In this document: piece by piece, positions 1 through 64,000 of the stretch
Layout of the letters: every line of letters begins with the position of its first letter
Position numbering within the stretch: the stretch's first letter is position 1
From: an uncultured Verrucomicrobiota bacterium
GTDB taxonomy: Bacteria; Verrucomicrobiota; Verrucomicrobiia; Limisphaerales; UBA9464
Direction of reading: 5' to 3'
DNA: 64,000 bases
NCBI GenBank assembly: GCA_903835555.1
Contig: CAILNN010000134.1
Coordinates: 13,182-77,181 of the forward strand
Translations under genes and position numbers: made by a program
Notes under the pieces: generated by a model
What the model was told of the DNA's origin: nothing
The model's database searches: none
What the model saw: only the letters and a program-made list of their open reading frames with translations

Positions 1-334
1 ACACCCCAGTCACAACTTCATGCACGCGTCCGGATAACCGACCGAGAAACCCCCGGGCCATTTCCGGATCAGCCGGTTTTCCCAACAGCTGACCATCCAG
101 GAAAACCAGCGTGTCCGCGCCTAGGACCAAGTGAGTGGGATGGCGCTCTGCTACAGCAATGGCCTTCCGCTGAGCATTAAGCTCACACAGACGACGCGGC
201 CCTTGGCTCATATCCTCCAGTTCGGTGGCAAAGCTGGAAACAATGGCAAAGTCGGACACCAATTGACGAAGCAGTTCCACCCGCCGAGGTGATTGCGACG
301 CCAGAACGATGGAAAGGTCGGTAATCGGCTGCAT
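1..334 (-). CDS. maf: Maf-like nucleoside triphosphate pyrophosphatase, N-terminal part (3' end runs off the window)
   Basis: My own reverse-strand translation from ATG 334-332 reads MQPITDLSIVLASQSPRRVELLRQL...LVLGADTLVFLDGQLLGKPADPEMARGFLGRLSGRVHEVVTGV. The LASxSPRR and GADT..KP..LSGR.H.V.TG motifs are the Maf signature. The ORF is absent from the track because no stop codon lies in the window. Confidence 0.85.
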   Translation of the reverse strand, partial: MQPITDLSIVLASQSPRRVELLRQLVSDFAIVSSFATELEDMSQGPRRLCELNAQRKAIAVAERHPTHLVLGADTLVFLDGQLLGKPADPEMARGFLGRLSGRVHEVVTGV

Positions 335-409
335 GTTAGGGGCAAGGGTTCGCTGAACGTATTCAGTCGACTTGAGAAAAAGTGTCAGGGTTATTTTCCG
401 AATAACAGC

Positions 410-502
410 TTTTCCACTGACTCGCAAGATTCACCCGTAAACTATTGACGCAAAGCGACATCGGTAGGGCGAGGCTCCGTCGAGCCGATGGCGGTCCAAA
501 CC
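410..502 (+). repeat. Dispersed repeat family R1, copy A (core ATCGGTAGGGCGAGGCTCCGTCGAGCCG...GGTCCAAAC)
   Basis: About 90 nt align by eye with 54516-54607, and the core with 57705-57773, all in the same orientation. It sits in the intergenic region between maf and the AGE gene. Confidence 0.6.
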
Positions 503-655
503 ATGTCTACCGCGCAAACCATTCCTCGCCTGATCCCGAACGCCACGGGTCGGATGCCGTCGCGGGAAAAGACCATCCCGGTCAAACGGCCAAAGCCTAG
601 CTATCTACAAACATTCCTCAAGTGAGGCTGGGGCAACAACGCCGGAGTACCTTCT

Positions 656-693
656 AAAAGGAAGCCAAAGGCTTCCCAGCCTATAGCCGGTGG
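656..693 (+). repeat. Short repeat family R2, copy 1 (AAGCCA..GGCTTCCCAGCC.ATAGCCGGTGG)
   Basis: About 31 of 37 nt match 2274-2310 in direct orientation. It lies downstream of the AGE gene stop. Confidence 0.45.
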
Positions 694-830
694 TTGAGCG
701 CAGCGATACCACCGGATCACGGGTCCGCCCTCGGTCAGTACCCCGGTAGGGGTGCGACCCAATCGAGCCCACGCCAAGCCCTCATAACCTGAAGCTTGTG
801 ATTTCGGTGCGCACATCGTGGAAAACAGAA

Positions 831-2135
831 TTACCGCTTGGGATCAAACGCATCAACAAACATCAACATCCCCCGCACATCGTGGTAATTTGCCTTCCAA
901 CTGTGGGCTTTTCGCGAATCTCGTGGCATGCCATCCGAAGTGACCGTATCGACCCAAATCCCGTCCTTCGGTTCCGTTTGGTAGCGGTCGACAAATTGGA
1001 TCAGTTGATGAAGGGCCTTCGCATAGATAGGCGTCGCGTCCTTTTGCTGAACTCCTTCCGTCAGCGCCGCTAGCATCTCCGCCTGGACCCACCAGACTTT
1101 GGCGGTGTCATTCGCCGGTTCAATGCCAACTCCCCGGTTGTAAACTCCCCCCAGCTTGGCATCCCAGCCGTGGGCTAACGCATGGTCGAGGTGCGCTCGG
1201 AAATGCGTCCACGATGGTGCGCGGCCAAGGGCACGTTCGGCGCGCACCATCAGCCAGGCGAATTCGACATTGTGCCCGTAGCTCAATCCGGAGCTTCCAG
1301 CATCGGTAACCAACGTCCAATCGGGTCGGAAATGAAAGGAAGCGTGACTGGCATCCAGCGGATAGAAATAGGTCTGGTTCAGTCGCAGGGCCTCTTCCAG
1401 CGAAACCTTAACATCCGGATCGTGAGTTTCCGAGTAAAGTTCGGTGAGCGCTTCCATCAGGTGGAGGTGAGAATTAGCACTCTTAAACCCAGCAATCTCG
1501 ACGATCGCATTGGGATCGCGTTCGGGAAGCGGTGTCCAATCCGCCTCGAAGTGTTCCATCCATCCGGCATGGGCGACATCATGTGCATGGCGTTGAAGAT
1601 CATGATAAAGCGCCATCGCATCGGTTAGCGATTGGGCATCACCGCTGGCTCGATGATACTCCACCAAGGCGTAGATGACGAAGGCTTGGCCATACAGCAG
1701 TTTGCGCCGATTCTGCGGATGCCCTGCCAGGTCGGTGGTGAAATAGTAGCCCCCGTGCGTGGGATCGAGGAAATGCTGGCGAAGGAAACGAACACCATCG
1801 GTAGCGGCGGCCAGATAATCATGGGTGACCGGTAAACCCGCCATTGGACGCCCAAGACCACTTCGGTGCGCCAGGGAAAATCCCCAGACCATTCGAGCCT
1901 GAGTGACCAACTGCTTTTCCGATGGCGTGCACCGACCGGTGACTGCGTCATCGCAGAGCAAATAGCCCCCATTAGTCGTGTCCCGGGTGGTTTCGAGCCA
2001 ATACGGCAGCACCCGATTCCGTAAATTCTCCCGGTAGCGGCTGGCATCGGCGGTGAATTCGCCAGCGCAGAGTTGACAGAACGCAACCCCGGCGAGCAAC
2101 GACAAGCAACCAAACAACCGAAGACGCGAGGACAT
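831..2135 (-). CDS. Secreted AGE-family (N-acylglucosamine 2-epimerase-like, alpha/alpha-6 barrel) epimerase/isomerase
   Basis: 434-aa ORF. The N-terminus MSSRLRLFGCLSLLAGVAFCQLCA looks like a signal peptide. AGE-type motifs are LPYWLETTRDTTNGGYLL, QARMVWGFSLAH, GGYYFTTD, LYGQAFVIYALVEYH and YGHNVEFAWLM. Confidence 0.65.
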   Translation of the reverse strand: MSSRLRLFGCLSLLAGVAFCQLCAGEFTADASRYRENLRNRVLPYWLETTRDTTNGGYLLCDDAVTGRCTPSEKQLVTQARMVWGFSLAHRSGLGRPMAGLPVTHDYLAAATDGVRFLRQHFLDPTHGGYYFTTDLAGHPQNRRKLLYGQAFVIYALVEYHRASGDAQSLTDAMALYHDLQRHAHDVAHAGWMEHFEADWTPLPERDPNAIVEIAGFKSANSHLHLMEALTELYSETHDPDVKVSLEEALRLNQTYFYPLDASHASFHFRPDWTLVTDAGSSGLSYGHNVEFAWLMVRAERALGRAPSWTHFRAHLDHALAHGWDAKLGGVYNRGVGIEPANDTAKVWWVQAEMLAALTEGVQQKDATPIYAKALHQLIQFVDRYQTEPKDGIWVDTVTSDGMPRDSRKAHSWKANYHDVRGMLMFVDAFDPKR

Positions 2136-2273
2136 GGCGCGGATTTACCCATTTGCACGACTTTTCTCCAAGCGAGAATTCGGGATTGCGGCCCGTGAAG
2201 TGGTAAACCAAGAGACGACGTCAATGCGATTGAATGAATACTATTTCGTTTTTTCCCAAGGCCAAAGGCCGTT

Positions 2274-2310
2274 CAAAGAAGCCAGCGGCTTCCCAGCCAG
2301 TAGCCGGTGG
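2274..2310 (+). repeat. Short repeat family R2, copy 2
   Basis: CAAAGAAGCCAGCGGCTTCCCAGCCAGTAGCCGGTGG matches 656-693. It lies between the AGE gene start and the hydrolase stop. Confidence 0.45.
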
Positions 2311-2334
2311 TATCAATGCACCAAAGCACCAGCC

Positions 2335-3414
2335 CTACCGCCCAATCTGCCCCAAAAACGCAGCAAAATCGTCTTTCCAGACCGCTGCGATCGTGTGCGT
2401 GCCGTGCCCGCGCGTCTGATCGGTCAGCGGGTAGATGATCGATTTCCCGTGCGGAACCCGGTGAGTTTCTTTTTCCAAAATCCCCAACTCCGGCGGGTTA
2501 ATCAAGTCGTCGGCGAAATTAAGAGCTAGCAACGGTGCTTGAATGGCCTCCAAACGCGGACCCGGATCGTAATCTTCAGAAGCACGAAGTGCATACAAGA
2601 CATCATTGGCGTCCATCTTTTGATAGGAATCAGTGACCGACTTGTCCAGCTGCTCATCGGCCTCCTTTAAGGTGGATGCCTGCTTCCAGCGCTGGAGCGG
2701 ATTGCTACCCATGAAATACAGGACCTCGGCGGCGACCTTGAGTCCCTGGGGCTGACGCGTGTACTCGCCGCCGTGCCATTCGGGATCATTCTGAATAGAG
2801 TCGATAATCATGCGTCGCCAAACCCGGTTGCGTCCGGAAATCTGAGTCGGCAGGCTGGCCAACGGAACCAAGGCGTCCATAAAGTCGGGATGCAATTCGC
2901 CCCATAGCCAGGTGTGCATGCCGCCCATGGAGGTGCCGATAACCACACGCAAATGATTTACTTTGAGGCCCTCGGTTAGCAGCCGGTATTGGGCTTCCAC
3001 CATGTCGCGATAGCCGTAATGGGGAAACTTGGCATGAAGCCCTTGGCTTGGTTTGGAAGAATCGCCATGGCCGATCCCATCGGGCAGTATCAGGTAATAA
3101 CGGTTGGAGTCGAGTAACTGGCCAGCCCCGAAAAGTTGGCCTGAGAATTCCGGGCGCAGGAATTGAGCTCCACTTCCAGTTGTTCCGTGCAAGATGATGA
3201 TCGCATTGGTTACCTGACCACTGCTGTCCCGTCCGGGAACGCCGAAAGTGCGGTAGTGAATTTTCAGTTCCGGAAGGGATTCCCCGGATTGAAACCTAAA
3301 GTTTCCAAATACCACATCCCCGGATGCAGGTACCAAAGCTTCCGCACCTTGCACTCCCGTCCATCGGCATACGCCCAGGAACAAGAACAACAGAAGTAAG
3401 ACTCGGGGCTTCAT
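2335..3414 (-). CDS. Secreted alpha/beta-fold hydrolase (homoserine O-acetyltransferase/MetX-like fold)
   Basis: 359 aa. Signal peptide MKPRVLLLLFLFLGVCRWTGVQGA. Nucleophile elbow GTSMGG. The ILHGTTGSG and YYLILPDGIGHGDSSKP regions are typical of the MetX-like esterase family. Confidence 0.7.
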   Translation of the reverse strand: MKPRVLLLLFLFLGVCRWTGVQGAEALVPASGDVVFGNFRFQSGESLPELKIHYRTFGVPGRDSSGQVTNAIIILHGTTGSGAQFLRPEFSGQLFGAGQLLDSNRYYLILPDGIGHGDSSKPSQGLHAKFPHYGYRDMVEAQYRLLTEGLKVNHLRVVIGTSMGGMHTWLWGELHPDFMDALVPLASLPTQISGRNRVWRRMIIDSIQNDPEWHGGEYTRQPQGLKVAAEVLYFMGSNPLQRWKQASTLKEADEQLDKSVTDSYQKMDANDVLYALRASEDYDPGPRLEAIQAPLLALNFADDLINPPELGILEKETHRVPHGKSIIYPLTDQTRGHGTHTIAAVWKDDFAAFLGQIGR

Positions 3415-3417
3415 CCT

Positions 3418-3583
3418 TAGGCCATGTTTTCAAAATGGCTTTGTCTGTATGCGCCAGCCAAAACAGGCGGGGGCGAGGCACGACGAGGGAGCATATTGCG
3501 ACGAAATACGTGACCGAGGAGCAACGAAGCCCCCGCCTGTTTTGGCCAGCAGATAGGCAAATGCATTTTGAAAACACAGCCTA
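3418..3583. mobile_element. 166-bp palindromic MITE-like element filling the intergenic gap
   Basis: The left arm 3418-3474 (TAGGCCATGTTTTCAAAATG...CCAAAACAGGCGGGGGC) is an imperfect inverted repeat of the right arm 3529-3583 (GCCCCCGCCTGTTTTGG...CATTTTGAAAACACAGCCTA). About 46 of 57 positions pair, including a perfect 18-bp inner stem. There is no ORF inside. The right half recurs at 56717-56786. Confidence 0.55.
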
Positions 3584-3585
3584 AC

Positions 3586-4797
3586 TCAATTCTTCTTCTT
3601 TTTTGATGAATTGACCTTCGGATTGGCCGGACGAACAGGAAGTGAATCGAGGAATTTATCCAAATCTTCCTGCGACGTCAGTTTTGGGGTCAGCAGGGCT
3701 TTCTCGCGTTCCTCGGGTGTCAGCGCCGCTAGTTCCTGGGGAGCGGCAATGATGGTGGGGGTTAGGAAGATCATCAGCTCGGTCTTGACCTTCGACTTGA
3801 TGGTCCGCTTAAACGCCTGACCCAGCCAGGGAATATCGCCCAACAACGGGACCTTGCTTTCCGACTCACTGATGTCGGTTTGCATCAAACCGCCAATGAT
3901 GACGGTTTGACGGTCCGGAACCACCGCCACGGTATCGGCGTACCGCGAATTGATCACCGGTGCCGACGCACCGGAGGAAATGGGAACCCATTGCGATTGA
4001 TCTGCGAGCGACGAAGTCTCCGGATGAACAATCATTTCCACCATGCCGTCGCTGGTAATGAATGGCGTCACTTGTAGAATAATCCCGACGTTTTGATACG
4101 TGACCGTGTTGATTTGGCCATTTACCGCATCAAATCGGGTATTGCTGACCAGAGGAACTTGCTGACCCAAACTGATGGTCGCCGGTTGATTGTTTCGGGC
4201 CAGAATCGAAGGACGAGAAAGGACCTCCGCTTTTCCCGCTGTGGCAATGGCGCGCACGGCCACCTGATAGTCGGCTCCAAGAATCTGGTAAACTCCCGAA
4301 CCGGGCGGGACCGGCGTAAATTTCTGCACGTTTTGGCCCAAGGCATTCAGGGTGGCGTTGGACGAGGCGCTGCCCAATCCACCGGTTCCAAAAACATTGG
4401 CCACGGAACTGGTTGCGCCACCACCAAAGCCTCGGGCAACGCCGCCTTCCACTCCAACATCGGAAGTGTTGTTGTGGGTGATCTCGAGGAACACCACTTT
4501 GATGAGCACCTGGGGCCGAGGGTGATCCAACCTCTTGATCACTTCACCGATCTTCATGTTGGTATCTTCGTCGGTGACAACGATGACTTTCCGCGTTTCC
4601 GGGTCGATGGAAATCACGGCGTCGCCCACCAGGGTGTTGTTCGGGTAATCCCGAGTGCTCACACCGGAGGTACCCGTGGATCGTTGACCTTGACCGCCAC
4701 CGCCGCCGACTCCCTGAGCCTGTGCCCGTATTCCGCTCATCACCAGCCATCCGGCAATGCACGACGCCAATAGGCGACTAAATCCGTAAGTTTTCAT
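3586..4797 (-). CDS. gspD: T2SS secretin, C-terminal piece (half N-domain plus secretin core) with its own signal peptide
   Basis: The track ORF 3586..4803 starts on TTG. The ATG at 4797 gives MKTYGFSRLLASCIAGWLVMSGIRAQAQ. The secretin core runs PQVLIKVVFLEITHN...VLSRPSILARNNQPATISLGQQVP...VPLLGDIPWLGQAFK...ELMIFLTPTII. Confidence 0.85.
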   Translation of the reverse strand: MKTYGFSRLLASCIAGWLVMSGIRAQAQGVGGGGGQGQRSTGTSGVSTRDYPNNTLVGDAVISIDPETRKVIVVTDEDTNMKIGEVIKRLDHPRPQVLIKVVFLEITHNNTSDVGVEGGVARGFGGGATSSVANVFGTGGLGSASSNATLNALGQNVQKFTPVPPGSGVYQILGADYQVAVRAIATAGKAEVLSRPSILARNNQPATISLGQQVPLVSNTRFDAVNGQINTVTYQNVGIILQVTPFITSDGMVEMIVHPETSSLADQSQWVPISSGASAPVINSRYADTVAVVPDRQTVIIGGLMQTDISESESKVPLLGDIPWLGQAFKRTIKSKVKTELMIFLTPTIIAAPQELAALTPEEREKALLTPKLTSQEDLDKFLDSLPVRPANPKVNSSKKKKN

Positions 4798-4839
4798 ATT
4801 CAAATCTTTTTCTGAAACAATGCCTGTCGGGTGCTTTGC

Positions 4840-6399
4840 CTAATTGCCGCGTCCAATGCCGCCACCGCCGCCGCCGTTTCCAGAGCCGGTGCCAAGAGCG
4901 GAACCGCCAGTTCGGCTGCCGCTGGTGGTTGAGTTTTGTGAATTGGCGGACCGTGTGGACAGCGCACTCGTCTGGGTCGTGGTCGTCCGATTTCGGTTCT
5001 GATTCTGTGAATTCTCAAACAAGTTGCGGAGAACATCCTGGACCTGCACCGGATCAGCGTTTTGCAGGTCGTAAACGAAGACCTTCTGCTTTCGGGCGGG
5101 GTTGTTATCCAATTGTTCCACCATCGCCTGAATCTGGCCCATCAGGGCGTGAGCAGCGCTGACAATAACCGAGCTGGTCCGCGGATCGGCAACCGCGAGA
5201 ACTCGGGTCTTTTTCTTGGACATCGAACTCGTGTCACTCGTCGAGCCCCCACCCATGGCGCCTCCGCCGAATGGACCGCCGCCGAAACGGAACTGGCCAC
5301 GGGAATTGTCCGTCGTCTTGGTATCGTCTGGGAAAAGTCCACTCAAAATGGTCGCCATTTCCGATGGGTCGGCATATTTCAGCCGGAATACGCGCAATTC
5401 GGTGACATCTTGAATATTGGTATCCACGTTTCGGATGATTTCCTCAATGGAGGGCATGACATCCTCAGGAGCGTTGACCACCACTGAATTGCTGTGCTCG
5501 TCTGCGACAGCAATGACTTTCGCCGCGCTGGTTCGAGTTGGAGTGGCCGGTGTCCCCCCGCCGCCGCCACCACCGCCGAATCCACCCGGAAATCCGGGAA
5601 AACCACCACCGCCCCCCCGTCCGCCGTTGCGGTTGTTAGCGGAGGTGTCGGTCGAAGGAAATAAATCTTTCAATACCGATGCAACCTCCTTGGAATCTGC
5701 GTACTGCAACTGGAACACCCGAATCGAATTGGCACCGGTGGCGGAGTTATCCAATGCCCGGATGATTTCCGTGATGTGGCGGACACTGGTCTCGGTGTCG
5801 GTCATGATCAACGAGTTGCCCGCTTCGTTGGCAGTTAAATTGGCCTCGGATGGCAACAACGGCTTCAGATTCTCCGTCAATTGGGCTGCGTTAATGTATC
5901 GGATGGGGATGATTTGGGTGACCATTCCATCCGAACGGGGAATTCGCACCGGATCATTTCCAGTTTTCACGGGAATCTCCCGACGACGGGCGGCTTCCTT
6001 GCCCACAATGGTCAGCGTGCGCCCGTTCCGCAGGGCGGCGTATCCGTTCTTATTCAGGGCGGAATTGAGGATTTCCAGGGCCTCCTCCTGGCTGACCGGT
6101 TGGTTGCTCCACACGTCGATTTTTCCCTTCACCTCGGTTTCCAGCACGATGATGAATCCGGCTGCTTCGCTCAGGTAATTCAGCACCGTCTCCAAGGGAG
6201 CACCCCGGAAGTTCAGGCGTAATTCGCCGGGCGGGAGGTTGGATTCGCCGTTTCCAGACTCTGCTTTGGCAGTATCGGCTCGGGTCGGGACTGTTTCCGG
6301 AGTCGCCGCTGTTGCCTTATCCTGGGCCTGGAGGCGGCTGTTTGAAGCCAATGCCAAGCCAACGGTAACTAGCCCCAGGTAAATCGCTTTATTTTTCAT
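4840..6399 (-). CDS. gspD: T2SS secretin, N-terminal piece (signal peptide, N0, three and a half secretin_N repeats, no pore domain)
   Basis: 519 aa. Signal peptide MKNKAIYLGLVTVGLALASNSRLQA. N0-like LRLNFRGAPLETVLNYLSEAAGFIIV. Repeats follow the pattern xxRVFxLxYADxxE...V.AD..SNS..V.A (IPIRYINAAQL, IRVFQLQYADSKEV, LRVFRLKYADPSEM, KVFVYDLQNADPVQV). The ORF ends in a Gly-rich tail followed by TAG. Confidence 0.85.
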   Translation of the reverse strand: MKNKAIYLGLVTVGLALASNSRLQAQDKATAATPETVPTRADTAKAESGNGESNLPPGELRLNFRGAPLETVLNYLSEAAGFIIVLETEVKGKIDVWSNQPVSQEEALEILNSALNKNGYAALRNGRTLTIVGKEAARRREIPVKTGNDPVRIPRSDGMVTQIIPIRYINAAQLTENLKPLLPSEANLTANEAGNSLIMTDTETSVRHITEIIRALDNSATGANSIRVFQLQYADSKEVASVLKDLFPSTDTSANNRNGGRGGGGGFPGFPGGFGGGGGGGGTPATPTRTSAAKVIAVADEHSNSVVVNAPEDVMPSIEEIIRNVDTNIQDVTELRVFRLKYADPSEMATILSGLFPDDTKTTDNSRGQFRFGGGPFGGGAMGGGSTSDTSSMSKKKTRVLAVADPRTSSVIVSAAHALMGQIQAMVEQLDNNPARKQKVFVYDLQNADPVQVQDVLRNLFENSQNQNRNRTTTTQTSALSTRSANSQNSTTSGSRTGGSALGTGSGNGGGGGGIGRGN

Positions 6400-7162
6400 T
6401 TTTCAGCTCCTTTTCCCGCTTTTCCAACAAACGTTTTAAAATGTCACTTTCACCGCCGCCGCCCGAGTCCGAGGACGAACTTTCGCTCTTCTCGGATTTA
6501 TCCCCCTTGGAGGATGCAACTTCAAACCCTCCTGGGCTCGAGGTCTGCTGCCATTCGCCTTCTTCTTCGCGCTGCATGCCAGCCCCTACCTTGAGGGAAA
6601 TGGTATTGGTCCCAACCTGAATCTTGGCCCCGTCTTGGGTGATGGCTTTGACTTCAAATCCGGCTACCTTTTCACCCAGCTTCACACTCTTGCGATAGCT
6701 GCTTTCCGAGCCGTCAAAAAAAGCAAATGTTCCCTTGTAGTAAATCATCGTTCCCACCAAGGCGAACTTGTCGACTTTTGCCTTTTTCGGGCGTTCCCGG
6801 TTTTCCTCCCTGGAGGAAGACCGGGTGCGCGACGGACTAAAAATATTTCTGTCATTGATGATCTTGAAGGCCCCGTAGCTGAATTCATCGACGACGGCCA
6901 CGGTATTGGTTTGCACAACGCTGCCCTGTTTCCTCCCGGTTCCAGCCAACGAATTGGTTCCCACGGCGGCGGTTGCGTTAGTGACGGAGACGGCACGGAT
7001 ACTGTTCGTTGGTGCCGCCAGCCCGCTGGCTCCGTTGGTCGAGGAGGTTGCCGTGGAAGTTTCGGCTCCATACGCTGCCCCGACCAGAACAGCAACGCCG
7101 ACTATGACCGCCAGCGCGGCAGATGGACGTTCAATCAAGTCGGAGGAAAGTAGACTCTTCAT
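6389..7162 (-). CDS. Putative GspC/PilP-like periplasmic linker protein
   Basis: 257 aa with an N-terminal TM segment (AALAVIVGVAVLVGAAYG), a Ser/Thr-rich linker, IINDRNIFSP, and a small beta-domain (FALVGTMIYYKGTFAFFDGS...GEKVAGFEVKAITQDGAKIQ). It occupies the same position and has the same architecture as 25066..25779 in locus 2. The start makes an ATGA overlap with the upstream gene. Confidence 0.45.
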   Translation of the reverse strand: MKSLLSSDLIERPSAALAVIVGVAVLVGAAYGAETSTATSSTNGASGLAAPTNSIRAVSVTNATAAVGTNSLAGTGRKQGSVVQTNTVAVVDEFSYGAFKIINDRNIFSPSRTRSSSREENRERPKKAKVDKFALVGTMIYYKGTFAFFDGSESSYRKSVKLGEKVAGFEVKAITQDGAKIQVGTNTISLKVGAGMQREEEGEWQQTSSPGGFEVASSKGDKSEKSESSSSDSGGGGESDILKRLLEKREKELKNEK

Positions 7163-7698
7163 GGCGTTGTCACGTTGAGGAACAGGCCGCTGACTTGTAG
7201 AGCTAGGGACAATTGGCCGCCATCCCCGTCACGCGCTGTTAGCTCGATGCCGTCCACCTTTAGCGCCAGAGAATCCCGTTCGACCTCATAAAGAAATCGC
7301 GTGATGGATGCCAGATTACCCGAAGCATCCACTCGGCAATCGAGGGTCATGTAATCGTCGGCGGCATGTTTCCACTGCGGTTTGACCGAATTGACGCTGA
7401 CGCGGCTGGCTTGGGACCAATCATCAAATGCTTTCAAAACACGACCTTCCGCCGCCGACATGACGCCAGGGAGCGCGTTGGTGCGCATAGACTCCCATCG
7501 TGTTTTTAAAACTCGTTCCCGGGCAATCAACTGCTGTCCGTGGGTCACCGATTTGCGTAGGGTGGCTATTCGTTCGCTCCGGTCCTTCCAGCCGGCAATC
7601 ATTGGCGAAATGATCAGCCAGTCGCTTAGAAGCAACGCTGCACCCGCCGCCGCGACGGCAAGGAGTATTTTCTGGCGGTCTTGAGGATTGACGCTCAT
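7159..7698 (-). CDS. gspM: GspM/PilO-like inner-membrane assembly protein
   Basis: The track ORF starts on TTG at 7719. The ATG at 7698 makes an ATGA overlap with the gspL stop. Single TM segment (ILLAVAAAGAALLLSDWLIISPMIAG), then a coiled region and a C-terminal alpha/beta domain. Assignment rests on size and position after gspL. Confidence 0.5.
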   Translation of the reverse strand: MSVNPQDRQKILLAVAAAGAALLLSDWLIISPMIAGWKDRSERIATLRKSVTHGQQLIARERVLKTRWESMRTNALPGVMSAAEGRVLKAFDDWSQASRVSVNSVKPQWKHAADDYMTLDCRVDASGNLASITRFLYEVERDSLALKVDGIELTARDGDGGQLSLALQVSGLFLNVTTP

Positions 7699-9110
7699 GG
7701 CTGTGTGGACACTTCCCAATGGAAGTTGAAGCTGAATTGTAGGGGGGATTTTCCGCGTAGTTGATCGACCTGCACCTCGGTCACATCCCGGCTGGCTCTT
7801 AAGGCATCCAATACTTTAAGCAAAGCAGCCTGGTCGCGTGCTGTTCCTGAGCAGGTTACCACACCAGGGTCGTGAATTTCCAACGTCTTGGCTGTCACAC
7901 TGGAATCCTCGGGGAATGCCTCGGTAAGGCGGCGTAAGATGCGCAAGGTCTGGACTGAGTTGTCGTACCACGGACGAAATTTGCGGATATTTTGCTCGGT
8001 CTCCTCCAGTTCCCGAACGCGGGTTGAAATTTCCGACCAGCTCGTGCTCAGGCTGTGTAATTGGTACTCTTGGATGCCGATAGCGAGGAGGACGATGGCG
8101 GCTACACCACCAACGGCCGCTCCGACATAGGCTAGCTTTCGCGCCGAGTAACGAGCCGTCAGCCGCTGCCAGGCGGAGATTCGCGGGGGCAGAAATTCTA
8201 TCCGATGTGCACCAGGTGCCCAGTATTGAACCGCCACTGCACACGCCATCGCAGCGTCGGTGACGGCCCAGCATCCGGGCGTTTTGCCCTTGCTCTCAGG
8301 GGTCAATCCGGCGGAGGCCAGCAGTGGTGTTAGTTGCTCGGCAAGTGCGCGAGCGTCGGCTTCGGGACCGAGAGCGGAAAACAACTTCACTTCGGCTCGC
8401 AGAAGCGGCGGCAGTTGACCCAGGGTCACTCGTATCTCCCGCGCCAACATCGCGGGTTGCCATCGCGACTTCTCCTCGTCGGAGCGGGCTTCGGCACCCA
8501 GGCACCGCAAGCCCGCGATGCCGGACCCCGTGTCGACCAGCAAGACAATATTTTCCGCCTGCATCCAGAGTCGAATGCTGCCGCCAGTGTGTTGAGCGGC
8601 CCCCTCATTCCAAGCCAGCCCACCGACGGAAAACGAGAGTGGGTCGAGTCTCGCTTTTCGAAGCAGTGTGTCCAGCCGTTCTACGCGCGAGCGGGATACT
8701 GCCAACTGGAGGGCATAGGCCTGCCCGCCGATGGAAAAAGGGCAGCGGGAGATGATCAGTTCATCGACCGAGAACGGGAAGCCCCGCTCCGCATCCAATT
8801 CCAGAAAACTTTGCCGGTCTTCTTCAGATAAATCAGGCAATGCGGTGAGGCGGGTGAAGACCCACTCTGGAGGAAGACTGACCACGCAGCCTCGCTCGCG
8901 AATTCCCGCTGCCTCCAGTTGCTGCCGCAATTCCTGGCCAAGGACCTCCGGGTCACCGGTTTCCAGGGAGACACTGAAGGTTAAGGCCACGAAAGGCCCA
9001 CCCGGATTCCCGGAGGCCGCTTTGCGGGCCACGATTGCGTGCAAATGACCACTGTCAAACGACAGCACCACCAGCGCCTCGGCGCCCCGTCTTTGAATCC
9101 ACTGTTTCAT
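7695..9110 (-). CDS. gspL: GspL-like protein (PilM-like cytoplasmic domain, TM segment, PilN-like periplasmic domain)
   Basis: The probable start MKQWIQRRG at 9110 makes an ATGA overlap with the gspK stop. TM segment LAYVGAAVGGVAAIVLLAIGI. The C-terminal part (...ILRRLTEAFPEDSSVTAKTLEIHDPGVVTCSGTA...) resembles PilN/GspL ferredoxin-like domains. Confidence 0.6.
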   Translation of the reverse strand: MKQWIQRRGAEALVVLSFDSGHLHAIVARKAASGNPGGPFVALTFSVSLETGDPEVLGQELRQQLEAAGIRERGCVVSLPPEWVFTRLTALPDLSEEDRQSFLELDAERGFPFSVDELIISRCPFSIGGQAYALQLAVSRSRVERLDTLLRKARLDPLSFSVGGLAWNEGAAQHTGGSIRLWMQAENIVLLVDTGSGIAGLRCLGAEARSDEEKSRWQPAMLAREIRVTLGQLPPLLRAEVKLFSALGPEADARALAEQLTPLLASAGLTPESKGKTPGCWAVTDAAMACAVAVQYWAPGAHRIEFLPPRISAWQRLTARYSARKLAYVGAAVGGVAAIVLLAIGIQEYQLHSLSTSWSEISTRVRELEETEQNIRKFRPWYDNSVQTLRILRRLTEAFPEDSSVTAKTLEIHDPGVVTCSGTARDQAALLKVLDALRASRDVTEVQVDQLRGKSPLQFSFNFHWEVSTQP

Positions 9111-10453
9111 GGGATGGAAGCCAACGTCGGTAGATTTTGTCGCACCCGCCGCCCAAGCGGCCAACCGAGATGGGTAAGGTCCTGTCGAAAAACGATCGAC
9201 GGTGTCCCCGTCGACGTATCAAAAACAAATCGCTGTCGGCGAAAGCCACGTCCCGCTTTTCCAACCGCAGCAATATCCGCCGAAAACTGGTAGGTGCGCC
9301 CGGTAATATAAGGACCCGCCTGGACGGCACTGGCCTGGTCCAGAATGGAGGCAATCCACGACACCGTGGTCAATGCTCCCGCGTTTGCTTGGCGATAGGC
9401 TGCTACCGACGCGGCTTTGTCCGTGCCAATCCCAGGAATACAAGTCAGGACTGCCGTGCTGGCACTGTTGATATTGACCATACCTCGGAGGTAGGCCCCG
9501 TTGGTGATGGTTAAACTGTCTTCAATTAAGGAAAACTCGGTCGACGTGAAATTTCCACGAATGAACAGCTCGAGTGGGCTGGTGAGACGCTGCCCCACGC
9601 TTCGCATGATCTCCTGTGCTCGCGATGTGCCCAGTTGGGTTTCCAGCAGGGTCTGAAGCTGCGGGCGAAAATTGGGCGATGTCAGATTGACCCGTACCGT
9701 GCCGTCGGCATTCGTATTCGGCTGTTGGGAATAGACGGTAAAATATTCCCAAAAACCAGGGTCCAGCTTGCCGTCGCTGTTATCGTCCGGAGGCCTTGCG
9801 CTGCCATCGTTTTCATTCGGGTCCAATACCCCATTCAAATTGGAATCTTCCCCATAGAGAAAAGTCAGGGTCATCCCGTAAACCAGACGAAGTTCGTCGA
9901 CGGTTTCAAAATCACTGTTCTTGCAATGGTAGGGTGGATTCAGCCGCAGGTAGGTATCATCTTCAGCTCCACCCGTGGTCACGTCGCTATTGGTGTCGCG
10001 CCAATCGATGATGGCCGCAGCGATTTCCGGCGTCATTAGGGGCAATGCCTCGATCATGTCGATGGTTGCCGTATTCAGGTTCAGCTTGGATGCTTCATCG
10101 ATCAACGCAAAGTACGGTTCCTGAGGGGTAGGATTTTGTGGATCACGCCCAATCACCCAAAAGTGAGCATCACCAATCGCCACGCCTTCCTGTTTGTAGG
10201 TCAGGCGATCGGGAATGGTGCCGAATGTCGTGACATTCGTGGAAAGTAGATAGCCAACGTAACGAGTCGCCCCAACTAGCGCGTGATCGGACGCTAGGGC
10301 TCCGACCCGATTCTCCGACGCGCGCAGTTCCAAGACCATGGACTGTCCAAAATAAAGCCCTAATGCCACCAAACCCAGTACCACCCAGAGGGTGATGATC
10401 AAAGCCGCTGCATTCTGCCTTGGTGCCTTTCGGCTGTTGCGATTATACCTCAT
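9107..10453 (-). CDS. gspK: T2SS minor pseudopilin GspK
   Basis: 448 aa with an N-terminal hydrophobic helix lacking Glu5 (AAALIITLWVVLGLVALGL). GspK signature KLNLNTATIDMIEALPLMTPEIAAAIIDWRDTNSDVTTGGAEDDTYL...FETVDELRLVYGM. Confidence 0.85.
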   Translation of the reverse strand: MRYNRNSRKAPRQNAAALIITLWVVLGLVALGLYFGQSMVLELRASENRVGALASDHALVGATRYVGYLLSTNVTTFGTIPDRLTYKQEGVAIGDAHFWVIGRDPQNPTPQEPYFALIDEASKLNLNTATIDMIEALPLMTPEIAAAIIDWRDTNSDVTTGGAEDDTYLRLNPPYHCKNSDFETVDELRLVYGMTLTFLYGEDSNLNGVLDPNENDGSARPPDDNSDGKLDPGFWEYFTVYSQQPNTNADGTVRVNLTSPNFRPQLQTLLETQLGTSRAQEIMRSVGQRLTSPLELFIRGNFTSTEFSLIEDSLTITNGAYLRGMVNINSASTAVLTCIPGIGTDKAASVAAYRQANAGALTTVSWIASILDQASAVQAGPYITGRTYQFSADIAAVGKAGRGFRRQRFVFDTSTGTPSIVFRQDLTHLGWPLGRRVRQNLPTLASIP

Positions 10454-11223
10454 GGCTGACCTCCCGAGGTAGACGATTGATTGGTTACTGATGTCAGGAT
10501 TACCGGCGAAATCAACTGGACCACGGGTCGGGATTGACGCCCGGTGGTCCGCCGAACACCCGAAGGGGCAAGCTCTTGTTTCTTAGACAACTCAATTTCA
10601 ACTTTGATCGCCTTGGGTAGCAAGGTGACGTCGTTGGTGGAATTCCAAGTGGTTTTCCATTGTGTCCCATCGTAGTAGGTGAACTCAACCCGCTCCACTC
10701 CGCCCATGAGTCGTTGCTCTTCCGGTGTATCGGTGTTCAATGGAAGCAAGTTGCGACTGACCATACGAAACAGGTCCATCCCCGCACTACCAATTTGGTT
10801 CGTGGGCGGGCGCAGATAATAAGTGACACACTGGATATCACCCCAGGGGGCATAATCGGTTGCAATTCCGTTGCCGATATACCAGGGCGGCCCGACCTGT
10901 TTTCCTGATACCTGATTCAGACTGATCGTATCGGTCAGCAGGTTGCTGCTCAGGATTCCACCCGGTTGAACCAATCCACTCAAATCGTGCCGAATGACGT
11001 CCAGCGCGTGCTGGATTGGCAGACCCCCTTCCACAAGGGAAACGGTTCGCTCACGCAACCGAAAGGCACCGAAAAAGACGCTGGTTATCGCCGCCATGAC
11101 CAAGGACACCAGCACGATCGCCAGCAGCAGCTCGATCAGCGTGAATCCGCGCCCACCTTGCAGGATAATCGTGCGGGACCGACTTCGGCAGAGAAATGAG
11201 GAGCTATCGAGTCCTGGAGTCAT
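10450..11223 (-). CDS. gspJ: T2SS minor pseudopilin, GspJ-like
   Basis: Prepilin motif GGRG/FTLIELLLAIVLVSLV. The start MTPGLD at 11223 makes an ATGA overlap with the gspI stop. Assignment rests on size and its position between I and K. Confidence 0.65.
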   Translation of the reverse strand: MTPGLDSSSFLCRSRSRTIILQGGRGFTLIELLLAIVLVSLVMAAITSVFFGAFRLRERTVSLVEGGLPIQHALDVIRHDLSGLVQPGGILSSNLLTDTISLNQVSGKQVGPPWYIGNGIATDYAPWGDIQCVTYYLRPPTNQIGSAGMDLFRMVSRNLLPLNTDTPEEQRLMGGVERVEFTYYDGTQWKTTWNSTNDVTLLPKAIKVEIELSKKQELAPSGVRRTTGRQSRPVVQLISPVILTSVTNQSSTSGGQP

Positions 11224-11621
11224 AGCTGGGTGGTATCCACCACCGTGCACAGTCGGACGTCGTACGATTTTCCCCGGGTCAGGTAGAAGACCTGAAGGGA
11301 GAGCATTTTCAGAGAGTCCTTTTCCCAGGCTTGGGTCTTGAGCTGCCAGCGGTAGGATTCGTCACCCTCGATGGCAGTGCCATTGCCGGTTCGCTGCCAT
11401 TGGCCAGTGACCACCAATTCATTCAGAATGCGATCGGCAACCCGGAGTGCGACCGATTTTCGCTCGGCAACCTCTCCGGCCAAACTGGCGATCTGAAGGC
11501 CCCGAACCGCCACGGGAATGACGATGGCCACGACCAAGAGTGCAGCAAGTGCCTCCACCAGCGTGAATCCGGCGCGACGATTAATAACGCGCAGTGCCGG
11601 TGATGTTGGTGCGGAGGTCAT
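11220..11621 (-). CDS. gspI: T2SS minor pseudopilin, GspI-like
   Basis: The ATG at 11621 gives MTSAPTSPALRVINRRAG/FTLVEALAALLVVAIVIP. The mature part is small (~110 aa), as in GspI. The start overlaps the gspH 3' end by 41 nt. The longer track ORF (to 11765) is probably an artefact. Confidence 0.6.
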   Translation of the reverse strand: MTSAPTSPALRVINRRAGFTLVEALAALLVVAIVIPVAVRGLQIASLAGEVAERKSVALRVADRILNELVVTGQWQRTGNGTAIEGDESYRWQLKTQAWEKDSLKMLSLQVFYLTRGKSYDVRLCTVVDTTQL

Positions 11622-12210
11622 AGGTGACACGGTTGAGCGAGGGCGTGAGGTACAGCGTTCCCGCCCTGGAATTACGGTTGCCGGTCGAGGGATTCTGTTC
11701 TCGAAAGCGAATCTGCGTGGGGCTGCTGTCAGCAATAAATCCATCGGGCTGAAAACGAATGGCATAGGCTGTCCGCCCGGGCCGTAAACCAGACGTCATC
11801 GGCAAGGTCATCGGCACAGGTGCTGAATTGACACGTGCAGCATCGACTTCTAGGAAGACATCGCGGGAAAGCGGATAGGCGACCGCATGGGTGTCTTGAG
11901 CCGCATAGGTAGAGTCTTCGGCCAAGCCATAGGCCCTCTGCTGGGGATCAATCCACAAAATCATCGGTGTTCCTTCGGAGACTGCTCGTTCGCGTCCGTA
12001 GCGAATGAGTGATGAAAGACGTCGTGCCTCTCCATCGACCGATCGGCCCCGGAAGAAGTTGCCGAGAGACGGAGCCATCACGGACATCAAAATGACGAGC
12101 ATAGCCATGACCAGGATGAGCTCGATCAGCGTGAAGGCCCCGGGGTCGGAGAGCTTAGCGCTTGTTGGTTTGCCAGTTGGCGACATCATCATCTCCTCCC
12201 ACGCGTCCAT
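11581..12210 (-). CDS. gspH: T2SS minor pseudopilin, GspH/FimT-like
   Basis: Prepilin motif DPGA/FTLIELILVMAMLVILMSV, followed by GEARRLSSLIRYGRERAVSEG, typical of the GspH/FimT family. The start is ambiguous (ATGs at 12210, 12192, 12189, 12186). Confidence 0.65.
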   Translation of the reverse strand: MDAWEEMMMSPTGKPTSAKLSDPGAFTLIELILVMAMLVILMSVMAPSLGNFFRGRSVDGEARRLSSLIRYGRERAVSEGTPMILWIDPQQRAYGLAEDSTYAAQDTHAVAYPLSRDVFLEVDAARVNSAPVPMTLPMTSGLRPGRTAYAIRFQPDGFIADSSPTQIRFREQNPSTGNRNSRAGTLYLTPSLNRVTYDLRTNITGTARY

Positions 12211-12628
12211 CAGGTCCCATGGACATCAAATCATATGAAGTGGGATTGTGTTTCCCGGGGCATTCATAAATGTAGGCATTGCCCCACGGGTCGAGTGGAA
12301 TCTCACTCTTCAGATACGGTCCCTTCCAGCCGACGACGTTGCCCGGTTGCTGGACCAAATCATTCAGGCCCCCTTTTCCGGTCGGGTATCGACCGGTATC
12401 GATCTCAAAGGAGTCCAACGCGGTCCCGAAAGTGGCTATTTGTGATTCTGCGGCGGTCTTGCGCGCCTGCTCGGTTTTTCCGGCGAACCTGGGTACCACT
12501 ATGGCGGCAAGAATGCTCAAGATTACGAGCACGAGCAGCAGTTCGATCAGGGTGAATGCTCCTTTGCTGGCACCGATTCGGGGTGCTCGATGGAAGAAGT
12601 TGGTTTTCATAATGGGCGACAGCTTCAT
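12155..12628 (-). CDS. gspG: T2SS major pseudopilin GspG
   Basis: SKGA/FTLIELLLVLVILSILAAIVVPRF, plus the GspG C-terminal signature WKGPYLK...PLDPWGNAYIYECPGKHNPTSYDLMSMGPDGRVGGDDD. The start makes an ATGA overlap with the gspF stop. Confidence 0.9.
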   Translation of the reverse strand: MKLSPIMKTNFFHRAPRIGASKGAFTLIELLLVLVILSILAAIVVPRFAGKTEQARKTAAESQIATFGTALDSFEIDTGRYPTGKGGLNDLVQQPGNVVGWKGPYLKSEIPLDPWGNAYIYECPGKHNPTSYDLMSMGPDGRVGGDDDVANWQTNKR

Positions 12629-13908
12629 TTGATGTGGTCTTGAAGAGAAAAAATTGGCATTACCATGCCAATGACAATCGTGCCGATAAAGGCGGCAATG
12701 AAAAACAACATGAGCGGTTCTGCCAAGGCCACCGCCGTCTTAAGCTGGCGGTCGAGATCGCCTTCGGTGACATTGGCAATTCGCACCAACTCCCCGTCCA
12801 GACGCCCGCTCTCCTCCGCCACCGAAATCATTTCCAGGGTCGAACCTGAAAAGAGCGCTCGGGAGTCGGCCAAACTGGCACCGAGTTGTTTTCCTTCTTT
12901 CACACGATCAATCGAGTGAGAGACCGCATCGACAAGTATTTGGTTACCAATGGATCGCCGGGCTACGTTTAGGCCGTTGACCAATGGGACACCCGCTCCG
13001 AGAAGTGTCCCGAGCATGCGACAAAACCGCGCCATGGCGAATTGCGCCACCAATGGGCCTAAGACCGGTGCCTTGAGGATTGATCCCTCCCAGGCACGCC
13101 GTCCGGCGGTTGAAAGAAACCAGGTCCGCAGCGAAAACCCTCCAATTCCCAATCCAATCAGCAACAGAAAGCCATAGTGGCGCATCAACTCGCTCGTGCC
13201 GACGATGATTCGAGTCAAGAGAGGAAGTTCCGCTCCAAATCCAGCGAACATCATCTTGAATCGCGGAATGAAAAAGACCAAGAGGAAAACCAGAACGGCG
13301 AGGGCAAGAAATAGCAGAATAATCGGATAAAGGAGTGCCGCCGTGACCTTCCCTTTCATCTCTTTTTCTCGTGCCTGGAAATCGGCGATTTGGCCGAGCA
13401 CGACGTCCAAAAATCCTCCCGTTTCTCCCGCTTCGACCATGGCGACATAGACCCGCGGAAAAACCTCCGGTGACCGCGACATCGCATCGGCCAGCGTCAA
13501 ACCGTCGACGACATAATCGTGCACCTTTTTCCACTGCACAGATGCGACCGGGGATCCCGCTTCGCGGGTTAAAATCACCAACGCACGGCTGAGCGGGACT
13601 CCCGCTGAAAGCAGACTGGACAATAATCGGGTGAAATTCTCTAGCGCACGCGCCGAAACCTTCCCACTTCCACCAAACAACGGGGCAGGGGCGGTCTTGG
13701 CTGGGGGTGGAGTCGGAACTCCATTTGTCGCAGGTGCCTTCGGACGCGCCTTCTTGGGTGCCGCCGAGGCCCCATTTTCGGCCACGCGGATCGGTTTCAG
13801 TCCGCGACCTTCGATCAGGCGCATCGCTTCCACCCGGTTGGGCGCGTCAATGGTCCCTTCGGTGACTTTGCCCGAAGACTCCATGGCGCGATAGTTAAAG
13901 GTTCCCAT
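12625..13908 (-). CDS. gspF: T2SS inner-membrane platform protein GspF
   Basis: The probable start MGTFNYRAMESSGK at 13908 lies 4 nt after the gspE stop. There are two T2SSF repeats (FTRLLSSLLSAGVPLSRAL...GETGGFLD and FCRMLGTLLGAGVPLVNGL...AEESGRLD). The 67-codon 5' extension in the track overlaps gspE. Confidence 0.9.
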   Translation of the reverse strand: MGTFNYRAMESSGKVTEGTIDAPNRVEAMRLIEGRGLKPIRVAENGASAAPKKARPKAPATNGVPTPPPAKTAPAPLFGGSGKVSARALENFTRLLSSLLSAGVPLSRALVILTREAGSPVASVQWKKVHDYVVDGLTLADAMSRSPEVFPRVYVAMVEAGETGGFLDVVLGQIADFQAREKEMKGKVTAALLYPIILLFLALAVLVFLLVFFIPRFKMMFAGFGAELPLLTRIIVGTSELMRHYGFLLLIGLGIGGFSLRTWFLSTAGRRAWEGSILKAPVLGPLVAQFAMARFCRMLGTLLGAGVPLVNGLNVARRSIGNQILVDAVSHSIDRVKEGKQLGASLADSRALFSGSTLEMISVAEESGRLDGELVRIANVTEGDLDRQLKTAVALAEPLMLFFIAAFIGTIVIGMVMPIFSLQDHIK

Positions 13909-13912
13909 GGAA

Positions 13913-15655
13913 TTAGCTCGTGGGTGCTCCCGAGGTGGCAACAATTTCCGCTGCCGCATCCGCCGCGTCTTCTGCCGCTTGGTCTTTCGTGACCCGCAAC
14001 ACTTCTTCCGGGGTGGTGATTCCCTCGCGAACCAGGCGCCAGCCATCTTCCGCCAGCATGCGTACACCGCCCCGGCGTGCGGCTTCCCGAATTTCTCCGC
14101 TCGAAGCATTACGTAGCATCAATCTACGGATGCTTTGCGTACTATTCATCCATTCGAAGATGCCGCGGCGTCCGTGATAGCCGGTATTGCGGCACTCCCG
14201 GCATCCGACCGATTTGTAAAGAACTGTTTCCGGTGCGAATCCTAGTTGCTGCTTGAGTGCATGAGCCGTTGAACTGGTATCGATGGCCCGGCACTGGCTG
14301 CACAACACACGAACCAATCGCTGTGCGAGCACCGCTTCCAGTGAGGAAGCGACCAGATAGGGCTCCACGCCCATGTCCACCAATCGGGTTAACGCTCCGG
14401 GAGCATCATTGGTATGCAAGGTGGATAGCACTAAGTGACCAGTAAGCGATGCTTGAACGGCAATTTGCGCCGTTTCTCGGTCACGAATTTCGCCGATGAG
14501 TAAGACGTCGGGGTCGTGGCGTAGGATCGCGCGAAGACCGCGGGCGAAGGTTAGGCCCGATTTTTCCGAGACTTGAATCTGGTTGATCCCGCGCAACTGG
14601 TATTCGATCGGGTCTTCAATCGTAATGATCTTACGAACCGCGTCGTTGATGGCATTGAGCGCGGTATAGAGGGTCGATGTCTTGCCGCTACCGGTCGGTC
14701 CAGTGACCAAAATGATCCCGTGTGGCAAGGCCAGCACTCGTTGGAAAGAGGCCAAGTCACGCGGGTCCATACCCAGTTGCCCCATTCCTCGTAGCGTGGC
14801 ATTCTGTCGGAGCAAACGCAGCACCACAGCCTCCCCGTGAAGCATGGGGATCACCGACACACGGATATCCACTTCCGCGTCATCGAGCCGAATCTTGATA
14901 CGACCGTCCTGAGGCAAGCGCTTTTCCGCGATGTTCAGGTGGCTCAGAATCTTGACGCGGGAAACAATGGCTGGCTGAAAACGCTTAATCTGGGGCGGGA
15001 CCGGCACTTCCTGCAAAACGCCGTCGATTCGGTAACGAATCCGCAATTCGTTCTCAAACGGCTCCAGGTGGATATCGGACGCACGGAGTTCAATGGCGTC
15101 CCGTAAAATCTGATTAACGAAACGAATGATCGAGGCATCTTCCGCCGCCTCGTCCAAATTGGTGTTCTCATCGTTTTCGTCTTCGACAACCTGAAAGGAG
15201 GCTTCTTCACCTAGAGTGCCAAGCGTGTCTGCACCGACACCCAACCATTTTTTAAGTTCCCGTTGAATGGCTTCGCGGGGGGCCAGGACAGGCTGGAGAC
15301 GTAATCCGGTTACGGTCTTGAGTCCGTCCAAACCGGTCGTCGAAAATAACCGACAGGTGGCGACCTCTACTCGACCATTCTCTCGTCGCAGCGGAAGCAG
15401 CTCTTCCTTCAGCAGTATCCGAGCCGGAAATAGGGCCAGCAGGTCCTTTTCGGGTCGGATATCATCGAGCGGATTGAATGGAACAAAGTATTCCTGTGCG
15501 ACCCACTTGAGAACGCTGGCTTCGCTCTCGCCCACCGGCCCTTCACCATTTGTCCCATTGTCTGACGCCCGGCTGATCGCCGGGATATCGGCTGCCGAGA
15601 CCTGAAATTCCGCCACCATGCGATCGAGCAAGGTTTCAGCAGTGGTCTCAGCCAT
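13913..15655 (-). CDS. gspE: T2SS ATPase GspE
   Basis: 580 aa. Walker A GPTGSGKTST, Walker B/Asp box DVLLIGEIRDRETA, His box GHLVLSTLHTNDA, tetracysteine CSQC...CREC, and an N-terminal T2SSE_N-type domain. Confidence 0.95.
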   Translation of the reverse strand: MAETTAETLLDRMVAEFQVSAADIPAISRASDNGTNGEGPVGESEASVLKWVAQEYFVPFNPLDDIRPEKDLLALFPARILLKEELLPLRRENGRVEVATCRLFSTTGLDGLKTVTGLRLQPVLAPREAIQRELKKWLGVGADTLGTLGEEASFQVVEDENDENTNLDEAAEDASIIRFVNQILRDAIELRASDIHLEPFENELRIRYRIDGVLQEVPVPPQIKRFQPAIVSRVKILSHLNIAEKRLPQDGRIKIRLDDAEVDIRVSVIPMLHGEAVVLRLLRQNATLRGMGQLGMDPRDLASFQRVLALPHGIILVTGPTGSGKTSTLYTALNAINDAVRKIITIEDPIEYQLRGINQIQVSEKSGLTFARGLRAILRHDPDVLLIGEIRDRETAQIAVQASLTGHLVLSTLHTNDAPGALTRLVDMGVEPYLVASSLEAVLAQRLVRVLCSQCRAIDTSSTAHALKQQLGFAPETVLYKSVGCRECRNTGYHGRRGIFEWMNSTQSIRRLMLRNASSGEIREAARRGGVRMLAEDGWRLVREGITTPEEVLRVTKDQAAEDAADAAAEIVATSGAPTS

Positions 15656-15700
15656 GGCGATAGAATAGGGAAGGGCGAGGTGGGAGGGTTTACAAGAGAA

Positions 15701-16282
15701 TTACTTCAGCAAACCACCGAGGACGGCAGCGGCTTCTTGCTTTACTGAAAGAACCTTGCGGAGTTCTTCCTGAGCGGATTCCAGCTTGGCTTCCTTGTCT
15801 TTGACCGAGGAGCGGTAGGCGGACAGCTTGGACTTGATGACATCAGCGGAGGCATTGTCATCGATCGCTTTTTGCAGGGCTTCCTGCTCGGGGCTGGGTT
15901 CACCACCCGGCCCACGACGACCGCCGCCCTGGCCACCTTGTGCTCCAGGACCGCCTGGACCGCCGCGACGTCCGCCAGGGCCTCCGGGACCACGTCCAAA
16001 ACCGACTGCCATACGGGCTTCGGTTACCTTTTGGATGCGGGTTTCGATCAACTTCCATTCCTCGTCGTCCTTGACCGCGAGTTGTTCACGATACCGGTCC
16101 ATCATCATTTTTTGGAATTGGGCCGGATCCCAGTTGCCGCGACCGCCACCGCCGCCGCCAGGGCCGCCGGGAGGGGCTCCCGCAGGTGGCTGGGCGTCTT
16201 GAGCGCAAGCAGTTCCGAGTGTGACCAGGGCGGCAAGGCCGACCCCAACTAGAGGACGAAGGAAGCGATTCATGTGTGTCAT
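15701..16282 (-). CDS. Secreted Gly/Arg/Pro-rich helical protein of unknown function, first gene of T2SS locus 1
   Basis: The ATG at 16282 (or 16273) gives MTHMNRFLRPLVGVGLAALVTLGTACAQ, a signal peptide. It is followed by GGPGGGGGGRGN, a helical segment (DEEWKLIETRIQKVTEARM), GFGRGPGGPGGRRGGPGGPGAQGGQGGGRRGPGG, and a second helical segment ending LSVKQEAAAVLGGLLK. The gene ends 45 nt upstream of gspE on the same strand. Confidence 0.5.
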   Translation of the reverse strand: MTHMNRFLRPLVGVGLAALVTLGTACAQDAQPPAGAPPGGPGGGGGGRGNWDPAQFQKMMMDRYREQLAVKDDEEWKLIETRIQKVTEARMAVGFGRGPGGPGGRRGGPGGPGAQGGQGGGRRGPGGEPSPEQEALQKAIDDNASADVIKSKLSAYRSSVKDKEAKLESAQEELRKVLSVKQEAAAVLGGLLK

Positions 16283-17180
16283 CGTTAGATGTTGATGTGA
16301 CGTGCTATCAACCTCCGAGACTGATGAATGGGAAAGGTGGTTACATGAAAAAAGTGTCTCGGGACCGTTCGCAGCCTTTAGATTGCGTCCGCCCCTGGTT
16401 ATCGCGAGGTTCCAGCCGATCGGTAGGCCGAGATTACATCGAACCGCGCGTTGCAACCCGTCGGGATAGCGCCCGTATCGCCAACCAGGGCTTTGTAGTC
16501 GTCCGACCTGAGTCGACGCTGATCACACAAAACCCCAACCCGTCTCCGAGCACCTCGGCGGGTAAAGAAGCTGTAGCCCAACGCACTTCTCCAAAACCAT
16601 CGCCCACTCGCACGGCTAAATGCCATGGCGGTCCAAGACGCGTCGTAAGGTAAAGTGCCACCGGAGGGTCCGTCAGGTCTTGGAGTCCGCCAGCCCTCTG
16701 GCGCTTTGGAAATGGGCGTGAAATCGACGGAGACCGGAGTTCACTGGCGGGTTAATCCAGTCCCAAGGCAAAAAGCAGTAGAGGACAACCGCAGTCCAAG
16801 ACGCTGCCGCGCGTTATTGAGGTGGTTGAGTTCAACGCCCCTCCAGATTGCTGTTACAAGCATCGACGGCATCCCGCGTGGGGGCCAGCCAATCATCGGC
16901 AGCCCGTAGTCAACCCCCCATTCCGAGCTTACCGAATGAAGTCGCATCCGGACCCAGTTGGCCCGGCAACTTCCGCCGGGCCCGATATCCCCTCAAGCAA
17001 ACCATCGCAAACAGCCATTTCCAGCCCCAACGGGGCGATCCAATTCCAGCCTGGGGCGTTGCCCCAGGAAAGAAATACCATATGTCCTATCCCTGTAGGG
17101 GCGTCCCAATTTCCCACACGGACCGCGATGCCGCGTTACGACCATCTAGTGCAGTTGTAATCAATTCCTATCTTGCTAGC

Positions 17181-17208
17181 TTGGTGAAAAAAGTGTAGTT
17201 ATTAAAAT
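17181..17208 (+). promoter_or_regulatory. Possible sigma70-type promoter (TTGGTG, 16 nt, TAAAAT) in an AT-rich patch
   Basis: This is the only markedly AT-rich stretch nearby. It lies 27 nt upstream of ATG 17235. This is a pattern match only. Confidence 0.25.
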
Positions 17209-17234
17209 ATTATCAACACCATTGGCTTAAACCT

Positions 17235-17565
17235 ATGATCCCTCGCAAAGCCCTTTGGCTCGCACTCGGATGGATCATTGCTTTCGGTGGGCAATTGACA
17301 ACGGCTTGCGCGCAAGGCACGGCCTTTACTTACCAAGGCCATTTGACCGATGGAAATGGCCCCGCCACCGGAGTTTACGACTTCCGCTTTCGCTTGGCCT
17401 CGGATACTCTGGCCAATACCTATGTGGGCAGCGTTTTTGGCTCGGACCAACGGCATGGTCCTCGGTACCGCCAATTGAGGTAACTACCAAAGCCCTATCA
17501 TCAACAACAGCATCACCAATTTTCCCGCACCGGGTAATCTGTTCTACCGATTGGTCGTCCCGTAA
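17235..17565 (+). pseudogene. Decayed small secreted-protein gene (one frameshift plus an in-frame TGA)
   Basis: Frame 0 encodes MIPRKALWLALGWIIAFGGQLTTACAQGTAFTYQGHLTDGNGPATGVYDFRFRL...SVFGSD and then runs into nonsense. Frame +1 continues TNGMVLGTAN-TGA-GNYQSPIINNSITNFPAPGNLFYRLVVP-TAA. The pieces read as one ~110-aa protein if one frameshift near 17445 and the TGA at 17476 are repaired. Confidence 0.45.
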
Positions 17566-17885
17566 TTCTTCACCAGATAGTCCACCAACCCTGGCACCGT
17601 ATTGGTCGCTATCGGCGCTCCAAATTTGGCCCGCATCTTGGTCACCTCCACTTCCCATTGACTGCGTTTCAAGGGCGGTTGAGTGGAGATGTACTCGGTC
17701 GAGTGGCAGAGCAGGCAGTTGGCCTTCATCAGGTCGATGCCCGGACTGTCTCTAAGCGTCAATGGCTCAGGCGGTAGCTTCCATGTGTCCCTATCGATAG
17801 GGGCAGTGGTTTCAGCCAAGCCGACCAAAGTTAGGCATAGAATTCCCGAGCAGGAGAGGGTGCGAAACAGGGACAAAATCTTCAT
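17544..17885 (-). CDS. sorB: Periplasmic mono-heme cytochrome c, SorB-like partner of the sulfite dehydrogenase
   Basis: 113 aa with a signal peptide and a single CLLCH heme-binding site. It lies immediately downstream of the Mo-enzyme gene. Confidence 0.7.
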   Translation of the reverse strand: MKILSLFRTLSCSGILCLTLVGLAETTAPIDRDTWKLPPEPLTLRDSPGIDLMKANCLLCHSTEYISTQPPLKRSQWEVEVTKMRAKFGAPIATNTVPGLVDYLVKNYGTTNR

Positions 17886-17899
17886 GGGATGCTTTGGCG

Positions 17900-19144
17900 C
17901 TAGACCACCTGAACCGCAACCGATTCCACCACATTGCGCATGTAACCCGACGGATTCCAGAGCGGCTCGAGCGGTTGAGATTGTCCCAGGCGATTGGTCG
18001 CTTTCACGCGAAGTTCATAAAGCCCCCCTCGCTCGGGCACCCAATCGATCGTCCACTCGCGAAAGGCGAATTTCCCCAGGTTTTCACCCAGGCGAGCCAC
18101 CTGCCAGCCTTGCCGCAGGTCTGAAGAAAAGAGCACCTCGTCGATTCCACTGCCGCCATCGAAGGCGATACCGCGGACTCGCAGCTTTTCTCCTTTTTTG
18201 ACTGCAGTGCCGCCGCTCAAGCTGGTGATGAACGAGCGAACATTGAGCCGCTGAATGGGCACCGTCTTCTTCGGCGTGGTCCCCGGCTCGACATGGGCGC
18301 AAGGGTCATCGGGGATTCGGTACGCCGGGTTCATATAAAACCCTTGGTACGTTTGATCGACCAGCGTGATCTCATTCAAGTGCTTCACCCAATAAGTTCC
18401 ATAGTGTCCTGGCACGACCAATCGCAGCGGATAGCCATTGAGCCACGGCAGGGATTCGCCGTTCATTTCCCAAGCTAGGATCGGTTCGGGAGCCAGGGCT
18501 GCGTCCAGGTCCAACGCTTTGATGAAATCCGGCGATGCCGGAAGGATCGGACGATCCAATCCGTTGAACAGCACTTGCCGAGCCTCGTTTTTGGGCTCCG
18601 CCGCCTGGAGGACGTCCGCCAGGCGAACCCCTTTCCAGCGAGCGCACCCCATTGCACCATTTCCCAACTGTCCACCCGGAACACGCGGGTTGAAAAAACC
18701 ACGCGAATTGCCCGAACATTGGTTCACCGCCACCACCTCGGTCGATGGAAACGCTTGTTGCAGCTCCGCCAATGAATAGCTCATCGGCTTGCCGGCACTT
18801 CCCTTGATTTCCAAGCGAAACTTGTCTGCGCCGAGCATCATGGCCGGGGGAGGGGAGCTGGTGAGGTGATAGCGAACGAAAAAGGCATCGTTTGGAGTCA
18901 GCAGCCCCTCGTTAAACACCTCGAACGGTGTTTCCAACTGCGGCGGGCGCGACGTGTGCCGGATCAACCGCCGTTTCTGCGGATATTGCACCAGTGGACG
19001 TTCGCCATTTTCAAACGGCAATCGCACCGTCAGTTCGTCATCAGCGAACAGAGCTCCAGGAGCCAAACGTAGAGCCGCGCCCGTCCCAAAGGCGGTTAAT
19101 AGGAATCCTCTGCGGTCTAAAGCCTCGAATTTGGACTGATGCAC
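17900..19144 (-). CDS. sorA: Sulfite-oxidase-family molybdoenzyme (SorA-like sulfite:cytochrome c oxidoreductase)
   Basis: 414 aa. Twin-arginine leader (GTG start) MHQSKFEALDRRGFLLTAFGTGAA. Mo-ligand cysteine context VAVNQCSGNSRGFF. C-terminal dimerisation-domain-like region. Confidence 0.8.
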   Translation of the reverse strand: MHQSKFEALDRRGFLLTAFGTGAALRLAPGALFADDELTVRLPFENGERPLVQYPQKRRLIRHTSRPPQLETPFEVFNEGLLTPNDAFFVRYHLTSSPPPAMMLGADKFRLEIKGSAGKPMSYSLAELQQAFPSTEVVAVNQCSGNSRGFFNPRVPGGQLGNGAMGCARWKGVRLADVLQAAEPKNEARQVLFNGLDRPILPASPDFIKALDLDAALAPEPILAWEMNGESLPWLNGYPLRLVVPGHYGTYWVKHLNEITLVDQTYQGFYMNPAYRIPDDPCAHVEPGTTPKKTVPIQRLNVRSFITSLSGGTAVKKGEKLRVRGIAFDGGSGIDEVLFSSDLRQGWQVARLGENLGKFAFREWTIDWVPERGGLYELRVKATNRLGQSQPLEPLWNPSGYMRNVVESVAVQVV

Positions 19145-19184
19145 CGGGAAAGAATGCTTCGATTGTCGACGAGTGCAATCTTGA

Positions 19185-20147
19185 TTACTCTCTAGACCTA
19201 CTTTGTTTCAGCAATCCATAGAGATCGCTATCCGTCGTCAATACCAGCGTTGTGTTGCTATCCGTGGTCTTTTGCAAGGTCTCGAGCGATTTGGTGAATT
19301 GGTAGAATTCCGCCGCTTCGGGTGTTTGGTTATAGGCGCGCGCATAGATCTCGGTCGCCTTTGCATCGGCTGTTCCCCGCAAAGTCTGGCATTTCCGGTA
19401 GGCAACCGATTCGATGGTTCGTAATTCCTTCTCCCGATTTCCCAGGATACGTGCCGCTTCTCCCTGGCCCTCCGATCGGAATCGTTCCGCTATTTGTTGC
19501 CGCTCGCTAATCATTCGTTGGTAAATGCTTTGCTGCACCGCTTCATTATAATTAATTCGAGTGAAAAGAACGTTCAATAGTTCAATACCAAAAACTCGAA
19601 GTTTCGGGGCGGCATTTTCCAAAACGATCTGCTCAAGGGCCGCGCGGCCAATCTGTATCGGTGGCCATTCGATCGCACGCACCGCCTTGTCTTCACCGAC
19701 CACCTCACCGGTCGGCTTCCTCGCCTTGTCGTTTCGCACGATCTCGATCAACTCGTGGCTGGCGACGACGTTGCGGATTTCGCCGCCAATGATGTCATCC
19801 AGCCGTGATTGAGCGGTGCGCTCGTCCCGCAATCGTAAAAAATACGCCTCCGCATCGACGATTCGCCAGCGGGCAAAGGCATCGACCACGATATAAGTCT
19901 TGTCCTTGGTCGGCATTTCTGTGGGACGTCCGTCCCAGTCGACCGCTCGCTTTTCAAACCGGTTCACCGTGCTGATGAACGGTGTCATGGTGTAAAGGCC
20001 GGCGTTGGTGATCGCGGCCCCGGTCGGTTTGCCGAACCGGGTGATGATGACTTGGTCCGTTTCGTTGACCACAAAAGTCAGCGAAGGGATGCCGATCGCG
20101 GCGAGAATCAACGTCGCCACCAAGGTTAGAGATAGAATCAATTTCAT
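19185..20147 (-). CDS. hflC: Protease modulator HflC (SPFH/band-7 domain)
   Basis: 320 aa with an N-terminal TM segment and an SPFH domain (VDAFARWRIVDAEAYFLRL...). The start makes an ATGA overlap with the hflK stop. Confidence 0.85.
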   Translation of the reverse strand: MKLILSLTLVATLILAAIGIPSLTFVVNETDQVIITRFGKPTGAAITNAGLYTMTPFISTVNRFEKRAVDWDGRPTEMPTKDKTYIVVDAFARWRIVDAEAYFLRLRDERTAQSRLDDIIGGEIRNVVASHELIEIVRNDKARKPTGEVVGEDKAVRAIEWPPIQIGRAALEQIVLENAAPKLRVFGIELLNVLFTRINYNEAVQQSIYQRMISERQQIAERFRSEGQGEAARILGNREKELRTIESVAYRKCQTLRGTADAKATEIYARAYNQTPEAAEFYQFTKSLETLQKTTDSNTTLVLTTDSDLYGLLKQSRSRE

Positions 20148-21205
20148 CGTCCGAATGGGTTGGGGATGGTGGGCTTGGCCGGAGTCGCCGAACTGGGCGG
20201 ATCGTTCAAGGGCAAGAGGGGAAGGAATTGGTGGAGTTCAGAATCAATCACCACCCTGCGCCCCGTGCGTGGCAACACGTCCTGCAGCGTTTCCAAGTAC
20301 AATCGTTGACGAGTGACCGTCGGCGCTTTGGCATATTCTGTCACCATCGAGGTGAACCGCGCAGCATCACCCTCGGCTTCATTGACCCGCTTATTGGCAT
20401 AGCCTTCGGCCTCGGCAAAAAGCTGATCGGCGGCACCTCGGGCTTGCGGGATTGCTTTATTGAACTGTCCTTTGGCCAGGTTAATGGACCGTTCCCGTTC
20501 CTGCTGGGCCTGATTGACCTCATTAAAGGAGGCTTGAACCGGTGCAGGTGGGTTCACGTCCTTGAGCTGCACTTGGTCGATCGTCAGTCCCAGTTGGTAC
20601 TGCCCAGTCAACCGTTGAAGTTCCCGGAGAGCATCGAATTCGATATCTTGCCGACCCACAGTGATGACTTCGTCCACCGTCCGATCGCCGACGACTTGTC
20701 TCATGACCGATTCGGACAGATCCCGGAGGGTTAATTCCGGGTCGCGCATGTTGAATAGGAATGCTCGTGGGTCGGCTATTCGATACTGAACGACCCACTC
20801 CACCAGCGCGACATTCAGGTCACCGGTTACCATGCGTTTTTCCCTGGCTTGCTCGTCGCTATTCATCGACTGATGTGGGTTGGTGGCGCCTCTGGTGCCA
20901 AAGCCAAATTCCACCTTGAGCTGGCGGCGCACCGGCAACGTCCGCACCGCTTCTATACCCCATGGCTTCTTCAGTCGAAGCCCGGAATCAGATATGCGGT
21001 CAAACTTCCCAAAGCGGGTGATGACCGCCTCCGATTCGGCGGGCACCGTGTAGAACGACGTCCAAACGCCGGTTAAGATGACGGTCCCCAGGAGACCGAT
21101 AGATACCCACTGATGCCATTGCCACGCTGGTACCCCACCCGAGCGCGAAAATGAATTGGTAGCGGCCATGAGCAACAGTAGTTCAATGCCATGGGAAACC
21201 GCCAT
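20144..21205 (-). CDS. hflK: Protease modulator HflK (SPFH/band-7 domain)
   Basis: SPFH domain (VITRFGKF...MVTGDLNVALVEWVVQYRIADPRAFLFN). It is paired with hflC. The track ORF starts on GTG at 21229. The first ATG is at 21205, and the true start is uncertain. Confidence 0.85.
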   Translation of the reverse strand: MAVSHGIELLLLMAATNSFSRSGGVPAWQWHQWVSIGLLGTVILTGVWTSFYTVPAESEAVITRFGKFDRISDSGLRLKKPWGIEAVRTLPVRRQLKVEFGFGTRGATNPHQSMNSDEQAREKRMVTGDLNVALVEWVVQYRIADPRAFLFNMRDPELTLRDLSESVMRQVVGDRTVDEVITVGRQDIEFDALRELQRLTGQYQLGLTIDQVQLKDVNPPAPVQASFNEVNQAQQERERSINLAKGQFNKAIPQARGAADQLFAEAEGYANKRVNEAEGDAARFTSMVTEYAKAPTVTRQRLYLETLQDVLPRTGRRVVIDSELHQFLPLLPLNDPPSSATPAKPTIPNPFGR

Positions 21206-21497
21206 TGGGAAAACACCCCCGTTTTCCACTCTCGCGATTCAAATGTCCCGGCATCCCGAGAGGTACCCGAATACAGCACACGAAAGCGAGGCGTTCCGCA
21301 GGGGCAACTGATTGGACTTTCCCTGACCGACGCGGAACGTTACCGCATTTCTTACCCCGAGATTACTCCATCCATATATTCCATGATGAGTGTCCAGTGA
21401 CACTATTGGTCGCCCAAGAAAGTCACTTGACATTCAAGCATTAACGAGTAAGAAACGAGTGAATTCGCAAGTAATCCATCAAATCATTCTTCTACCC

Positions 21498-22247
21498 ATG
21501 CGCGCCCAAAAATCGTTAATTCGAATTTATTTCACAGGTCTTGTCGCTGCTCTCCTAATCTCCCGGACACTGGCAGACAGCATCACAATTCAAAACCCGA
21601 GCTTCGAGGCATTGACCGGCAGCAACCCGGCCTATTTTGATTCATCCGGGGCGCTATTACCAGGGCACTCGTCAATCAACCCATCCCAAGGTCACCTCGC
21701 CACCCAGTATCCGACCACGGACCCTACACCAGGATGGCAGGTGATCGGGACGGGGGGTACGGTTAACGAAAACGGGACGGCCAACGTTACTCCAGCGGCC
21801 ACCGATGGCCAGAATGTTGCCTGGGCAAACGGTTATCAAAACCAGCACGGATACTTGAGCCAAACCTTGGGTGCCACTTACCAAGTCGGGGTCACCTATG
21901 AGCTCAAAGTCGATGTCAGTTCCATTATCGGATTACCAGTGTCGGGATTCACGGTCAGCTTGAACGCGGGAAACACAGTGGTGGCGAGTGCGGTCAACTC
22001 GATGTCAATCGTTCCCGGATCGTTCTCAACCGTCACCTTGGACGCCTCGGTCAACAGTGGCTCGCTTGCCGCCGGGCAGCCGATTTCGATTGTATTAGCG
22101 AGTTCCGGTTTTTCCTCGACGGGGACGGAGGTCATCTTTGACAATGTGCGTCTGACCTCGGCAGTTCCCGAACCCTCCACCTGGTTGCTTGCAACTCTGG
22201 GATTGCTGGGCTTGGCCGCAGCCGGGCGGCATGGGCAGCGGCGATAG
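21498..22247 (+). CDS. PEP-CTERM sorting-domain protein with a DUF642/CBM-like beta-sandwich
   Basis: The ATG at 21498 gives MRAQKSLIRIYFTGLVAALLISRTLA, a signal peptide. It is followed by IQNPSFE...W...G.. and a C-terminal VPEPSTWLLATLGLLGLAAAGRHGQRR, which is PEP-CTERM (PEP motif, TM segment, basic tail). Confidence 0.85.
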   Translation: MRAQKSLIRIYFTGLVAALLISRTLADSITIQNPSFEALTGSNPAYFDSSGALLPGHSSINPSQGHLATQYPTTDPTPGWQVIGTGGTVNENGTANVTPAATDGQNVAWANGYQNQHGYLSQTLGATYQVGVTYELKVDVSSIIGLPVSGFTVSLNAGNTVVASAVNSMSIVPGSFSTVTLDASVNSGSLAAGQPISIVLASSGFSSTGTEVIFDNVRLTSAVPEPSTWLLATLGLLGLAAAGRHGQRR

Positions 22248-22329
22248 GACTCCGGGAGAGTCAGTTTATTCTTTCCTTTTTTCGGAAATCACCCCTTTGT
22301 CAAGCCATTGGGGTGCGAGTGTTTCCACT

Positions 22330-25041
22330 CTATCTCTTCTTCGGTCTAGAAGGGGTGTTGGTAGCACCCGGCATATCATTCTTCTGGAGAAACTCCCGAA
22401 CCAACGGAGCCTTTCCTTTCACCTCGCCCAATGCTTCTTGCGCATCAATCGAGGTGCGAATGACACGGGGCCGGAGGAAGACGAGCAACTCAACGTCCTT
22501 GCTCGATTTGTCTTTCTTCTTAAAGGCCCATCCCAATCCCGGGATGTCGCCTAGAAGTGGAACTTTGCGCACGGTGTCGGATATCTGCTTTTGCATGATT
22601 CCTCCTAACACCAGGGTTTCGCCACTGGATGCGGTCATGTCCGTCTTGAAGGTGCGAGTATCAAGAATGGCCCCGCCGAAAAGTGTCTGGCCCGGTACAA
22701 TACTGGACGATTCGATCCGGATTTTGAGGGCAACCGTCCCCGTGACATTGATGTGCGGAATGACTTCGAGGATGATGCCAACCTCCTTGTATTTAAAGCT
22801 TTGACTCAGTCCGCCCGTCTGAGGAGTCAGTGTCTGGTTGATAAACGGTACTTGGGAACCAACGAATAGCTTTCCGGTCTCGTTGTCTTCGATGTTTATT
22901 TGCGGCTCCGCCAAAACACTTGCAGCCGTGTTTCGCTTCAAGAATTGGACCAGCAAATCTAGACTCACGGTGCTATCCAGCACTCCCGATTTCAGGCCAG
23001 CCAGTTGCTGGCCAATGTTGGCAGCACTGGAATTATTAACCGTGTTGACTCCGCCAAATCCCTTTTGATAGTTGCCCTTGGTACTCGCTGAGATCGAACT
23101 GTCGTAGTCGTCTGCCGTGAACGTGGTGCTGCCATTGGGTGACCAGCGAACGCCGTATCGGTCCATCAGGTCGCTGGAAACCTCAACAATGCGTGCCTCG
23201 ATCAGCACTTGTGGGGTCGGGGCATCCAGTTCCTCAATTAATTTGAGAACCTGAGGGAAAAAATGAACGTTGGCCGAAATCATGAGCGAATTGCTACGAT
23301 GATCCGGTACTACTCGCACGCGCCCAACCAAGTCACTGACCTGTCGGGTTGCGGTTTTTCCATCACCCGTGCGTTGATTTTCCGGTTGGCCACCGAGCCA
23401 TGGGAAGTAGAGGTCCTCTTTAACTTCTCGTTCCAACGGCGTGCTATTCTGGCTTTGGTCAAACGCCCCCTGGTCCTGGGTTTGTTGCTGTTGTTGGTTG
23501 GGTTGGCCCGGTTGGGCAATCGGGCGAAGTCCAGGGGAACCGACCTTGGCAAAAAGGATGTTCAGACTGTTTGCAACGTCAGTCGCCTTGGCATATTTTA
23601 AGGTCGTGCGAAACGTGCTTTCGCCGGCCGGTGACGGGGCATCCAATTGTTTAAGCACTTCTTCCACAGCACGCAGGCTTTCAAGCGAATTGGCGGTGAC
23701 AATGATTGCGTTGGAATAGGGTTCAGATGTGATTCGAACCTTGCCGTAGAGACGTCCGACGTCGCGATCTGCGGTCGGTTCCGGGTTATCGTCGAAGAAA
23801 TAATAGGAGCGTTGTTGAGTCTTCTTGAGGAACAACTCATTCAAGACATCTTCGATATCGACCGCTCCAACATATTTTAAAGGATAGATGCGTGGTGCCA
23901 AAGCTTCGCCTCCCACCGGTTCGTCTAAAGCCCGAACCATCTTTGCGATACTTTCGATCTCTGAAGGCGGTGCTTGAATAATCAAAGTATTGCGTCGACG
24001 GTCGGCCACGACGCTCATCTTTTTCCCTTTCCTGGAGTTGTCTTGTGGCTCGAAGTAAAAATAGCGGGAACGTCCAGAGTTTTCCTGGTCCGCAACGAGT
24101 TCTTTGAGTTGTTTGGCAACATCTTCCGCGTCGGCATTTTTTAGCGGGAAGAGTCGCATGGTCTTTTCCTGTGCGTCCTCGGTATCCAAGGTGGTAACTA
24201 TACGTTCGATCGCCTTGTAGTTGGTCTCACTAGAAAGGACGATCAACGAGTTGGAACGTTCATTGGCCGTTACGTCGATCGGTTCATTTTGGGCCTTACC
24301 GCTCATTTTCTGGTAAAGCGGGGTGATTTCCTTGACTAAATCCGTCGCACTCACGTGTTTCAATGGTATGACCCTCACCGCCAGGTCTCCCGGGCGATCG
24401 GTGTCCAGTACTTTTATCAAATCCGACGCCAAAGAGACACTTTCGTTATAGTCCGTGAGGATCAATTGGTTTGCTCGTTCATTGATTTCCAGTGTGCCTT
24501 TTTCCGAAACGACACTCTTGATCTTTTCCTTCATCTCGCTGGCCTGGACAAAGTGAAGTTGAAAGATTTTGACCAGTCGCTGGCGCCCCACGGGAACGTC
24601 GGAACGCCCGGCGTCCAGCAATTCCGGACTCATCCGTGGTTCTTTGCCTTCGGGAACAATGAAAATGGAATTGGCCGACTCAACCGCCGTAAATCCTTCG
24701 AGCGAAAGAGCCCGATAGACCAGGTTGATTGCGTCGCGGGGCGGGAGCTTCTTGGAACTGGTGATCGTTATCTGACACTGTGCTTGCGGGTGCTTCACCA
24801 CACTTTTCCCAGTGCTCTGCGCCAGCCATTGAACTATCATATCGATGTTGGCCCCTTGGAAGCTCACCTGAATATCTTCATTGGGCGGAAGAGTGGAAGG
24901 GGCCGCGTTGGTGGTCTGGCCCCCCGCTGGAACCTGAGCGATCCCCGGAGGAACGTACAGTCCACTGGTTAGCACGAGCCCCGTGGCCATTAGGGTGCGG
25001 GCGGGGCGAGTCAGGGATCGTTTGCTTCGATTAGGATTCAT
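22330..25041 (-). CDS. gspD: T2SS secretin GspD, intact (N0, five secretin_N repeats, secretin core)
   Basis: 903 aa with a signal peptide. N0 is VSFQGANIDMIVQWLAQSTGKSVV. Repeats include VKIFQLHFVQASEM, VRVIPLKHVSATDL, MRLFPLKNADAEDV, RIYPLKYVGAVDI and FRTTLKYAKATDV. The core is PQVLIEARIVEVSSD...VPLLGDIPGLGWAFKKK...ELLVFLRPRVI. Confidence 0.9.
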   Translation of the reverse strand: MNPNRSKRSLTRPARTLMATGLVLTSGLYVPPGIAQVPAGGQTTNAAPSTLPPNEDIQVSFQGANIDMIVQWLAQSTGKSVVKHPQAQCQITITSSKKLPPRDAINLVYRALSLEGFTAVESANSIFIVPEGKEPRMSPELLDAGRSDVPVGRQRLVKIFQLHFVQASEMKEKIKSVVSEKGTLEINERANQLILTDYNESVSLASDLIKVLDTDRPGDLAVRVIPLKHVSATDLVKEITPLYQKMSGKAQNEPIDVTANERSNSLIVLSSETNYKAIERIVTTLDTEDAQEKTMRLFPLKNADAEDVAKQLKELVADQENSGRSRYFYFEPQDNSRKGKKMSVVADRRRNTLIIQAPPSEIESIAKMVRALDEPVGGEALAPRIYPLKYVGAVDIEDVLNELFLKKTQQRSYYFFDDNPEPTADRDVGRLYGKVRITSEPYSNAIIVTANSLESLRAVEEVLKQLDAPSPAGESTFRTTLKYAKATDVANSLNILFAKVGSPGLRPIAQPGQPNQQQQQTQDQGAFDQSQNSTPLEREVKEDLYFPWLGGQPENQRTGDGKTATRQVSDLVGRVRVVPDHRSNSLMISANVHFFPQVLKLIEELDAPTPQVLIEARIVEVSSDLMDRYGVRWSPNGSTTFTADDYDSSISASTKGNYQKGFGGVNTVNNSSAANIGQQLAGLKSGVLDSTVSLDLLVQFLKRNTAASVLAEPQINIEDNETGKLFVGSQVPFINQTLTPQTGGLSQSFKYKEVGIILEVIPHINVTGTVALKIRIESSSIVPGQTLFGGAILDTRTFKTDMTASSGETLVLGGIMQKQISDTVRKVPLLGDIPGLGWAFKKKDKSSKDVELLVFLRPRVIRTSIDAQEALGEVKGKAPLVREFLQKNDMPGATNTPSRPKKR

Positions 25042-25065
25042 ACGGCGTGTCGTATTCAGGGCAAA

Positions 25066-25779
25066 TTACTTGGGCAACAGGCTTTCTCCACCTAGACCTT
25101 CAAAGATCATCAATTCCTTCTTCTCACCAGCGACTTCAACCAGGACACGATTGGTTCCGATTCGGAGTAGTTTCAGCCCATCAGAATCGCCACCTTCTCG
25201 TAGCAGGGACATTTGGCCATTGGGGGTGCGAAGGAAGGCATCGTGACCGGCAATGCCCAGCAGGGCCATTGGGGGAGGGTGGAATACGGGCGCGAGTAAT
25301 TCACTTTGCGTGATTTTATCGATTCTCGCCTGGATAATGGGCGAAATGGCTGTCGGCGGATGCGCTGAGACTCCCGCTCCCGACGTTCTATTTCCGGGTT
25401 GACCAACCTTGAGTTCCGCCGGGGGTGGCGCTGGCTTTACAATCTGTTCTGTTTGAGACGAACTGTTTGTCACCCGGCTGGGCGGGTTGTTTGATCGTGT
25501 CGGATCGCTTTTCGTGACATTCGTGATGGATGTGGTGGCTGGGGCCACTCGATTGGGCTGTCCAGAATCGGCCATTTTAGTCAATTCCGGCAGTTTTGCG
25601 GACCCAGTAGACGGATGGACATCAGCAGGGGGTTCCTCGGGATGCCAGTGAGGCGCAGAAGGAACTTCCAGATTTGCCAGGGGATTGGATCGATTTCGGA
25701 GCAAGAGTATTTGCAACATCAGAGCAACTCCGAGCACTCTCGGTAGCTTTTGGAAAATAGTCTTTAGATGATCACGCAT
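25066..25779 (-). CDS. Putative GspC/PilP-like periplasmic linker protein
   Basis: The ATG at 25779 gives MRDHLKTIFQKLPRVLGVALMLQILLL, a TM segment. It is followed by a Pro/Ser/Thr-rich linker and a C-terminal beta-domain LLGIAGHDAFLRTPNGQMSLLREGGDSDGLKLLRIGTNRVLVEVAGEKKEL. It occupies the same slot as 6389..7162. Confidence 0.45.
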   Translation of the reverse strand: MRDHLKTIFQKLPRVLGVALMLQILLLRNRSNPLANLEVPSAPHWHPEEPPADVHPSTGSAKLPELTKMADSGQPNRVAPATTSITNVTKSDPTRSNNPPSRVTNSSSQTEQIVKPAPPPAELKVGQPGNRTSGAGVSAHPPTAISPIIQARIDKITQSELLAPVFHPPPMALLGIAGHDAFLRTPNGQMSLLREGGDSDGLKLLRIGTNRVLVEVAGEKKELMIFEGLGGESLLPK

Positions 25780-26341
25780 GAGGCACCTCCCGGCTATCCC
25801 ACTGATCGTAGTCAAGTAAGATGAGTGAAACGCTAATTTTAAGCATGCCTGGACGCATGGGATCGGATGAGAATTGGACCGTGTCCAGAATAATGGGGAA
25901 ACCCAGACTTCCCAGTCGATGGAGGAACGTAGTAAGGGAAGTGACTTGCCCGGCGGCCTCCAGTTGAATGCTACCTAGCTCCCGATCACTACCGCGTGCC
26001 ACAGTTTCGCGGATGGGCCCCATCTGCAGGCCTCCCTGCGTGGCCGCCTGCTGAATGGCCGCACTGGCCCTTCCCACCAATTTCGGTTTGGATATTTGGG
26101 CCGGATCCAATTGAGCCGCATCCATCAAACGATGGAGGCGGATCACCCGGGATGAGTAGAGGTCTATCCGCGCCCGCTGTTCATCGGCCTGCCGCCGGAG
26201 TTCGAGATACGCGGTTCTTTTCGAGCCCAGAATTTGAAGGGTTTTCCATCCGCCGAATAGGAGTAGGTACGCCCCAAGTCCCAGCCCGGCGTAGCGGACG
26301 GTTCGACGGTCGCGGGCGGTCATTTCGGGTAGTCGTATCAC
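25772..26341 (-). CDS. gspM: GspM/PilO-like inner-membrane assembly protein
   Basis: 189 aa with a single TM segment (YAGLGLGAYLLLFGGW), a coiled region and an alpha/beta C-terminus. The start makes an ATGA overlap with the gspL stop. Confidence 0.5.
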   Translation of the reverse strand: MIRLPEMTARDRRTVRYAGLGLGAYLLLFGGWKTLQILGSKRTAYLELRRQADEQRARIDLYSSRVIRLHRLMDAAQLDPAQISKPKLVGRASAAIQQAATQGGLQMGPIRETVARGSDRELGSIQLEAAGQVTSLTTFLHRLGSLGFPIILDTVQFSSDPMRPGMLKISVSLILLDYDQWDSREVPHA

Positions 26342-27801
26342 GGGGAAGGGGATGTTTGAATACCCTGGGTTGTGCCTGATGTTGGTTTTTGGGCAACATT
26401 CGTCGATAGGACATTGGTCAGCTTGGGGCCGATATCCAAGACTTCACGGTCACTGGCTGCTTTCCATTGGGCGGTGAGCCGAAAGTTGATTCGCTGTCGA
26501 TCGGGCGTTGGGGTTTGGTCTTCCACCACGACGGTCGAGAAGAAGCCCGAATCAATCAGCTTGGACCGAAGGTCCCCCACCTGGTTCATATTCTGAAGAA
26601 AGCCGTTCAGGCTGATCTCGCCACGGCGATTAAGGTTCAGGGCATTGATATGGCAGCCTGGCGGTGCCGCTGCGGCGATGAGGTAGATGGCATCGAGGAA
26701 TGGTCCCTGGTTCTCCTGGAGATGCCGTAAAAAATCTAATTCGCGATCAATGATTGCGAGTTGCGGTTCGCCCGCCTTGATTTTCGCTAGTTGGCGCTCA
26801 AGCCGCGGTGCCAGAAAGATCGCCTCAAAATAAGGGGTCAAGAGAATGGCCGCTAGTAAACCACCTATGAGGGACAATTTTTTCCAGGGATATTTTCCCA
26901 GCCTGGCCATTGGCTCCTCGATTGAACCCAATTGTAAGTTTAATCGATGTCCCTTTGGATTGGCGGTTAGCGCGTTGGCAACTCCGACATTGGCCACGGT
27001 CATCCCTGTTCCCTGCGGGTAATCCACGACATTGGCCTCCGAGCAGCCGATACTGGAGGGGATCGCTCTTTTGATCCATTCGGGAATCGGAGGAATTGTT
27101 CCACGGGTGACGGCGGATTGGAGAACGTAAACGCCAGTGCCCACTGGAAGTTCCAAACTTTCGAGAAAGTCGTGTATTTCCTGTGTGGCTTCAGGACTGA
27201 CAGTGGGCAGCCATCGAATGGCGGTAGGTTGCCCGTCCCGGCGAACCCCAATTTCGATATCGGCCTTGCCCAGATGGATAAGCACCGCCGATCGCGCATT
27301 GGGAGCTATGAGTTCAAGACCGTCAAAGACAGCCAAAGAAAACCGAACATCAGCGTCGAGGGGAGCCAAGAGCTCGAGATAAGGTTGCAAGACCTCTTGA
27401 CGTACCGCCGCCAGCAGAATTTGCTGCTGTGGCAATTCCCCGGGAATTGGCAGCCAACCCCAAGCCAGATGATCGGGCGGAAGGGGAAATTCGGCCTCGA
27501 GTTGTAGGGCCAATAAGCGCGGCCATTCCGTAGCTGCCGATTTCGGTACCGAGACGCGCCGCAGAATGGCTCCACGGGCTGGAATAGAAGCGTAAACCTG
27601 GAGTTGGGACAGGGGAGATTTCTCCCGAAGCAGGAGTTTCAAGGCGCTCGCCACCGAGGCAATGCAGGTGGCTGTGAACTCTCCAGACTCGTTACGTTCC
27701 AGCGCCATCTCCTGGCCTTCCTTGTTGCGCCAGGCAAAGATCGCATCGGAACCGATTTCGACCCAGAGCCGGGTTGGTTCAAATTGGAACAGAGCACTCA
27801 T
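26338..27801 (-). CDS. gspL: GspL-like protein (PilM-like domain, TM segment, PilN-like domain)
   Basis: 487 aa with TM segment LSLIGGLLAAILLTPYF and a periplasmic C-terminus (...CHINALNLNRRGEISLNGFLQNMNQVGDLRSKL...). It is colinear with 7695..9110. The start makes an ATGA overlap with gspK. Confidence 0.6.
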   Translation of the reverse strand: MSALFQFEPTRLWVEIGSDAIFAWRNKEGQEMALERNESGEFTATCIASVASALKLLLREKSPLSQLQVYASIPARGAILRRVSVPKSAATEWPRLLALQLEAEFPLPPDHLAWGWLPIPGELPQQQILLAAVRQEVLQPYLELLAPLDADVRFSLAVFDGLELIAPNARSAVLIHLGKADIEIGVRRDGQPTAIRWLPTVSPEATQEIHDFLESLELPVGTGVYVLQSAVTRGTIPPIPEWIKRAIPSSIGCSEANVVDYPQGTGMTVANVGVANALTANPKGHRLNLQLGSIEEPMARLGKYPWKKLSLIGGLLAAILLTPYFEAIFLAPRLERQLAKIKAGEPQLAIIDRELDFLRHLQENQGPFLDAIYLIAAAAPPGCHINALNLNRRGEISLNGFLQNMNQVGDLRSKLIDSGFFSTVVVEDQTPTPDRQRINFRLTAQWKAASDREVLDIGPKLTNVLSTNVAQKPTSGTTQGIQTSPSP

Positions 27802-29168
27802 AAATCATCTTCGCGGTACTCCAATGTTGTGATTGTTCGAGCGCGAACCCGAACTACGGCTTCCATGGTTTGGCGGCACTTGCCTACCACTCCTTCCGAT
27901 CGGATGCGAAAGGTGTCCGAACGGACGTCAATTCGAGAGAGAAGGCCTTGAAGCAGATCGCGATTGAAACCGGCGACATTCAGCAAATCAGCCGTGCTGA
28001 CGAAGAAACCATTGGCTCGCCGATGAGCGACGATCGCTTGTGCCAGCGGGCGTGTCATCCCCGGTAGACACTGCAAGACATCCACTGGGGCGGTATTGAT
28101 ATTCACCACTCCGTTTCGCTCCGATTGTTCCTCCACGGTCAAATGATCGGCGATTTCTTTAAATAGTCGTTCATCTACGACCTTGGGTCCATTGTTTGAA
28201 TTTCCGGGAGGAGGATTGGCTCCGTTGGGTGGTGGGGCAGCGACGTTGAGTAAGTCGGTTAGGTTTCGGATCGGATTCTGTTGCCGATAGGCGATGATCG
28301 CCTTGGCAATCTCCGTGGAAATACCTCGAATCCCAGTCAAAGCGGCCTCGTCGGACGACTGGACGTTGACCCGGGCTGTCCCCGCAGCATCTACGTTTTC
28401 GATTGCCGATTGAGCGGTTAAGAGACGAGCCCATCCGCCTTCTCTCACTTGCTCCGAGCTGGAAATAGTTCCCTTTGCCGCACCTGACACGGCCAAGCCT
28501 ATTTCATCACTGCGGCTTTCCAGGGAATCCTCCATTTGCCCCAAAAGTTGATCCGGGAAGATGCCGCGGACCATCAGGAGTTCGCGAACAGTCGGAAACG
28601 GGCCGTTTCGTGGCCGATATGGGGGATTCAGGGAGGCGTAATAGTCGGCTTCAGCTCCGCCCGGGGTGACGGTATTATCCTGATCGCGCCAATCCACGAT
28701 GGCTGCGGCAATATCGGGCGTTAGACCAACGATTTTCGTCAATTCCGTGGTATCCGCGACATTGATATTCAGTCGACTTTCTTCATCGGTGACTCCGTAA
28801 ATCTGCTCTCCGCTCTCGTCATCGTTTGGCGGTCTGATGACCCGGAAAAGTCCCCGCCCCATTGATACATCCCGGAACTGAGCCGGAGCATCCAGCAATT
28901 CAGAACTGAAGGGTGCCCCCGCGCGGCGTCGGTCCAGGATATTCTGGTGCAGCAACGCTTTCGCTTTTTCAATTCCTGCCAAGGATAGGTACCGCGCCTG
29001 GATGCGGTCCGTTTGATACCGGCCCGAAATCAGGTCCAAACGCGTTGTATGCAAGAGTCCCAGAACCAGCACGGCCAACAAAACCACGCACCAAAGCACG
29101 CCAATCAGGACCGAGCCTGACCGGGCAATCTCCCTTCCGGTGTAACCTATTGAATGGCGATGGATCAT
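27798..29168 (-). CDS. gspK: T2SS minor pseudopilin GspK
   Basis: 456 aa. Signature RLNINVADTTELTKIVGLTPDIAAAIVDWRDQDNTVTPGGAEADYY...FPTVRELLMVRGI. Confidence 0.85.
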   Translation of the reverse strand: MIHRHSIGYTGREIARSGSVLIGVLWCVVLLAVLVLGLLHTTRLDLISGRYQTDRIQARYLSLAGIEKAKALLHQNILDRRRAGAPFSSELLDAPAQFRDVSMGRGLFRVIRPPNDDESGEQIYGVTDEESRLNINVADTTELTKIVGLTPDIAAAIVDWRDQDNTVTPGGAEADYYASLNPPYRPRNGPFPTVRELLMVRGIFPDQLLGQMEDSLESRSDEIGLAVSGAAKGTISSSEQVREGGWARLLTAQSAIENVDAAGTARVNVQSSDEAALTGIRGISTEIAKAIIAYRQQNPIRNLTDLLNVAAPPPNGANPPPGNSNNGPKVVDERLFKEIADHLTVEEQSERNGVVNINTAPVDVLQCLPGMTRPLAQAIVAHRRANGFFVSTADLLNVAGFNRDLLQGLLSRIDVRSDTFRIRSEGVVGKCRQTMEAVVRVRARTITTLEYREDDL

Positions 29169-29923
29169 GGCTTCGCTGTCGAGTCGCCAGGACCACTGGA
29201 AATGGGATTCCCTGTGCCGCTGTCGGTCGGTAAGTTCAATCGTGCGATCGTTTGAAAAACCAGGACCGAGGATGTTGAGGCGGATTCTTCGCGAGGCCCG
29301 ATATGGGATGATTCCAATGCCAGACTGATTCTCACAGCCTCCGGCATCCCGGTGCTATTGGGCTTGTCACTCTTCAACTGGGACTTGGTTGTTCCCGTCG
29401 TCATCTCCCCCCACGAATCATACCAATCGTATCCGTCAAAATACTCCAGACGAAATCCGCTTAGTCCAGTCGCCAATGCTTCACGGGAACCGCCAGAAAG
29501 CGGGTCGAAAGCGATGGCCGGATTTCGCCGTCTCCAAAGCGTGAATTGTCCGGTCTTTGGGTCACGTTCAACAAACAGGCTCTCCTCGCAAAAATCGCCT
29601 TCCCCGGGCTGGTGGGGAGAGAAATGGTGAGTGGCAAAGTCCAGGTTATCGGCATCGATCATTCCAATCATTCTTCGAACACCGAGAAATGCAGCCCCTT
29701 GTGGAAGGGGGCAGGAGGCCCGCAAATCGGCAGTGATCCGGTCGAGGGCGACCCGGGCCTGTTGCATTGCATCGGAACGTGGCTCAATGATGCGCTGTCC
29801 AGAGAAACCGGCTCGAAGGCATGCGTAGGCCCCTGTCAGGATGATCGCCATAAGCGCGGCGCTAATCACCAACTCGATCAACGTAAATGCCAGCACGGAA
29901 TGCCGGTGATCGATAATTCTCAT
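29165..29923 (-). CDS. gspJ: T2SS minor pseudopilin, GspJ-like
   Basis: MRIIDHRHSVLA/FTLIELVISAALMAIILTGAYA. Assignment rests on size and position. ATGA overlaps occur at both ends. Confidence 0.7.
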   Translation of the reverse strand: MRIIDHRHSVLAFTLIELVISAALMAIILTGAYACLRAGFSGQRIIEPRSDAMQQARVALDRITADLRASCPLPQGAAFLGVRRMIGMIDADNLDFATHHFSPHQPGEGDFCEESLFVERDPKTGQFTLWRRRNPAIAFDPLSGGSREALATGLSGFRLEYFDGYDWYDSWGEMTTGTTKSQLKSDKPNSTGMPEAVRISLALESSHIGPREESASTSSVLVFQTIARLNLPTDSGTGNPISSGPGDSTAKP

Positions 29924-30372
29924 TGGCGGTCCTTCCGGTTTTTTCGGTTTCGCCCGTTTCCGATTCGTTCCGATGGCCGGTTGGTTAAGGAATCGGATGG
30001 AACTTCAAACAGGAGTGTTCGGAGTTCATAAATCGGTTGGTTGATGGCGGAATGCCGAACTTCCACCGTCACATCTCTCAATCCCGTGATGGGTGTCGAC
30101 GCAATAGTCTGTTTCCACCGATAAATGGAGAGGAGCCCAGACCCTTGTCCTTCCGTGACGCCAATTGGATATGATTCCTTTGTACGCAGTAATTCGATCT
30201 GGCCGGCGGCGAGCCAGGCGGCCGTCGCCTGCCATTCAGCTTCCTTGCTGGTACGAAGCGCGGCGGTAATTCCACGGGTTAGCCCGGTAAGAGCCACGGC
30301 TAGAATGACCATGGCGACCATGACCTCCATCAGAGAAAATCCGAATAAGCTCGTGGTCGCCCTGTTTTTCAT
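29920..30372 (-). CDS. gspI: T2SS minor pseudopilin, GspI-like
   Basis: MKNRATTSLFG/FSLMEVMVAMVILAVALTG. 150 aa. The region WLAAGQIELLR...YRWKQTI...LRDVTVEVRH is GspI-like. Confidence 0.7.
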   Translation of the reverse strand: MKNRATTSLFGFSLMEVMVAMVILAVALTGLTRGITAALRTSKEAEWQATAAWLAAGQIELLRTKESYPIGVTEGQGSGLLSIYRWKQTIASTPITGLRDVTVEVRHSAINQPIYELRTLLFEVPSDSLTNRPSERIGNGRNRKNRKDRQ

Positions 30373-30953
30373 GGCTGGTCCAGAACCGTCAGCCTGGCTG
30401 TCACCGGGTTTAGGCGAATCGTCATCCGATGGCCCGAAAGGTCACGCAGACTGAGGACAGCTTCGTCGCACGTGCCATCCGGGAAGAAGCGGACTGTGGT
30501 ATCTGAAGTGGAAGGAGTTCTTCGCCCAGAACGTTCGATGCTCGTTCGCATAGAGGTTACCGGCATTCCTTCGATTGAATTATTCGTTCCTCCTGTTTGT
30601 AGAGTCACGGAAACACGGGGGTCGAACGCTCCACTGAACGCCGATGAATCGTTGAGCGGCTCAAAATGCCTTCGCGCCCCTTTGGGACCCCCCATATGTT
30701 CCATTTGGAATCGCATCTTGGCGCGGTCGAAATTAACGCGTACCTGCTCCTGCGACGCGATAGCCCGACTATTGGCCAGTCCGAAAACCTCCACCCACCG
30801 CCGCGCGGTGGAGCGAAGGATGGCGTCTTCAAAGCCCCCACGCATTTCCGGTAAGATCATCGATGACAGGATGGCGATCAGAGTTAGGACGACCATGAGT
30901 TCAATCAAGGTGAACCCAGACCAGGATCGGATGATGGGGCTTCGGCAGGGCAT
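30369..30953 (-). CDS. gspH: T2SS minor pseudopilin, GspH/FimT-like
   Basis: MPCRSPIIRSWSG/FTLIELMVVLTLIAILSSMILP, followed by STARRWVEVFGLANSRAIAS. Confidence 0.7.
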   Translation of the reverse strand: MPCRSPIIRSWSGFTLIELMVVLTLIAILSSMILPEMRGGFEDAILRSTARRWVEVFGLANSRAIASQEQVRVNFDRAKMRFQMEHMGGPKGARRHFEPLNDSSAFSGAFDPRVSVTLQTGGTNNSIEGMPVTSMRTSIERSGRRTPSTSDTTVRFFPDGTCDEAVLSLRDLSGHRMTIRLNPVTARLTVLDQP

Positions 30954-30959
30954 CGCATT

Positions 30960-31388
30960 CTACCAGTTGCCGATGTCCGCATTGGCACCATCGCCTCCGT
31001 CAGCCTTATCGGCACCACGGGACCAAAGGTCGAAACTCGATGGATGATGGACGCCTGGCCGCTTGTATTGGTAGGGGGTGTCCCATGGATCATTCCGTAG
31101 CTGCTTGATATAGGGACCATGCCATTTCTTATCATCGCCTGAAGGCGGTTCGCTAAGTACCCGCAACCCTTCATCGCTGGTGGGATAGCGGTCCATATTG
31201 ACATAAAACCGTTCTAGTGCTGATTCCAACTCGGCGATATGAGACTTGGATGCGCTTATCTTTGCATCGGTCGTCGCCCCCATGAATTGGGGAATGATGG
31301 TGGCGGCAAGGACAGCCAGAATAACGACGACCACCATGATTTCAATCAAGGTGAATGCGTCCCGACGGCGATTAGTGGGTGGGCCCAT
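30960..31388 (-). CDS. gspG: T2SS major pseudopilin GspG
   Basis: The ATG at 31388 gives MGPPTNRRRDA/FTLIEIMVVVVILAVLAATIIPQF (an alternative ATG lies at 31424). GspG C-terminal signature WHGPYIKQLRNDPWDTPYQYKRPGVHHPSSFDLWSRGADKADGG. Confidence 0.9.
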   Translation of the reverse strand: MGPPTNRRRDAFTLIEIMVVVVILAVLAATIIPQFMGATTDAKISASKSHIAELESALERFYVNMDRYPTSDEGLRVLSEPPSGDDKKWHGPYIKQLRNDPWDTPYQYKRPGVHHPSSFDLWSRGADKADGGDGANADIGNW

Positions 31389-31438
31389 CCTACAGGTAGA
31401 AATTGTCCGACAGTGTAAATACATATTGAATTCAGGAG

Positions 31439-32752
31439 TTAATGGATTCCTCGACTCATCTTAAATATGGGTAATAGCAGAGCAATGACCATGAATCCCA
31501 CCAACGCTCCGACCACAAGAATCAGGAAAGGCGCGAGAAGGGAAATCAATGTCTTGGTCCGCGCCCTCATTTGTCGCTCCTCAATGGCGGCAACCTTGAG
31601 CAACATGTCATCCAATCGACCGGTCTCTTCCCCAACCGCGATCATTTGAACGACGCTCTTGGGGAAGATATCCATGTCTCGTAGCGGAGTGGCGAGCGCG
31701 GAACCGCCGCGTGTGGCATCAGCGACCTGGGATATCCGCTCGGCCAGAACGAGATTTCCCAGCGATGACTCGACTATCTTTAGGGCTGGAAGGAGCGAAA
31801 CCCCACTCTTGACCAAAATACCGAGAGTTCTGGCGAAACGACTCAATGCCGCCGACCGGAGCATCCCGCCCACAAAAGGAGTTTCCAATTTGATGGAATC
31901 GATTCGGTGCGCCCCTTCGGGAGTCCGGGCATAGGCGCGGACTCCGGCAGCGGCTCCGATACCAATAGTCAGTAAGAGCCATCCATAGTGCTGGAGGATG
32001 TTACTCACCGCCAAAAGTATCCGAGTCGGCAGGGGGAGCAAGGTGGTCATTTCCTGAAGCATCGTGAATAATTGCGGCAGAACCACCAGCAGGAGAATGG
32101 TCACGGTAACAATCCCAAATCCGAGGACAAACAACGGATAAGCCACCGCTGACACGACCTCGCTTCGGACCTCATCTTCGTGCTCAAGTAGATCTGCGAG
32201 ATCATTCATGACCGATGGCAAGGCTCCCGCTTCCTCCCCCACGCGAATCATACTCACATAGAGCGTTCCAAAGAGGCGCGGATAAGAGGCCAAGCCGGCG
32301 GAAAAGGCAGTCCCAGTTCTCACCGAGTTTGACAAGCCTTGAATGACACCACGCAGTGCCGGGTTGAGCTCCTCCTCTCCTAAGCCTTCCAAGGCTTGGG
32401 GTATAGGAATTCCTGCATCGAGAAGAGCTGCCATTTGGCGGGAAAATCCGGTAATTTCCTTGGTCTTTATCCCAGAGCCAAATCGCCATCCGCCACCGGA
32501 AGGTATTGGTTCCGTGGCGAGACCTTTCGCTGTCGCGGACGCGGAGGATTCCTGATTGGAGGCTGAACGCTGTGCAATCGTTCGGGATGCAGTCGTTGTT
32601 GCGGAAATCCCAACAGCCGCAGCTTCAAGGCGCGATGGAGAGAGACCGCGCTTTCCGAGAAGTAGCAGCGCCGACCGTCTGTCCGTGGCTTCAATCAACC
32701 CGCTGACGGGTGAACCGTCGCCGGCGAACGCTTGATATCGAAAGGTGCTCAT
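31439..32752 (-). CDS. gspF: T2SS inner-membrane platform protein GspF
   Basis: 437 aa with two T2SSF repeats (FSRQMAALLDAGIPIPQAL...GEEAGALP and FARTLGILVKSGVSLLPAL...GEETGRLD). The start makes an ATGA overlap with the gspE stop. Confidence 0.9.
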   Translation of the reverse strand: MSTFRYQAFAGDGSPVSGLIEATDRRSALLLLGKRGLSPSRLEAAAVGISATTTASRTIAQRSASNQESSASATAKGLATEPIPSGGGWRFGSGIKTKEITGFSRQMAALLDAGIPIPQALEGLGEEELNPALRGVIQGLSNSVRTGTAFSAGLASYPRLFGTLYVSMIRVGEEAGALPSVMNDLADLLEHEDEVRSEVVSAVAYPLFVLGFGIVTVTILLLVVLPQLFTMLQEMTTLLPLPTRILLAVSNILQHYGWLLLTIGIGAAAGVRAYARTPEGAHRIDSIKLETPFVGGMLRSAALSRFARTLGILVKSGVSLLPALKIVESSLGNLVLAERISQVADATRGGSALATPLRDMDIFPKSVVQMIAVGEETGRLDDMLLKVAAIEERQMRARTKTLISLLAPFLILVVGALVGFMVIALLLPIFKMSRGIH

Positions 32753-34323
32753 TCTTGGGCATCTCCCGCGCAGACGCGGATGATTTCGTCCAGAGTCGTC
32801 TCCCCTTCGCCTGCCTTGCGCAAGGCATCTTCCTGCATGGTGACCATCGATTTTCGCGCCACCGACTTGAGCTCAGCGGCCGAACGTCGCTGGATAATCA
32901 TCTCTCGCAGAGTGGAGGTAATGGCCAATAGTTCAAAAATACCGACGCGCCCACGGTATCCATTTCGACACTCGTCGCAGCCCTGTCCGGCAAAGAATTG
33001 GCCCACCAGCGTACGCCCACTAAGCGTCTCCAGTTTTTGGCGAACAATCTGGGAGACTTGAATGGGGTGGCGACAACTCGGACAGACGCGGCGTACCAGT
33101 CGTTGCGCGAGAACGCCTTCCAAGGAGGAAGAGATCAAGAATGGCTCGATCCCCATGTCGATCAACCGCGTGACAGCGCTGGGAGCGTCGTTGGTATGGA
33201 GCGTACTGAATACTTGGTGGCCGGTCAGTGCCGCTCGAATGGCAATTTCCGCCGTCTCAGCATCACGAATTTCTCCGACCATGATGACATCCGGGTCCTG
33301 ACGCAATATGGCCCTAAGGCCAGTTGCGAAAGTAAATCCTCGGCTGGGCCGCACCGGGATTTGCGCGACCCCGGCCAGTTCGTATTCAACCGGATCCTCA
33401 ATGGTCAAAATCTTCTTTTCTGGGGCGTATACACCTTGGAGAATAGAATAGAGGGTGGTTGTTTTTCCGCTCCCGGTCGGCCCCGTGGTCAGAAACAACC
33501 CGTGCGGTTTTTCGACGAGCAAACCGAGTTGATCCGCGCGCGCAGCATCCAGGCCGAGTTCCTGAGGGCGCAGGAGTCGCTCATGTTTGACCAAGAGTCG
33601 CATCACCAGGCTTTCACCATAAATCGTGGGCATGGTTCCAACACGGATGTCCACCCTCGCCCCTCGATGATTGATCTGGATATGTCCATCTTGCGGCATA
33701 AACCGCTCGGCGATGTTCATATCGGCCATGATTTTGATTCGCGATACCAGAGCGGCATGCAGTGGCTTCGGTGGTGGCGGCTTCTCCTGAAGCAGTCCGT
33801 CGATCCGATAGCGCAGTTGCAAGGAATTCTCGAATGGGAGCAAATGAATATCACTCGCCCGTTCGCGTAAAGCGGTCGAAATGATTAGGTTAACGAGGTT
33901 GACGACCGTTGGCTCGTTCGCCATCACTTCAATATCATGCAGGTCCTTTGCTTCTGGACCGGATGATGAGTTCGGACCCAGGTCGGCGATCATCTTTTCG
34001 ACCGTCACTTGGTAACACTCGGAGATTTTCTCTGCGATTTCTGCTTCCGATGCCAGTAACTCTACGACTGCACAGCCACTCAAAAGCCGGATGTCGTCCA
34101 CGAGTCGGGAATCGGCGGAATGTGGAACAACCACGGTTAATACACCATTCCGGCGGGCAATCGGGATGACCCGGTGCTGCTGGACGAAGGCTACAGGAAG
34201 AATCCCCAACACCTCCGCCTTAATCTCAAGGTCCGACAAGCCAGTAATCGGGACCGAACGCGATAATGGGGCGTCCGATAAACCGGAAGGCGTGTCAAAG
34301 CCGTTACTTTCTGGACCAATCAT
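32749..34323 (-). CDS. gspE: T2SS ATPase GspE
   Basis: The probable start is MIGPESNG at 34323 (the track ORF extends to 34527). Walker A GPTGSGKTTT, DVIMVGEIRDAETA, GHQVFSTLHTNDA, and CPSC...CDEC. Confidence 0.95.
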   Translation of the reverse strand: MIGPESNGFDTPSGLSDAPLSRSVPITGLSDLEIKAEVLGILPVAFVQQHRVIPIARRNGVLTVVVPHSADSRLVDDIRLLSGCAVVELLASEAEIAEKISECYQVTVEKMIADLGPNSSSGPEAKDLHDIEVMANEPTVVNLVNLIISTALRERASDIHLLPFENSLQLRYRIDGLLQEKPPPPKPLHAALVSRIKIMADMNIAERFMPQDGHIQINHRGARVDIRVGTMPTIYGESLVMRLLVKHERLLRPQELGLDAARADQLGLLVEKPHGLFLTTGPTGSGKTTTLYSILQGVYAPEKKILTIEDPVEYELAGVAQIPVRPSRGFTFATGLRAILRQDPDVIMVGEIRDAETAEIAIRAALTGHQVFSTLHTNDAPSAVTRLIDMGIEPFLISSSLEGVLAQRLVRRVCPSCRHPIQVSQIVRQKLETLSGRTLVGQFFAGQGCDECRNGYRGRVGIFELLAITSTLREMIIQRRSAAELKSVARKSMVTMQEDALRKAGEGETTLDEIIRVCAGDAQE

Positions 34324-34655
34324 AGGCGAAGCATTCTTCAACAGGCCTTCTTTCCAATACCATTCTCCAATGCGATAGCGATTCTGGTTCCAACTTTGAT
34401 TGCTCCATCGGTCAAACGTAGGCCACCGCGAATGCCGACTGCTCGTTTTCCGATGGGAGTAAGCAAAGGATTTAGACAAATGACCTACAAATGCGCGACA
34501 AGGATCATGCTGGAAAACCCCGCACACGAGATAAAGTTTCCGGGAAGCCCGACGAGTCTGGCAATTTCGACAAGGAGTCCGCGAAATGGCTCAATCTTTT
34601 TGCAATCGGCCAAGGTTTAGTTTCTAGCCGCCGCAACCCGACAATTCTATACTAC

Positions 34656-37286
34656 TCAGGCTAAAGCGGTTTGGTCTTGACCTAATTCGGCCTGGGTTTC
34701 CTGGATAGCGCGGTCCAAGGGTGCCAAATCAATTCGTCCCTCCTTTAGGAAGGTGTCGCGTGTTTGAGATGAGGCCTCGGCAATAGCGGTAAATCCAATT
34801 GTCTCGGCTGAACCCTTGATGGTGTGAAAGATGCGCCGAGTCGCGACAGGGTCGGTCATGTTCGTCGTTTTCTGTAATTCTAGGACCTGTCCTCTCAAAT
34901 CATTCCAAAAGACCTCCGTCAACCGGACGGCAGTCTTGTCCCCGAGTTCTTCCCGAAGCATATGCCGACGGACCTGAGAAATGACCGGTTCGCGAAGGGG
35001 ACGTGTGAAACCGTTCTCCGATAGCGGATCGGTGTAGCCCTTAGGTTGGCCCTCAGGCTTTTGCTGCCTGGGAGGGAGAATTTCGGTTGGGCGTTCTGAT
35101 AGGCGGGACCGCCACTTCTTGAGAGTGGATTCCAACTTTTCCCGGTTGATTGGCTTGGTAATGAAATCATTCATTCCCGCTGATAAACATAAATCACGGC
35201 TTTCAGCGAATGCATTGGCGGTCAAGCCAACGATTGGGACATCGCGGAACTTGTTGTTTATCAACCGAATCTGTCGGGTTGCCTCCATGCCGTCCATGAC
35301 CGGCATCTGCATGTCCATGAGAACCAAATCAATTCCCCCCTTCCGCATTCGCGCCACCGCTAATTCGCCGTTGCTGGCCAATTCAACGGTCATTCCCAAC
35401 CTTTGGAGCAGTCGCGATGCCACCGTTTGATTGACGATATTATCCTCAACCAAGAGGACGGTCCCCGAAAGTCCTGCGGCATTCCAAGCTTTGGTGCTTG
35501 CCTCTCCCAACGGTTCCGCGCGATTTAAGTTGAGCAGGATCGAACGAAGTCTCGGCGGCGTGAGTGGACCATCCAAAATTGCCAATGCCTCATTGGAAAA
35601 GCGACTTGCGGAAAAGGCGAAAATGATCGCGCGTTTCATCAACTCAGGTGGCAGTTGAAACTCACCCAGTTTTCGGGCGTCAATCAATACGCATCCATCG
35701 CTTGATTCCAATGCCAACAGGCTGTCCGATTTATCTCCATTGGGGTAGGGCGTGGACCATTCCCCCCGAAGGATATCAAACGCCATTGGAGTGAAGGTGC
35801 AAAATTGGACAGAACTGGTTGGCCATGGAATTTCGACGGGAGTCACATTTTGCTCCGATGGAATGGGAAGGGTAAACCAGAAGCAGCTTCCCCGATCTTC
35901 CTCGCTGGTGACACCGATTTGTCCTCCCATCGCCAGGACCAAGCGGCGGCTGATGGCAAGCCCTAGCCCCGAGCCGCCAAATCGGCGATTAATTGAGGCA
36001 TCAATTTGGTAAAAATCCTCGAAAAGCCGGGCTTGCGCTTCCTTGGAAATACCGATGCCCGTATCCCTGACTTCAAACCGAAGCCACGATTCACCCGATT
36101 CACCCCGTATCCGATGAACCAAAAGGGCCACGTCCCCCGTTTCGGTAAATTTCACCGCATTTCCACATAGATTCACCAGCACCTGCCGAACTCGCGCTTC
36201 GTCCCCTAAAAGTTGGCCTTCCGGATAAATCGCCAACAGCCCGAGGTTTTTTTGTCGAGCTTTCGAAGACACGATATCAATAGCGGCCTCAATCGGCGAA
36301 CTGAGTTGGAAACTTCGCGTTTCCAAAGTTAACGATCTAGATTCAAGGCGGGAATAGTCGAGAATGTCCTGAATCAGCTCCAGAAGGGAAGTCCCGCACT
36401 CGCGAATGGTCGCGAGCAGACTTCTTTGCTCGGGACTGAGATTTGGCTCCTCGAGCAAATCCACGTTCCCAAGGATTCCATTCAAAGGCGTTCGGATTTC
36501 GTGACTCATGGTCGCCAGGAAGACTGATTTTGCCTGATCCCCGGCCGTGGCCTTGGCAGCCGCCTCCTGGTAATTGGTGTTCATTTTCCGCAGCTCCTCC
36601 TGACTTCGCTCGGCCCGGCTGAGTTGTTTCAGGAATAGGTAGCCCATCGCGCAGAGCCCGAGTGCAAGAGCCCCTTGCTGAAACAGCACGATTTTATAGG
36701 TCTTAATCGACTTTGTTCGCTCATCGATTCGGAACTGGGCATCCACGATGTCCGCCTGGGTGACCAATACAACTGTTTTTGGGTAAAGTTCGGAAATGGC
36801 AGTCTGCAACTTCTCAATCGAGGCAATGTCCGGCGCGTCTACCGAAATGGGCGCACTGAATTCCTTGTCAAGCCGCTCAAGATCTGAATAAACGGCCGCA
36901 GCGGCGGCACGGCATTCTTCGTCTTGCTGAACCGGGTGCCCGTGGGCGTCTGGATTGCCATTCGGAGATTCAAGATTCGATAGCTTGATATTATCTCGGC
37001 TGCTCAAAACGATTTCGAATTGTGTCCTAATTTTGTCTAGGGTTCCCTCGGGTTTCCCGTCCAGAAATGAGGTAATTGCCCGCAAGAGCTCCGACGTTTG
37101 TCGATTGATGCGATAGGCGGACCAAGTGGCGTTTTTTTGCAACTTCCTCCGCAATGCCTGATGCTCCTGGAGCAGAGTGTTAATCGTGAAAAAGGAAAAA
37201 CAAACAACAACAAAGACAGCGCCGATCGAAATCAGCAGTTTAATGATTTCCTCTCGCGCTAGACGGATTCTCCCTATCGAATTCAT
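34656..37286 (-). CDS. Hybrid sensor histidine kinase (TM sensor, HisKA, HATPase, degenerate receiver-like spacer, REC, HPt)
   Basis: 876 aa. H-box SHEIRTPLNGILG. G-boxes VRDTGIGI and GGSGLGLAIS. Receiver VLLVEDN...DLVLMDMQMPVMDG...GLTA. C-terminal HPt FHTIKGSAETIGF. Confidence 0.9.
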   Translation of the reverse strand: MNSIGRIRLAREEIIKLLISIGAVFVVVCFSFFTINTLLQEHQALRRKLQKNATWSAYRINRQTSELLRAITSFLDGKPEGTLDKIRTQFEIVLSSRDNIKLSNLESPNGNPDAHGHPVQQDEECRAAAAAVYSDLERLDKEFSAPISVDAPDIASIEKLQTAISELYPKTVVLVTQADIVDAQFRIDERTKSIKTYKIVLFQQGALALGLCAMGYLFLKQLSRAERSQEELRKMNTNYQEAAAKATAGDQAKSVFLATMSHEIRTPLNGILGNVDLLEEPNLSPEQRSLLATIRECGTSLLELIQDILDYSRLESRSLTLETRSFQLSSPIEAAIDIVSSKARQKNLGLLAIYPEGQLLGDEARVRQVLVNLCGNAVKFTETGDVALLVHRIRGESGESWLRFEVRDTGIGISKEAQARLFEDFYQIDASINRRFGGSGLGLAISRRLVLAMGGQIGVTSEEDRGSCFWFTLPIPSEQNVTPVEIPWPTSSVQFCTFTPMAFDILRGEWSTPYPNGDKSDSLLALESSDGCVLIDARKLGEFQLPPELMKRAIIFAFSASRFSNEALAILDGPLTPPRLRSILLNLNRAEPLGEASTKAWNAAGLSGTVLLVEDNIVNQTVASRLLQRLGMTVELASNGELAVARMRKGGIDLVLMDMQMPVMDGMEATRQIRLINNKFRDVPIVGLTANAFAESRDLCLSAGMNDFITKPINREKLESTLKKWRSRLSERPTEILPPRQQKPEGQPKGYTDPLSENGFTRPLREPVISQVRRHMLREELGDKTAVRLTEVFWNDLRGQVLELQKTTNMTDPVATRRIFHTIKGSAETIGFTAIAEASSQTRDTFLKEGRIDLAPLDRAIQETQAELGQDQTALA

Positions 37287-37310
37287 CGGCCTGCTGGAAA
37301 TTCAGCACCA

Positions 37311-37850
37311 TCACCGCACTTCAACCGCTCTTACATTCCACACCGAACGAAAGTACGAAATCTCATTCTTGGTTTCCGGATACCTGTCGAAAGGGTAGAT
37401 GATGATTAGTGGTCCTTTATCACGGATTGGTATCGTCTTTCCATTTATCCGAGTCGCCAGAATGATCGGGTACTGTCGGAGCTCTTGGATGGGAATAGTC
37501 GAGGCATAATCGTTGATGGCCGTCACCACGACATTGGTGCCCTGGGCATTCACCGCCTTCAACACTTCGTAAAACGTTGGCCCGGAGAACTTTTGCACCC
37601 CATTGTGCCAAGGGGTCCACGTTTCGTTTGTTTGCTGCGGGAGGTTATCCAATGCCGCCAAGCTAAACTCTGCTTTTCCAACATGATCTTTCGTACCGAT
37701 TTTTCCGGAAATGGTCAGCAACGGGAGATTGGTTGACGACGGCAGCGCCGGTAATGACGGTGCTGCTTGAGAAATCAAGGCAGCAAAAAGGAGCGCTATC
37801 AGGAGACTGGTATTCCAGATTGTTTGAATGCGTAAACAATGAAGGCGCAT
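37311..37850 (-). CDS. Periplasmic protein with a molybdopterin-oxidoreductase-like (SUOX/YedY-fold) domain and no obvious catalytic Cys context
   Basis: The ATG at 37850 gives MRLHCLRIQTIWNTSLLIALLFAALISQAAP, a signal peptide. It is followed by LLTISGKIG...FSLAALDNLPQ...TWTPWHNGVQKFSGPTFYEVL...AINDYASTIP...LATRINGKTIPIRDKGPLIIIYP. The gene ends 24 nt upstream of the kinase gene. Confidence 0.5.
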   Translation of the reverse strand: MRLHCLRIQTIWNTSLLIALLFAALISQAAPSLPALPSSTNLPLLTISGKIGTKDHVGKAEFSLAALDNLPQQTNETWTPWHNGVQKFSGPTFYEVLKAVNAQGTNVVVTAINDYASTIPIQELRQYPIILATRINGKTIPIRDKGPLIIIYPFDRYPETKNEISYFRSVWNVRAVEVR

Positions 37851-38022
37851 AGGTCGGTCGCGAATTACGCCGGCACAGGATTGACTGTCGAAAAAACGGT
37901 TGAAAATTGAAGGGATGTGCTCAAAGTCACCGTTCAACAGGTAACATCAATTCAGGTATCGTGCTAGAAATAATTCGTAGGGCGGTTGATGGTGCGGATG
38001 GTCCAATCCATGACAGACAGGG

Positions 38023-40962
38023 TCACCAATTCCAATTAAGTCCCGTCATTAAAGCCCCTTCGGACCGGTGACCGCACCAAGCCACGGCACGAATAATCAG
38101 GAGTCGCCAGTACGGGTCATCCAGCGTCCATCGGTAATGCCCTGGTATGGACGCAAAAGTGCGAGCAGATCCCTTCTCAAACGTCCAGATCATCGGCCGA
38201 GCCTGGCCTTCCATGTCGCACGTAGCCAACACCTGAACCGATTTGGGGTCGCCAATCATCGGCCAATACGGTTCATCCAGAAACGGTAGCGATTCCGGGA
38301 AACCTTCCGTCAAATCTCCCGGTTTGAACCGCAATTCGAAGGGGGTGTGCCGATAGCCTGTCTTGCCCGGCTGTGCGGCCAATCCGATGATCTCGGCAAG
38401 TGCCTCCGGGTCCTGGTCGGCGATGACCGCCGAGTGGATCAAAACCAATCCGCCACCGCGCGCTTGGTACTCCGTGAGTTCGCGCAATCGGTCTTTGCTC
38501 CAATCGTGGTTCCATAAATACAAAACGAGAACGTCCGCTTGGCGGAATTGGTCGGGCGACGGCCATAGCCAAGCTGTTTCAACACGAGCATTCGATAGGG
38601 CCCCCAGCCAGTGACTCCAGTTGGTTTGCCAGGCGGGATAATCATGCTGTCCAACGCCGTGGTCTTGGGGGGACGACACCAAAACAAGTCGAAGGGGCGC
38701 GGTGGGCGATGCTAGAGCCGATGGATTCAGGGTCGCATTTGTTTTCGCCCGCACAAGGATTCGCTGGATTTCCATCGGAGAGCGGATGGGCGGCTCCCGC
38801 AATAGGAACGTCAGTAGGGACCGAATTTCGCTTTCTTTGAGGCCATCTATGAGGCCGGTCGGCATGAGGCTTTGTCCGGTGGGTTGAAGGCGTGCCAATT
38901 CGGATCGTCGGAGGATAATCTCATGGCCTGTGACGTCCACCAGCCCCACGGTTTCCAGTGTCGTGGTTCGAAGGAATCCAAGATGGCTTTCACCCCCTTT
39001 TTCATCGGCCACATAGGTGACGTAGTCGGGGTGCAGAGTCGCATTCGGATCGCGAATATCCCGAAGGACGCTGCTGGCATTCCGATGGACCAAGTTGCTC
39101 AGGTCAGGGCCTGCGGTGGCTCCTTGTCCCCGAATTCGATGGCATTGGATACACTTCAGTTTTTCAACAAAGAGGCCTCGCCCTTCTTCCCAGTCGCCGT
39201 CCGCAAGGGCTGCTTCGTGGCTATCGGTGCCGGATGAAGCAGGAACCGACAACGCCCAGCTCGGAAGCGCCGCCCAGGCGGACCGGGTCCAAGTCTTCGA
39301 CGACTGCACTGGGGCCAAACAGGCCGCCGTCAGGTCGTAATCAAGATCGATGGGAGTTCCTTCGACCGACGAACCCGGCACTTTCACGCCCGGAATGGTC
39401 AAGGCGTAATGGACGGCCAACGAATGTGGGGCGGTGGTCAGAACCAGATTGGTCGTTTCTGCCTCCCATCGGGCTAGAGCAATCGTTAGGTGCCCGCGAG
39501 GAGTGGCATCCTGTTGACCCACCACCGCATAGGAAGGACGGATGCTCTCAAAGCGATCCGCGGCTCGCACATACTCTCCGAATTCGATCTGGGCGCGACC
39601 GTCTTTGAAAGCGTTGGTCACCCCCGGATCGATGGGACGATCAAACGCAATCCGAACTTCGGTCGGAGTTGCCGCCCAAGTGGTTACCGGCTGCGGTGCC
39701 TCAATTCCGGTATAGCGAATGCGGAAGATGCGGCCCTCCCCTTGGGGACCGGTCCCCCAATCCGGTTGGCCGGAATGACAGCAGACGTAGAGATCACCCT
39801 TGGGCGATATGGCCACATCCAGGACCAACAGGCTAAATCGAGCGATGACGGTTTCCCGTCCAACATAGCCATCTGCGGTGCGAACAAGATGAACTCTCCA
39901 AAGCTTTCCCCGCGATTCTCCGGTAACGATCGCATCCCCAAGCCACCACACCGGACCAAAGAGTCCCTGTCCGGGCGAGACCGGCAACGGAATGGTCGGA
40001 AGGACTTTAATCACCGGCGACGCGGCAACCGGTTCATTGAAAACAAAGCCGCAAGTGCTCTGATGCTGCGGACCAAATCCAACCACAGGAGGGTCGCTCA
40101 CCAGGTTCGGCAACCACTTGGGGTGGGGCGGCGGAAATCCGTAATTGTGGCCCGGAATGATGTAATTGAGTTCATCCAGCGGATTGCCGTTGGGCATCCA
40201 CGTTTCGCCTTCTTGGTCGGTGTTAAAAAGATCCCCTGCGCCATTGAACGCCAATTGGTAGGGTACTCGAATGCCCGTCGCCATCGTGGTTCTCTGGCCG
40301 GTCCTCGGATCGAACTTCTGGATGGTTCCGCGTGGAGAATTCAAGTCGTAGAGAGAAATCTCCTCATCCGGTGGACCTTCCACCGATCGATTCTCTTTGG
40401 TCAGCCAGGCCTTTTCTTCCTGGGTTAGATCCTTACGATGACGCAACCTATAGGCATTGGAGTAATCAGCCACCAAAAGCCCAAAGTAGACGTTTCCGGT
40501 TGGGTCGAGTGTAACGGAAGTCGCGTCCACTCCGCCGCTTCCAACATCGGTTGGGGGCCAACCGCTGGTGACAATTTCTTCTTTATCAGCATGGCCATCA
40601 CCATCGGTATCCTTTAGCAAGGACACCTTGCCGTGGGACGAGACATAGAGTCCGTGGGTGCTCCAGGCCATGCCGACCGGCACGCTGAGTGTCGGCTGAG
40701 TCCAGTAGGGTTCGGCATGGTCCTCCAACCCATCGCCATCGGTATCACGGATGCGCCATATTTTTCCATCGTAACCGAGGGAAGTCAGGACTCCATCCGG
40801 TCCAAACCGGAGGTTGTTCTGGTTACTAAGGTGGACCGGCAGTTCCTCGACGGTAAAACCGGGCACCAGCATCCGGACGGGCAATTCAACAGCGATGCAG
40901 CCCAAGAAAAAAAGACGGCACACCAATAGCTGGCAAAATAATCGATGGATATTTGCAGGCAT
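38023..40962 (-). CDS. PVC-type heme-binding CxxCH protein (beta-propeller dehydrogenase-like domain, cytochrome c, C-terminal ThuA-like domain)
   Basis: 979 aa. The N-terminal region has repeated DTDGDG motifs in a propeller-like arrangement. Heme site CIQCHRIRGQG. The C-terminus is ThuA-like (VLVLYLWN...GGGLVLIHSAV...DEPYW...PMIWTFEKGSARTFASIPGH). Confidence 0.7.
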   Translation of the reverse strand: MPANIHRLFCQLLVCRLFFLGCIAVELPVRMLVPGFTVEELPVHLSNQNNLRFGPDGVLTSLGYDGKIWRIRDTDGDGLEDHAEPYWTQPTLSVPVGMAWSTHGLYVSSHGKVSLLKDTDGDGHADKEEIVTSGWPPTDVGSGGVDATSVTLDPTGNVYFGLLVADYSNAYRLRHRKDLTQEEKAWLTKENRSVEGPPDEEISLYDLNSPRGTIQKFDPRTGQRTTMATGIRVPYQLAFNGAGDLFNTDQEGETWMPNGNPLDELNYIIPGHNYGFPPPHPKWLPNLVSDPPVVGFGPQHQSTCGFVFNEPVAASPVIKVLPTIPLPVSPGQGLFGPVWWLGDAIVTGESRGKLWRVHLVRTADGYVGRETVIARFSLLVLDVAISPKGDLYVCCHSGQPDWGTGPQGEGRIFRIRYTGIEAPQPVTTWAATPTEVRIAFDRPIDPGVTNAFKDGRAQIEFGEYVRAADRFESIRPSYAVVGQQDATPRGHLTIALARWEAETTNLVLTTAPHSLAVHYALTIPGVKVPGSSVEGTPIDLDYDLTAACLAPVQSSKTWTRSAWAALPSWALSVPASSGTDSHEAALADGDWEEGRGLFVEKLKCIQCHRIRGQGATAGPDLSNLVHRNASSVLRDIRDPNATLHPDYVTYVADEKGGESHLGFLRTTTLETVGLVDVTGHEIILRRSELARLQPTGQSLMPTGLIDGLKESEIRSLLTFLLREPPIRSPMEIQRILVRAKTNATLNPSALASPTAPLRLVLVSSPQDHGVGQHDYPAWQTNWSHWLGALSNARVETAWLWPSPDQFRQADVLVLYLWNHDWSKDRLRELTEYQARGGGLVLIHSAVIADQDPEALAEIIGLAAQPGKTGYRHTPFELRFKPGDLTEGFPESLPFLDEPYWPMIGDPKSVQVLATCDMEGQARPMIWTFEKGSARTFASIPGHYRWTLDDPYWRLLIIRAVAWCGHRSEGALMTGLNWNW

Positions 40963-41088
40963 GTGTCGAAAATAGTAAAGGGATGCTCGGGTAAATGAAG
41001 AACATTTCCCAGCAATTGGCTTTCTGGCGCGCCGTGTGTTTGGATAGAATCAGTCCGTGTTGATAGCCAACCCGGATTTAATAGTGGC

Positions 41089-42312
41089 ATGATCCAGGAC
41101 GCAGCGATGATTCAGTCTCCACCGCCTCCTTCCCGACCGTCGCAACCTAAACCGACTTTGCGTACCAAATTGGTTGCTGTTTTGTTTGGGATGTCGATTG
41201 GTGGGATTTTTGGATGGACGTTGATTTCTACTACCAAAGGGCATCTTTTCCCCAGAGCCGTCGTTCCGTTTGTCCTCCTGGTCGAACTGATTCGGATTCC
41301 CATCGCGTGGCTCGCCGCAGTTGCACTTCACGAGGCGGGCCATCTTTTTGGTGGCTGGCTCAATCAAGGCCGTTTCCTCCTTTATATGGTTGGCCCGATA
41401 AAGATTCATCGCACGCCTTCGGGCCTGCGTTGGTGCCGCAATCGGGGAGTCAATGTCCTGGGCGGACTTGCTATGAGCGTCTTGCCCCATAATCGAAGCG
41501 TCAAATCGAGAATGAGAGGACTGGTAGCAGGGGGACCAATTGCAAGTCTAGTCGGTTCCCTGACCGCATTTTTTTGTTGGGTGATGTTGAATAATGTGAG
41601 CGATCGACTTTCGCCGAATCCCATCCTCTTTTTTGCCATCGATTTCGTATTGTGGTTGGCGATTCTTTCTGGATTGAGTTTTTTTATCTCCGCCATTCCT
41701 TTTCAAACCCGGGGTCTCAAATCGGATGGCAAACGATTTCTCGATCTATTGGGTAAGGGCCCAGCCGTCCTGCAGGAAAGCGCATTGCTTGCTCTGACCT
41801 TTGCTTTGATGGGCGGAGTCCGACCACGCGACCTCGATCCGCATCTTGTCTCCTATTCGCTCAATTTGGGCGATGGCTCTGCGAACGACATTTACGCACG
41901 GAATATTGCCGCATCTCATGCTTCCGATCTGGGCGATGCGGTACGTGCACAGAGCTACCTGGATCAGGTTATGGCCAATGAAAAGGTCCTCCCTCAATTT
42001 ATTGCTGATAGTGTCCGAGCCTCCTATGCCATTCTCATCGCAATAAACGGGGGCGACGCCTCCGTAGCGAGGGCTTGGTTGGAGTCGGCTGGAGCTGTGG
42101 AATGGGACCCATCCACCCGCCTGACCGCTGAAGCGGCTGTGCTATTGGCGGAGGGCCATCGAAGCGCAGCGGCGGAAAAGACCCGCGAAGCCTTCAAAGC
42201 TCTCGACCAGAAAACAGCATTGGTCCGCGATCAAGCTCAATTCGAAACCCTCCAGCGATTGCTTGAGGCTGCGACTAAAGACGAAACTTCCGTTCCTGTC
42301 CTAAGGAAGTGA
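41089..42312 (+). CDS. M50/site-2-protease-like membrane metalloprotease with a C-terminal helical-repeat (TPR-like) domain
   Basis: 407 aa with several TM segments. HExxH is in a TM helix (AVALHEAGHLFGG). A second motif, ISAIPFQTRGLKSDG, resembles the S2P NxxPxxxLDG. The C-terminal ~170 aa are soluble and helical. Confidence 0.5.
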   Translation: MIQDAAMIQSPPPPSRPSQPKPTLRTKLVAVLFGMSIGGIFGWTLISTTKGHLFPRAVVPFVLLVELIRIPIAWLAAVALHEAGHLFGGWLNQGRFLLYMVGPIKIHRTPSGLRWCRNRGVNVLGGLAMSVLPHNRSVKSRMRGLVAGGPIASLVGSLTAFFCWVMLNNVSDRLSPNPILFFAIDFVLWLAILSGLSFFISAIPFQTRGLKSDGKRFLDLLGKGPAVLQESALLALTFALMGGVRPRDLDPHLVSYSLNLGDGSANDIYARNIAASHASDLGDAVRAQSYLDQVMANEKVLPQFIADSVRASYAILIAINGGDASVARAWLESAGAVEWDPSTRLTAEAAVLLAEGHRSAAAEKTREAFKALDQKTALVRDQAQFETLQRLLEAATKDETSVPVLRK

Positions 42313-42762
42313 CTGCGAAGCAGTTTTTCCGGGTTACCATAGCCTATGGAACGAATAATTTGGAGCGCAGGTCCTTTGGAGCCAAGGCGTCAAAGTGCTT
42401 GAGGATGTTCATTCGAAGTCATGGAGGTGCACCCCTTCGACAACCCGGGCATCGCGCTCCGCCCTTCCGGATTCGACTGGTTTTTTAGCCCCTTATGACA
42501 TTTGCTGGCATCGTCCCGAACGGGCAGGTCCTGGTTCAGCATGTAACTCATGACTCAAACTGGAAATTTCCTTGCTCCGCGGACGGGACCCGCCAATATC
42601 GCGCCGGTCCTTGGGGCCTGTAGAGGCTTCCAGCAATGCGAAGTGTTTCGAGGTACACGTTCCAGCGTATCCAAAGTACGCAAGGTAGCTGGGTGAGATC
42701 GCTGCGTGCGAGAGAAACAATGGGCATCATTCGGTCTTCAAGTTGGTGTTAGTCAGCGGTTT

Positions 42763-42838
42763 GGGGTCGTAGCTCAGTTGGTAGAGCGTCTCGTTCGCAA
42801 TGAGAAGGTCAGGGGTTCGACTCCCCTCGGCTCCACCA
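42763..42838 (+). tRNA. tRNA-Ala (anticodon CGC), CCA encoded
   Basis: Folded by hand. Acceptor GGGGTCG/CGGCTCC with the Ala identity pair G3:U70. D-arm GCTC AGTTGGTA GAGC. Anticodon stem TCTCG/TGAGA with loop TTCGCAA. T-arm AGGGG TTCGACT CCCCT. Discriminator A followed by CCA. Confidence 0.93.
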
Positions 42839-42957
42839 CTCCCGGAGGAGTGGTGCAAGAGAAGATCATTTCGCCAAACTCGTCCCCGCCCATTGACTGA
42901 TTTCCATTGCATCTTGAGTTGCTGACTTGAACCCTTTTTTGAATCCAAAACCCTGTT

Positions 42958-43419
42958 ATGACCGCTGATGCCCGTTTTGCTGAACTACGTCTCCTCCTTC
43001 CACCTGCGCCCAAACCCGTCGCCATCTACAAACCATTGGTGATCGTCGATTCCATGGTCTACGTCTCCGGCCATGGTCCGGTTCTTCCCGATGGAAGCCT
43101 GATTCGGGGAGTTGTCGGCAAGGATTTAACCTTGGATCAAGGCCATGCGGCAGCTCGTCAGGTCGGGTTGGCCATCCTCGCCACCTTGCGGGACCAGTTG
43201 GTATCCCTGGACCGCATCGGTCGGTTGGTCAAGCTGCTGGGGATGGTGAACTCAGCGCCCGACTTTTATGAACATCCCAGAGTCATCAACGGCTGCAGCG
43301 AATTGTTTGCCGCCGTCTGGGGTGCTGATAGCGGTATTGGCGCTCGAAGTGCAGTCGGTATGGGACCATTGCCCGGCAATATTGCCGTGGAAATCGAGGC
43401 TGTTTTCGAGCTAGCTTGA
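42958..43419 (+). CDS. RidA/YjgF-family reactive-intermediate deaminase
   Basis: 153 aa. The regions VYVSGHGP...G....QGHAAARQVGLAILATLR...ARSAVGMGPLPGNIAVEIEAVFEL are typical of the YjgF/RidA fold. Confidence 0.8.
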   Translation: MTADARFAELRLLLPPAPKPVAIYKPLVIVDSMVYVSGHGPVLPDGSLIRGVVGKDLTLDQGHAAARQVGLAILATLRDQLVSLDRIGRLVKLLGMVNSAPDFYEHPRVINGCSELFAAVWGADSGIGARSAVGMGPLPGNIAVEIEAVFELA

Positions 43420-43440
43420 ACTCATCACGAGGTCGTCGAA

Positions 43441-44571
43441 ATGGATTCGGGGCTTGAAAAAGTAGGAGATTGGTTTGCCGTTCGGAATGTCGCGGATATT
43501 CCATCGCCGACGCTCCTTTTCTTCGCCGAGCGAGTGGATGCAAACTTGGCGTCGATGGTCCAGATAGCCGGGTCCGCTGGACGGCTTTGTCCGCACGTTA
43601 AGACTCACAAGCTGCGACCTCTCCTCGATCGGCAATTGGCCCTGGGAATTCGACGATTCAAGGCGGCGACTCTTGCCGAATGCGAAATGGCGGCGCAGGC
43701 GGGAGCCTCCGAAGTTCTTCTCGCTTATCAATTGGTTGGGCCCGCCATTGGAATGTGGCTGGAGTTGGTTCGTGCCTACCCAACGACCCGATTTGCAAGC
43801 CTGGTTGATGATTCCAGCGCAATCACGGTGTTATCGTCTGCGGCAGCCGCCTCGGGGCTGCGGGTCGACGTGTTGCTTGATTTGGATGTGGGGCAGCATC
43901 GGACTGGGGTTTCGCCCGATTATGCGGCTGAGTCGATGTACGCGGATTTATCCCGGTGTTCTGGCCTGAGACCGGTTGGTCTTCACGCCTACGATGGGCA
44001 CATTCATGAGTCCGACCCGATTCTCCGATCCGTGGCTTGCAATGAAGCGTTCGAGCCGGTGCTAGCCCTGCGTCAGCGGTTGATGAGGCAAGGTCACCTC
44101 GTCAATCGGCTGGTAGCGGGTGGATCCCCGACCTTTCCCATCCACGCACTTCGGGCGGATGTCGAGCTAAGTCCGGGCACTACTGTTTTGTGGGACGCTG
44201 GATATGCCCAAAGGTTTCCCGACCTTCCATTTCTACCGGCAGCCGTTTTGCTGGGGCGGGTGGTCAGTAAACCGTTCCCGGGCCGTCTTTGCCTCGATTT
44301 AGGCCATAAGTCGGTCGCCTCCGAGATGGTCCATCCACGCTTGGAATTTCTGAATTTACCCGAAGCGCGGGCGGTAGCTCACAGCGAAGAGCACTTGGTG
44401 GTAGAATGCTCCGAGGCGGAGAAATGGACCGTCGGCGACGCGGTTTATGCCCTACCAAGGCATATTTGTCCCACGGTGGCTTTGCACGACTCGGTCCATT
44501 GGGTGGAGCGAGGCAGTGTGGTTGAATCGTGGAAAGTAACCGCTCGAACCCGAAGCGTGCTTGAGAAATGA
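43441..44571 (+). CDS. PLP-dependent D-serine dehydratase / D-threonine aldolase-like enzyme (alanine racemase N-terminal fold, DSD1 family)
   Basis: 376 aa. PLP-lysine context PHVKTHKL. TIM-barrel N-domain. C-terminal region HSEEHLVVE...GDAVYALPRHICPTV, typical of the DSD1/D-TA family. Confidence 0.7.
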   Translation: MDSGLEKVGDWFAVRNVADIPSPTLLFFAERVDANLASMVQIAGSAGRLCPHVKTHKLRPLLDRQLALGIRRFKAATLAECEMAAQAGASEVLLAYQLVGPAIGMWLELVRAYPTTRFASLVDDSSAITVLSSAAAASGLRVDVLLDLDVGQHRTGVSPDYAAESMYADLSRCSGLRPVGLHAYDGHIHESDPILRSVACNEAFEPVLALRQRLMRQGHLVNRLVAGGSPTFPIHALRADVELSPGTTVLWDAGYAQRFPDLPFLPAAVLLGRVVSKPFPGRLCLDLGHKSVASEMVHPRLEFLNLPEARAVAHSEEHLVVECSEAEKWTVGDAVYALPRHICPTVALHDSVHWVERGSVVESWKVTARTRSVLEK

Positions 44572-44576
44572 GGTTA

Positions 44577-44594
44577 CACGACACGAGTGTCGTG
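44577..44594. terminator. Perfect palindrome CACGACAC-GA-GTGTCGTG between convergent genes (possible bidirectional terminator hairpin)
   Basis: The 8+8 nt inverted repeat was read directly. It lies 6 nt after the TGA of the DSD1-like gene and 5 nt before the TAG of ftsY. No U-tract is present, so terminator function is uncertain. Confidence 0.3.
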
Positions 44595-44598
44595 ATGG

Positions 44599-45516
44599 CT
44601 ATTCCTTCGAGCTAAACAACGCTTCGGCAAATTCCTTGGCATTGAAGGCGTTCAAATCTTCGGGTTGCTCGCCGACTCCGATGAACTTCACCGGAATACC
44701 CAATTCACGCTGAATCGCCACTACGGCACCACCTTTGCTTGTGCCGTCCAGTTTGGTAATGATCAAACCGGTTAGTTTGACCGCTTTATGGAATTCACGG
44801 GCTTGGTTGAGTGCGTTCATGCCGGTGGAACCATCCAGAACCAACAGGACCTCATGGGGTGCCCCGGGATACTTTTTGTCGATGACTCGATGAACCTTCT
44901 GCAACTCGGCCATCAGATTGTTCTTGGTATGTAATCGTCCGGCGGTATCGATAAACAGCCAGGCAGCCCCCCGAGCTTGGGCGGCGGTGATGGCATCGTG
45001 CGCGACCGAGGCGGGGTCCGCTTCATTGGCACCAGCTATGACAGGGACCCCTAGGCGTGCCCCCCACAGCTTTAGCTGTTCGATTGCCGCTGCACGAAAG
45101 GTGTCGCAGGCCGCGAGAACAGCCGGTTCGCCTTTTTGCTGAAAGAGGTAGGCCAGTTTGGCTGCGGTGGTGGTCTTGCCGGTGCCGTTGACGCCGACAA
45201 TCGAGACTACCGTGACTCCGGCAGGAGCCCGCCGAAGGGCTGGACTGATTTCCGCGAGAGCGGACTCGACCTCGCGAGTGGCAATCTCGATAAAATCCGC
45301 CCCATTCCGCCCCTGGGTTTCAAATGCAGCGCGAGCGGCTTTGAGAATCTGCTGGGTGGTGGCAAAGCCAAGATCTGCCCCAAGGAGGGCACGCTCCAGC
45401 TCCTCCAAGCTTGCCGCAGTCAGGCGCGGGGAGCGCGTGATAATTCGCTTGACTTCGTGCGCAAGAGAAGAGGCCTTTTCGGTAAAGACCTTCTTTAGTT
45501 TATCGAAAAATCCCAC
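44599..45516 (-). CDS. ftsY: Signal recognition particle receptor FtsY (NG domain only)
   Basis: 305 aa. GVNGTGKTTTAAKLA, DTAGRLH, TKLDGTSKGG. Confidence 0.95.
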   Translation of the reverse strand: MGFFDKLKKVFTEKASSLAHEVKRIITRSPRLTAASLEELERALLGADLGFATTQQILKAARAAFETQGRNGADFIEIATREVESALAEISPALRRAPAGVTVVSIVGVNGTGKTTTAAKLAYLFQQKGEPAVLAACDTFRAAAIEQLKLWGARLGVPVIAGANEADPASVAHDAITAAQARGAAWLFIDTAGRLHTKNNLMAELQKVHRVIDKKYPGAPHEVLLVLDGSTGMNALNQAREFHKAVKLTGLIITKLDGTSKGGAVVAIQRELGIPVKFIGVGEQPEDLNAFNAKEFAEALFSSKE

Positions 45517-45522
45517 GTGAGT

Positions 45523-46374
45523 TCAGTTCTGAGTTGAAGAGAATGATGGGGCAGTGCCCTGCCGGTTCCGCTTTTCCTTGAGGGTGGTGACCCGTTGGTA
45601 GGGAACTTTGACACGTCCGATGAGGGGTTGACCCTTGGCTAGCCCATGACAGTCACTGCCACCGGTGGCGGCCAATCCCAGGCTATTGGCCATGCCCTCA
45701 TAGCGTGTGGCGGACTCCAGATTGTGCTTGGTATGCCAGCACTCGATCCCATCAATCCCTTCAGCAGCAATCTGAGGGATCAATTCGTCGTGCTTATACA
45801 GGCCCGGATGTGCCAGGACCGCGACCCCACCAGCACCATGGATTAGGTCAATGGCTTCTCCCGATTCCATCCGCGTCTTTGGTACCCAGGCCGGGCGTCC
45901 CTTCTTGAGATATCGGTCAAAAGCATCATCAAAGTCTTTGCAATAGCCCTCCTGAACCAAGGCCCGGGCAACATGAGGCCTGCCCGGTGCCCGACAATTG
46001 GCGATCTTGAAAACAGTGTCGGCCTCCAGTGGGACACCGCGTTCATTCAAGCGGTGCACCATATCCCGGATGCGATTCATTCGAACAGCCTGAAAACCAG
46101 CCAATCGCGAGGCCAGAGCGGGTGAATTCCCGTCAATCCAGTACCCTAGAATGTGGACCTCGGTCCCGTCATGCTCCGCAGTCAGTTCGGTCCCGGGTAC
46201 GAACTCCAGCCTGCCCAACTCACACGCCTTTGCCATTCGAGGCCATCCTTCGAGAGTGTCATGGTCAGTCAATGCAACGGTGCTGAGTCCATGCTTAACG
46301 GCCTGGTCACAGATTTCCTCAGGCGTAAAAGTCCCGTCCGAATAGTGTGAGTGGAGATGCAGGTCGGCGTACAT
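45523..46374 (-). CDS. PHP-domain metal-dependent phosphoesterase (TrpH/YciV-like)
   Basis: 283 aa starting MYADLHLHSHYSDGTFTPEE, followed by ALTDHDT and GGSDCHG. Confidence 0.85.
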   Translation of the reverse strand: MYADLHLHSHYSDGTFTPEEICDQAVKHGLSTVALTDHDTLEGWPRMAKACELGRLEFVPGTELTAEHDGTEVHILGYWIDGNSPALASRLAGFQAVRMNRIRDMVHRLNERGVPLEADTVFKIANCRAPGRPHVARALVQEGYCKDFDDAFDRYLKKGRPAWVPKTRMESGEAIDLIHGAGGVAVLAHPGLYKHDELIPQIAAEGIDGIECWHTKHNLESATRYEGMANSLGLAATGGSDCHGLAKGQPLIGRVKVPYQRVTTLKEKRNRQGTAPSFSSTQN

Positions 46375-46399
46375 GGCAGGTCACGGGAAGGATTCTTTT

Positions 46400-46915
46400 T
46401 CAGACTGCGGAGCCGTCGCGTGCCGTGCGGGCGGGTCGCTGCAGTTCGGCTTTCACGCGGTCCAAAATTCCATTGACAAAGCGTCCACTCTCCTCGGTTG
46501 AAAAGCGTTTGGCTATGTCCACGGCTTCGTTGATCGAAACCACCGGCGGGATATCATCGCGAAATAGCATCTCGTAGATGCCCAATCGCATGACATTGCG
46601 GTCTACAACGGCCATGCGGTGGAGGTCCCAATTCAAGGCATGCTTCCGGATAATCTCGTCCAGTTGATCTCGCCGCTCCAGGACTCCTCGTACCAGTGTA
46701 TCAGCAAACATACGCATGGCGAGGTCATCGACGGTGGCCGGTGGAAGCTCGGGCGAATGGCCGTAGGTAGGACCAGTTTGGGTTTCAAGTAGCGCATTCA
46801 ACCGCTGGCTGTCCCAAAACTGATCGAGCGCCGCCTGAAGATTTTCAGGCGGATTTAGGTCGTTTTGAAATAGAAATTGTACTGCCCGTTCACGGGCTTC
46901 CCGCCGCCGCCGCAT
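46400..46915 (-). CDS. nusB: Transcription antitermination factor NusB
   Basis: 171 aa. RRREARERAVQFLFQ...VDRNVMRLGIYEML...PPVVSINEAVDIAKRFSTEESGRFVNGILD. Confidence 0.9.
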   Translation of the reverse strand: MRRRREARERAVQFLFQNDLNPPENLQAALDQFWDSQRLNALLETQTGPTYGHSPELPPATVDDLAMRMFADTLVRGVLERRDQLDEIIRKHALNWDLHRMAVVDRNVMRLGIYEMLFRDDIPPVVSINEAVDIAKRFSTEESGRFVNGILDRVKAELQRPARTARDGSAV

Positions 46916-46960
46916 CGTGGCATTCTGTTCTGGAACCGCAGGTTCCCCAAGAACATTCTG

Positions 46961-47878
46961 TCAACGTTTCATGGTCAAAGCCAACACACCCGCCACGGCA
47001 AGGCATCCCCCAAATAACGAACGGCGGCTTGCCCATTCGCCATCAATCCTTCTGGCCAACGGGATAACAGCGAGTGGAGTGAGCGAGGTGATGGACAGAA
47101 CCACGCCAGTGGGCTGGTGTTTCAGCGCCCATTGGTAGCAGGCAACCCCTAGAAATGGACCCGAAACGCCATTCAAGACCACCCACATGACCGTCGGTAC
47201 CCGGTGGTGCCGAGGAGTCGGGAGGACGGGCGTCGCGGATGACCACCAAGATTGTATTGACCACCAGATTGCCCCGAAAATGGCACCAGCCACGATCCGC
47301 TGGTACGAAACGGAAAACGGATCGATGGGGAATCCGGCTTTAGCCGAGATCGATTGGCCATGCCGACTGATGACAGCCCCCAAGGCTTGTCCGAATGCCG
47401 CCAAGACTGCCAACCCGAGGGCCAGTCGACGGTGCGAATGGGAGGGCGACAAAGGAGCCGGAATGGAGGACGTCCGATCGGGGATGAGCGCTACAGCCAC
47501 GCCTACGAGAATCATTAAACTGGACCCAATCTGCCTCGGACCAAGGTGGGTATCCAGCCAAAGCCATTCGGTTATGGCAGCAAAGGGTGCCGCCAAGCAT
47601 TGCACCATGAGACTCGTTAGCCGCGCACCCAGCCGAGGGAGAGCCAGGAAGAGTGCGGTATCACAAACCCCGTAGCCGATAATCCCGCTCAACAGAAACC
47701 AGGGAAGGGAAGGTCCCCGAAATCCGACTCCCCATCCGTGGGCACAAATACCCAAAAGCGTGGTTGCAAGGAGTAGTCGGTACAAATTGGCGGTAGAAGA
47801 GCCAAGACGTTGGACCGATTGTTTGGCGGTGACCGACGATGTGGCGAAGAGGAACGTCGCCAAAATGGCACCGATCAT
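46961..47878 (-). CDS. DMT-superfamily (EamA-like) transporter
   Basis: 305 aa with about 10 predicted TM helices in two similar halves. The start makes an ATGA overlap with the rpe stop. Confidence 0.7.
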   Translation of the reverse strand: MIGAILATFLFATSSVTAKQSVQRLGSSTANLYRLLLATTLLGICAHGWGVGFRGPSLPWFLLSGIIGYGVCDTALFLALPRLGARLTSLMVQCLAAPFAAITEWLWLDTHLGPRQIGSSLMILVGVAVALIPDRTSSIPAPLSPSHSHRRLALGLAVLAAFGQALGAVISRHGQSISAKAGFPIDPFSVSYQRIVAGAIFGAIWWSIQSWWSSATPVLPTPRHHRVPTVMWVVLNGVSGPFLGVACYQWALKHQPTGVVLSITSLTPLAVIPLARRIDGEWASRRSLFGGCLAVAGVLALTMKR

Positions 47879-48552
47879 GGGATGGGTAAATGACCACCTT
47901 CGGCGGCGGTCAATTTGCGCATACGCCGGACGGCCGCTCCAAGATTGGGCTTCTTAAAAAGGGCAGTACCGGAAACAAATGTGTCGGCACCTGCTCGGGC
48001 ACATTCCTTGGCCGTGGTATCGTTGATGCCTCCATCCACTTCAATGCGATAGCGATGCCCTTCCTGGCGGCGCCAGATTGCCGCTTGCTGAATTTTGGGC
48101 ACGCATTCTTCAATAAACGGCTGGCCCCCAAAACCCGGATTCACCGTCATGATCAACAGAACATCGATCTGCGGCAGGTACTTTTTGACTTCGGAAATAT
48201 TGGTCGGCGGATTGATCGCCAAACCAACTTTTTTTCCAAGCGAACGAATTTTCCACAGCAGAGGCGTTACTCGGTCGTGCAGTTCCACATGGACCGTCAG
48301 TCCATCTGAACCCGCCTGAACAAACGGTTCGAGTAGTATCTCAGGCTGATCACACATGAGGTGCACATCCAGGAAACGAGTGAAATGGTCTCGAACTACT
48401 CTCACAACCTCGGGGCCAAAGGAAATGTTGGGCACGAAGTGTCCGTCCATAATATCGAGATGGAGCCATTCAGCTCCCGATCGATCAGCCCGGGCGGCTT
48501 CAGCGGCGAATCGCCCAAAATCGGACGCAAGAAGGGAAGGGGCAATAACCAT
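47875..48552 (-). CDS. rpe: Ribulose-phosphate 3-epimerase
   Basis: The ATG at 48552 gives MVIAPSLLASDF...LHLDIMDGHFVPNISFG...VHLM...MTVNPGFGGQ..DGG. Confidence 0.95.
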   Translation of the reverse strand: MVIAPSLLASDFGRFAAEAARADRSGAEWLHLDIMDGHFVPNISFGPEVVRVVRDHFTRFLDVHLMCDQPEILLEPFVQAGSDGLTVHVELHDRVTPLLWKIRSLGKKVGLAINPPTNISEVKKYLPQIDVLLIMTVNPGFGGQPFIEECVPKIQQAAIWRRQEGHRYRIEVDGGINDTTAKECARAGADTFVSGTALFKKPNLGAAVRRMRKLTAAEGGHLPIP

Positions 48553-48647
48553 GTGATGTCCAGCTTGCTGAGCTGCGGCAAATTGAAAAGGAAAAGCCCA
48601 GGAAGAACGATTTCCCGGGCTCAAAAAAGTGACGACTGGATTGCGAA

Positions 48648-50660
48648 TCAGGCCGCTGCTGGAGAAGCCGTACCAAAGCCGGGAAGCTTGGGCGGCAACG
48701 GTTTGATGACTTCAGGTAGTGGGGTTGAAGCTTGAGCTCCGGCTGGAGGATCAATATCGCCCGGTTTGACCGGTGGCGGCGTAAACCGACCGGATTGCAC
48801 GATCTCGGAAACCTGGTTTCCATCCAAGGTCTCATATTCCAGCAGGGCCTTGGCGATGATTTCCAGTTTATCGCGGTACTGCTGAATGATGTTCCGAGCG
48901 GTCTCAAATCCGTTATCGACGATCTGTTTCACTTCCGTATCGATCATTTGGGCAGTGGATTCGCTGTAATCCTTGGAGCGACCCATGTCGCGACCCATGA
49001 AAACATACTCTTGAGCATCTCCATATTGGACCATCCCCAAGCGGTCACTCATTCCATAATGGCAAACCATGGCGCGTGCCATAGCGGTTGCCTGCTGGAT
49101 ATCGCCCGCAGCACCGGAAGAAATGTCGTGCGTGACCAATTCCTCGGCAATTCGACCGGCCATGGTGACGGCCATCAGGGCTTGCAACTCTTTCCGTTTC
49201 CGAACCAGCAAGTCTTCTTTTGGAAGCCACATGGTTGTTCCAAGCGCTTGCCCTCGGGGAATGATAGTCACCTTGTGCAGCGGATGGGTGTGCTCAAGAA
49301 CAACATTGACCAAGGCATGTCCGGCCTCATGCCAAGCGGTCGCCTGCTTTTCCTGGTCGGTCATCGCCAAGCTGCGGCGCTCCCGGCCCCAGCGAACCTT
49401 GTCGCGTGCCTCTTCCAGCTCAACCATGGTCACTGATTTCTTGCCGGCACTGGCCGCTATGAGAGCCGCTTCATTGAGAAGGTTTGCCAGCTCAGCTCCT
49501 GAAAATCCCGGCGTCCCACGGGCAATAATCGAAAGGTCCACATCTGACGCCAGCTTGACGTTCTTGGAGTGGACCTTGAGGATGGCCTCGCGCCCACGGA
49601 CGTCAGGTAGGTTGACGGTTACTTGCCGATCAAATCGCCCGGGACGCAGAAGCGCTGGATCAAGGACATCGGGGCGGTTGGTGGCTGCGATGATAATGAT
49701 ACCTTCGGTTGTATCGAATCCATCCATCTCAACCAGCAAAGCGTTCAGCGTCTGCTCCCGCTCATCATTCCCGCCACCCATGCCGTGGCCACGCGAACGA
49801 CCGACAGCATCAATTTCATCAATAAAGATCAGGCAGGGCGTGTTCTTCCGAGCCTGCTCAAACATGTCGCGAACGCGGCTTGCTCCTACGCCGACAAACA
49901 TTTCCACGAAATCGGACCCGCTGATGCTGAAAAAGCTGGCATCCGCTTCGCCAGCGATAGCCTTGGCCAACAGTGTTTTTCCCGTTCCTGGAGGCCCCAC
50001 CATCAATATCCCTTTTGGAATTCGACCTCCCAATCGCTGAAATTTCTTGGGGTCTTTCAGAAATTCGACCAGTTCCGACACCTCTTCTTTGGCTTCGTCG
50101 ACTCCGGCAACGTCTTTGAAGGTTGTTTTATTCCGTTCTTTGGAAAGGAGGCGCGCCTTTGACTTCCCAAAATTCATCGCCCCGCGACCAGCCGCTTTAA
50201 TCTGCCGGATGAAAAAGAACCAAACCAAAAATCCCAGAAAAGCTGCCGGAAGGAGAGTGCCCAGGACCAGTTTAATCGCCCAATCGTTCACCTCCACTGC
50301 TTTTAGCGGCGATCTCATCTGCAAGGTCTGCAGGTCAGGGTCGGTGAGGTATGCTTTGGTAATAAACGGCACGGAGTTGGTCTTCCCTTCTGCGACCTTG
50401 CGATATTTGCCCCGGACCTCCCGAATTCCCTGCGGTTGCTGAGAAATATTGATTTCTCCGCTTTCGACCAAGTTAGCATCCACCAGATCAAACAGGGCGC
50501 GATAGCTGATTTCTTCCGGATGAGTCGGCAGTGACCACGTTCGATTGAGCAAATACAAGAACGGAAGTAAAGTAATGATGGCGATCCAGACAAGCCATGT
50601 TCGCGGCTGCAGACTGTTTCCTCCTCCTGGATTCCGATTATTTTCCGATTCTTCTGCCAT
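48648..50660 (-). CDS. ftsH: ATP-dependent zinc metalloprotease FtsH
   Basis: 670 aa with two N-terminal TM segments. AAA+ Walker [14 protein letters not shown], second region of homology, and zinc site HEAGHAL. Confidence 0.97.
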
Positions 50661-50718
50661 AGCGACTCAAACCGCAAACTAACAGCGGTAACCTCATGCG
50701 CAAGGACGGTTTGCAATC

Positions 50719-52095
50719 TCAATTTGCGGAACGCAGGCACCTCCATTCCAGGATTTCGCGTGTCGATTCGGCCACTTTGAACGGCTCTGCGGGTGGCAAG
50801 GTCTCCACCCAAAAAATCTCTCCGGCGGAAGTCTCCGCTACCCCCAAAGACCGCCTGACCGAGGCGGGAACCTTTCGGTTGACAAAAATGTTCTGGAGTA
50901 GAGCCGGTTTCGGCATTCCTAGAGGATGAAACCGATCACCCGGTTGCCAGTAACGGATGCGGACCAACTGCCCAACCCGTTCGGCGTCGAGCCAAGTAAC
51001 ACCTGGGGGAGGATTCTTGAGGTCGATCGTCAGCGGTGCCGGACGATAGGCACAGGAAAGTTCCATGTCGCCAAAGCGGTTCAATCCCAAGCTCTTACGA
51101 ATATCAATCGTCATTTCGTCTTCGCCAAATGGATCGCGAGAATGACAGGCTTGCAATTGACCCTCCTCCGTTCGAATCCAAACCTTTCCGCCCGCGACCG
51201 TGACCGGCTTTCGGGTTGTTCGCAGCCGTTCCAGTGTGTCGAAATCCAGGTCGACTCCTAATTCCCACGCCTGAAGTCGCAGGACAGCCCGCTGAATGGC
51301 AACATGCTCTTTGTCGAAGCACTTGGATGAATCGGACTCCAGCCACCGTCGCGCCACCTGCTCCGCCCAGTCAGCTTCCGCCCCGATTATCGTCGCAGTA
51401 CGATTGAGAACTTGGCGCAATCGAGGCTGATATTCGCGCTCTAGCAGGGGCAGCAGATGGTTTCGAATCCGGTTGCGGAGGAATCGCGAATCACCGTTGC
51501 TCGAATCCTCTCGCCAGCTCAAGCCCGCCTCTCGGGCATAGGCTATCAGCTCGTCTTTGCTAAAGCCCAAAAGCGGTCGAATGAGGGTAATCGATGGATC
51601 AACAAACGATGCGCCCTGGGGTGGCATTCCCCCCAAGCCATCGCCACCGCTGCCGCGCAGTAATCGAAGAAGGATTAATTCGGCTTGATCGTCGGCGTGA
51701 TGCGCCAGCGCCACGACTCTCGCCCCTTCGCTATTGGCGACCTCCGCGAGAAAGGCATGTCGAAGCCGTCGCCCCGCCATTTCCAACGACTCTCCTGTTT
51801 CTTGTGCTTCCGCCGTGACCGGGAGCCTTCCGACACGCAAGGGCAGTCCGAGCGTTGCCGCAATTCGGCCAACAAATTCGGCATCGTCATCAGCCTCGGG
51901 TCGAAGCCCATGGTGCGCATGCGCCAGGATCAATTCGACCTGGAGGACCTGCAACGATCGGGAAAAAAGGTGCGCCAGCACCACGGAGTCAACTCCTCCC
52001 GACACGGCAATGATCAGGCGGTCCCCCGGACGAACCCGCGATTCGTCCCGGAGAAATCCCAAAGTGGCTGCCGCCAAGTCCTTCACTTCCGCCAA
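50719..52095 (-). CDS. tilS: tRNA(Ile)-lysidine synthetase TilS
   Basis: PP-loop IAVSGGVDSVVL. C-terminal region IRYWQPGDRFHPLG...LQNIFVNRKVP. The start is uncertain. The track ORF runs to 52314 but would overlap divergent lptD. A TTG at 52095 gives a normal-length N-terminus, and an ATG lies at 52245. Confidence 0.85.
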   Translation of the reverse strand: MAEVKDLAAATLGFLRDESRVRPGDRLIIAVSGGVDSVVLAHLFSRSLQVLQVELILAHAHHGLRPEADDDAEFVGRIAATLGLPLRVGRLPVTAEAQETGESLEMAGRRLRHAFLAEVANSEGARVVALAHHADDQAELILLRLLRGSGGDGLGGMPPQGASFVDPSITLIRPLLGFSKDELIAYAREAGLSWREDSSNGDSRFLRNRIRNHLLPLLEREYQPRLRQVLNRTATIIGAEADWAEQVARRWLESDSSKCFDKEHVAIQRAVLRLQAWELGVDLDFDTLERLRTTRKPVTVAGGKVWIRTEEGQLQACHSRDPFGEDEMTIDIRKSLGLNRFGDMELSCAYRPAPLTIDLKNPPPGVTWLDAERVGQLVRIRYWQPGDRFHPLGMPKPALLQNIFVNRKVPASVRRSLGVAETSAGEIFWVETLPPAEPFKVAESTREILEWRCLRSAN

Positions 52096-52175
52096 GATAC
52101 GCCAGAGTATTCTGCAGCGGAATGGTGAACTTACCCTTGGCCCAAAGCGGATTATTTCATTAGCGTCGTGCCGGG

Positions 52176-54464
52176 ATGAAGTTTTCTTGGGCTGGTCTGG
52201 CTGCCTTCTTGGTGGCGAATGCGGTGACGGCGCAAACAGCGCCATCCGAACCGAAGGCACTTGATCCTGTCCAAACGCCCCCCCTCCTTCCAAAGACTGG
52301 CGACGCTCCTGCAAAACTCGCGCCGGTGGTTTCTGATGAAGTAGAAATCCAAGCCGCCGATGGTATGGGCGAAGTGGAATGGAACCGCGAGACGGGTACG
52401 GTCACCTACAATTACGATAAAGGCGTGGTTGTCACCTTTCGAAATGCAACCCTGACGGCTCACACCATTGTGGCGGAACGTGAAGTGGGCGTGATTTCCG
52501 CCACCGGAGATGTGGTCATCTCGAAGACCGATGCCAAAGGCCGACCGCAGATATGGCGAGGGGAAAAGGTCCGGTACAATTACAGAACGGGCCAAATTGA
52601 TACAGAGTCATTCCGGATGGGCGAGTCACCATTCTTTCTTTCCGGTTCCTCCCTTACTGGGGGACGCACCAATCAAACACAGGTCGTGACCAATGCCGTT
52701 CTGACAAGCGACGATCTGGCCAAGCCCGGTTACAAACTCAAGGCTCGGTTACTGGTCATCGGCGCGGACCACACCATCGTGGCGAAGGATGCGGTCCTCT
52801 ACTTGGGTGATGTCCCGGTCATGTATTACCCGACCTATTCCCGAAACCTGGATCGGCATCCCAATTTTTGGACATTGACCCCAGGCTATCGAAGCCTCTT
52901 TGGCCCCTTTGTCTTGGGGACTTACCACTATTTTCCCAGCACCAATATCGAGACGACCCTAAAGCTCGATTTTCGGCAAAAACGAGGTGCCGGTGGTGGG
53001 CCGGGAATCACCTATGATTTGCAGGAGTGGGGCCATGGGGATGCCGGATTCTATTACACCCGCGACGACGAACCGGGTCTGGACCCGGCTGGAGTACCAA
53101 TTTCACGAGATCGCTACCGGACCTTTTTTACCCATCAGGTGGAAGTCGGTGACGATTTTCAGGCCAAGGCAGTGGTCCGCCAACAAAGCGATCCCTATGT
53201 CGTTCGGGATTTCTTCGAATACGAATACCGGCGCGATTCCCAGCCCAAGAGTTTTCTCGAGGTCAGCCAGTTCTGGCGCAACTTCAGTTTGGATGCTGTT
53301 GCTCAGGCTCAGATCAACGATTTTTATCGCACTGTGGAACGCCTCCCGGATGTCAAACTCACGGGATTGAGACAGCAAATCGGAAACACCCCGGTCTACT
53401 ACGAATCGGAAAGCTCCCTCGCCTACCTTCGATTTCGTGAGGGCATCCTCTCTGGAGTGCAGGCGACCAACTACGCGGCATTTCGGGCGGACAGCTACCA
53501 CCAATTGGTACTTCCACAGACCTACTTTGGGTGGCTTAACATCACTCCCCGGGTGGGCGGAAGGTTCACCCACTATGGCGAAATAGAAGGAATGACCAAC
53601 GGCACCGACTCCCGGGAACGTTGGGTCGTCAATACTGGCGCTGAAATGAGTTTCCGGGCGTCGCGGGTGTGGGGCGGTGTCGACAACAGCCTCCTCGATA
53701 TGCAGGGAGCGCGCCATATCATCGAGCCGTCGATCAATTACGCCTTCGTCCCGCGACCCAACTGGCAGCCCTACCAATTACCCCAATTTGATACTGAACT
53801 TCCGTCCTCCCGGCTGTTGCCCCTCGAGTTCCCCGATTATAACGCCATCGATTCCGTCGATAGCCAAAACACGCTTCGCTTCAGTCTGCGCAACAAGTTG
53901 CAGACCAAGCGACGTCAGGAAGTGGAAAATGTCTTCAACTGGGCGCTCTATACCGACTGGCGGCTGACCCCCAACCCTGGACAGACCACGTTCCCGGATT
54001 TCTATTCCGACCTCGATTTCAGTCCGCGCTCCTGGATTTTGCTCAATTCCCAGGTCCGCTACGACATCAACGGACACCACTGGCGCGAAGCCTACCACAA
54101 AATGACGCTGCAACCGGCGGATGATTGGTCCTGGACAGTGGGACACCGCTTTCTCCGGGATGATCCAACGACGTATGGAGTTGGGAACAATCTCTTCACC
54201 AGCACCTGGCGATTCAAGGTCAATGAGAATTGGTCCTTGCGAATGAATCATCAGTTCGAGGCGCGCGACGGACGATTGGAAGAGCAGGGGTACACCATCT
54301 ATCGAGACCTTCGTAGCTGGACGGCCGCGCTGACCTTTCGAATTCGGGACCCGCGCGGAGCCAAGGCCGATACGGCTGTCGTCCTGACCTTCCAGTTAAA
54401 GGCCTTCCCTCGATTCCACCTGAATCAGGACCGCGACCGGACGGAGTGGCTGACGGGTGGTTGA
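52176..54464 (+). CDS. lptD: LPS-assembly outer-membrane protein LptD (OstA family)
   Basis: 762 aa. Signal peptide MKFSWAGLAAFLVANAVTAQT. N-terminal OstA-like beta-jellyroll (VTYNYDKGVVVTFRNATLTAHTIVAEREVGVISATGDVVISK). Large aromatic-rich C-terminal beta-barrel region. Confidence 0.65.
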   Translation: MKFSWAGLAAFLVANAVTAQTAPSEPKALDPVQTPPLLPKTGDAPAKLAPVVSDEVEIQAADGMGEVEWNRETGTVTYNYDKGVVVTFRNATLTAHTIVAEREVGVISATGDVVISKTDAKGRPQIWRGEKVRYNYRTGQIDTESFRMGESPFFLSGSSLTGGRTNQTQVVTNAVLTSDDLAKPGYKLKARLLVIGADHTIVAKDAVLYLGDVPVMYYPTYSRNLDRHPNFWTLTPGYRSLFGPFVLGTYHYFPSTNIETTLKLDFRQKRGAGGGPGITYDLQEWGHGDAGFYYTRDDEPGLDPAGVPISRDRYRTFFTHQVEVGDDFQAKAVVRQQSDPYVVRDFFEYEYRRDSQPKSFLEVSQFWRNFSLDAVAQAQINDFYRTVERLPDVKLTGLRQQIGNTPVYYESESSLAYLRFREGILSGVQATNYAAFRADSYHQLVLPQTYFGWLNITPRVGGRFTHYGEIEGMTNGTDSRERWVVNTGAEMSFRASRVWGGVDNSLLDMQGARHIIEPSINYAFVPRPNWQPYQLPQFDTELPSSRLLPLEFPDYNAIDSVDSQNTLRFSLRNKLQTKRRQEVENVFNWALYTDWRLTPNPGQTTFPDFYSDLDFSPRSWILLNSQVRYDINGHHWREAYHKMTLQPADDWSWTVGHRFLRDDPTTYGVGNNLFTSTWRFKVNENWSLRMNHQFEARDGRLEEQGYTIYRDLRSWTAALTFRIRDPRGAKADTAVVLTFQLKAFPRFHLNQDRDRTEWLTGG

Positions 54465-54515
54465 CGTTGGCGATGTTCCCGATGACGCGGGGAATAAAAA
54501 TAGTTCAAACAACAT

Positions 54516-54607
54516 TTTTCCAACGACCCACGCGACTCACACGTAACTTATTGAAAAAAGCAACATCGGTAGGGCGAAACTCCGTCGAGGTGTCGGCGCT
54601 CCAAACC
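54516..54607 (+). repeat. Dispersed repeat family R1, copy B
   Basis: TTTTTCCAACGACCCACGCGACTCACACGTAACTTATTGAAAAAAGCAACATCGGTAGGGCGAAACTCCGTCGAGG...CTCCAAACC aligns with 410-502. It lies between the convergent lptD and M16 genes. Confidence 0.6.
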
Positions 54608-54688
54608 ACCCCCATTTCCAAGCGCCAAAGGCGCGATTCTCTCTACTGCTTTTGACTTATCGCATGCTGACGACCTGATGAATTAGGG

Positions 54689-55948
54689 TTAGGAAAGTAT
54701 TTCCTCCAGCGATTCTCGCGGCGGGCGCGGCGTGATCACCGCCAGACTGAAACGCTCTGGACTAAAGAATTCACGGGCGACGGCGCGAACCTCAGTCGGC
54801 TGAATCGCCATGATTTCCCGTTTTGTCTCCAGGGGATGCACGAGCCTTCCGAAGCCAAGCCAGCTCTCGCCAAGTGCCATCATGTGGTTCTCGGTGCTTT
54901 CCAAATGCAGGTCAAACTGGCCAAGCACATAGTCCCGAGCCCGTTCGAACTCGTCGGTGCCCGGTAATCGGGTGCATAGCCGGTCCATTTCCTGACGGAT
55001 CAAACGCAGGGTCTTGGAGATTTCGGACGGATCGAGTCCCGCCGTGATGACAACGTCGCCGCAATCGTCCCAGAAACTGGAGGAGCTTTGAATATTGTAG
55101 GTCAATCCATGTCGTTCGCGAACCACCTGAAACAATCGCGAACTCATGTTCTCACCTAGAATGACATTGAGCAAGCGAACCGCGAACCGCTTTGGGGAAT
55201 GACGCGAACAGGTGCGAATCGCCAGGGCTAAATTGGCCTGTTCAACCGCTTTCTTGAGAATCCGAAAGCCCGGCTTCGGATTTATCGGAGGTGCCGGGAT
55301 AAACTTGGGTCGTTGCCCGAGCCGAAATCGTTTCTCCAAGGGACGGACCAGTTCCAATAATGTTCCATGTTCAACCGCACCAGCCGCGGCGATCACGGTG
55401 GCTCCGGCCACATAGTGGCTCGTCATGAAACTGCGGATATTCAGCCGATCGATGCTATCCAGCGATCGGCGCGAGCCGATCACCGGACGCCCCAACGGAT
55501 GACGCGGAAACTGGAGGGCATTGAGCAGGTCGTGAATCTGTTCCGCCGGTTGGTCGCGATACATCGCGATCTCTTCCTTGATGACCGAACGTTCCCGGAT
55601 GATTTCGGACGGCGAGAACCGGGAATCCAAATACATGTCCAGGAGCACGTCGACGAGCGTCGCCAATCGATCGGCACGAGCTCGTGCGTAAAAGCAGGTG
55701 TGCTCTTCGTCGGTGAAGGCATTGAGATACCCCCCTATCCCTTCGACGGACTGAGAAATCTCCGCCGCCGTCCGTCGAGTGGTTCCTTTGAATAGGAGAT
55801 GCTCGATGAAATGGGATATGCCGCTGTGCGAAGCGGACTCATAACGCCCGCCCACACCGACCCAAACTCCCAGGGCCACGCTGGCCATGTGGGGCAGGGT
55901 GGCGGTTGCCACGGTCACCCCGGATTCCAATGTCGAGACTTGATACAC
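54689..55948 (-). CDS. M16-family (pitrilysin-like) zinc peptidase
   Basis: 419 aa (GTG start) with the inverted zinc motif HFIEHLLFKGT. Confidence 0.9.
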   Translation of the reverse strand: MYQVSTLESGVTVATATLPHMASVALGVWVGVGGRYESASHSGISHFIEHLLFKGTTRRTAAEISQSVEGIGGYLNAFTDEEHTCFYARARADRLATLVDVLLDMYLDSRFSPSEIIRERSVIKEEIAMYRDQPAEQIHDLLNALQFPRHPLGRPVIGSRRSLDSIDRLNIRSFMTSHYVAGATVIAAAGAVEHGTLLELVRPLEKRFRLGQRPKFIPAPPINPKPGFRILKKAVEQANLALAIRTCSRHSPKRFAVRLLNVILGENMSSRLFQVVRERHGLTYNIQSSSSFWDDCGDVVITAGLDPSEISKTLRLIRQEMDRLCTRLPGTDEFERARDYVLGQFDLHLESTENHMMALGESWLGFGRLVHPLETKREIMAIQPTEVRAVAREFFSPERFSLAVITPRPPRESLEEILS

Positions 55949-56075
55949 GAGAGGCCAACCTTAGCCCGAACGGACGTGGGGACAACCCGTCAACGCGACC
56001 ATGATTCAAATGGGATGTCAGCAAAATGCCCAAAAACACGGCTTAGGTCAACTGGCCTACCACCGCGTTCCAATC

Positions 56076-56609
56076 CTATTTCGATGTCTTTCCTGAGTTG
56101 GGTTTTGACTTCGAAGGTTTAGCTTTTGCCGTCTTCTTTTCCGCCCTCGATTCCGCGTTTTCCGCGAACACTTTTTCAATTCGACTGATATACATATCCA
56201 CCGGCAGCCGGGCGACCAACTGCCCAATCACCTCCAGAGGCACATCGTCCAACCGCTTGAATCGGACGCAACCCGCACCCGTATCGAGCTTCTTGCCTGC
56301 GTCCTTCCACGCCTTTTCGAACCAGGCCCTTAATTCTGAATCGCCATAGCAGCACATGAGATAAAAGGCCATGTGGTTCTTTTGCGAGGCCAGATTCAAG
56401 AACGGCAGCGGCAACTTGGGATTGCACTGATACCCCTTCGGATAAAGGCTATGCGGCACCACGTAACCGATCATGCCGTAGCTCATGCACTCTTCATAAC
56501 CCTTGGGGAGATTCGCGAGAATGACCCCTCGCACCGCTTTGATGACTTCACGACGATCATCGGGCAGTTCTTCCAAATACTCACTAACGGTTTTGGCGCG
56601 GCTTTGCAT
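56076..56609 (-). CDS. DUF1801 (YdhG-like) domain protein with a Lys-rich tail
   Basis: 177 aa. MQSRAKTVSEYLEELPDDRREVIKAVRGVILANLPKGYEE...MIGYVVP... is typical of DUF1801. Confidence 0.65.
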   Translation of the reverse strand: MQSRAKTVSEYLEELPDDRREVIKAVRGVILANLPKGYEECMSYGMIGYVVPHSLYPKGYQCNPKLPLPFLNLASQKNHMAFYLMCCYGDSELRAWFEKAWKDAGKKLDTGAGCVRFKRLDDVPLEVIGQLVARLPVDMYISRIEKVFAENAESRAEKKTAKAKPSKSKPNSGKTSK

Positions 56610-56716
56610 GATTCAATCTTGAGGTGGAAAGAATTTCCCGGTGACAAAAGGGGCCGCTTCTCATCGAGGCGGATTGCACTCGTGGCAAGGAGTCAGTCCT
56701 CGCGCTTTCGCCGTTT

Positions 56717-56786
56717 CCAAGGAGCAACGAAGCCCCCGCCTGTTTTGGCCAGCAGATAGGCAAATGCATTTTGAAAACACGGCCTA
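56717..56786. repeat. Half-copy of the 3418-3583 palindromic element (right arm plus part of the spacer)
   Basis: 70 nt match 3514-3583 with 2 mismatches by eye (CC.AGGAGCAACGAAGCCCCCGCCTGTTTTGGCCAGCAGATAGGCAAATGCATTTTGAAAACAC.GCCTA). Like the full copy, it ends 3-5 nt from the stop codon of a minus-strand gene. Confidence 0.7.
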
Positions 56787-56790
56787 GCGT

Positions 56791-57678
56791 TCAATTCCCT
56801 AATGTGGCTCCAAACGCTGCCCCGCCTTGAATCCATCGGATGATGGCTAATGTCTCGGAATCACTCAACGGTTCCTTGCCGTCCGGCGGCATCGCATCGT
56901 CGTCGGTGCGAGGCAGTAGGATCACCTGAGCCAGGCGACTCTTGCCCACCTCTCCCGGCACGACAATCGGTAACCCACTCTTACCGCCGCTCCGAATCGC
57001 TTCCGCGCTATCGAGTCGTAGCTTTCCTTTTTGTTTCTCCGGTCCATGGCATGAATAGCACTTCCGTTCGAGCGCGGGTTGAATGACGGACGCATAGACG
57101 TTGGTGGCAGCGCCGGCTTGGGCTGTCGAAGGCGCTGATTTGGACTTATCTGGACCGCCCAAAAAGGTTGGCATGTTCTGGGTCAGGAAAGTCGAACCAT
57201 GGGTAAGGCTGCCACCTTGGTGGCCGGCCGTGATCAGACATCCGATGCTCACAAGCAGAACCCCGCGGTAAGTTCGCCATAGGAGTTGCCCGGTTGATTT
57301 TTGCGCTCGCCATTGAAGACCCCACGCAACAGTCACCAAGACGGCCACGGACAGTCCAAAAAAGCGGTGATCCGACAAGAGTTCGGGGTCAAATTCGGCA
57401 CCTTCCGCCCGTAGCAGGCCGAGTCCAGCTGCCGCCCAGGCGGCAATCGTCGTCAGCCCCAAGACCGCACTGATCAGGCGGGTGGAGAGGTCGCGCGGCC
57501 GCCAGATGGAACCCAGTTCCAGAAGAAACGCCAGGGTAAGGAAGCCAATCGGGTAATGGAGCGCCACCACGTGGAACGGTCCTAAAAAGGCCGACCAATC
57601 CACCGAGCTGCTATCAGCAGCCTGAAGGGCGTCCGAACCGAACAGCCAGACAATCAATAGCCCTAATTTTCGGATCAC
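56791..57678 (-). CDS. Membrane protein with a C-terminal Planctomycete-type cytochrome c domain (PSCyt1-like)
   Basis: Several TM helices are followed by CYSCHGPEKQKGKLRLDS...MPPDGKEPLSDSE. The track ORF extends to 57927, but that 5' part is translated repeat R1 copy C. A GTG at 57678 gives MIRKLGLLIVWLFGS. The start is uncertain. Confidence 0.6.
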   Translation of the reverse strand: MIRKLGLLIVWLFGSDALQAADSSSVDWSAFLGPFHVVALHYPIGFLTLAFLLELGSIWRPRDLSTRLISAVLGLTTIAAWAAAGLGLLRAEGAEFDPELLSDHRFFGLSVAVLVTVAWGLQWRAQKSTGQLLWRTYRGVLLVSIGCLITAGHQGGSLTHGSTFLTQNMPTFLGGPDKSKSAPSTAQAGAATNVYASVIQPALERKCYSCHGPEKQKGKLRLDSAEAIRSGGKSGLPIVVPGEVGKSRLAQVILLPRTDDDAMPPDGKEPLSDSETLAIIRWIQGGAAFGATLGN

Positions 57679-57704
57679 AGCCCCAAAGGCTACCGAAGAA
57701 ATCG

Positions 57705-57773
57705 ATGCATAACCAGTTGAACAAGAGCGATATCGGTAGGGCGAGACTCCGTCGAGCCGTCGTCGGTCCAAAC
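57705..57773 (+). repeat. Dispersed repeat family R1, copy C
   Basis: ...TTGAACAAGAGCGATATCGGTAGGGCGAGACTCCGTCGAGCCGTCGTCGGTCCAAAC matches the core of copies A and B. A further shared motif, GCCTGATCCCGA, is found at 57851 and 529. Confidence 0.55.
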
Positions 57774-57983
57774 GGCCTCCCCAACGCAATTGGGCCACCA
57801 TCCCCCTATCGCCTCGGCCTGTTTGCGAACTTTCCTCCACGGCCTCCTTGGCCTGATCCCGATTGCGACAATCGGAATTATGTCCTTTCGGAAAAAGCAC
57901 TGGGTTCTCAACTGAGTCTTTGACCACGATCTATTAGACGCTTGGCGATGCCAAATGCATCAAGAATGGTCCGAGCTTCCAGC

Positions 57984-59417
57984 TTATTTTTCAGCCCGGA
58001 CATCCCATCCACCTCCCAGAGCCTTGATTAGTTGAACTGTGACCACCAATCGCTGGCCCGCCAATTGAGCCAATTGACGCTCTGCCGCCAGCCGAGTTCG
58101 CTCGCTCTCGACCACTTCCAGATAAGTGGCAAATCCAGATTCGTACCGCGTCTTGGAGAGAGAGGCCGTGCGGCGAGCTGCCTCCACTACTTTGGCCACC
58201 GCATCACTTTGCACGTGCAACCAATGCAGGCCGAGCAACGAATCCTGGACCTCCCGAAAGGCGGTGAGGACCTGTCCGCGATAATTGGCCACACCTTCAT
58301 CGTAGGCGGCCTGCGCCCGCCGAAGATTGGCGCGGTTTCTGCCTCCTTGAAAAATGGGCAGCGTCACACTTGGCCCGAGACTCCAAATCCGACTGTGCCA
58401 ATCGAATAATAAATCGGTGTCCGCACTTTCCCACCCAAACATACCCGTCAGACGAACGGTCGGGAAAAACGCAGCTTTGGCCACACCGATCCGCGCATTT
58501 CGGGCAGCCAAATCGCGTTCTGCCTCGGCAATATCCGGTCGGCGTTCCAGAAGGTCGCTTGGCAGCCCTGGCGGGATGGAAGGAGGAACGACATCAATGG
58601 GCAATGGTCCGACTTCCAACAGAAAGGTCGGAGCAGGTGCGCCCAGCAAAACCGCCAGGCTGTTCTTGAATTCCGCCCGTCGGCGTTCAATGGCGGCCAA
58701 GTCGGCGGCCACCGAAGCCAACTCCGTCTCCGCTCGGGCAAATTCCAATTCATTGGCGGCACCGGCTTCAAATCTGGCCTGGACCAATTCCTTGGCTTCC
58801 CGGCGAAAACCGAGGGTGCGCTGAAGCGTGTCCAATTCCGCTTCGGTTGCCTTCCAGCTAAAATACTCCTGCGCCACCTCGGCGTGCAAGGCGAGCCGAA
58901 ACGACTCAAAAGCGGCTGCCCTCGCCTCAGCGTCGCGCGTAGCCGCTTCCACGCTTCGACGTATCCGACCCCAAAAGTCGATTTCGTAGCTCAGGTCAAA
59001 CGGCACCTTGACATCATTGATGGCTCTGGACGGGTAGATCAGCTCGCCGTTGGGCGAATACCGCGTCCGGCTAAAGCTGGGGTCGAGCGAAATGGCCGGG
59101 AAGAACTCCGACCGGGCGACGCGCGTATTGGCACGAGCCTGCTCCAATCTGGCCAACGCCGCCTTTAGGTCCTGATTGTTGGTGCCCGCCCGGGATTCCA
59201 AGGCGTCCAATTGAGAATCGCGAAATACCGACCACCAGTTTCCTTTCGGAACGGCATCCGACGGGTGGGCCACCTGCCAGGTTCCAAGATTATTTGTGGC
59301 AAATGCATTGGGGATATCATTGGTGGGCCGAACATAGTCCGGGCCCACAGAGGCAAAAGACTGGGCGGCGACCATCAACCAACCCAGAAGCGTGGGGAAT
59401 CGAGAGAGAATCTTCAT
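57984..59417 (-). CDS. RND efflux outer-membrane factor (NodT/OprM family)
   Basis: The ATG at 59417 gives MKILSRFPTLLGWLMVAAQSFASVGPDYVRP. Two TolC-like repeats are present. No lipobox cysteine is present in the leader. Confidence 0.88.
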   Translation of the reverse strand: MKILSRFPTLLGWLMVAAQSFASVGPDYVRPTNDIPNAFATNNLGTWQVAHPSDAVPKGNWWSVFRDSQLDALESRAGTNNQDLKAALARLEQARANTRVARSEFFPAISLDPSFSRTRYSPNGELIYPSRAINDVKVPFDLSYEIDFWGRIRRSVEAATRDAEARAAAFESFRLALHAEVAQEYFSWKATEAELDTLQRTLGFRREAKELVQARFEAGAANELEFARAETELASVAADLAAIERRRAEFKNSLAVLLGAPAPTFLLEVGPLPIDVVPPSIPPGLPSDLLERRPDIAEAERDLAARNARIGVAKAAFFPTVRLTGMFGWESADTDLLFDWHSRIWSLGPSVTLPIFQGGRNRANLRRAQAAYDEGVANYRGQVLTAFREVQDSLLGLHWLHVQSDAVAKVVEAARRTASLSKTRYESGFATYLEVVESERTRLAAERQLAQLAGQRLVVTVQLIKALGGGWDVRAEK

Positions 59418-59439
59418 CCGAGGATCGAATGGGGTTCGG

Positions 59440-62400
59440 TTAACTGTGGGTGACGGGTGTGGGCGTTGCACCGGGAAGGGCAGGGGACGGCGTCGGTCTT
59501 CGCTTGCCGAATAACCGCATGATGACCACGTAAAAGACCGGCGTCAGGAAAAGTCCGAAGGCCGTGACGCCAATCATCCCCGAAAAGACCGCCACGCCCA
59601 TCGCTTGCCGCATCTCCGAGCCGGCCCCGTGCGATGTCACCAGCGGATAAACACCGGCGATAAAGGCGATACTCGTCATGAGAATCGGGCGCAGACGCAA
59701 GTGGCACGCATCCAATGCCGCATCCACCGCCGACAGCCCCTCCTGCTGTCGAGCCCGGGCAAACTCGACAATCAGAATGGCGTTCTTGCAAGCCAGCCCA
59801 ACCAACACAATCAGACCAATTTGAGTGAAGATATTATTGTCACTCCCCTTGATCATGACTCCGAGCATGGCGCTCAGCAGGCACATGGGTACGATGAGGA
59901 CGATCGCGAGAGGCAACGTCAGGCTCTCGTATTGTGCGGCCAGCACCAGGAAAACCAGCAGGAGGCAAAGTGGGAAAACATACACCGACGTGTTCCCGGC
60001 TATGCGTTGCTGGTAGGCGAGTTCGGTCCACTCATGTTTGATGCCGCTCGGAATATTCTGGAGGACCAGGTTTTCAATAAAGCTCTCGGCTTGACCGGAG
60101 CTATACCCACTGTTCGGTGCACCGTTGATTTCCGCCGCAGGATAGCCGTTGTAGCGCATCACCCGGTCGGGTCCGTAGCCTTCCGTGACCTGCATCAGCG
60201 CGGCCAGCGGGACCATTTGACCCTTGGCATTCCGTGTCTTGAGACGACCGATATCGTCCGGGTGATCCCGGAACGACGCATCCGCCTGGGCAATGACCTG
60301 ATAGGTCCTTCCGAATCGGTTGAAATCATTCACATAGAGAGAACCCAAATAAATCTGCATCGTCTCAAACAGATTTTGCAGCGGCACTCCCTCGGTCTTG
60401 GCCTTCACACGATCGACGTTGGCATCCAATTGTGGGACATTGATTTGAAATGTGGAGTACACACCTTGCAATACATTCGTGGCGTAGCACTGCCCAATGA
60501 TGCCCCAGGTTGTCCGATAGAGCGTTTCCGCGCCCAGATTGGCCCGGTCCTCCAGATAAAGTTTGAAACCGCCACCGGTGCTGAGCCCATTAACTGGGGG
60601 AGGCATGATCACAATCGTTCGGGCGTCCTGGATGACGGAAAAAGCCGCCCGCAGCCTATCGCGGAGCGCCGTTCCCGATAGTTCTGGCGACCGGCGTTCC
60701 TCAAAAGGCTTAAGCGAAACAAAGAGAATGCCGGAGTTTGGACTGACAGTGAAACCGTTGGGGGATAGCCCGGGAAAGGCGATGGAAGCCTCTATCCCCG
60801 GAATCGCCATCGCGATGTCGGACATGCGCCGGACCACAGCATCGGTACGGTCCAGCGAGGCCGCGTCGGGCAATTGAGCCACGCAAATAAGATACTGTTT
60901 GTCCTGCTCAGGGATGAACCCCTGGGGAACCAATTGAAAAACCTTGCCCGTCAGCAAGAGCAACCCTCCGTAAACCGCGAGCGCGAGCGCGGCCACTCGA
61001 ATGACGCGGCGAACCGATTGGGTGTATTTGATCGAGCTCCACTCAAAAAAGCGATTGAACGGTCGGAAAAACCAACCCAATGCCCCTTCCAACAAGCGAG
61101 CGAACCAATCCTTTTTCGCATGATGGTCCTGGAGCAGCAGTGCACTGAGGGCAGGCGAGAGGGTCAGCGAATTAAACGCGCTGATCACCGTGGAAATAGC
61201 GATGGTGATGGCGAATTGCTTGTAAAACTGCCCTGTCAATCCACTGATGAATGCAGTCGGGATGAAGACCGCGCACAGCACCAAGGCTGTGGCCACGATG
61301 GGGCCGGTTACCTCATCCATGGCCTTCTGCGTCGCCGCCACCGGTGCCAGGCCCAGGCGAATATTTCGCTCCACGTTCTCGACCACCACGATGGCGTCAT
61401 CCACCACGATCCCAATCGCCAGCACCAAGCCGAACAACGAGAGTGCATTGATGCTGAACCCAAGCGCTGACATGATGGCAAAGGTGCCCACCAACGAGAC
61501 GGGCACCGCCACCAGCGGAATGATCGAAGCACGCCACGTTTGCAGGAAGATGATCACCACGATCACGACCAGAACGATGGCTTCAAACAAGGTTTGAATC
61601 ACCGCCCGAATCGAATTGCGGACGAATACCGTGGGATCATAAACCACCGAGAAATCAAGGCCTTCGGGGAAGTTCTTCTTCAGCTCCGCCATTGCCGCCC
61701 GGACATCATCCGACAGTTGAATGGCATTGGCTCCCGGTTGCTGAAAGATCGGCAGTGCAACCGCTGATTTGTTGTTGAGCAACGACCGCAGGGCAAATTC
61801 ACTCGCGCCCAATTCGATTCGGGCCACATCCTTGAGCACGGTCTTCTCTCCATGCGGCCCGATTTTGATAATGATGTTGCCAAACTCCTCCTCCGTGATC
61901 AATCGACCCCGGGCGTTGATTTGAAGTTCCAGCGCCACCGGGCTGCTGACCGGCTGCTGGCCCACCGCCCCCGCAGCGACTTGTACGTTCTGCTCCCGGA
62001 TCGCGGCAATCACGTCGCTCGCGGTCAATCCGCGCGAGGCCACCCGATTTGGGTCCAGCCACACCCGCATGGCGTAGTCGCCCGAGCCGAAAATCTGCAC
62101 TTGGCCGACACCGGGGATACGCGCCAGGACATCCTTGACCTGCAAGGTTGCGTAATTGCGCACGTAGACGTCGTCATATCGGCCATTGGGCGAAAACAAG
62201 TGCACCACCATCGTCAGGTCGGGTGTCGACTTGATGGTGAGAACTCCCAGTCGCCGAACTTCCTCAGGCAGTTTGGGAAGCGCCTGTGAGACCCGGTTTT
62301 GCACCAGCACTTGGGCCTTATCAATGTCCGTTCCCAGCTTGAAGGTAACCGTCAAGGTCATCACCCCGTCACTGGTCGCTTGCGAGAAAATGTAGAGGGA

Positions 62401-62628
62401 ATTTTCCACCCCGTTAAGCTGTTGCTCCAGGGGAACGGCCACCGTCTCTGAAATGGTCTTCGGATTGGCTCCCGGATAGACCGCGCGCACGACGATCTGC
62501 GGCGGAACTACCTCCGGATATTCACTGACCGGCAATCGCAAGAGGGCAAGCAGACCCACCAGAAAGATGATGACCGACAAAACGCCGGCGAAAATCGGTC
62601 GGTGGATGAAAAACTGGGAAAATTTCAT
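59440..62628 (-). CDS. RND multidrug efflux permease (AcrB/HAE1 family)
   Basis: 1062 aa starting MKFSQFFIHRPIFAGVLSVIIFLVG, with 12-TM topology and two large periplasmic loops. Confidence 0.95.
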   Translation of the reverse strand: MKFSQFFIHRPIFAGVLSVIIFLVGLLALLRLPVSEYPEVVPPQIVVRAVYPGANPKTISETVAVPLEQQLNGVENSLYIFSQATSDGVMTLTVTFKLGTDIDKAQVLVQNRVSQALPKLPEEVRRLGVLTIKSTPDLTMVVHLFSPNGRYDDVYVRNYATLQVKDVLARIPGVGQVQIFGSGDYAMRVWLDPNRVASRGLTASDVIAAIREQNVQVAAGAVGQQPVSSPVALELQINARGRLITEEEFGNIIIKIGPHGEKTVLKDVARIELGASEFALRSLLNNKSAVALPIFQQPGANAIQLSDDVRAAMAELKKNFPEGLDFSVVYDPTVFVRNSIRAVIQTLFEAIVLVVIVVIIFLQTWRASIIPLVAVPVSLVGTFAIMSALGFSINALSLFGLVLAIGIVVDDAIVVVENVERNIRLGLAPVAATQKAMDEVTGPIVATALVLCAVFIPTAFISGLTGQFYKQFAITIAISTVISAFNSLTLSPALSALLLQDHHAKKDWFARLLEGALGWFFRPFNRFFEWSSIKYTQSVRRVIRVAALALAVYGGLLLLTGKVFQLVPQGFIPEQDKQYLICVAQLPDAASLDRTDAVVRRMSDIAMAIPGIEASIAFPGLSPNGFTVSPNSGILFVSLKPFEERRSPELSGTALRDRLRAAFSVIQDARTIVIMPPPVNGLSTGGGFKLYLEDRANLGAETLYRTTWGIIGQCYATNVLQGVYSTFQINVPQLDANVDRVKAKTEGVPLQNLFETMQIYLGSLYVNDFNRFGRTYQVIAQADASFRDHPDDIGRLKTRNAKGQMVPLAALMQVTEGYGPDRVMRYNGYPAAEINGAPNSGYSSGQAESFIENLVLQNIPSGIKHEWTELAYQQRIAGNTSVYVFPLCLLLVFLVLAAQYESLTLPLAIVLIVPMCLLSAMLGVMIKGSDNNIFTQIGLIVLVGLACKNAILIVEFARARQQEGLSAVDAALDACHLRLRPILMTSIAFIAGVYPLVTSHGAGSEMRQAMGVAVFSGMIGVTAFGLFLTPVFYVVIMRLFGKRRPTPSPALPGATPTPVTHS

Positions 62629-62654
62629 GCGCAGTAGGGCGGCCTAAGCCGGGT

Positions 62655-63806
62655 TCAGGGCTTGGTCGGTGCGGCGGCCACCGGGGCAGGGGTGGCTCGT
62701 TCTGCCTGGACGGCCATACCCGGTTGCACACGGAGCAACCCGTTCACTACCACCAACTCACCCGCAGAGAGTCCTTCCCGTACGATCCGCTTGCCGTCCA
62801 CCGATGGTCCCAGTTTGACGGGCCGGTAGGCGACCGTGTTGGAGGAGGTTAAGGTCAAAACGAATTTCTGGCTTTGGTCCGTTCCAATCGCGTTTTCATC
62901 AATTAACACGGTCAGTTGCGGGGCCGTCGATGGAACGCGGAGCCGGGCAAACAAACCCGGAAGGAAGTGTCCGTCCGGATTGGGAACCCTGACTCTGACG
63001 ACAATGCTGCCGGTATTGGCATCCACGCGATTGTCAAAAGACTCGACTTCTCCCCGGGTCGGAAAGCCCACCTCATCCCCTAAACCAACTTCCACGGCAA
63101 TGGGAGCGTTGGTCGGCCCGAGCTTTCCCGCCTGTCGCAGTCGATTCAATTTTAGGTAAGTACTTTCATCAATATCGGCATAGACATAGATCGGATCCTG
63201 TGAGACGACCGAGGTTAGCAAACTATTGAAACCCGAATTCCCGCTTACATAATTTCCCGCCGTGACCAAGGCACGGCTGACCCGCCCGTCTATTGGCGAC
63301 TTAACCTCGGTGTACTCAAGGTCCAGCCGTGCATTTTCATGCGCTGCCTTGGCCGCCATCTCTTGCGCACGCGCTTCGGACAGTTTGGACCGGCGCGCTT
63401 CAACCTCCTCCACCGAAATGGCGTTCTTTGCCAGCAATTGCTCGGCACGCTCCGCTTCCCGTTCGAGGTTTTTCAAACGCGAACTCGCCCGGCGAAGTTC
63501 CGCCGCCGTCGAATCAAACGCAGTCTGATTCCAGCGTGGATCAATCACGAACAAGGTGTCGCCCTTCCTGACCAATTGCCCCGCTTGGAAGCGAACTTCC
63601 TGAATGTAACCGCTCACTCTGGGACGGATTTCCACCGATTCCACCGCATCAAAACGGCCGGTGAATTCGTCATGCTCGATAACCTCACGGTTTTCAGCCG
63701 GTGCCACTGTTACGGTCGGCGCCACCATTCCCGCTCCACCAGAATTGGAAGGCTTTGGGCTGCAACCGATGAGGGCGACGACAATCAGCCCAAGGATCAC
63801 GTCCAT
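62655..63806 (-). CDS. RND efflux periplasmic adaptor (membrane fusion protein)
   Basis: The ATG at 63806 gives MDVILGLIVVALIGCSPKP, with a lipobox. It is followed by a coiled-coil hairpin plus lipoyl and beta-barrel regions (VRFQAGQLVRKGDTLFVIDPR...). The track ORF extends to 63908. Confidence 0.88.
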   Translation of the reverse strand: MDVILGLIVVALIGCSPKPSNSGGAGMVAPTVTVAPAENREVIEHDEFTGRFDAVESVEIRPRVSGYIQEVRFQAGQLVRKGDTLFVIDPRWNQTAFDSTAAELRRASSRLKNLEREAERAEQLLAKNAISVEEVEARRSKLSEARAQEMAAKAAHENARLDLEYTEVKSPIDGRVSRALVTAGNYVSGNSGFNSLLTSVVSQDPIYVYADIDESTYLKLNRLRQAGKLGPTNAPIAVEVGLGDEVGFPTRGEVESFDNRVDANTGSIVVRVRVPNPDGHFLPGLFARLRVPSTAPQLTVLIDENAIGTDQSQKFVLTLTSSNTVAYRPVKLGPSVDGKRIVREGLSAGELVVVNGLLRVQPGMAVQAERATPAPVAAAPTKP

Positions 63807-64000
63807 TCTAGAATTCGGCCAAAGACGAACGTTGCCGCACTGTAACAGTGTCATATAATGGATGGATGCCATGTTCGAGCGTAATTTAGAAATGAAGGGC
63901 ATGGGCATTGGGTTCAGCTTTTCGAGTGCGTTGGGCTGGTACTAAAATGGGTTCCGGCAACAGTTTGGCCCGCAACGCCGAAAAGACTATCAAACTTGAC

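What the first reader, a model, noticed from the sequence alone, without database searches (positions are those of the whole stretch)
3586..6399. Locus-1 secretin is cut inside one structural domain by a single in-frame TAG, and the downstream piece carries its own signal peptide
ORF 4840..6399 has a signal peptide, an N0 domain and three complete secretin_N repeats. It ends ...GNGGGGGGIGRGN-TAG. The next ORF is in the same reading frame. Only the TAG and 12 sense codons (AKHPTGIVSEKD) lie between them. The upstream ORF stops after the first half of a fourth repeat (KVFVYDLQNADPVQVQDVLRNLF, i.e. beta1-alpha1, plus a Gly/Ser/Asn-rich loop). The downstream ORF supplies the missing half (VISIDPETRKVIVVTDEDTNMKIGEVIKRLD, i.e. 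beta2-beta3-alpha2), fused directly to the pore domain (PQVLIKVVFLEITHN...VPLLGDIPWLGQAFK). The intact 903-aa paralog (22330..25041) has this same domain uninterrupted: TFRTTLKYAKATDVANSLNILFAK, a long loop, VRVVPDHRSNSLMISANVHFFPQVLKLIEELD, then PQVLIEARIVEV. Yet the downstream ORF opens with MKTYGFSRLLASCIAGWLVMSGIRAQAQ, which has the n-region, hydrophobic core and AxA site of a Sec signal peptide. There are three options. It could be a gene fission in which the gate-proximal N-domain must be rebuilt in trans from two separately exported chains. It could be a stop-codon read-through product of ~935 aa, close in size to the paralog. Or it could be a recent nonsense lesion. I am not aware of a described secretin split within an N-domain.
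Basis: partly seen in the sequence, partly recalled or inferred. Interest (0 to 1): 0.78.

Follow-up and report, generated by a model that had tools for sequence, protein, structure and literature searches.

The report
Conserved two-gene type II secretin
In a large group of Verrucomicrobiota the outer-membrane pore protein (secretin) of a type II secretion system is made from two adjacent genes, each with its own export signal. The break falls in the middle of one small structural domain, which the two chains probably rebuild together. It is not a sequencing error, a recent mutation or a stop-codon read-through.

Summary
ORF A (4840..6399, minus strand, 519 aa) has N0, three Secretin_N domains and a β1-α1 half-domain, and ends at TAG. 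ORF B (3586..4797, 403 aa) starts 42 nt later in the same frame. It has a signal peptide, a Gly-rich loop, a β2-β3-α2 half-domain and the secretin pore domain.

The shared frame is a coincidence. In 72 related Verrucomicrobiota genomes the same two genes sit next to each other. The stop of A is TAA, TGA or TAG, and B lies in all three frames relative to A (26/30/16). Every B starts with a signal peptide ending A|Q. The window's own TAG junction is identical in three independent assemblies. These results refute the read-through and recent-lesion readings.

The halves are complementary. A's tail matches Pfam Secretin_N positions 1-25 and B's head matches 31-69. Joined, they pass the Pfam threshold (41.5 bits) and align end to end with an intact N-domain (hhalign 98%). 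Both halves are as conserved as intact domains.

The best reading is an old, selected gene fission in a long disordered loop, with the pore-proximal N-domain rebuilt in trans. The rebuilding is inferred, not shown.

Precedents exist: the RhcC1/RhcC2 split secretin of T3SS, and mitochondrial GspDN2/GspDN3 half-domain proteins. I therefore call it a new variant of a known kind.

The parts
4840..6399 (-). ORF A: the N-terminal secretin chain (519 aa). It has a signal peptide, N0, three complete Secretin_N domains, a β1-α1 half-domain and a low-complexity tail, and ends with stop TAG at 4840-4842.
   Evidence: It aligns collinearly with residues 76-485 of the unsplit homologue P0162. The identical protein is found in several independent assemblies.
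6322..6399 (-). Predicted Sec signal peptide of A (residues 1-26, ...SRLQAQ|DK).
   Evidence: Read from the sequence. Heuristic only; no SignalP was run.
6022..6216 (-). N0 domain of A (residues 62-126).
   Evidence: Pfam PF21305, 53 bits.
5017..5091 (-). Orphan N-terminal half (β1-α1) of the last N-domain: KQKVFVYDLQNADPVQVQDVLRNLF (A residues 437-461).
   Evidence: It matches Secretin_N profile positions 1-25 of 69. Mean identity across 63 relatives is 0.65 with no gaps, the same as the intact N3 halves. hhalign supports the same assignment.
4843..5016 (-). Asn/Gln/Ser/Thr/Gly-rich C-terminal tail of A (residues 462-519). This is the proximal part of the ancestral inter-strand loop.
   Evidence: Low conservation (0.34). 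Unsplit homologues have an 80-110 aa Gly/Ser/Asn-rich loop at this position.
4798..4839 (-). 42-nt intergenic spacer between the TAG of A and the ATG of B. It happens to be a multiple of three.
   Evidence: In relatives the spacer is usually 4-80 nt, in any frame.
3586..4797 (-). ORF B: the C-terminal secretin chain (403 aa from ATG 4797; stop TGA 3586-3588).
   Evidence: The best 120 homologues are all 312-462 aa (mostly about 400) with PF00263 (one also has a Secretin_N hit). The AF2 model matches T2SS GspD/PulD structures at Foldseek E about 1e-20.
4723..4797 (-). Predicted Sec signal peptide of B (residues 1-25 or 1-27; ...GIRA|QAQG or AQA|QG).
   Evidence: Conserved in 73 of 73 sequences: positive n-region, hydrophobic run of 8-17 residues, A at -1 in 70 of 73, Gln at +1 in 73 of 73. 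AF2 predicts a helix at residues 6-22.
4624..4722 (-). Gly-rich loop of mature B plus the conserved R-x-Y-P-N-N-T-x-V-G motif (residues 26-58). This is the distal part of the ancestral loop.
   Evidence: Y51 is invariant. AF2 predicts the segment as disordered when B is modelled alone.
4525..4623 (-). C-terminal half (β2-β3-α2) of the split N-domain: DAVISIDPETRKVIVVTDEDTNMKIGEVIKRLD (B residues 59-91).
   Evidence: It matches Secretin_N positions 31-69 of 69. AF2 gives strands 61-65 and 70-74 and a helix 77-91 at pLDDT about 75-80. It aligns with the second half of N3 in E. coli GspD 5WQ7.
3748..4515 (-). Secretin pore domain of B (residues 95-350, starting at PQVLIKVVFLE).
   Evidence: Pfam PF00263, 165 bits, and the fold search.
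6389..15655 (-). Upstream genes of the same T2SS operon: GspE (13913-15655), F, G, H, I, J, K, a PilM/N-like protein (the L equivalent), an M-like protein, and a 257-aa protein with no Pfam match.
   Evidence: Pfam scan.
22330..25041 (-). Intact 903-aa paralogous secretin of a second T2SS operon (22330-34527). It is used as the internal unsplit comparison.
   Evidence: It is 29% identical to B over B residues 32-379.

Best explanation
This is an ancient gene fission of a type II secretion secretin that selection has kept. It is conserved across a large clade of Verrucomicrobiota (Limisphaerales/Pedosphaera-type genomes).

Shown:
- The ancestral single gene is now two adjacent, co-oriented genes.
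- The break lies in the long disordered Gly/Ser/Asn-rich loop between α1 and β2 of the last, pore-proximal N-domain.
- The downstream chain has its own N-terminal signal-peptide-like segment in every relative examined.

Inferred:
- Both chains are exported by Sec, and signal peptidase I cuts them. Mature B would then start with Gln.
- B forms the outer-membrane pore ring.
- A forms the periplasmic N0-N1-N2-N3 rings that contact the inner-membrane platform.
- The two are joined non-covalently when β1-α1 from A's tail packs against β2-β3-α2 from B's head, completing one βαββα ring-building domain per protomer.

The in-frame TAG in this genome is an ordinary stop. The shared reading frame is a coincidence.
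For: 1. Conservation of the split. The 120 best homologues of B are 312-462 aa (mostly about 400) and carry PF00263; one also has a Secretin_N hit. In 72 loci from different species an A homologue ends a median of 27 nt before B.
2. No read-through signature. B is in frame 0/+1/+2 in 26/30/16 loci. The stop of A is TAA 31, TGA 27, TAG 14. Two loci have about 0.8 kb between the genes.
3. Not an artefact. Three independent assemblies have an identical junction. The A cluster has six members of 507-519 aa.
4. The halves complement each other. Pfam places A's tail at Secretin_N positions 1-25 and B's head at 31-69. The fusion covers 1-69 at 41.5 bits, above the cut-off. hhalign of the joined profile against the intact N3 domain gives 98.1% probability, E 8e-14, over template columns 4-102 of 103.
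5. Collinearity with the unsplit homologue P0162 (895 aa). A aligns to its residues 76-485 and stops exactly after β1-α1. B aligns to residues 574-864. An 88-residue loop lies between.
6. Purifying selection on both halves. Mean identity is 0.65 for A's half and 0.59 for B's half, against 0.63-0.68 for the intact N3 halves and 0.30-0.41 for the loops.
7. The signal peptide is conserved in 73 of 73 sequences.
8. Context and fold. The genes sit in a T2SS operon with GspE to GspM. The AF2 model of B matches GspD/PulD.
9. [quoted passage not shown] That gives a reason for keeping both halves.
Against: - No direct evidence shows that the two chains associate or that the domain refolds in trans.
- The only model of the joined segment was run without an alignment and has low confidence (pLDDT 45).
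- Signal-peptide cleavage is inferred from motifs, not from SignalP or proteomics.
- No expression data are available.
- The 72 loci are related lineages, not independent samples.
- A crude neighbour-joining tree puts only 30 of 43 short-type representatives in one pure clade. The others are gene fragments or fall outside it, so a single origin is not established.
Confidence: 0.75

Rival explanations
1. Stop-codon read-through: the in-frame TAG is partly decoded, giving a single secretin of about 935 aa, similar in size to the paralog.
For: In this window A and B share a frame, with only TAG and 14 sense codons between them. The summed size is close to the 903-aa paralog.
Against: The frame is not conserved: 0/+1/+2 in 26/30/16 of 72 relatives, close to random. 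All three stop codons are used and spacer length varies. In four loci the genes abut or overlap, and in two loci 0.8 kb intervenes. TAG also ends other long open frames in this window. A fused chain would carry an internal hydrophobic signal-like segment that would interfere with export. Every relative keeps an ATG plus a signal peptide on B.
Confidence: 0.02
2. Recent nonsense lesion, pseudogene or assembly error: locus 1 is decaying and the intact paralog does the work.
For: An intact paralogous T2SS operon lies 17 kb away. A single stop separates the ORFs.
Against: The same split is seen in every evaluable relative from 53 to 95% identity. Both genes remain open and conserved, including the orphan half-domains. 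The junction is identical in three independent assemblies. B has a conserved start codon and signal peptide, which a fresh lesion would not create.
Confidence: 0.01
3. Real two-gene split, but no domain rebuilding. A and B act as separate rings, held together by other contacts or by partner proteins, or work independently. The half-domains are kept for other reasons, for example ring-ring packing or binding of the 257-aa neighbour.
For: Trans complementation has not been shown. The AF2 model of B alone folds the β-β-α head at pLDDT about 75-80 without A. The split family has its own conserved loop motifs, R-x-Y-P-N-N-T in B and L-x-x-R in A's tail, which could make a different kind of contact.
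Against: The two halves match the two non-overlapping, complementary parts of one Pfam domain, and jointly match an intact domain end to end. A lone β1-α1 or β-β-α piece would expose its hydrophobic core. Both halves are conserved as strongly as intact domains.
Confidence: 0.2

Closest known systems
Canonical T2SS secretin GspD/PulD/XcpQ (PDB 5WQ7, 6HCG, 5WLN)
   Same: The domain inventory and order are the same: signal peptide, N0, Secretin_N repeats, secretin pore domain and a helical C-terminal tail. It sits in a GspE-to-GspM operon. The AF2 model of B matches these structures at Foldseek E about 1e-20. B's head aligns with the second half of N3 in 5WQ7.
   Different: The protein is made as two polypeptides rather than one. 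The break is inside the last N-domain. It is not at the flexible N2-N3 linker, which is the natural hinge of the 'bipartite' secretin (PMC5646246). The second chain has its own signal peptide.
RhcC1/RhcC2 (NolW/Y4xJ) and HrcIIC1/HrcIIC2 split secretins of Rhc-type T3SS
   Same: Separate genes encode the N-terminal and C-terminal parts of the secretin, and the arrangement is conserved across a lineage. The functional meaning is unknown there too (PMC3574062, PMC3973906).
   Different: Those belong to a T3SS, not a T2SS. The two genes lie apart in the cluster, are sometimes on opposite strands, and are regulated differently. Here they are 42 nt apart in one operon. I could not determine where the Rhc break falls relative to domain borders, or whether RhcC2 has its own signal peptide.
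Mitochondrial T2SS-derived system (miT2SS): GspD, GspDL, GspDN1-3 of Naegleria, jakobids and malawimonads
   Same: GspD is split into several polypeptides. GspDN3 corresponds only to the N-terminal half of a Secretin_N domain and GspDN2 only to the C-terminal half (PMC8134430). This is the same kind of mid-domain split.
   Different: That system is eukaryotic and highly diverged. It lacks N0, and its pore protein is truncated inside the C-domain. The half-domains are free-standing small proteins rather than the ends of the two main chains. No specific relationship to the Verrucomicrobiota family was tested.
TadB/TadC fission of the inner-membrane platform in Tad/Epd pili
   Same: It is another conserved gene fission of a core component of the type IV filament superfamily. 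Its authors attribute it to a stop codon arising inside an ancestral gene (PMC6668835).
   Different: The break there falls between two complete duplicated domains, not inside a fold, and no new export signal was needed.

Membership tests
Secretin superfamily (GspD-type, T2SS) | C-terminal secretin pore domain (Pfam PF00263) | tested here: met
   ORF B scores 165 bits against profile positions 2-168 of 169. The fold search returns PulD/GspD at E about 1e-20.
Secretin superfamily (GspD-type, T2SS) | N0 domain followed by Secretin_N (ring-building) repeats | tested here: met
   ORF A has N0 (53 bits) and three Secretin_N stretches (143 bits in total). These lie on a different polypeptide from the pore domain.
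Secretin superfamily (GspD-type, T2SS) | N-domains and pore domain on one polypeptide, with an intact pore-proximal N3 domain in cis | tested here: not met
   A stop codon, a spacer, a new start and a signal peptide lie inside the last N-domain, in the window and in 72 of 72 evaluable relatives.
Secretin superfamily (GspD-type, T2SS) | Encoded with T2SS core genes (GspE ATPase, GspF platform, GspG-K pseudopilins, L/M) | tested here: met
   Pfam hits to T2SSE, T2SSF, T2SSG, GspH, T2SSI, T2SSJ, T2SSK, PilM/N-like and T2SSM_b for the genes at 7159-15655.
Secretin superfamily (GspD-type, T2SS) | Forms a 12-15-mer gated outer-membrane channel | not testable with these tools
   This needs biochemistry or cryo-EM.
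Split secretin of Rhc-type T3SS (RhcC1/RhcC2) | N- and C-terminal secretin parts encoded by separate genes | tested here: met
Split secretin of Rhc-type T3SS (RhcC1/RhcC2) | Part of a T3SS (rhc/hrc) gene cluster, with the genes located apart | tested here: not met
   The context is a T2SS operon and the genes are adjacent.
miT2SS GspDN-type half-domain proteins | Separate polypeptides that each carry only one half of a Secretin_N domain | tested here: met
   A's tail matches profile positions 1-25 and B's head matches 31-69. hhalign agrees.
miT2SS GspDN-type half-domain proteins | Eukaryotic, mitochondrion-targeted, no N0 domain, truncated C-domain | tested here: not met
   This is a bacterial operon with N0 present and a full C-domain.
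Programmed stop-codon read-through / recoding site | Downstream ORF kept in the same frame, with a conserved stop identity and context | tested here: not met
   Frames are 26/30/16. Stops are TAA 31, TGA 27, TAG 14. Spacers are not conserved.
Pseudogene / nonsense lesion | Lineage-restricted interruption with relaxed constraint on the pieces | tested here: not met
   The split is clade-wide and both pieces are conserved.
Sec (SPase I) signal peptide on ORF B | Positive n-region, hydrophobic h-region, small residues at -3/-1 | tested here: met
   The n-region has net charge of at least +1 in 97% of sequences. The h-run is 8-17 residues. Position -1 is A in 70 of 73 and -3 is A in 44 of 73. This is a heuristic; SignalP was not available.
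Sec (SPase I) signal peptide on ORF B | Actual cleavage and export | not testable with these tools
   This needs N-terminomics or reporter fusions.

The most novel reading that the evidence does not exclude
The split N-domain could be a functional two-piece joint rather than a neutral fission. In that reading the pore ring (B) and the periplasmic channel (A) are exported and oligomerised separately, perhaps on either side of the peptidoglycan. The secretin would become competent only when the halves of the N3-like domain snap together. Such a natural system would show that the 'thermodynamic seal' domain of secretins can be supplied in trans. A more remote possibility is that the same architecture underlies the unexplained half-domain proteins GspDN2 and GspDN3 of the mitochondrial T2SS.
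Probability: 0.15. Interest if true: 0.8.

Novelty: new variant of a known kind. Interest (0 to 1): 0.6.

Why it matters
Secretins are treated as single-chain building blocks of T2SS, T3SS, type IV pili and filamentous-phage export. The pore-proximal N3 domain is regarded as part of the pore module and as needed to stabilise the prepore.

Here, hundreds of Verrucomicrobiota genomes may share a secretin cut in the middle of that domain, with a second signal peptide added. (557 related stretches were found, and 72 of 72 evaluable loci are split.) This is a natural protein-fragment-complementation experiment.

- Covalent continuity of the domain would not be required.
- The two modules could be expressed and imaged separately, which gives a handle on the order of assembly.
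- It would give a bacterial counterpart to the puzzling half-domain GspDN proteins of mitochondria and to the unexplained RhcC1/RhcC2 split.

It also matters for annotation. Automated pipelines may score such systems as lacking a complete secretin. For this organism they also mis-start ORF B at Met20, which removes its signal peptide.

Tried and rejected
- AlphaFold2 on the joined A-tail plus B-head as a single sequence gave pLDDT 45. Only its secondary structure (β-α...β-β-α) is usable.
I did not try to get round this restriction.
- A profile search of A2 against PDB sequences aligned B's head cleanly to the second half of GspD N3. A's tail was placed on the β1-α1 of an earlier N-domain, so that mapping is only partly informative.
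- I fetched pNGR234a 455-505 kb to find where RhcC1/RhcC2 are split. The T3SS cluster is not in that stretch, and I did not pursue it.
- A neighbour-joining tree of 128 secretin domains, made to test for a single origin, was inconclusive. Many short sequences are gene fragments.
- Wholesale TAG reassignment or pyrrolysine: rejected, because TAG also ends other long open frames here.
- Split intein or protein splicing: rejected. The C-terminal residue of A varies (N, R, F, P, Q), mature B starts with Gln, and no intein-like sequence is present.
- Lipoprotein signal on B: rejected, because there is no conserved Cys at +1.
- The promoter and terminator scan found nothing between A and B, which fits co-transcription, but this is weak evidence.
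- Four literature searches found no description of a split T2SS secretin in Verrucomicrobiota. The library is incomplete.
Full report
**1. Observation**

On the minus strand, ORF A (4840..6399, 519 aa) ends ...GIGRGN-TAG, with the TAG at 4842-4840. The same frame continues with AKHPTGIVSEKD, then TTG (4803), AAT and ATG (4797). It then runs on into ORF B, which is 403 aa from the ATG and stops at 3586.

Pfam finds N0 and three Secretin_N stretches in A and only the Secretin pore domain in B. The 903-aa paralog at 22330..25041, also on the minus strand, has N0, five Secretin_N and Secretin in one chain. TAG ends 9 of 45 long open frames in the window, including the paralog's, so the codon is not reassigned. 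The gap is 12 codons to the TTG and 14 to the ATG.

**2. Is the junction real?**

The exact A protein occurs on several contigs from different metagenome samples. Its 90%-identity cluster has six members of 507-519 aa. Three independent assemblies (L082-L084) have the same TAG and the same spacer as the window. They differ by one SNP just before the ATG, so they are not copies of one assembly. An assembly error is excluded.

**3. Is the split conserved?**

I searched 5.8 billion proteins with B. The best 120 hits (55-100% identity) are 312-462 aa, mostly about 400, and carry the Secretin domain; only one also has a Secretin_N hit.

A scan of one genome per species found 557 related stretches, and I kept 80 loci. 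All come from Verrucomicrobiota-type MAGs, although a few records carry other labels.

Both genes could be placed in 72 of these loci. In each, an A homologue with N0 and Secretin_N domains ends a median of 27 nt before the ATG of a B homologue. The spacing is usually 4-80 nt. The genes abut or overlap in four loci, and about 0.8 kb intervenes in two.

- The stop of A is TAA in 31 loci, TGA in 27 and TAG in 14.
- B lies in frame 0, +1 or +2 relative to A in 26, 30 and 16 loci.
- The spacers are not conserved in sequence.

This pattern is what two ordinary neighbouring genes give. It is incompatible with required read-through or with a recent lesion.

In a search of 1.84 billion cluster representatives, short forms fill the ranking down to about 44% identity. 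Full-length secretins of 800-1000 aa appear only at about 40-44% identity.

**4. Are the two ends really halves of one domain?**

Four lines of evidence say yes.

- Pfam. Taken alone, A's tail (ARKQKVFVYDLQNADPVQVQDVLRNLF...) matches Secretin_N profile positions 1-25 of 69. B's head (...GDAVISIDPETRKVIVVTDEDTNMKIGEVIKRLD...) matches positions 31-69. Neither reaches the family threshold alone (17.7 and 19.8 bits). Joined without the loops they match positions 1-69 at 41.5 bits, above the 28.2-bit cut-off.
- Profile-profile comparison. A profile of 37 joined tail-plus-head pairs aligns end to end (template columns 4-102 of 103) with the profile of the intact preceding N-domain. hhalign gives 98.1% probability and E 8e-14.
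- An unsplit relative. Against P0162 (895 aa), A aligns to residues 76-485 and stops exactly after ...LKNGQAVKLQVVLNTLF. B aligns from residue 574 (...GEVFVVADEDTNSLLVTTASKFREQVKQIIEELDRPVPQVLIKV). Between them P0162 has an 88-residue Gly/Asn/Ser-rich loop. Other unsplit relatives have loops of 80-110 residues at the same place.
- Solved structures. Against PDB sequences, B's head aligns with the second half of N3 and the start of the C-domain of E. coli GspD 5WQ7.

AlphaFold2 on B with 94 homologues predicts a signal-peptide helix (6-22), a disordered stretch (24-54), strands at 61-65 and 70-74, and a helix at 77-91 (pLDDT about 75-80), followed by the barrel. The model matches PulD and GspD structures at Foldseek E about 1e-20.

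**5. Selection**

Across 63 full-length relatives, mean identity to the window is as follows:

| Region | Mean identity | Gaps |
|---|---|---|
| A's orphan β1-α1 half | 0.65 | none |
| Intact N3, first half | 0.68 | none |
| Intact N3, second half | 0.63 | none |
| Loops | 0.30-0.41 | present (fraction 0.07-0.36) |
| B's β2-β3-α2 half | 0.59 | none |

A vestigial half-fold would not be kept like this.

**6. The signal peptide of B**

All 73 sequences start with a positively charged n-region (net charge of at least +1 in 97%) and an uncharged hydrophobic run of 8-17 residues. Position -1 is A in 70 of 73, and -3 is small or aliphatic (A in 44). Position +1 is always Gln.

There is no conserved lipobox Cys. 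This fits a cleavable Sec/SPase I signal. SignalP and experimental data are lacking. Public gene calls for this organism start B at Met20 and so miss the signal.

**7. Context**

A and B are the last two genes of a T2SS operon. The operon holds GspE, F, G, H, I, J and K, a PilM/N-like L equivalent, an M-like protein and a 257-aa protein with no Pfam match. A second, paralogous T2SS operon with the intact secretin lies at 22330-34527. B is only 29% identical to that paralog, so the split gene is not a recent copy of it.

**8. Mechanism**

Shown:
- There are two conserved genes.
- The half-domains are complementary.
- B has a conserved signal-like N-terminus.
- The genes sit in a T2SS operon.

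Inferred:
- Both chains are exported by Sec and cleaved.
- B builds the outer-membrane pore ring.
- A builds the periplasmic rings and carries the N0 domain. In GspD that domain contacts GspC (established knowledge, cited in PMC8134430).
- The two are tied together protomer by protomer when A's β1-α1 completes the fold of B's β2-β3-α2.

Published work places N3 structurally with the C-domain and gives it a role in prepore stabilisation. It puts the flexible hinge of the 'bipartite' secretin between N2 and N3 (PMC5646246). The break here is therefore not at the natural hinge but inside the module that stabilises the pore. That is the unusual point. It predicts that B needs A for stable multimers.

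The ancestral long disordered loop explains why a break at this site could be tolerated. How B obtained a signal peptide is unknown. One possibility, purely a conjecture, is tandem duplication followed by complementary truncation, which would retain the ancestral signal.

**9. Comparison with known cases**

- Split secretin genes are a recognised hallmark of Rhc-type T3SS (rhcC1/nolW plus rhcC2, and hrcIIC1/hrcIIC2 in Pseudomonas syringae). The reason for the split is unknown (PMC3574062, PMC3973906).
- In the mitochondrial T2SS-derived system, GspD is split into several polypeptides. GspDN3 corresponds to the N-terminal half of a Secretin_N domain and GspDN2 to the C-terminal half (PMC8134430).
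- The large survey of type IV filament systems describes the TadB/TadC fission but no secretin fission (PMC6668835).
- Four full-text searches found no description of a split T2SS secretin in Verrucomicrobiota.

So this is a new variant of a known kind: bacterial, T2SS, with adjacent genes, a break inside the pore-proximal N-domain, and a second signal peptide.

**10. Verdict**

Interest is moderate to high. The finding is a clean, clade-wide natural split of a domain that is thought to act in cis. It is testable with multimer modelling, proteomics and co-expression.

Noticed in passing
Proteins P0202, P0205, P0223, P0225, P0230, P0232, P0237, P0245, P0251, P0256: Among the nearest unsplit homologues of ORF B are giant predicted proteins of 3,400-5,500 aa. 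Only their last 350 or so residues are a secretin domain (33-42% identity). This is the opposite extreme to the split form.
   Followed up: no
L050:2768-3577 and L055 (about 805 nt between the A and B homologues): In two relatives about 0.8 kb of GC-rich DNA sits between the two secretin genes. It has internal repeats and no convincing ORF, and looks like an inserted repeat element. Both genes remain intact.
   Followed up: partly
window 4741-4797 (B residues 1-19); loci L082-L084: Public gene calls for this organism start ORF B at Met20 (384 aa, P0002). This removes the signal peptide. Relatives are called with the full N-terminus.
   Followed up: yes
window 5422-5730 (A residues 224-326) compared with the relatives' A proteins: About a quarter of relatives lack the second Secretin_N domain of A (A is 430-460 aa; gap fraction 0.27). 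The number of periplasmic rings therefore varies within the split family.
   Followed up: partly
window 22330-34527, minus strand: A second, paralogous T2SS operon (GspE, F, K and others) ends in an intact 903-aa secretin with five Secretin_N domains. The genome therefore carries a split and an unsplit system side by side.
   Followed up: partly
window 4720-4722 (B residue 26) and all 72 relatives: The residue after the predicted signal-peptidase site of B is Gln in 73 of 73 sequences, usually followed by Phe. This raises the possibility of an N-terminal pyroglutamate or a specific recognition motif.
   Followed up: no
window 4642-4671 (B residues 43-52) and 5050-5060 (region of A residues 447-450); alignment A2: The split family has its own conserved motifs inside the otherwise variable loops. 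B has R-x-Y-P-N-N-T-x-V-G just before β2 (Y51 invariant). A's tail has L-x-x-R (Arg invariant) about 20 residues after α1. The unsplit homologues I inspected lack both motifs. They may be extra docking elements.
   Followed up: partly
window 6389-7162, minus strand: A 257-aa protein with no Pfam match lies just upstream of A and overlaps it by 11 nt. A 249-aa counterpart occupies the same position in the paralogous operon. It may be a GspC/N-like or pilotin-like partner.
   Followed up: no
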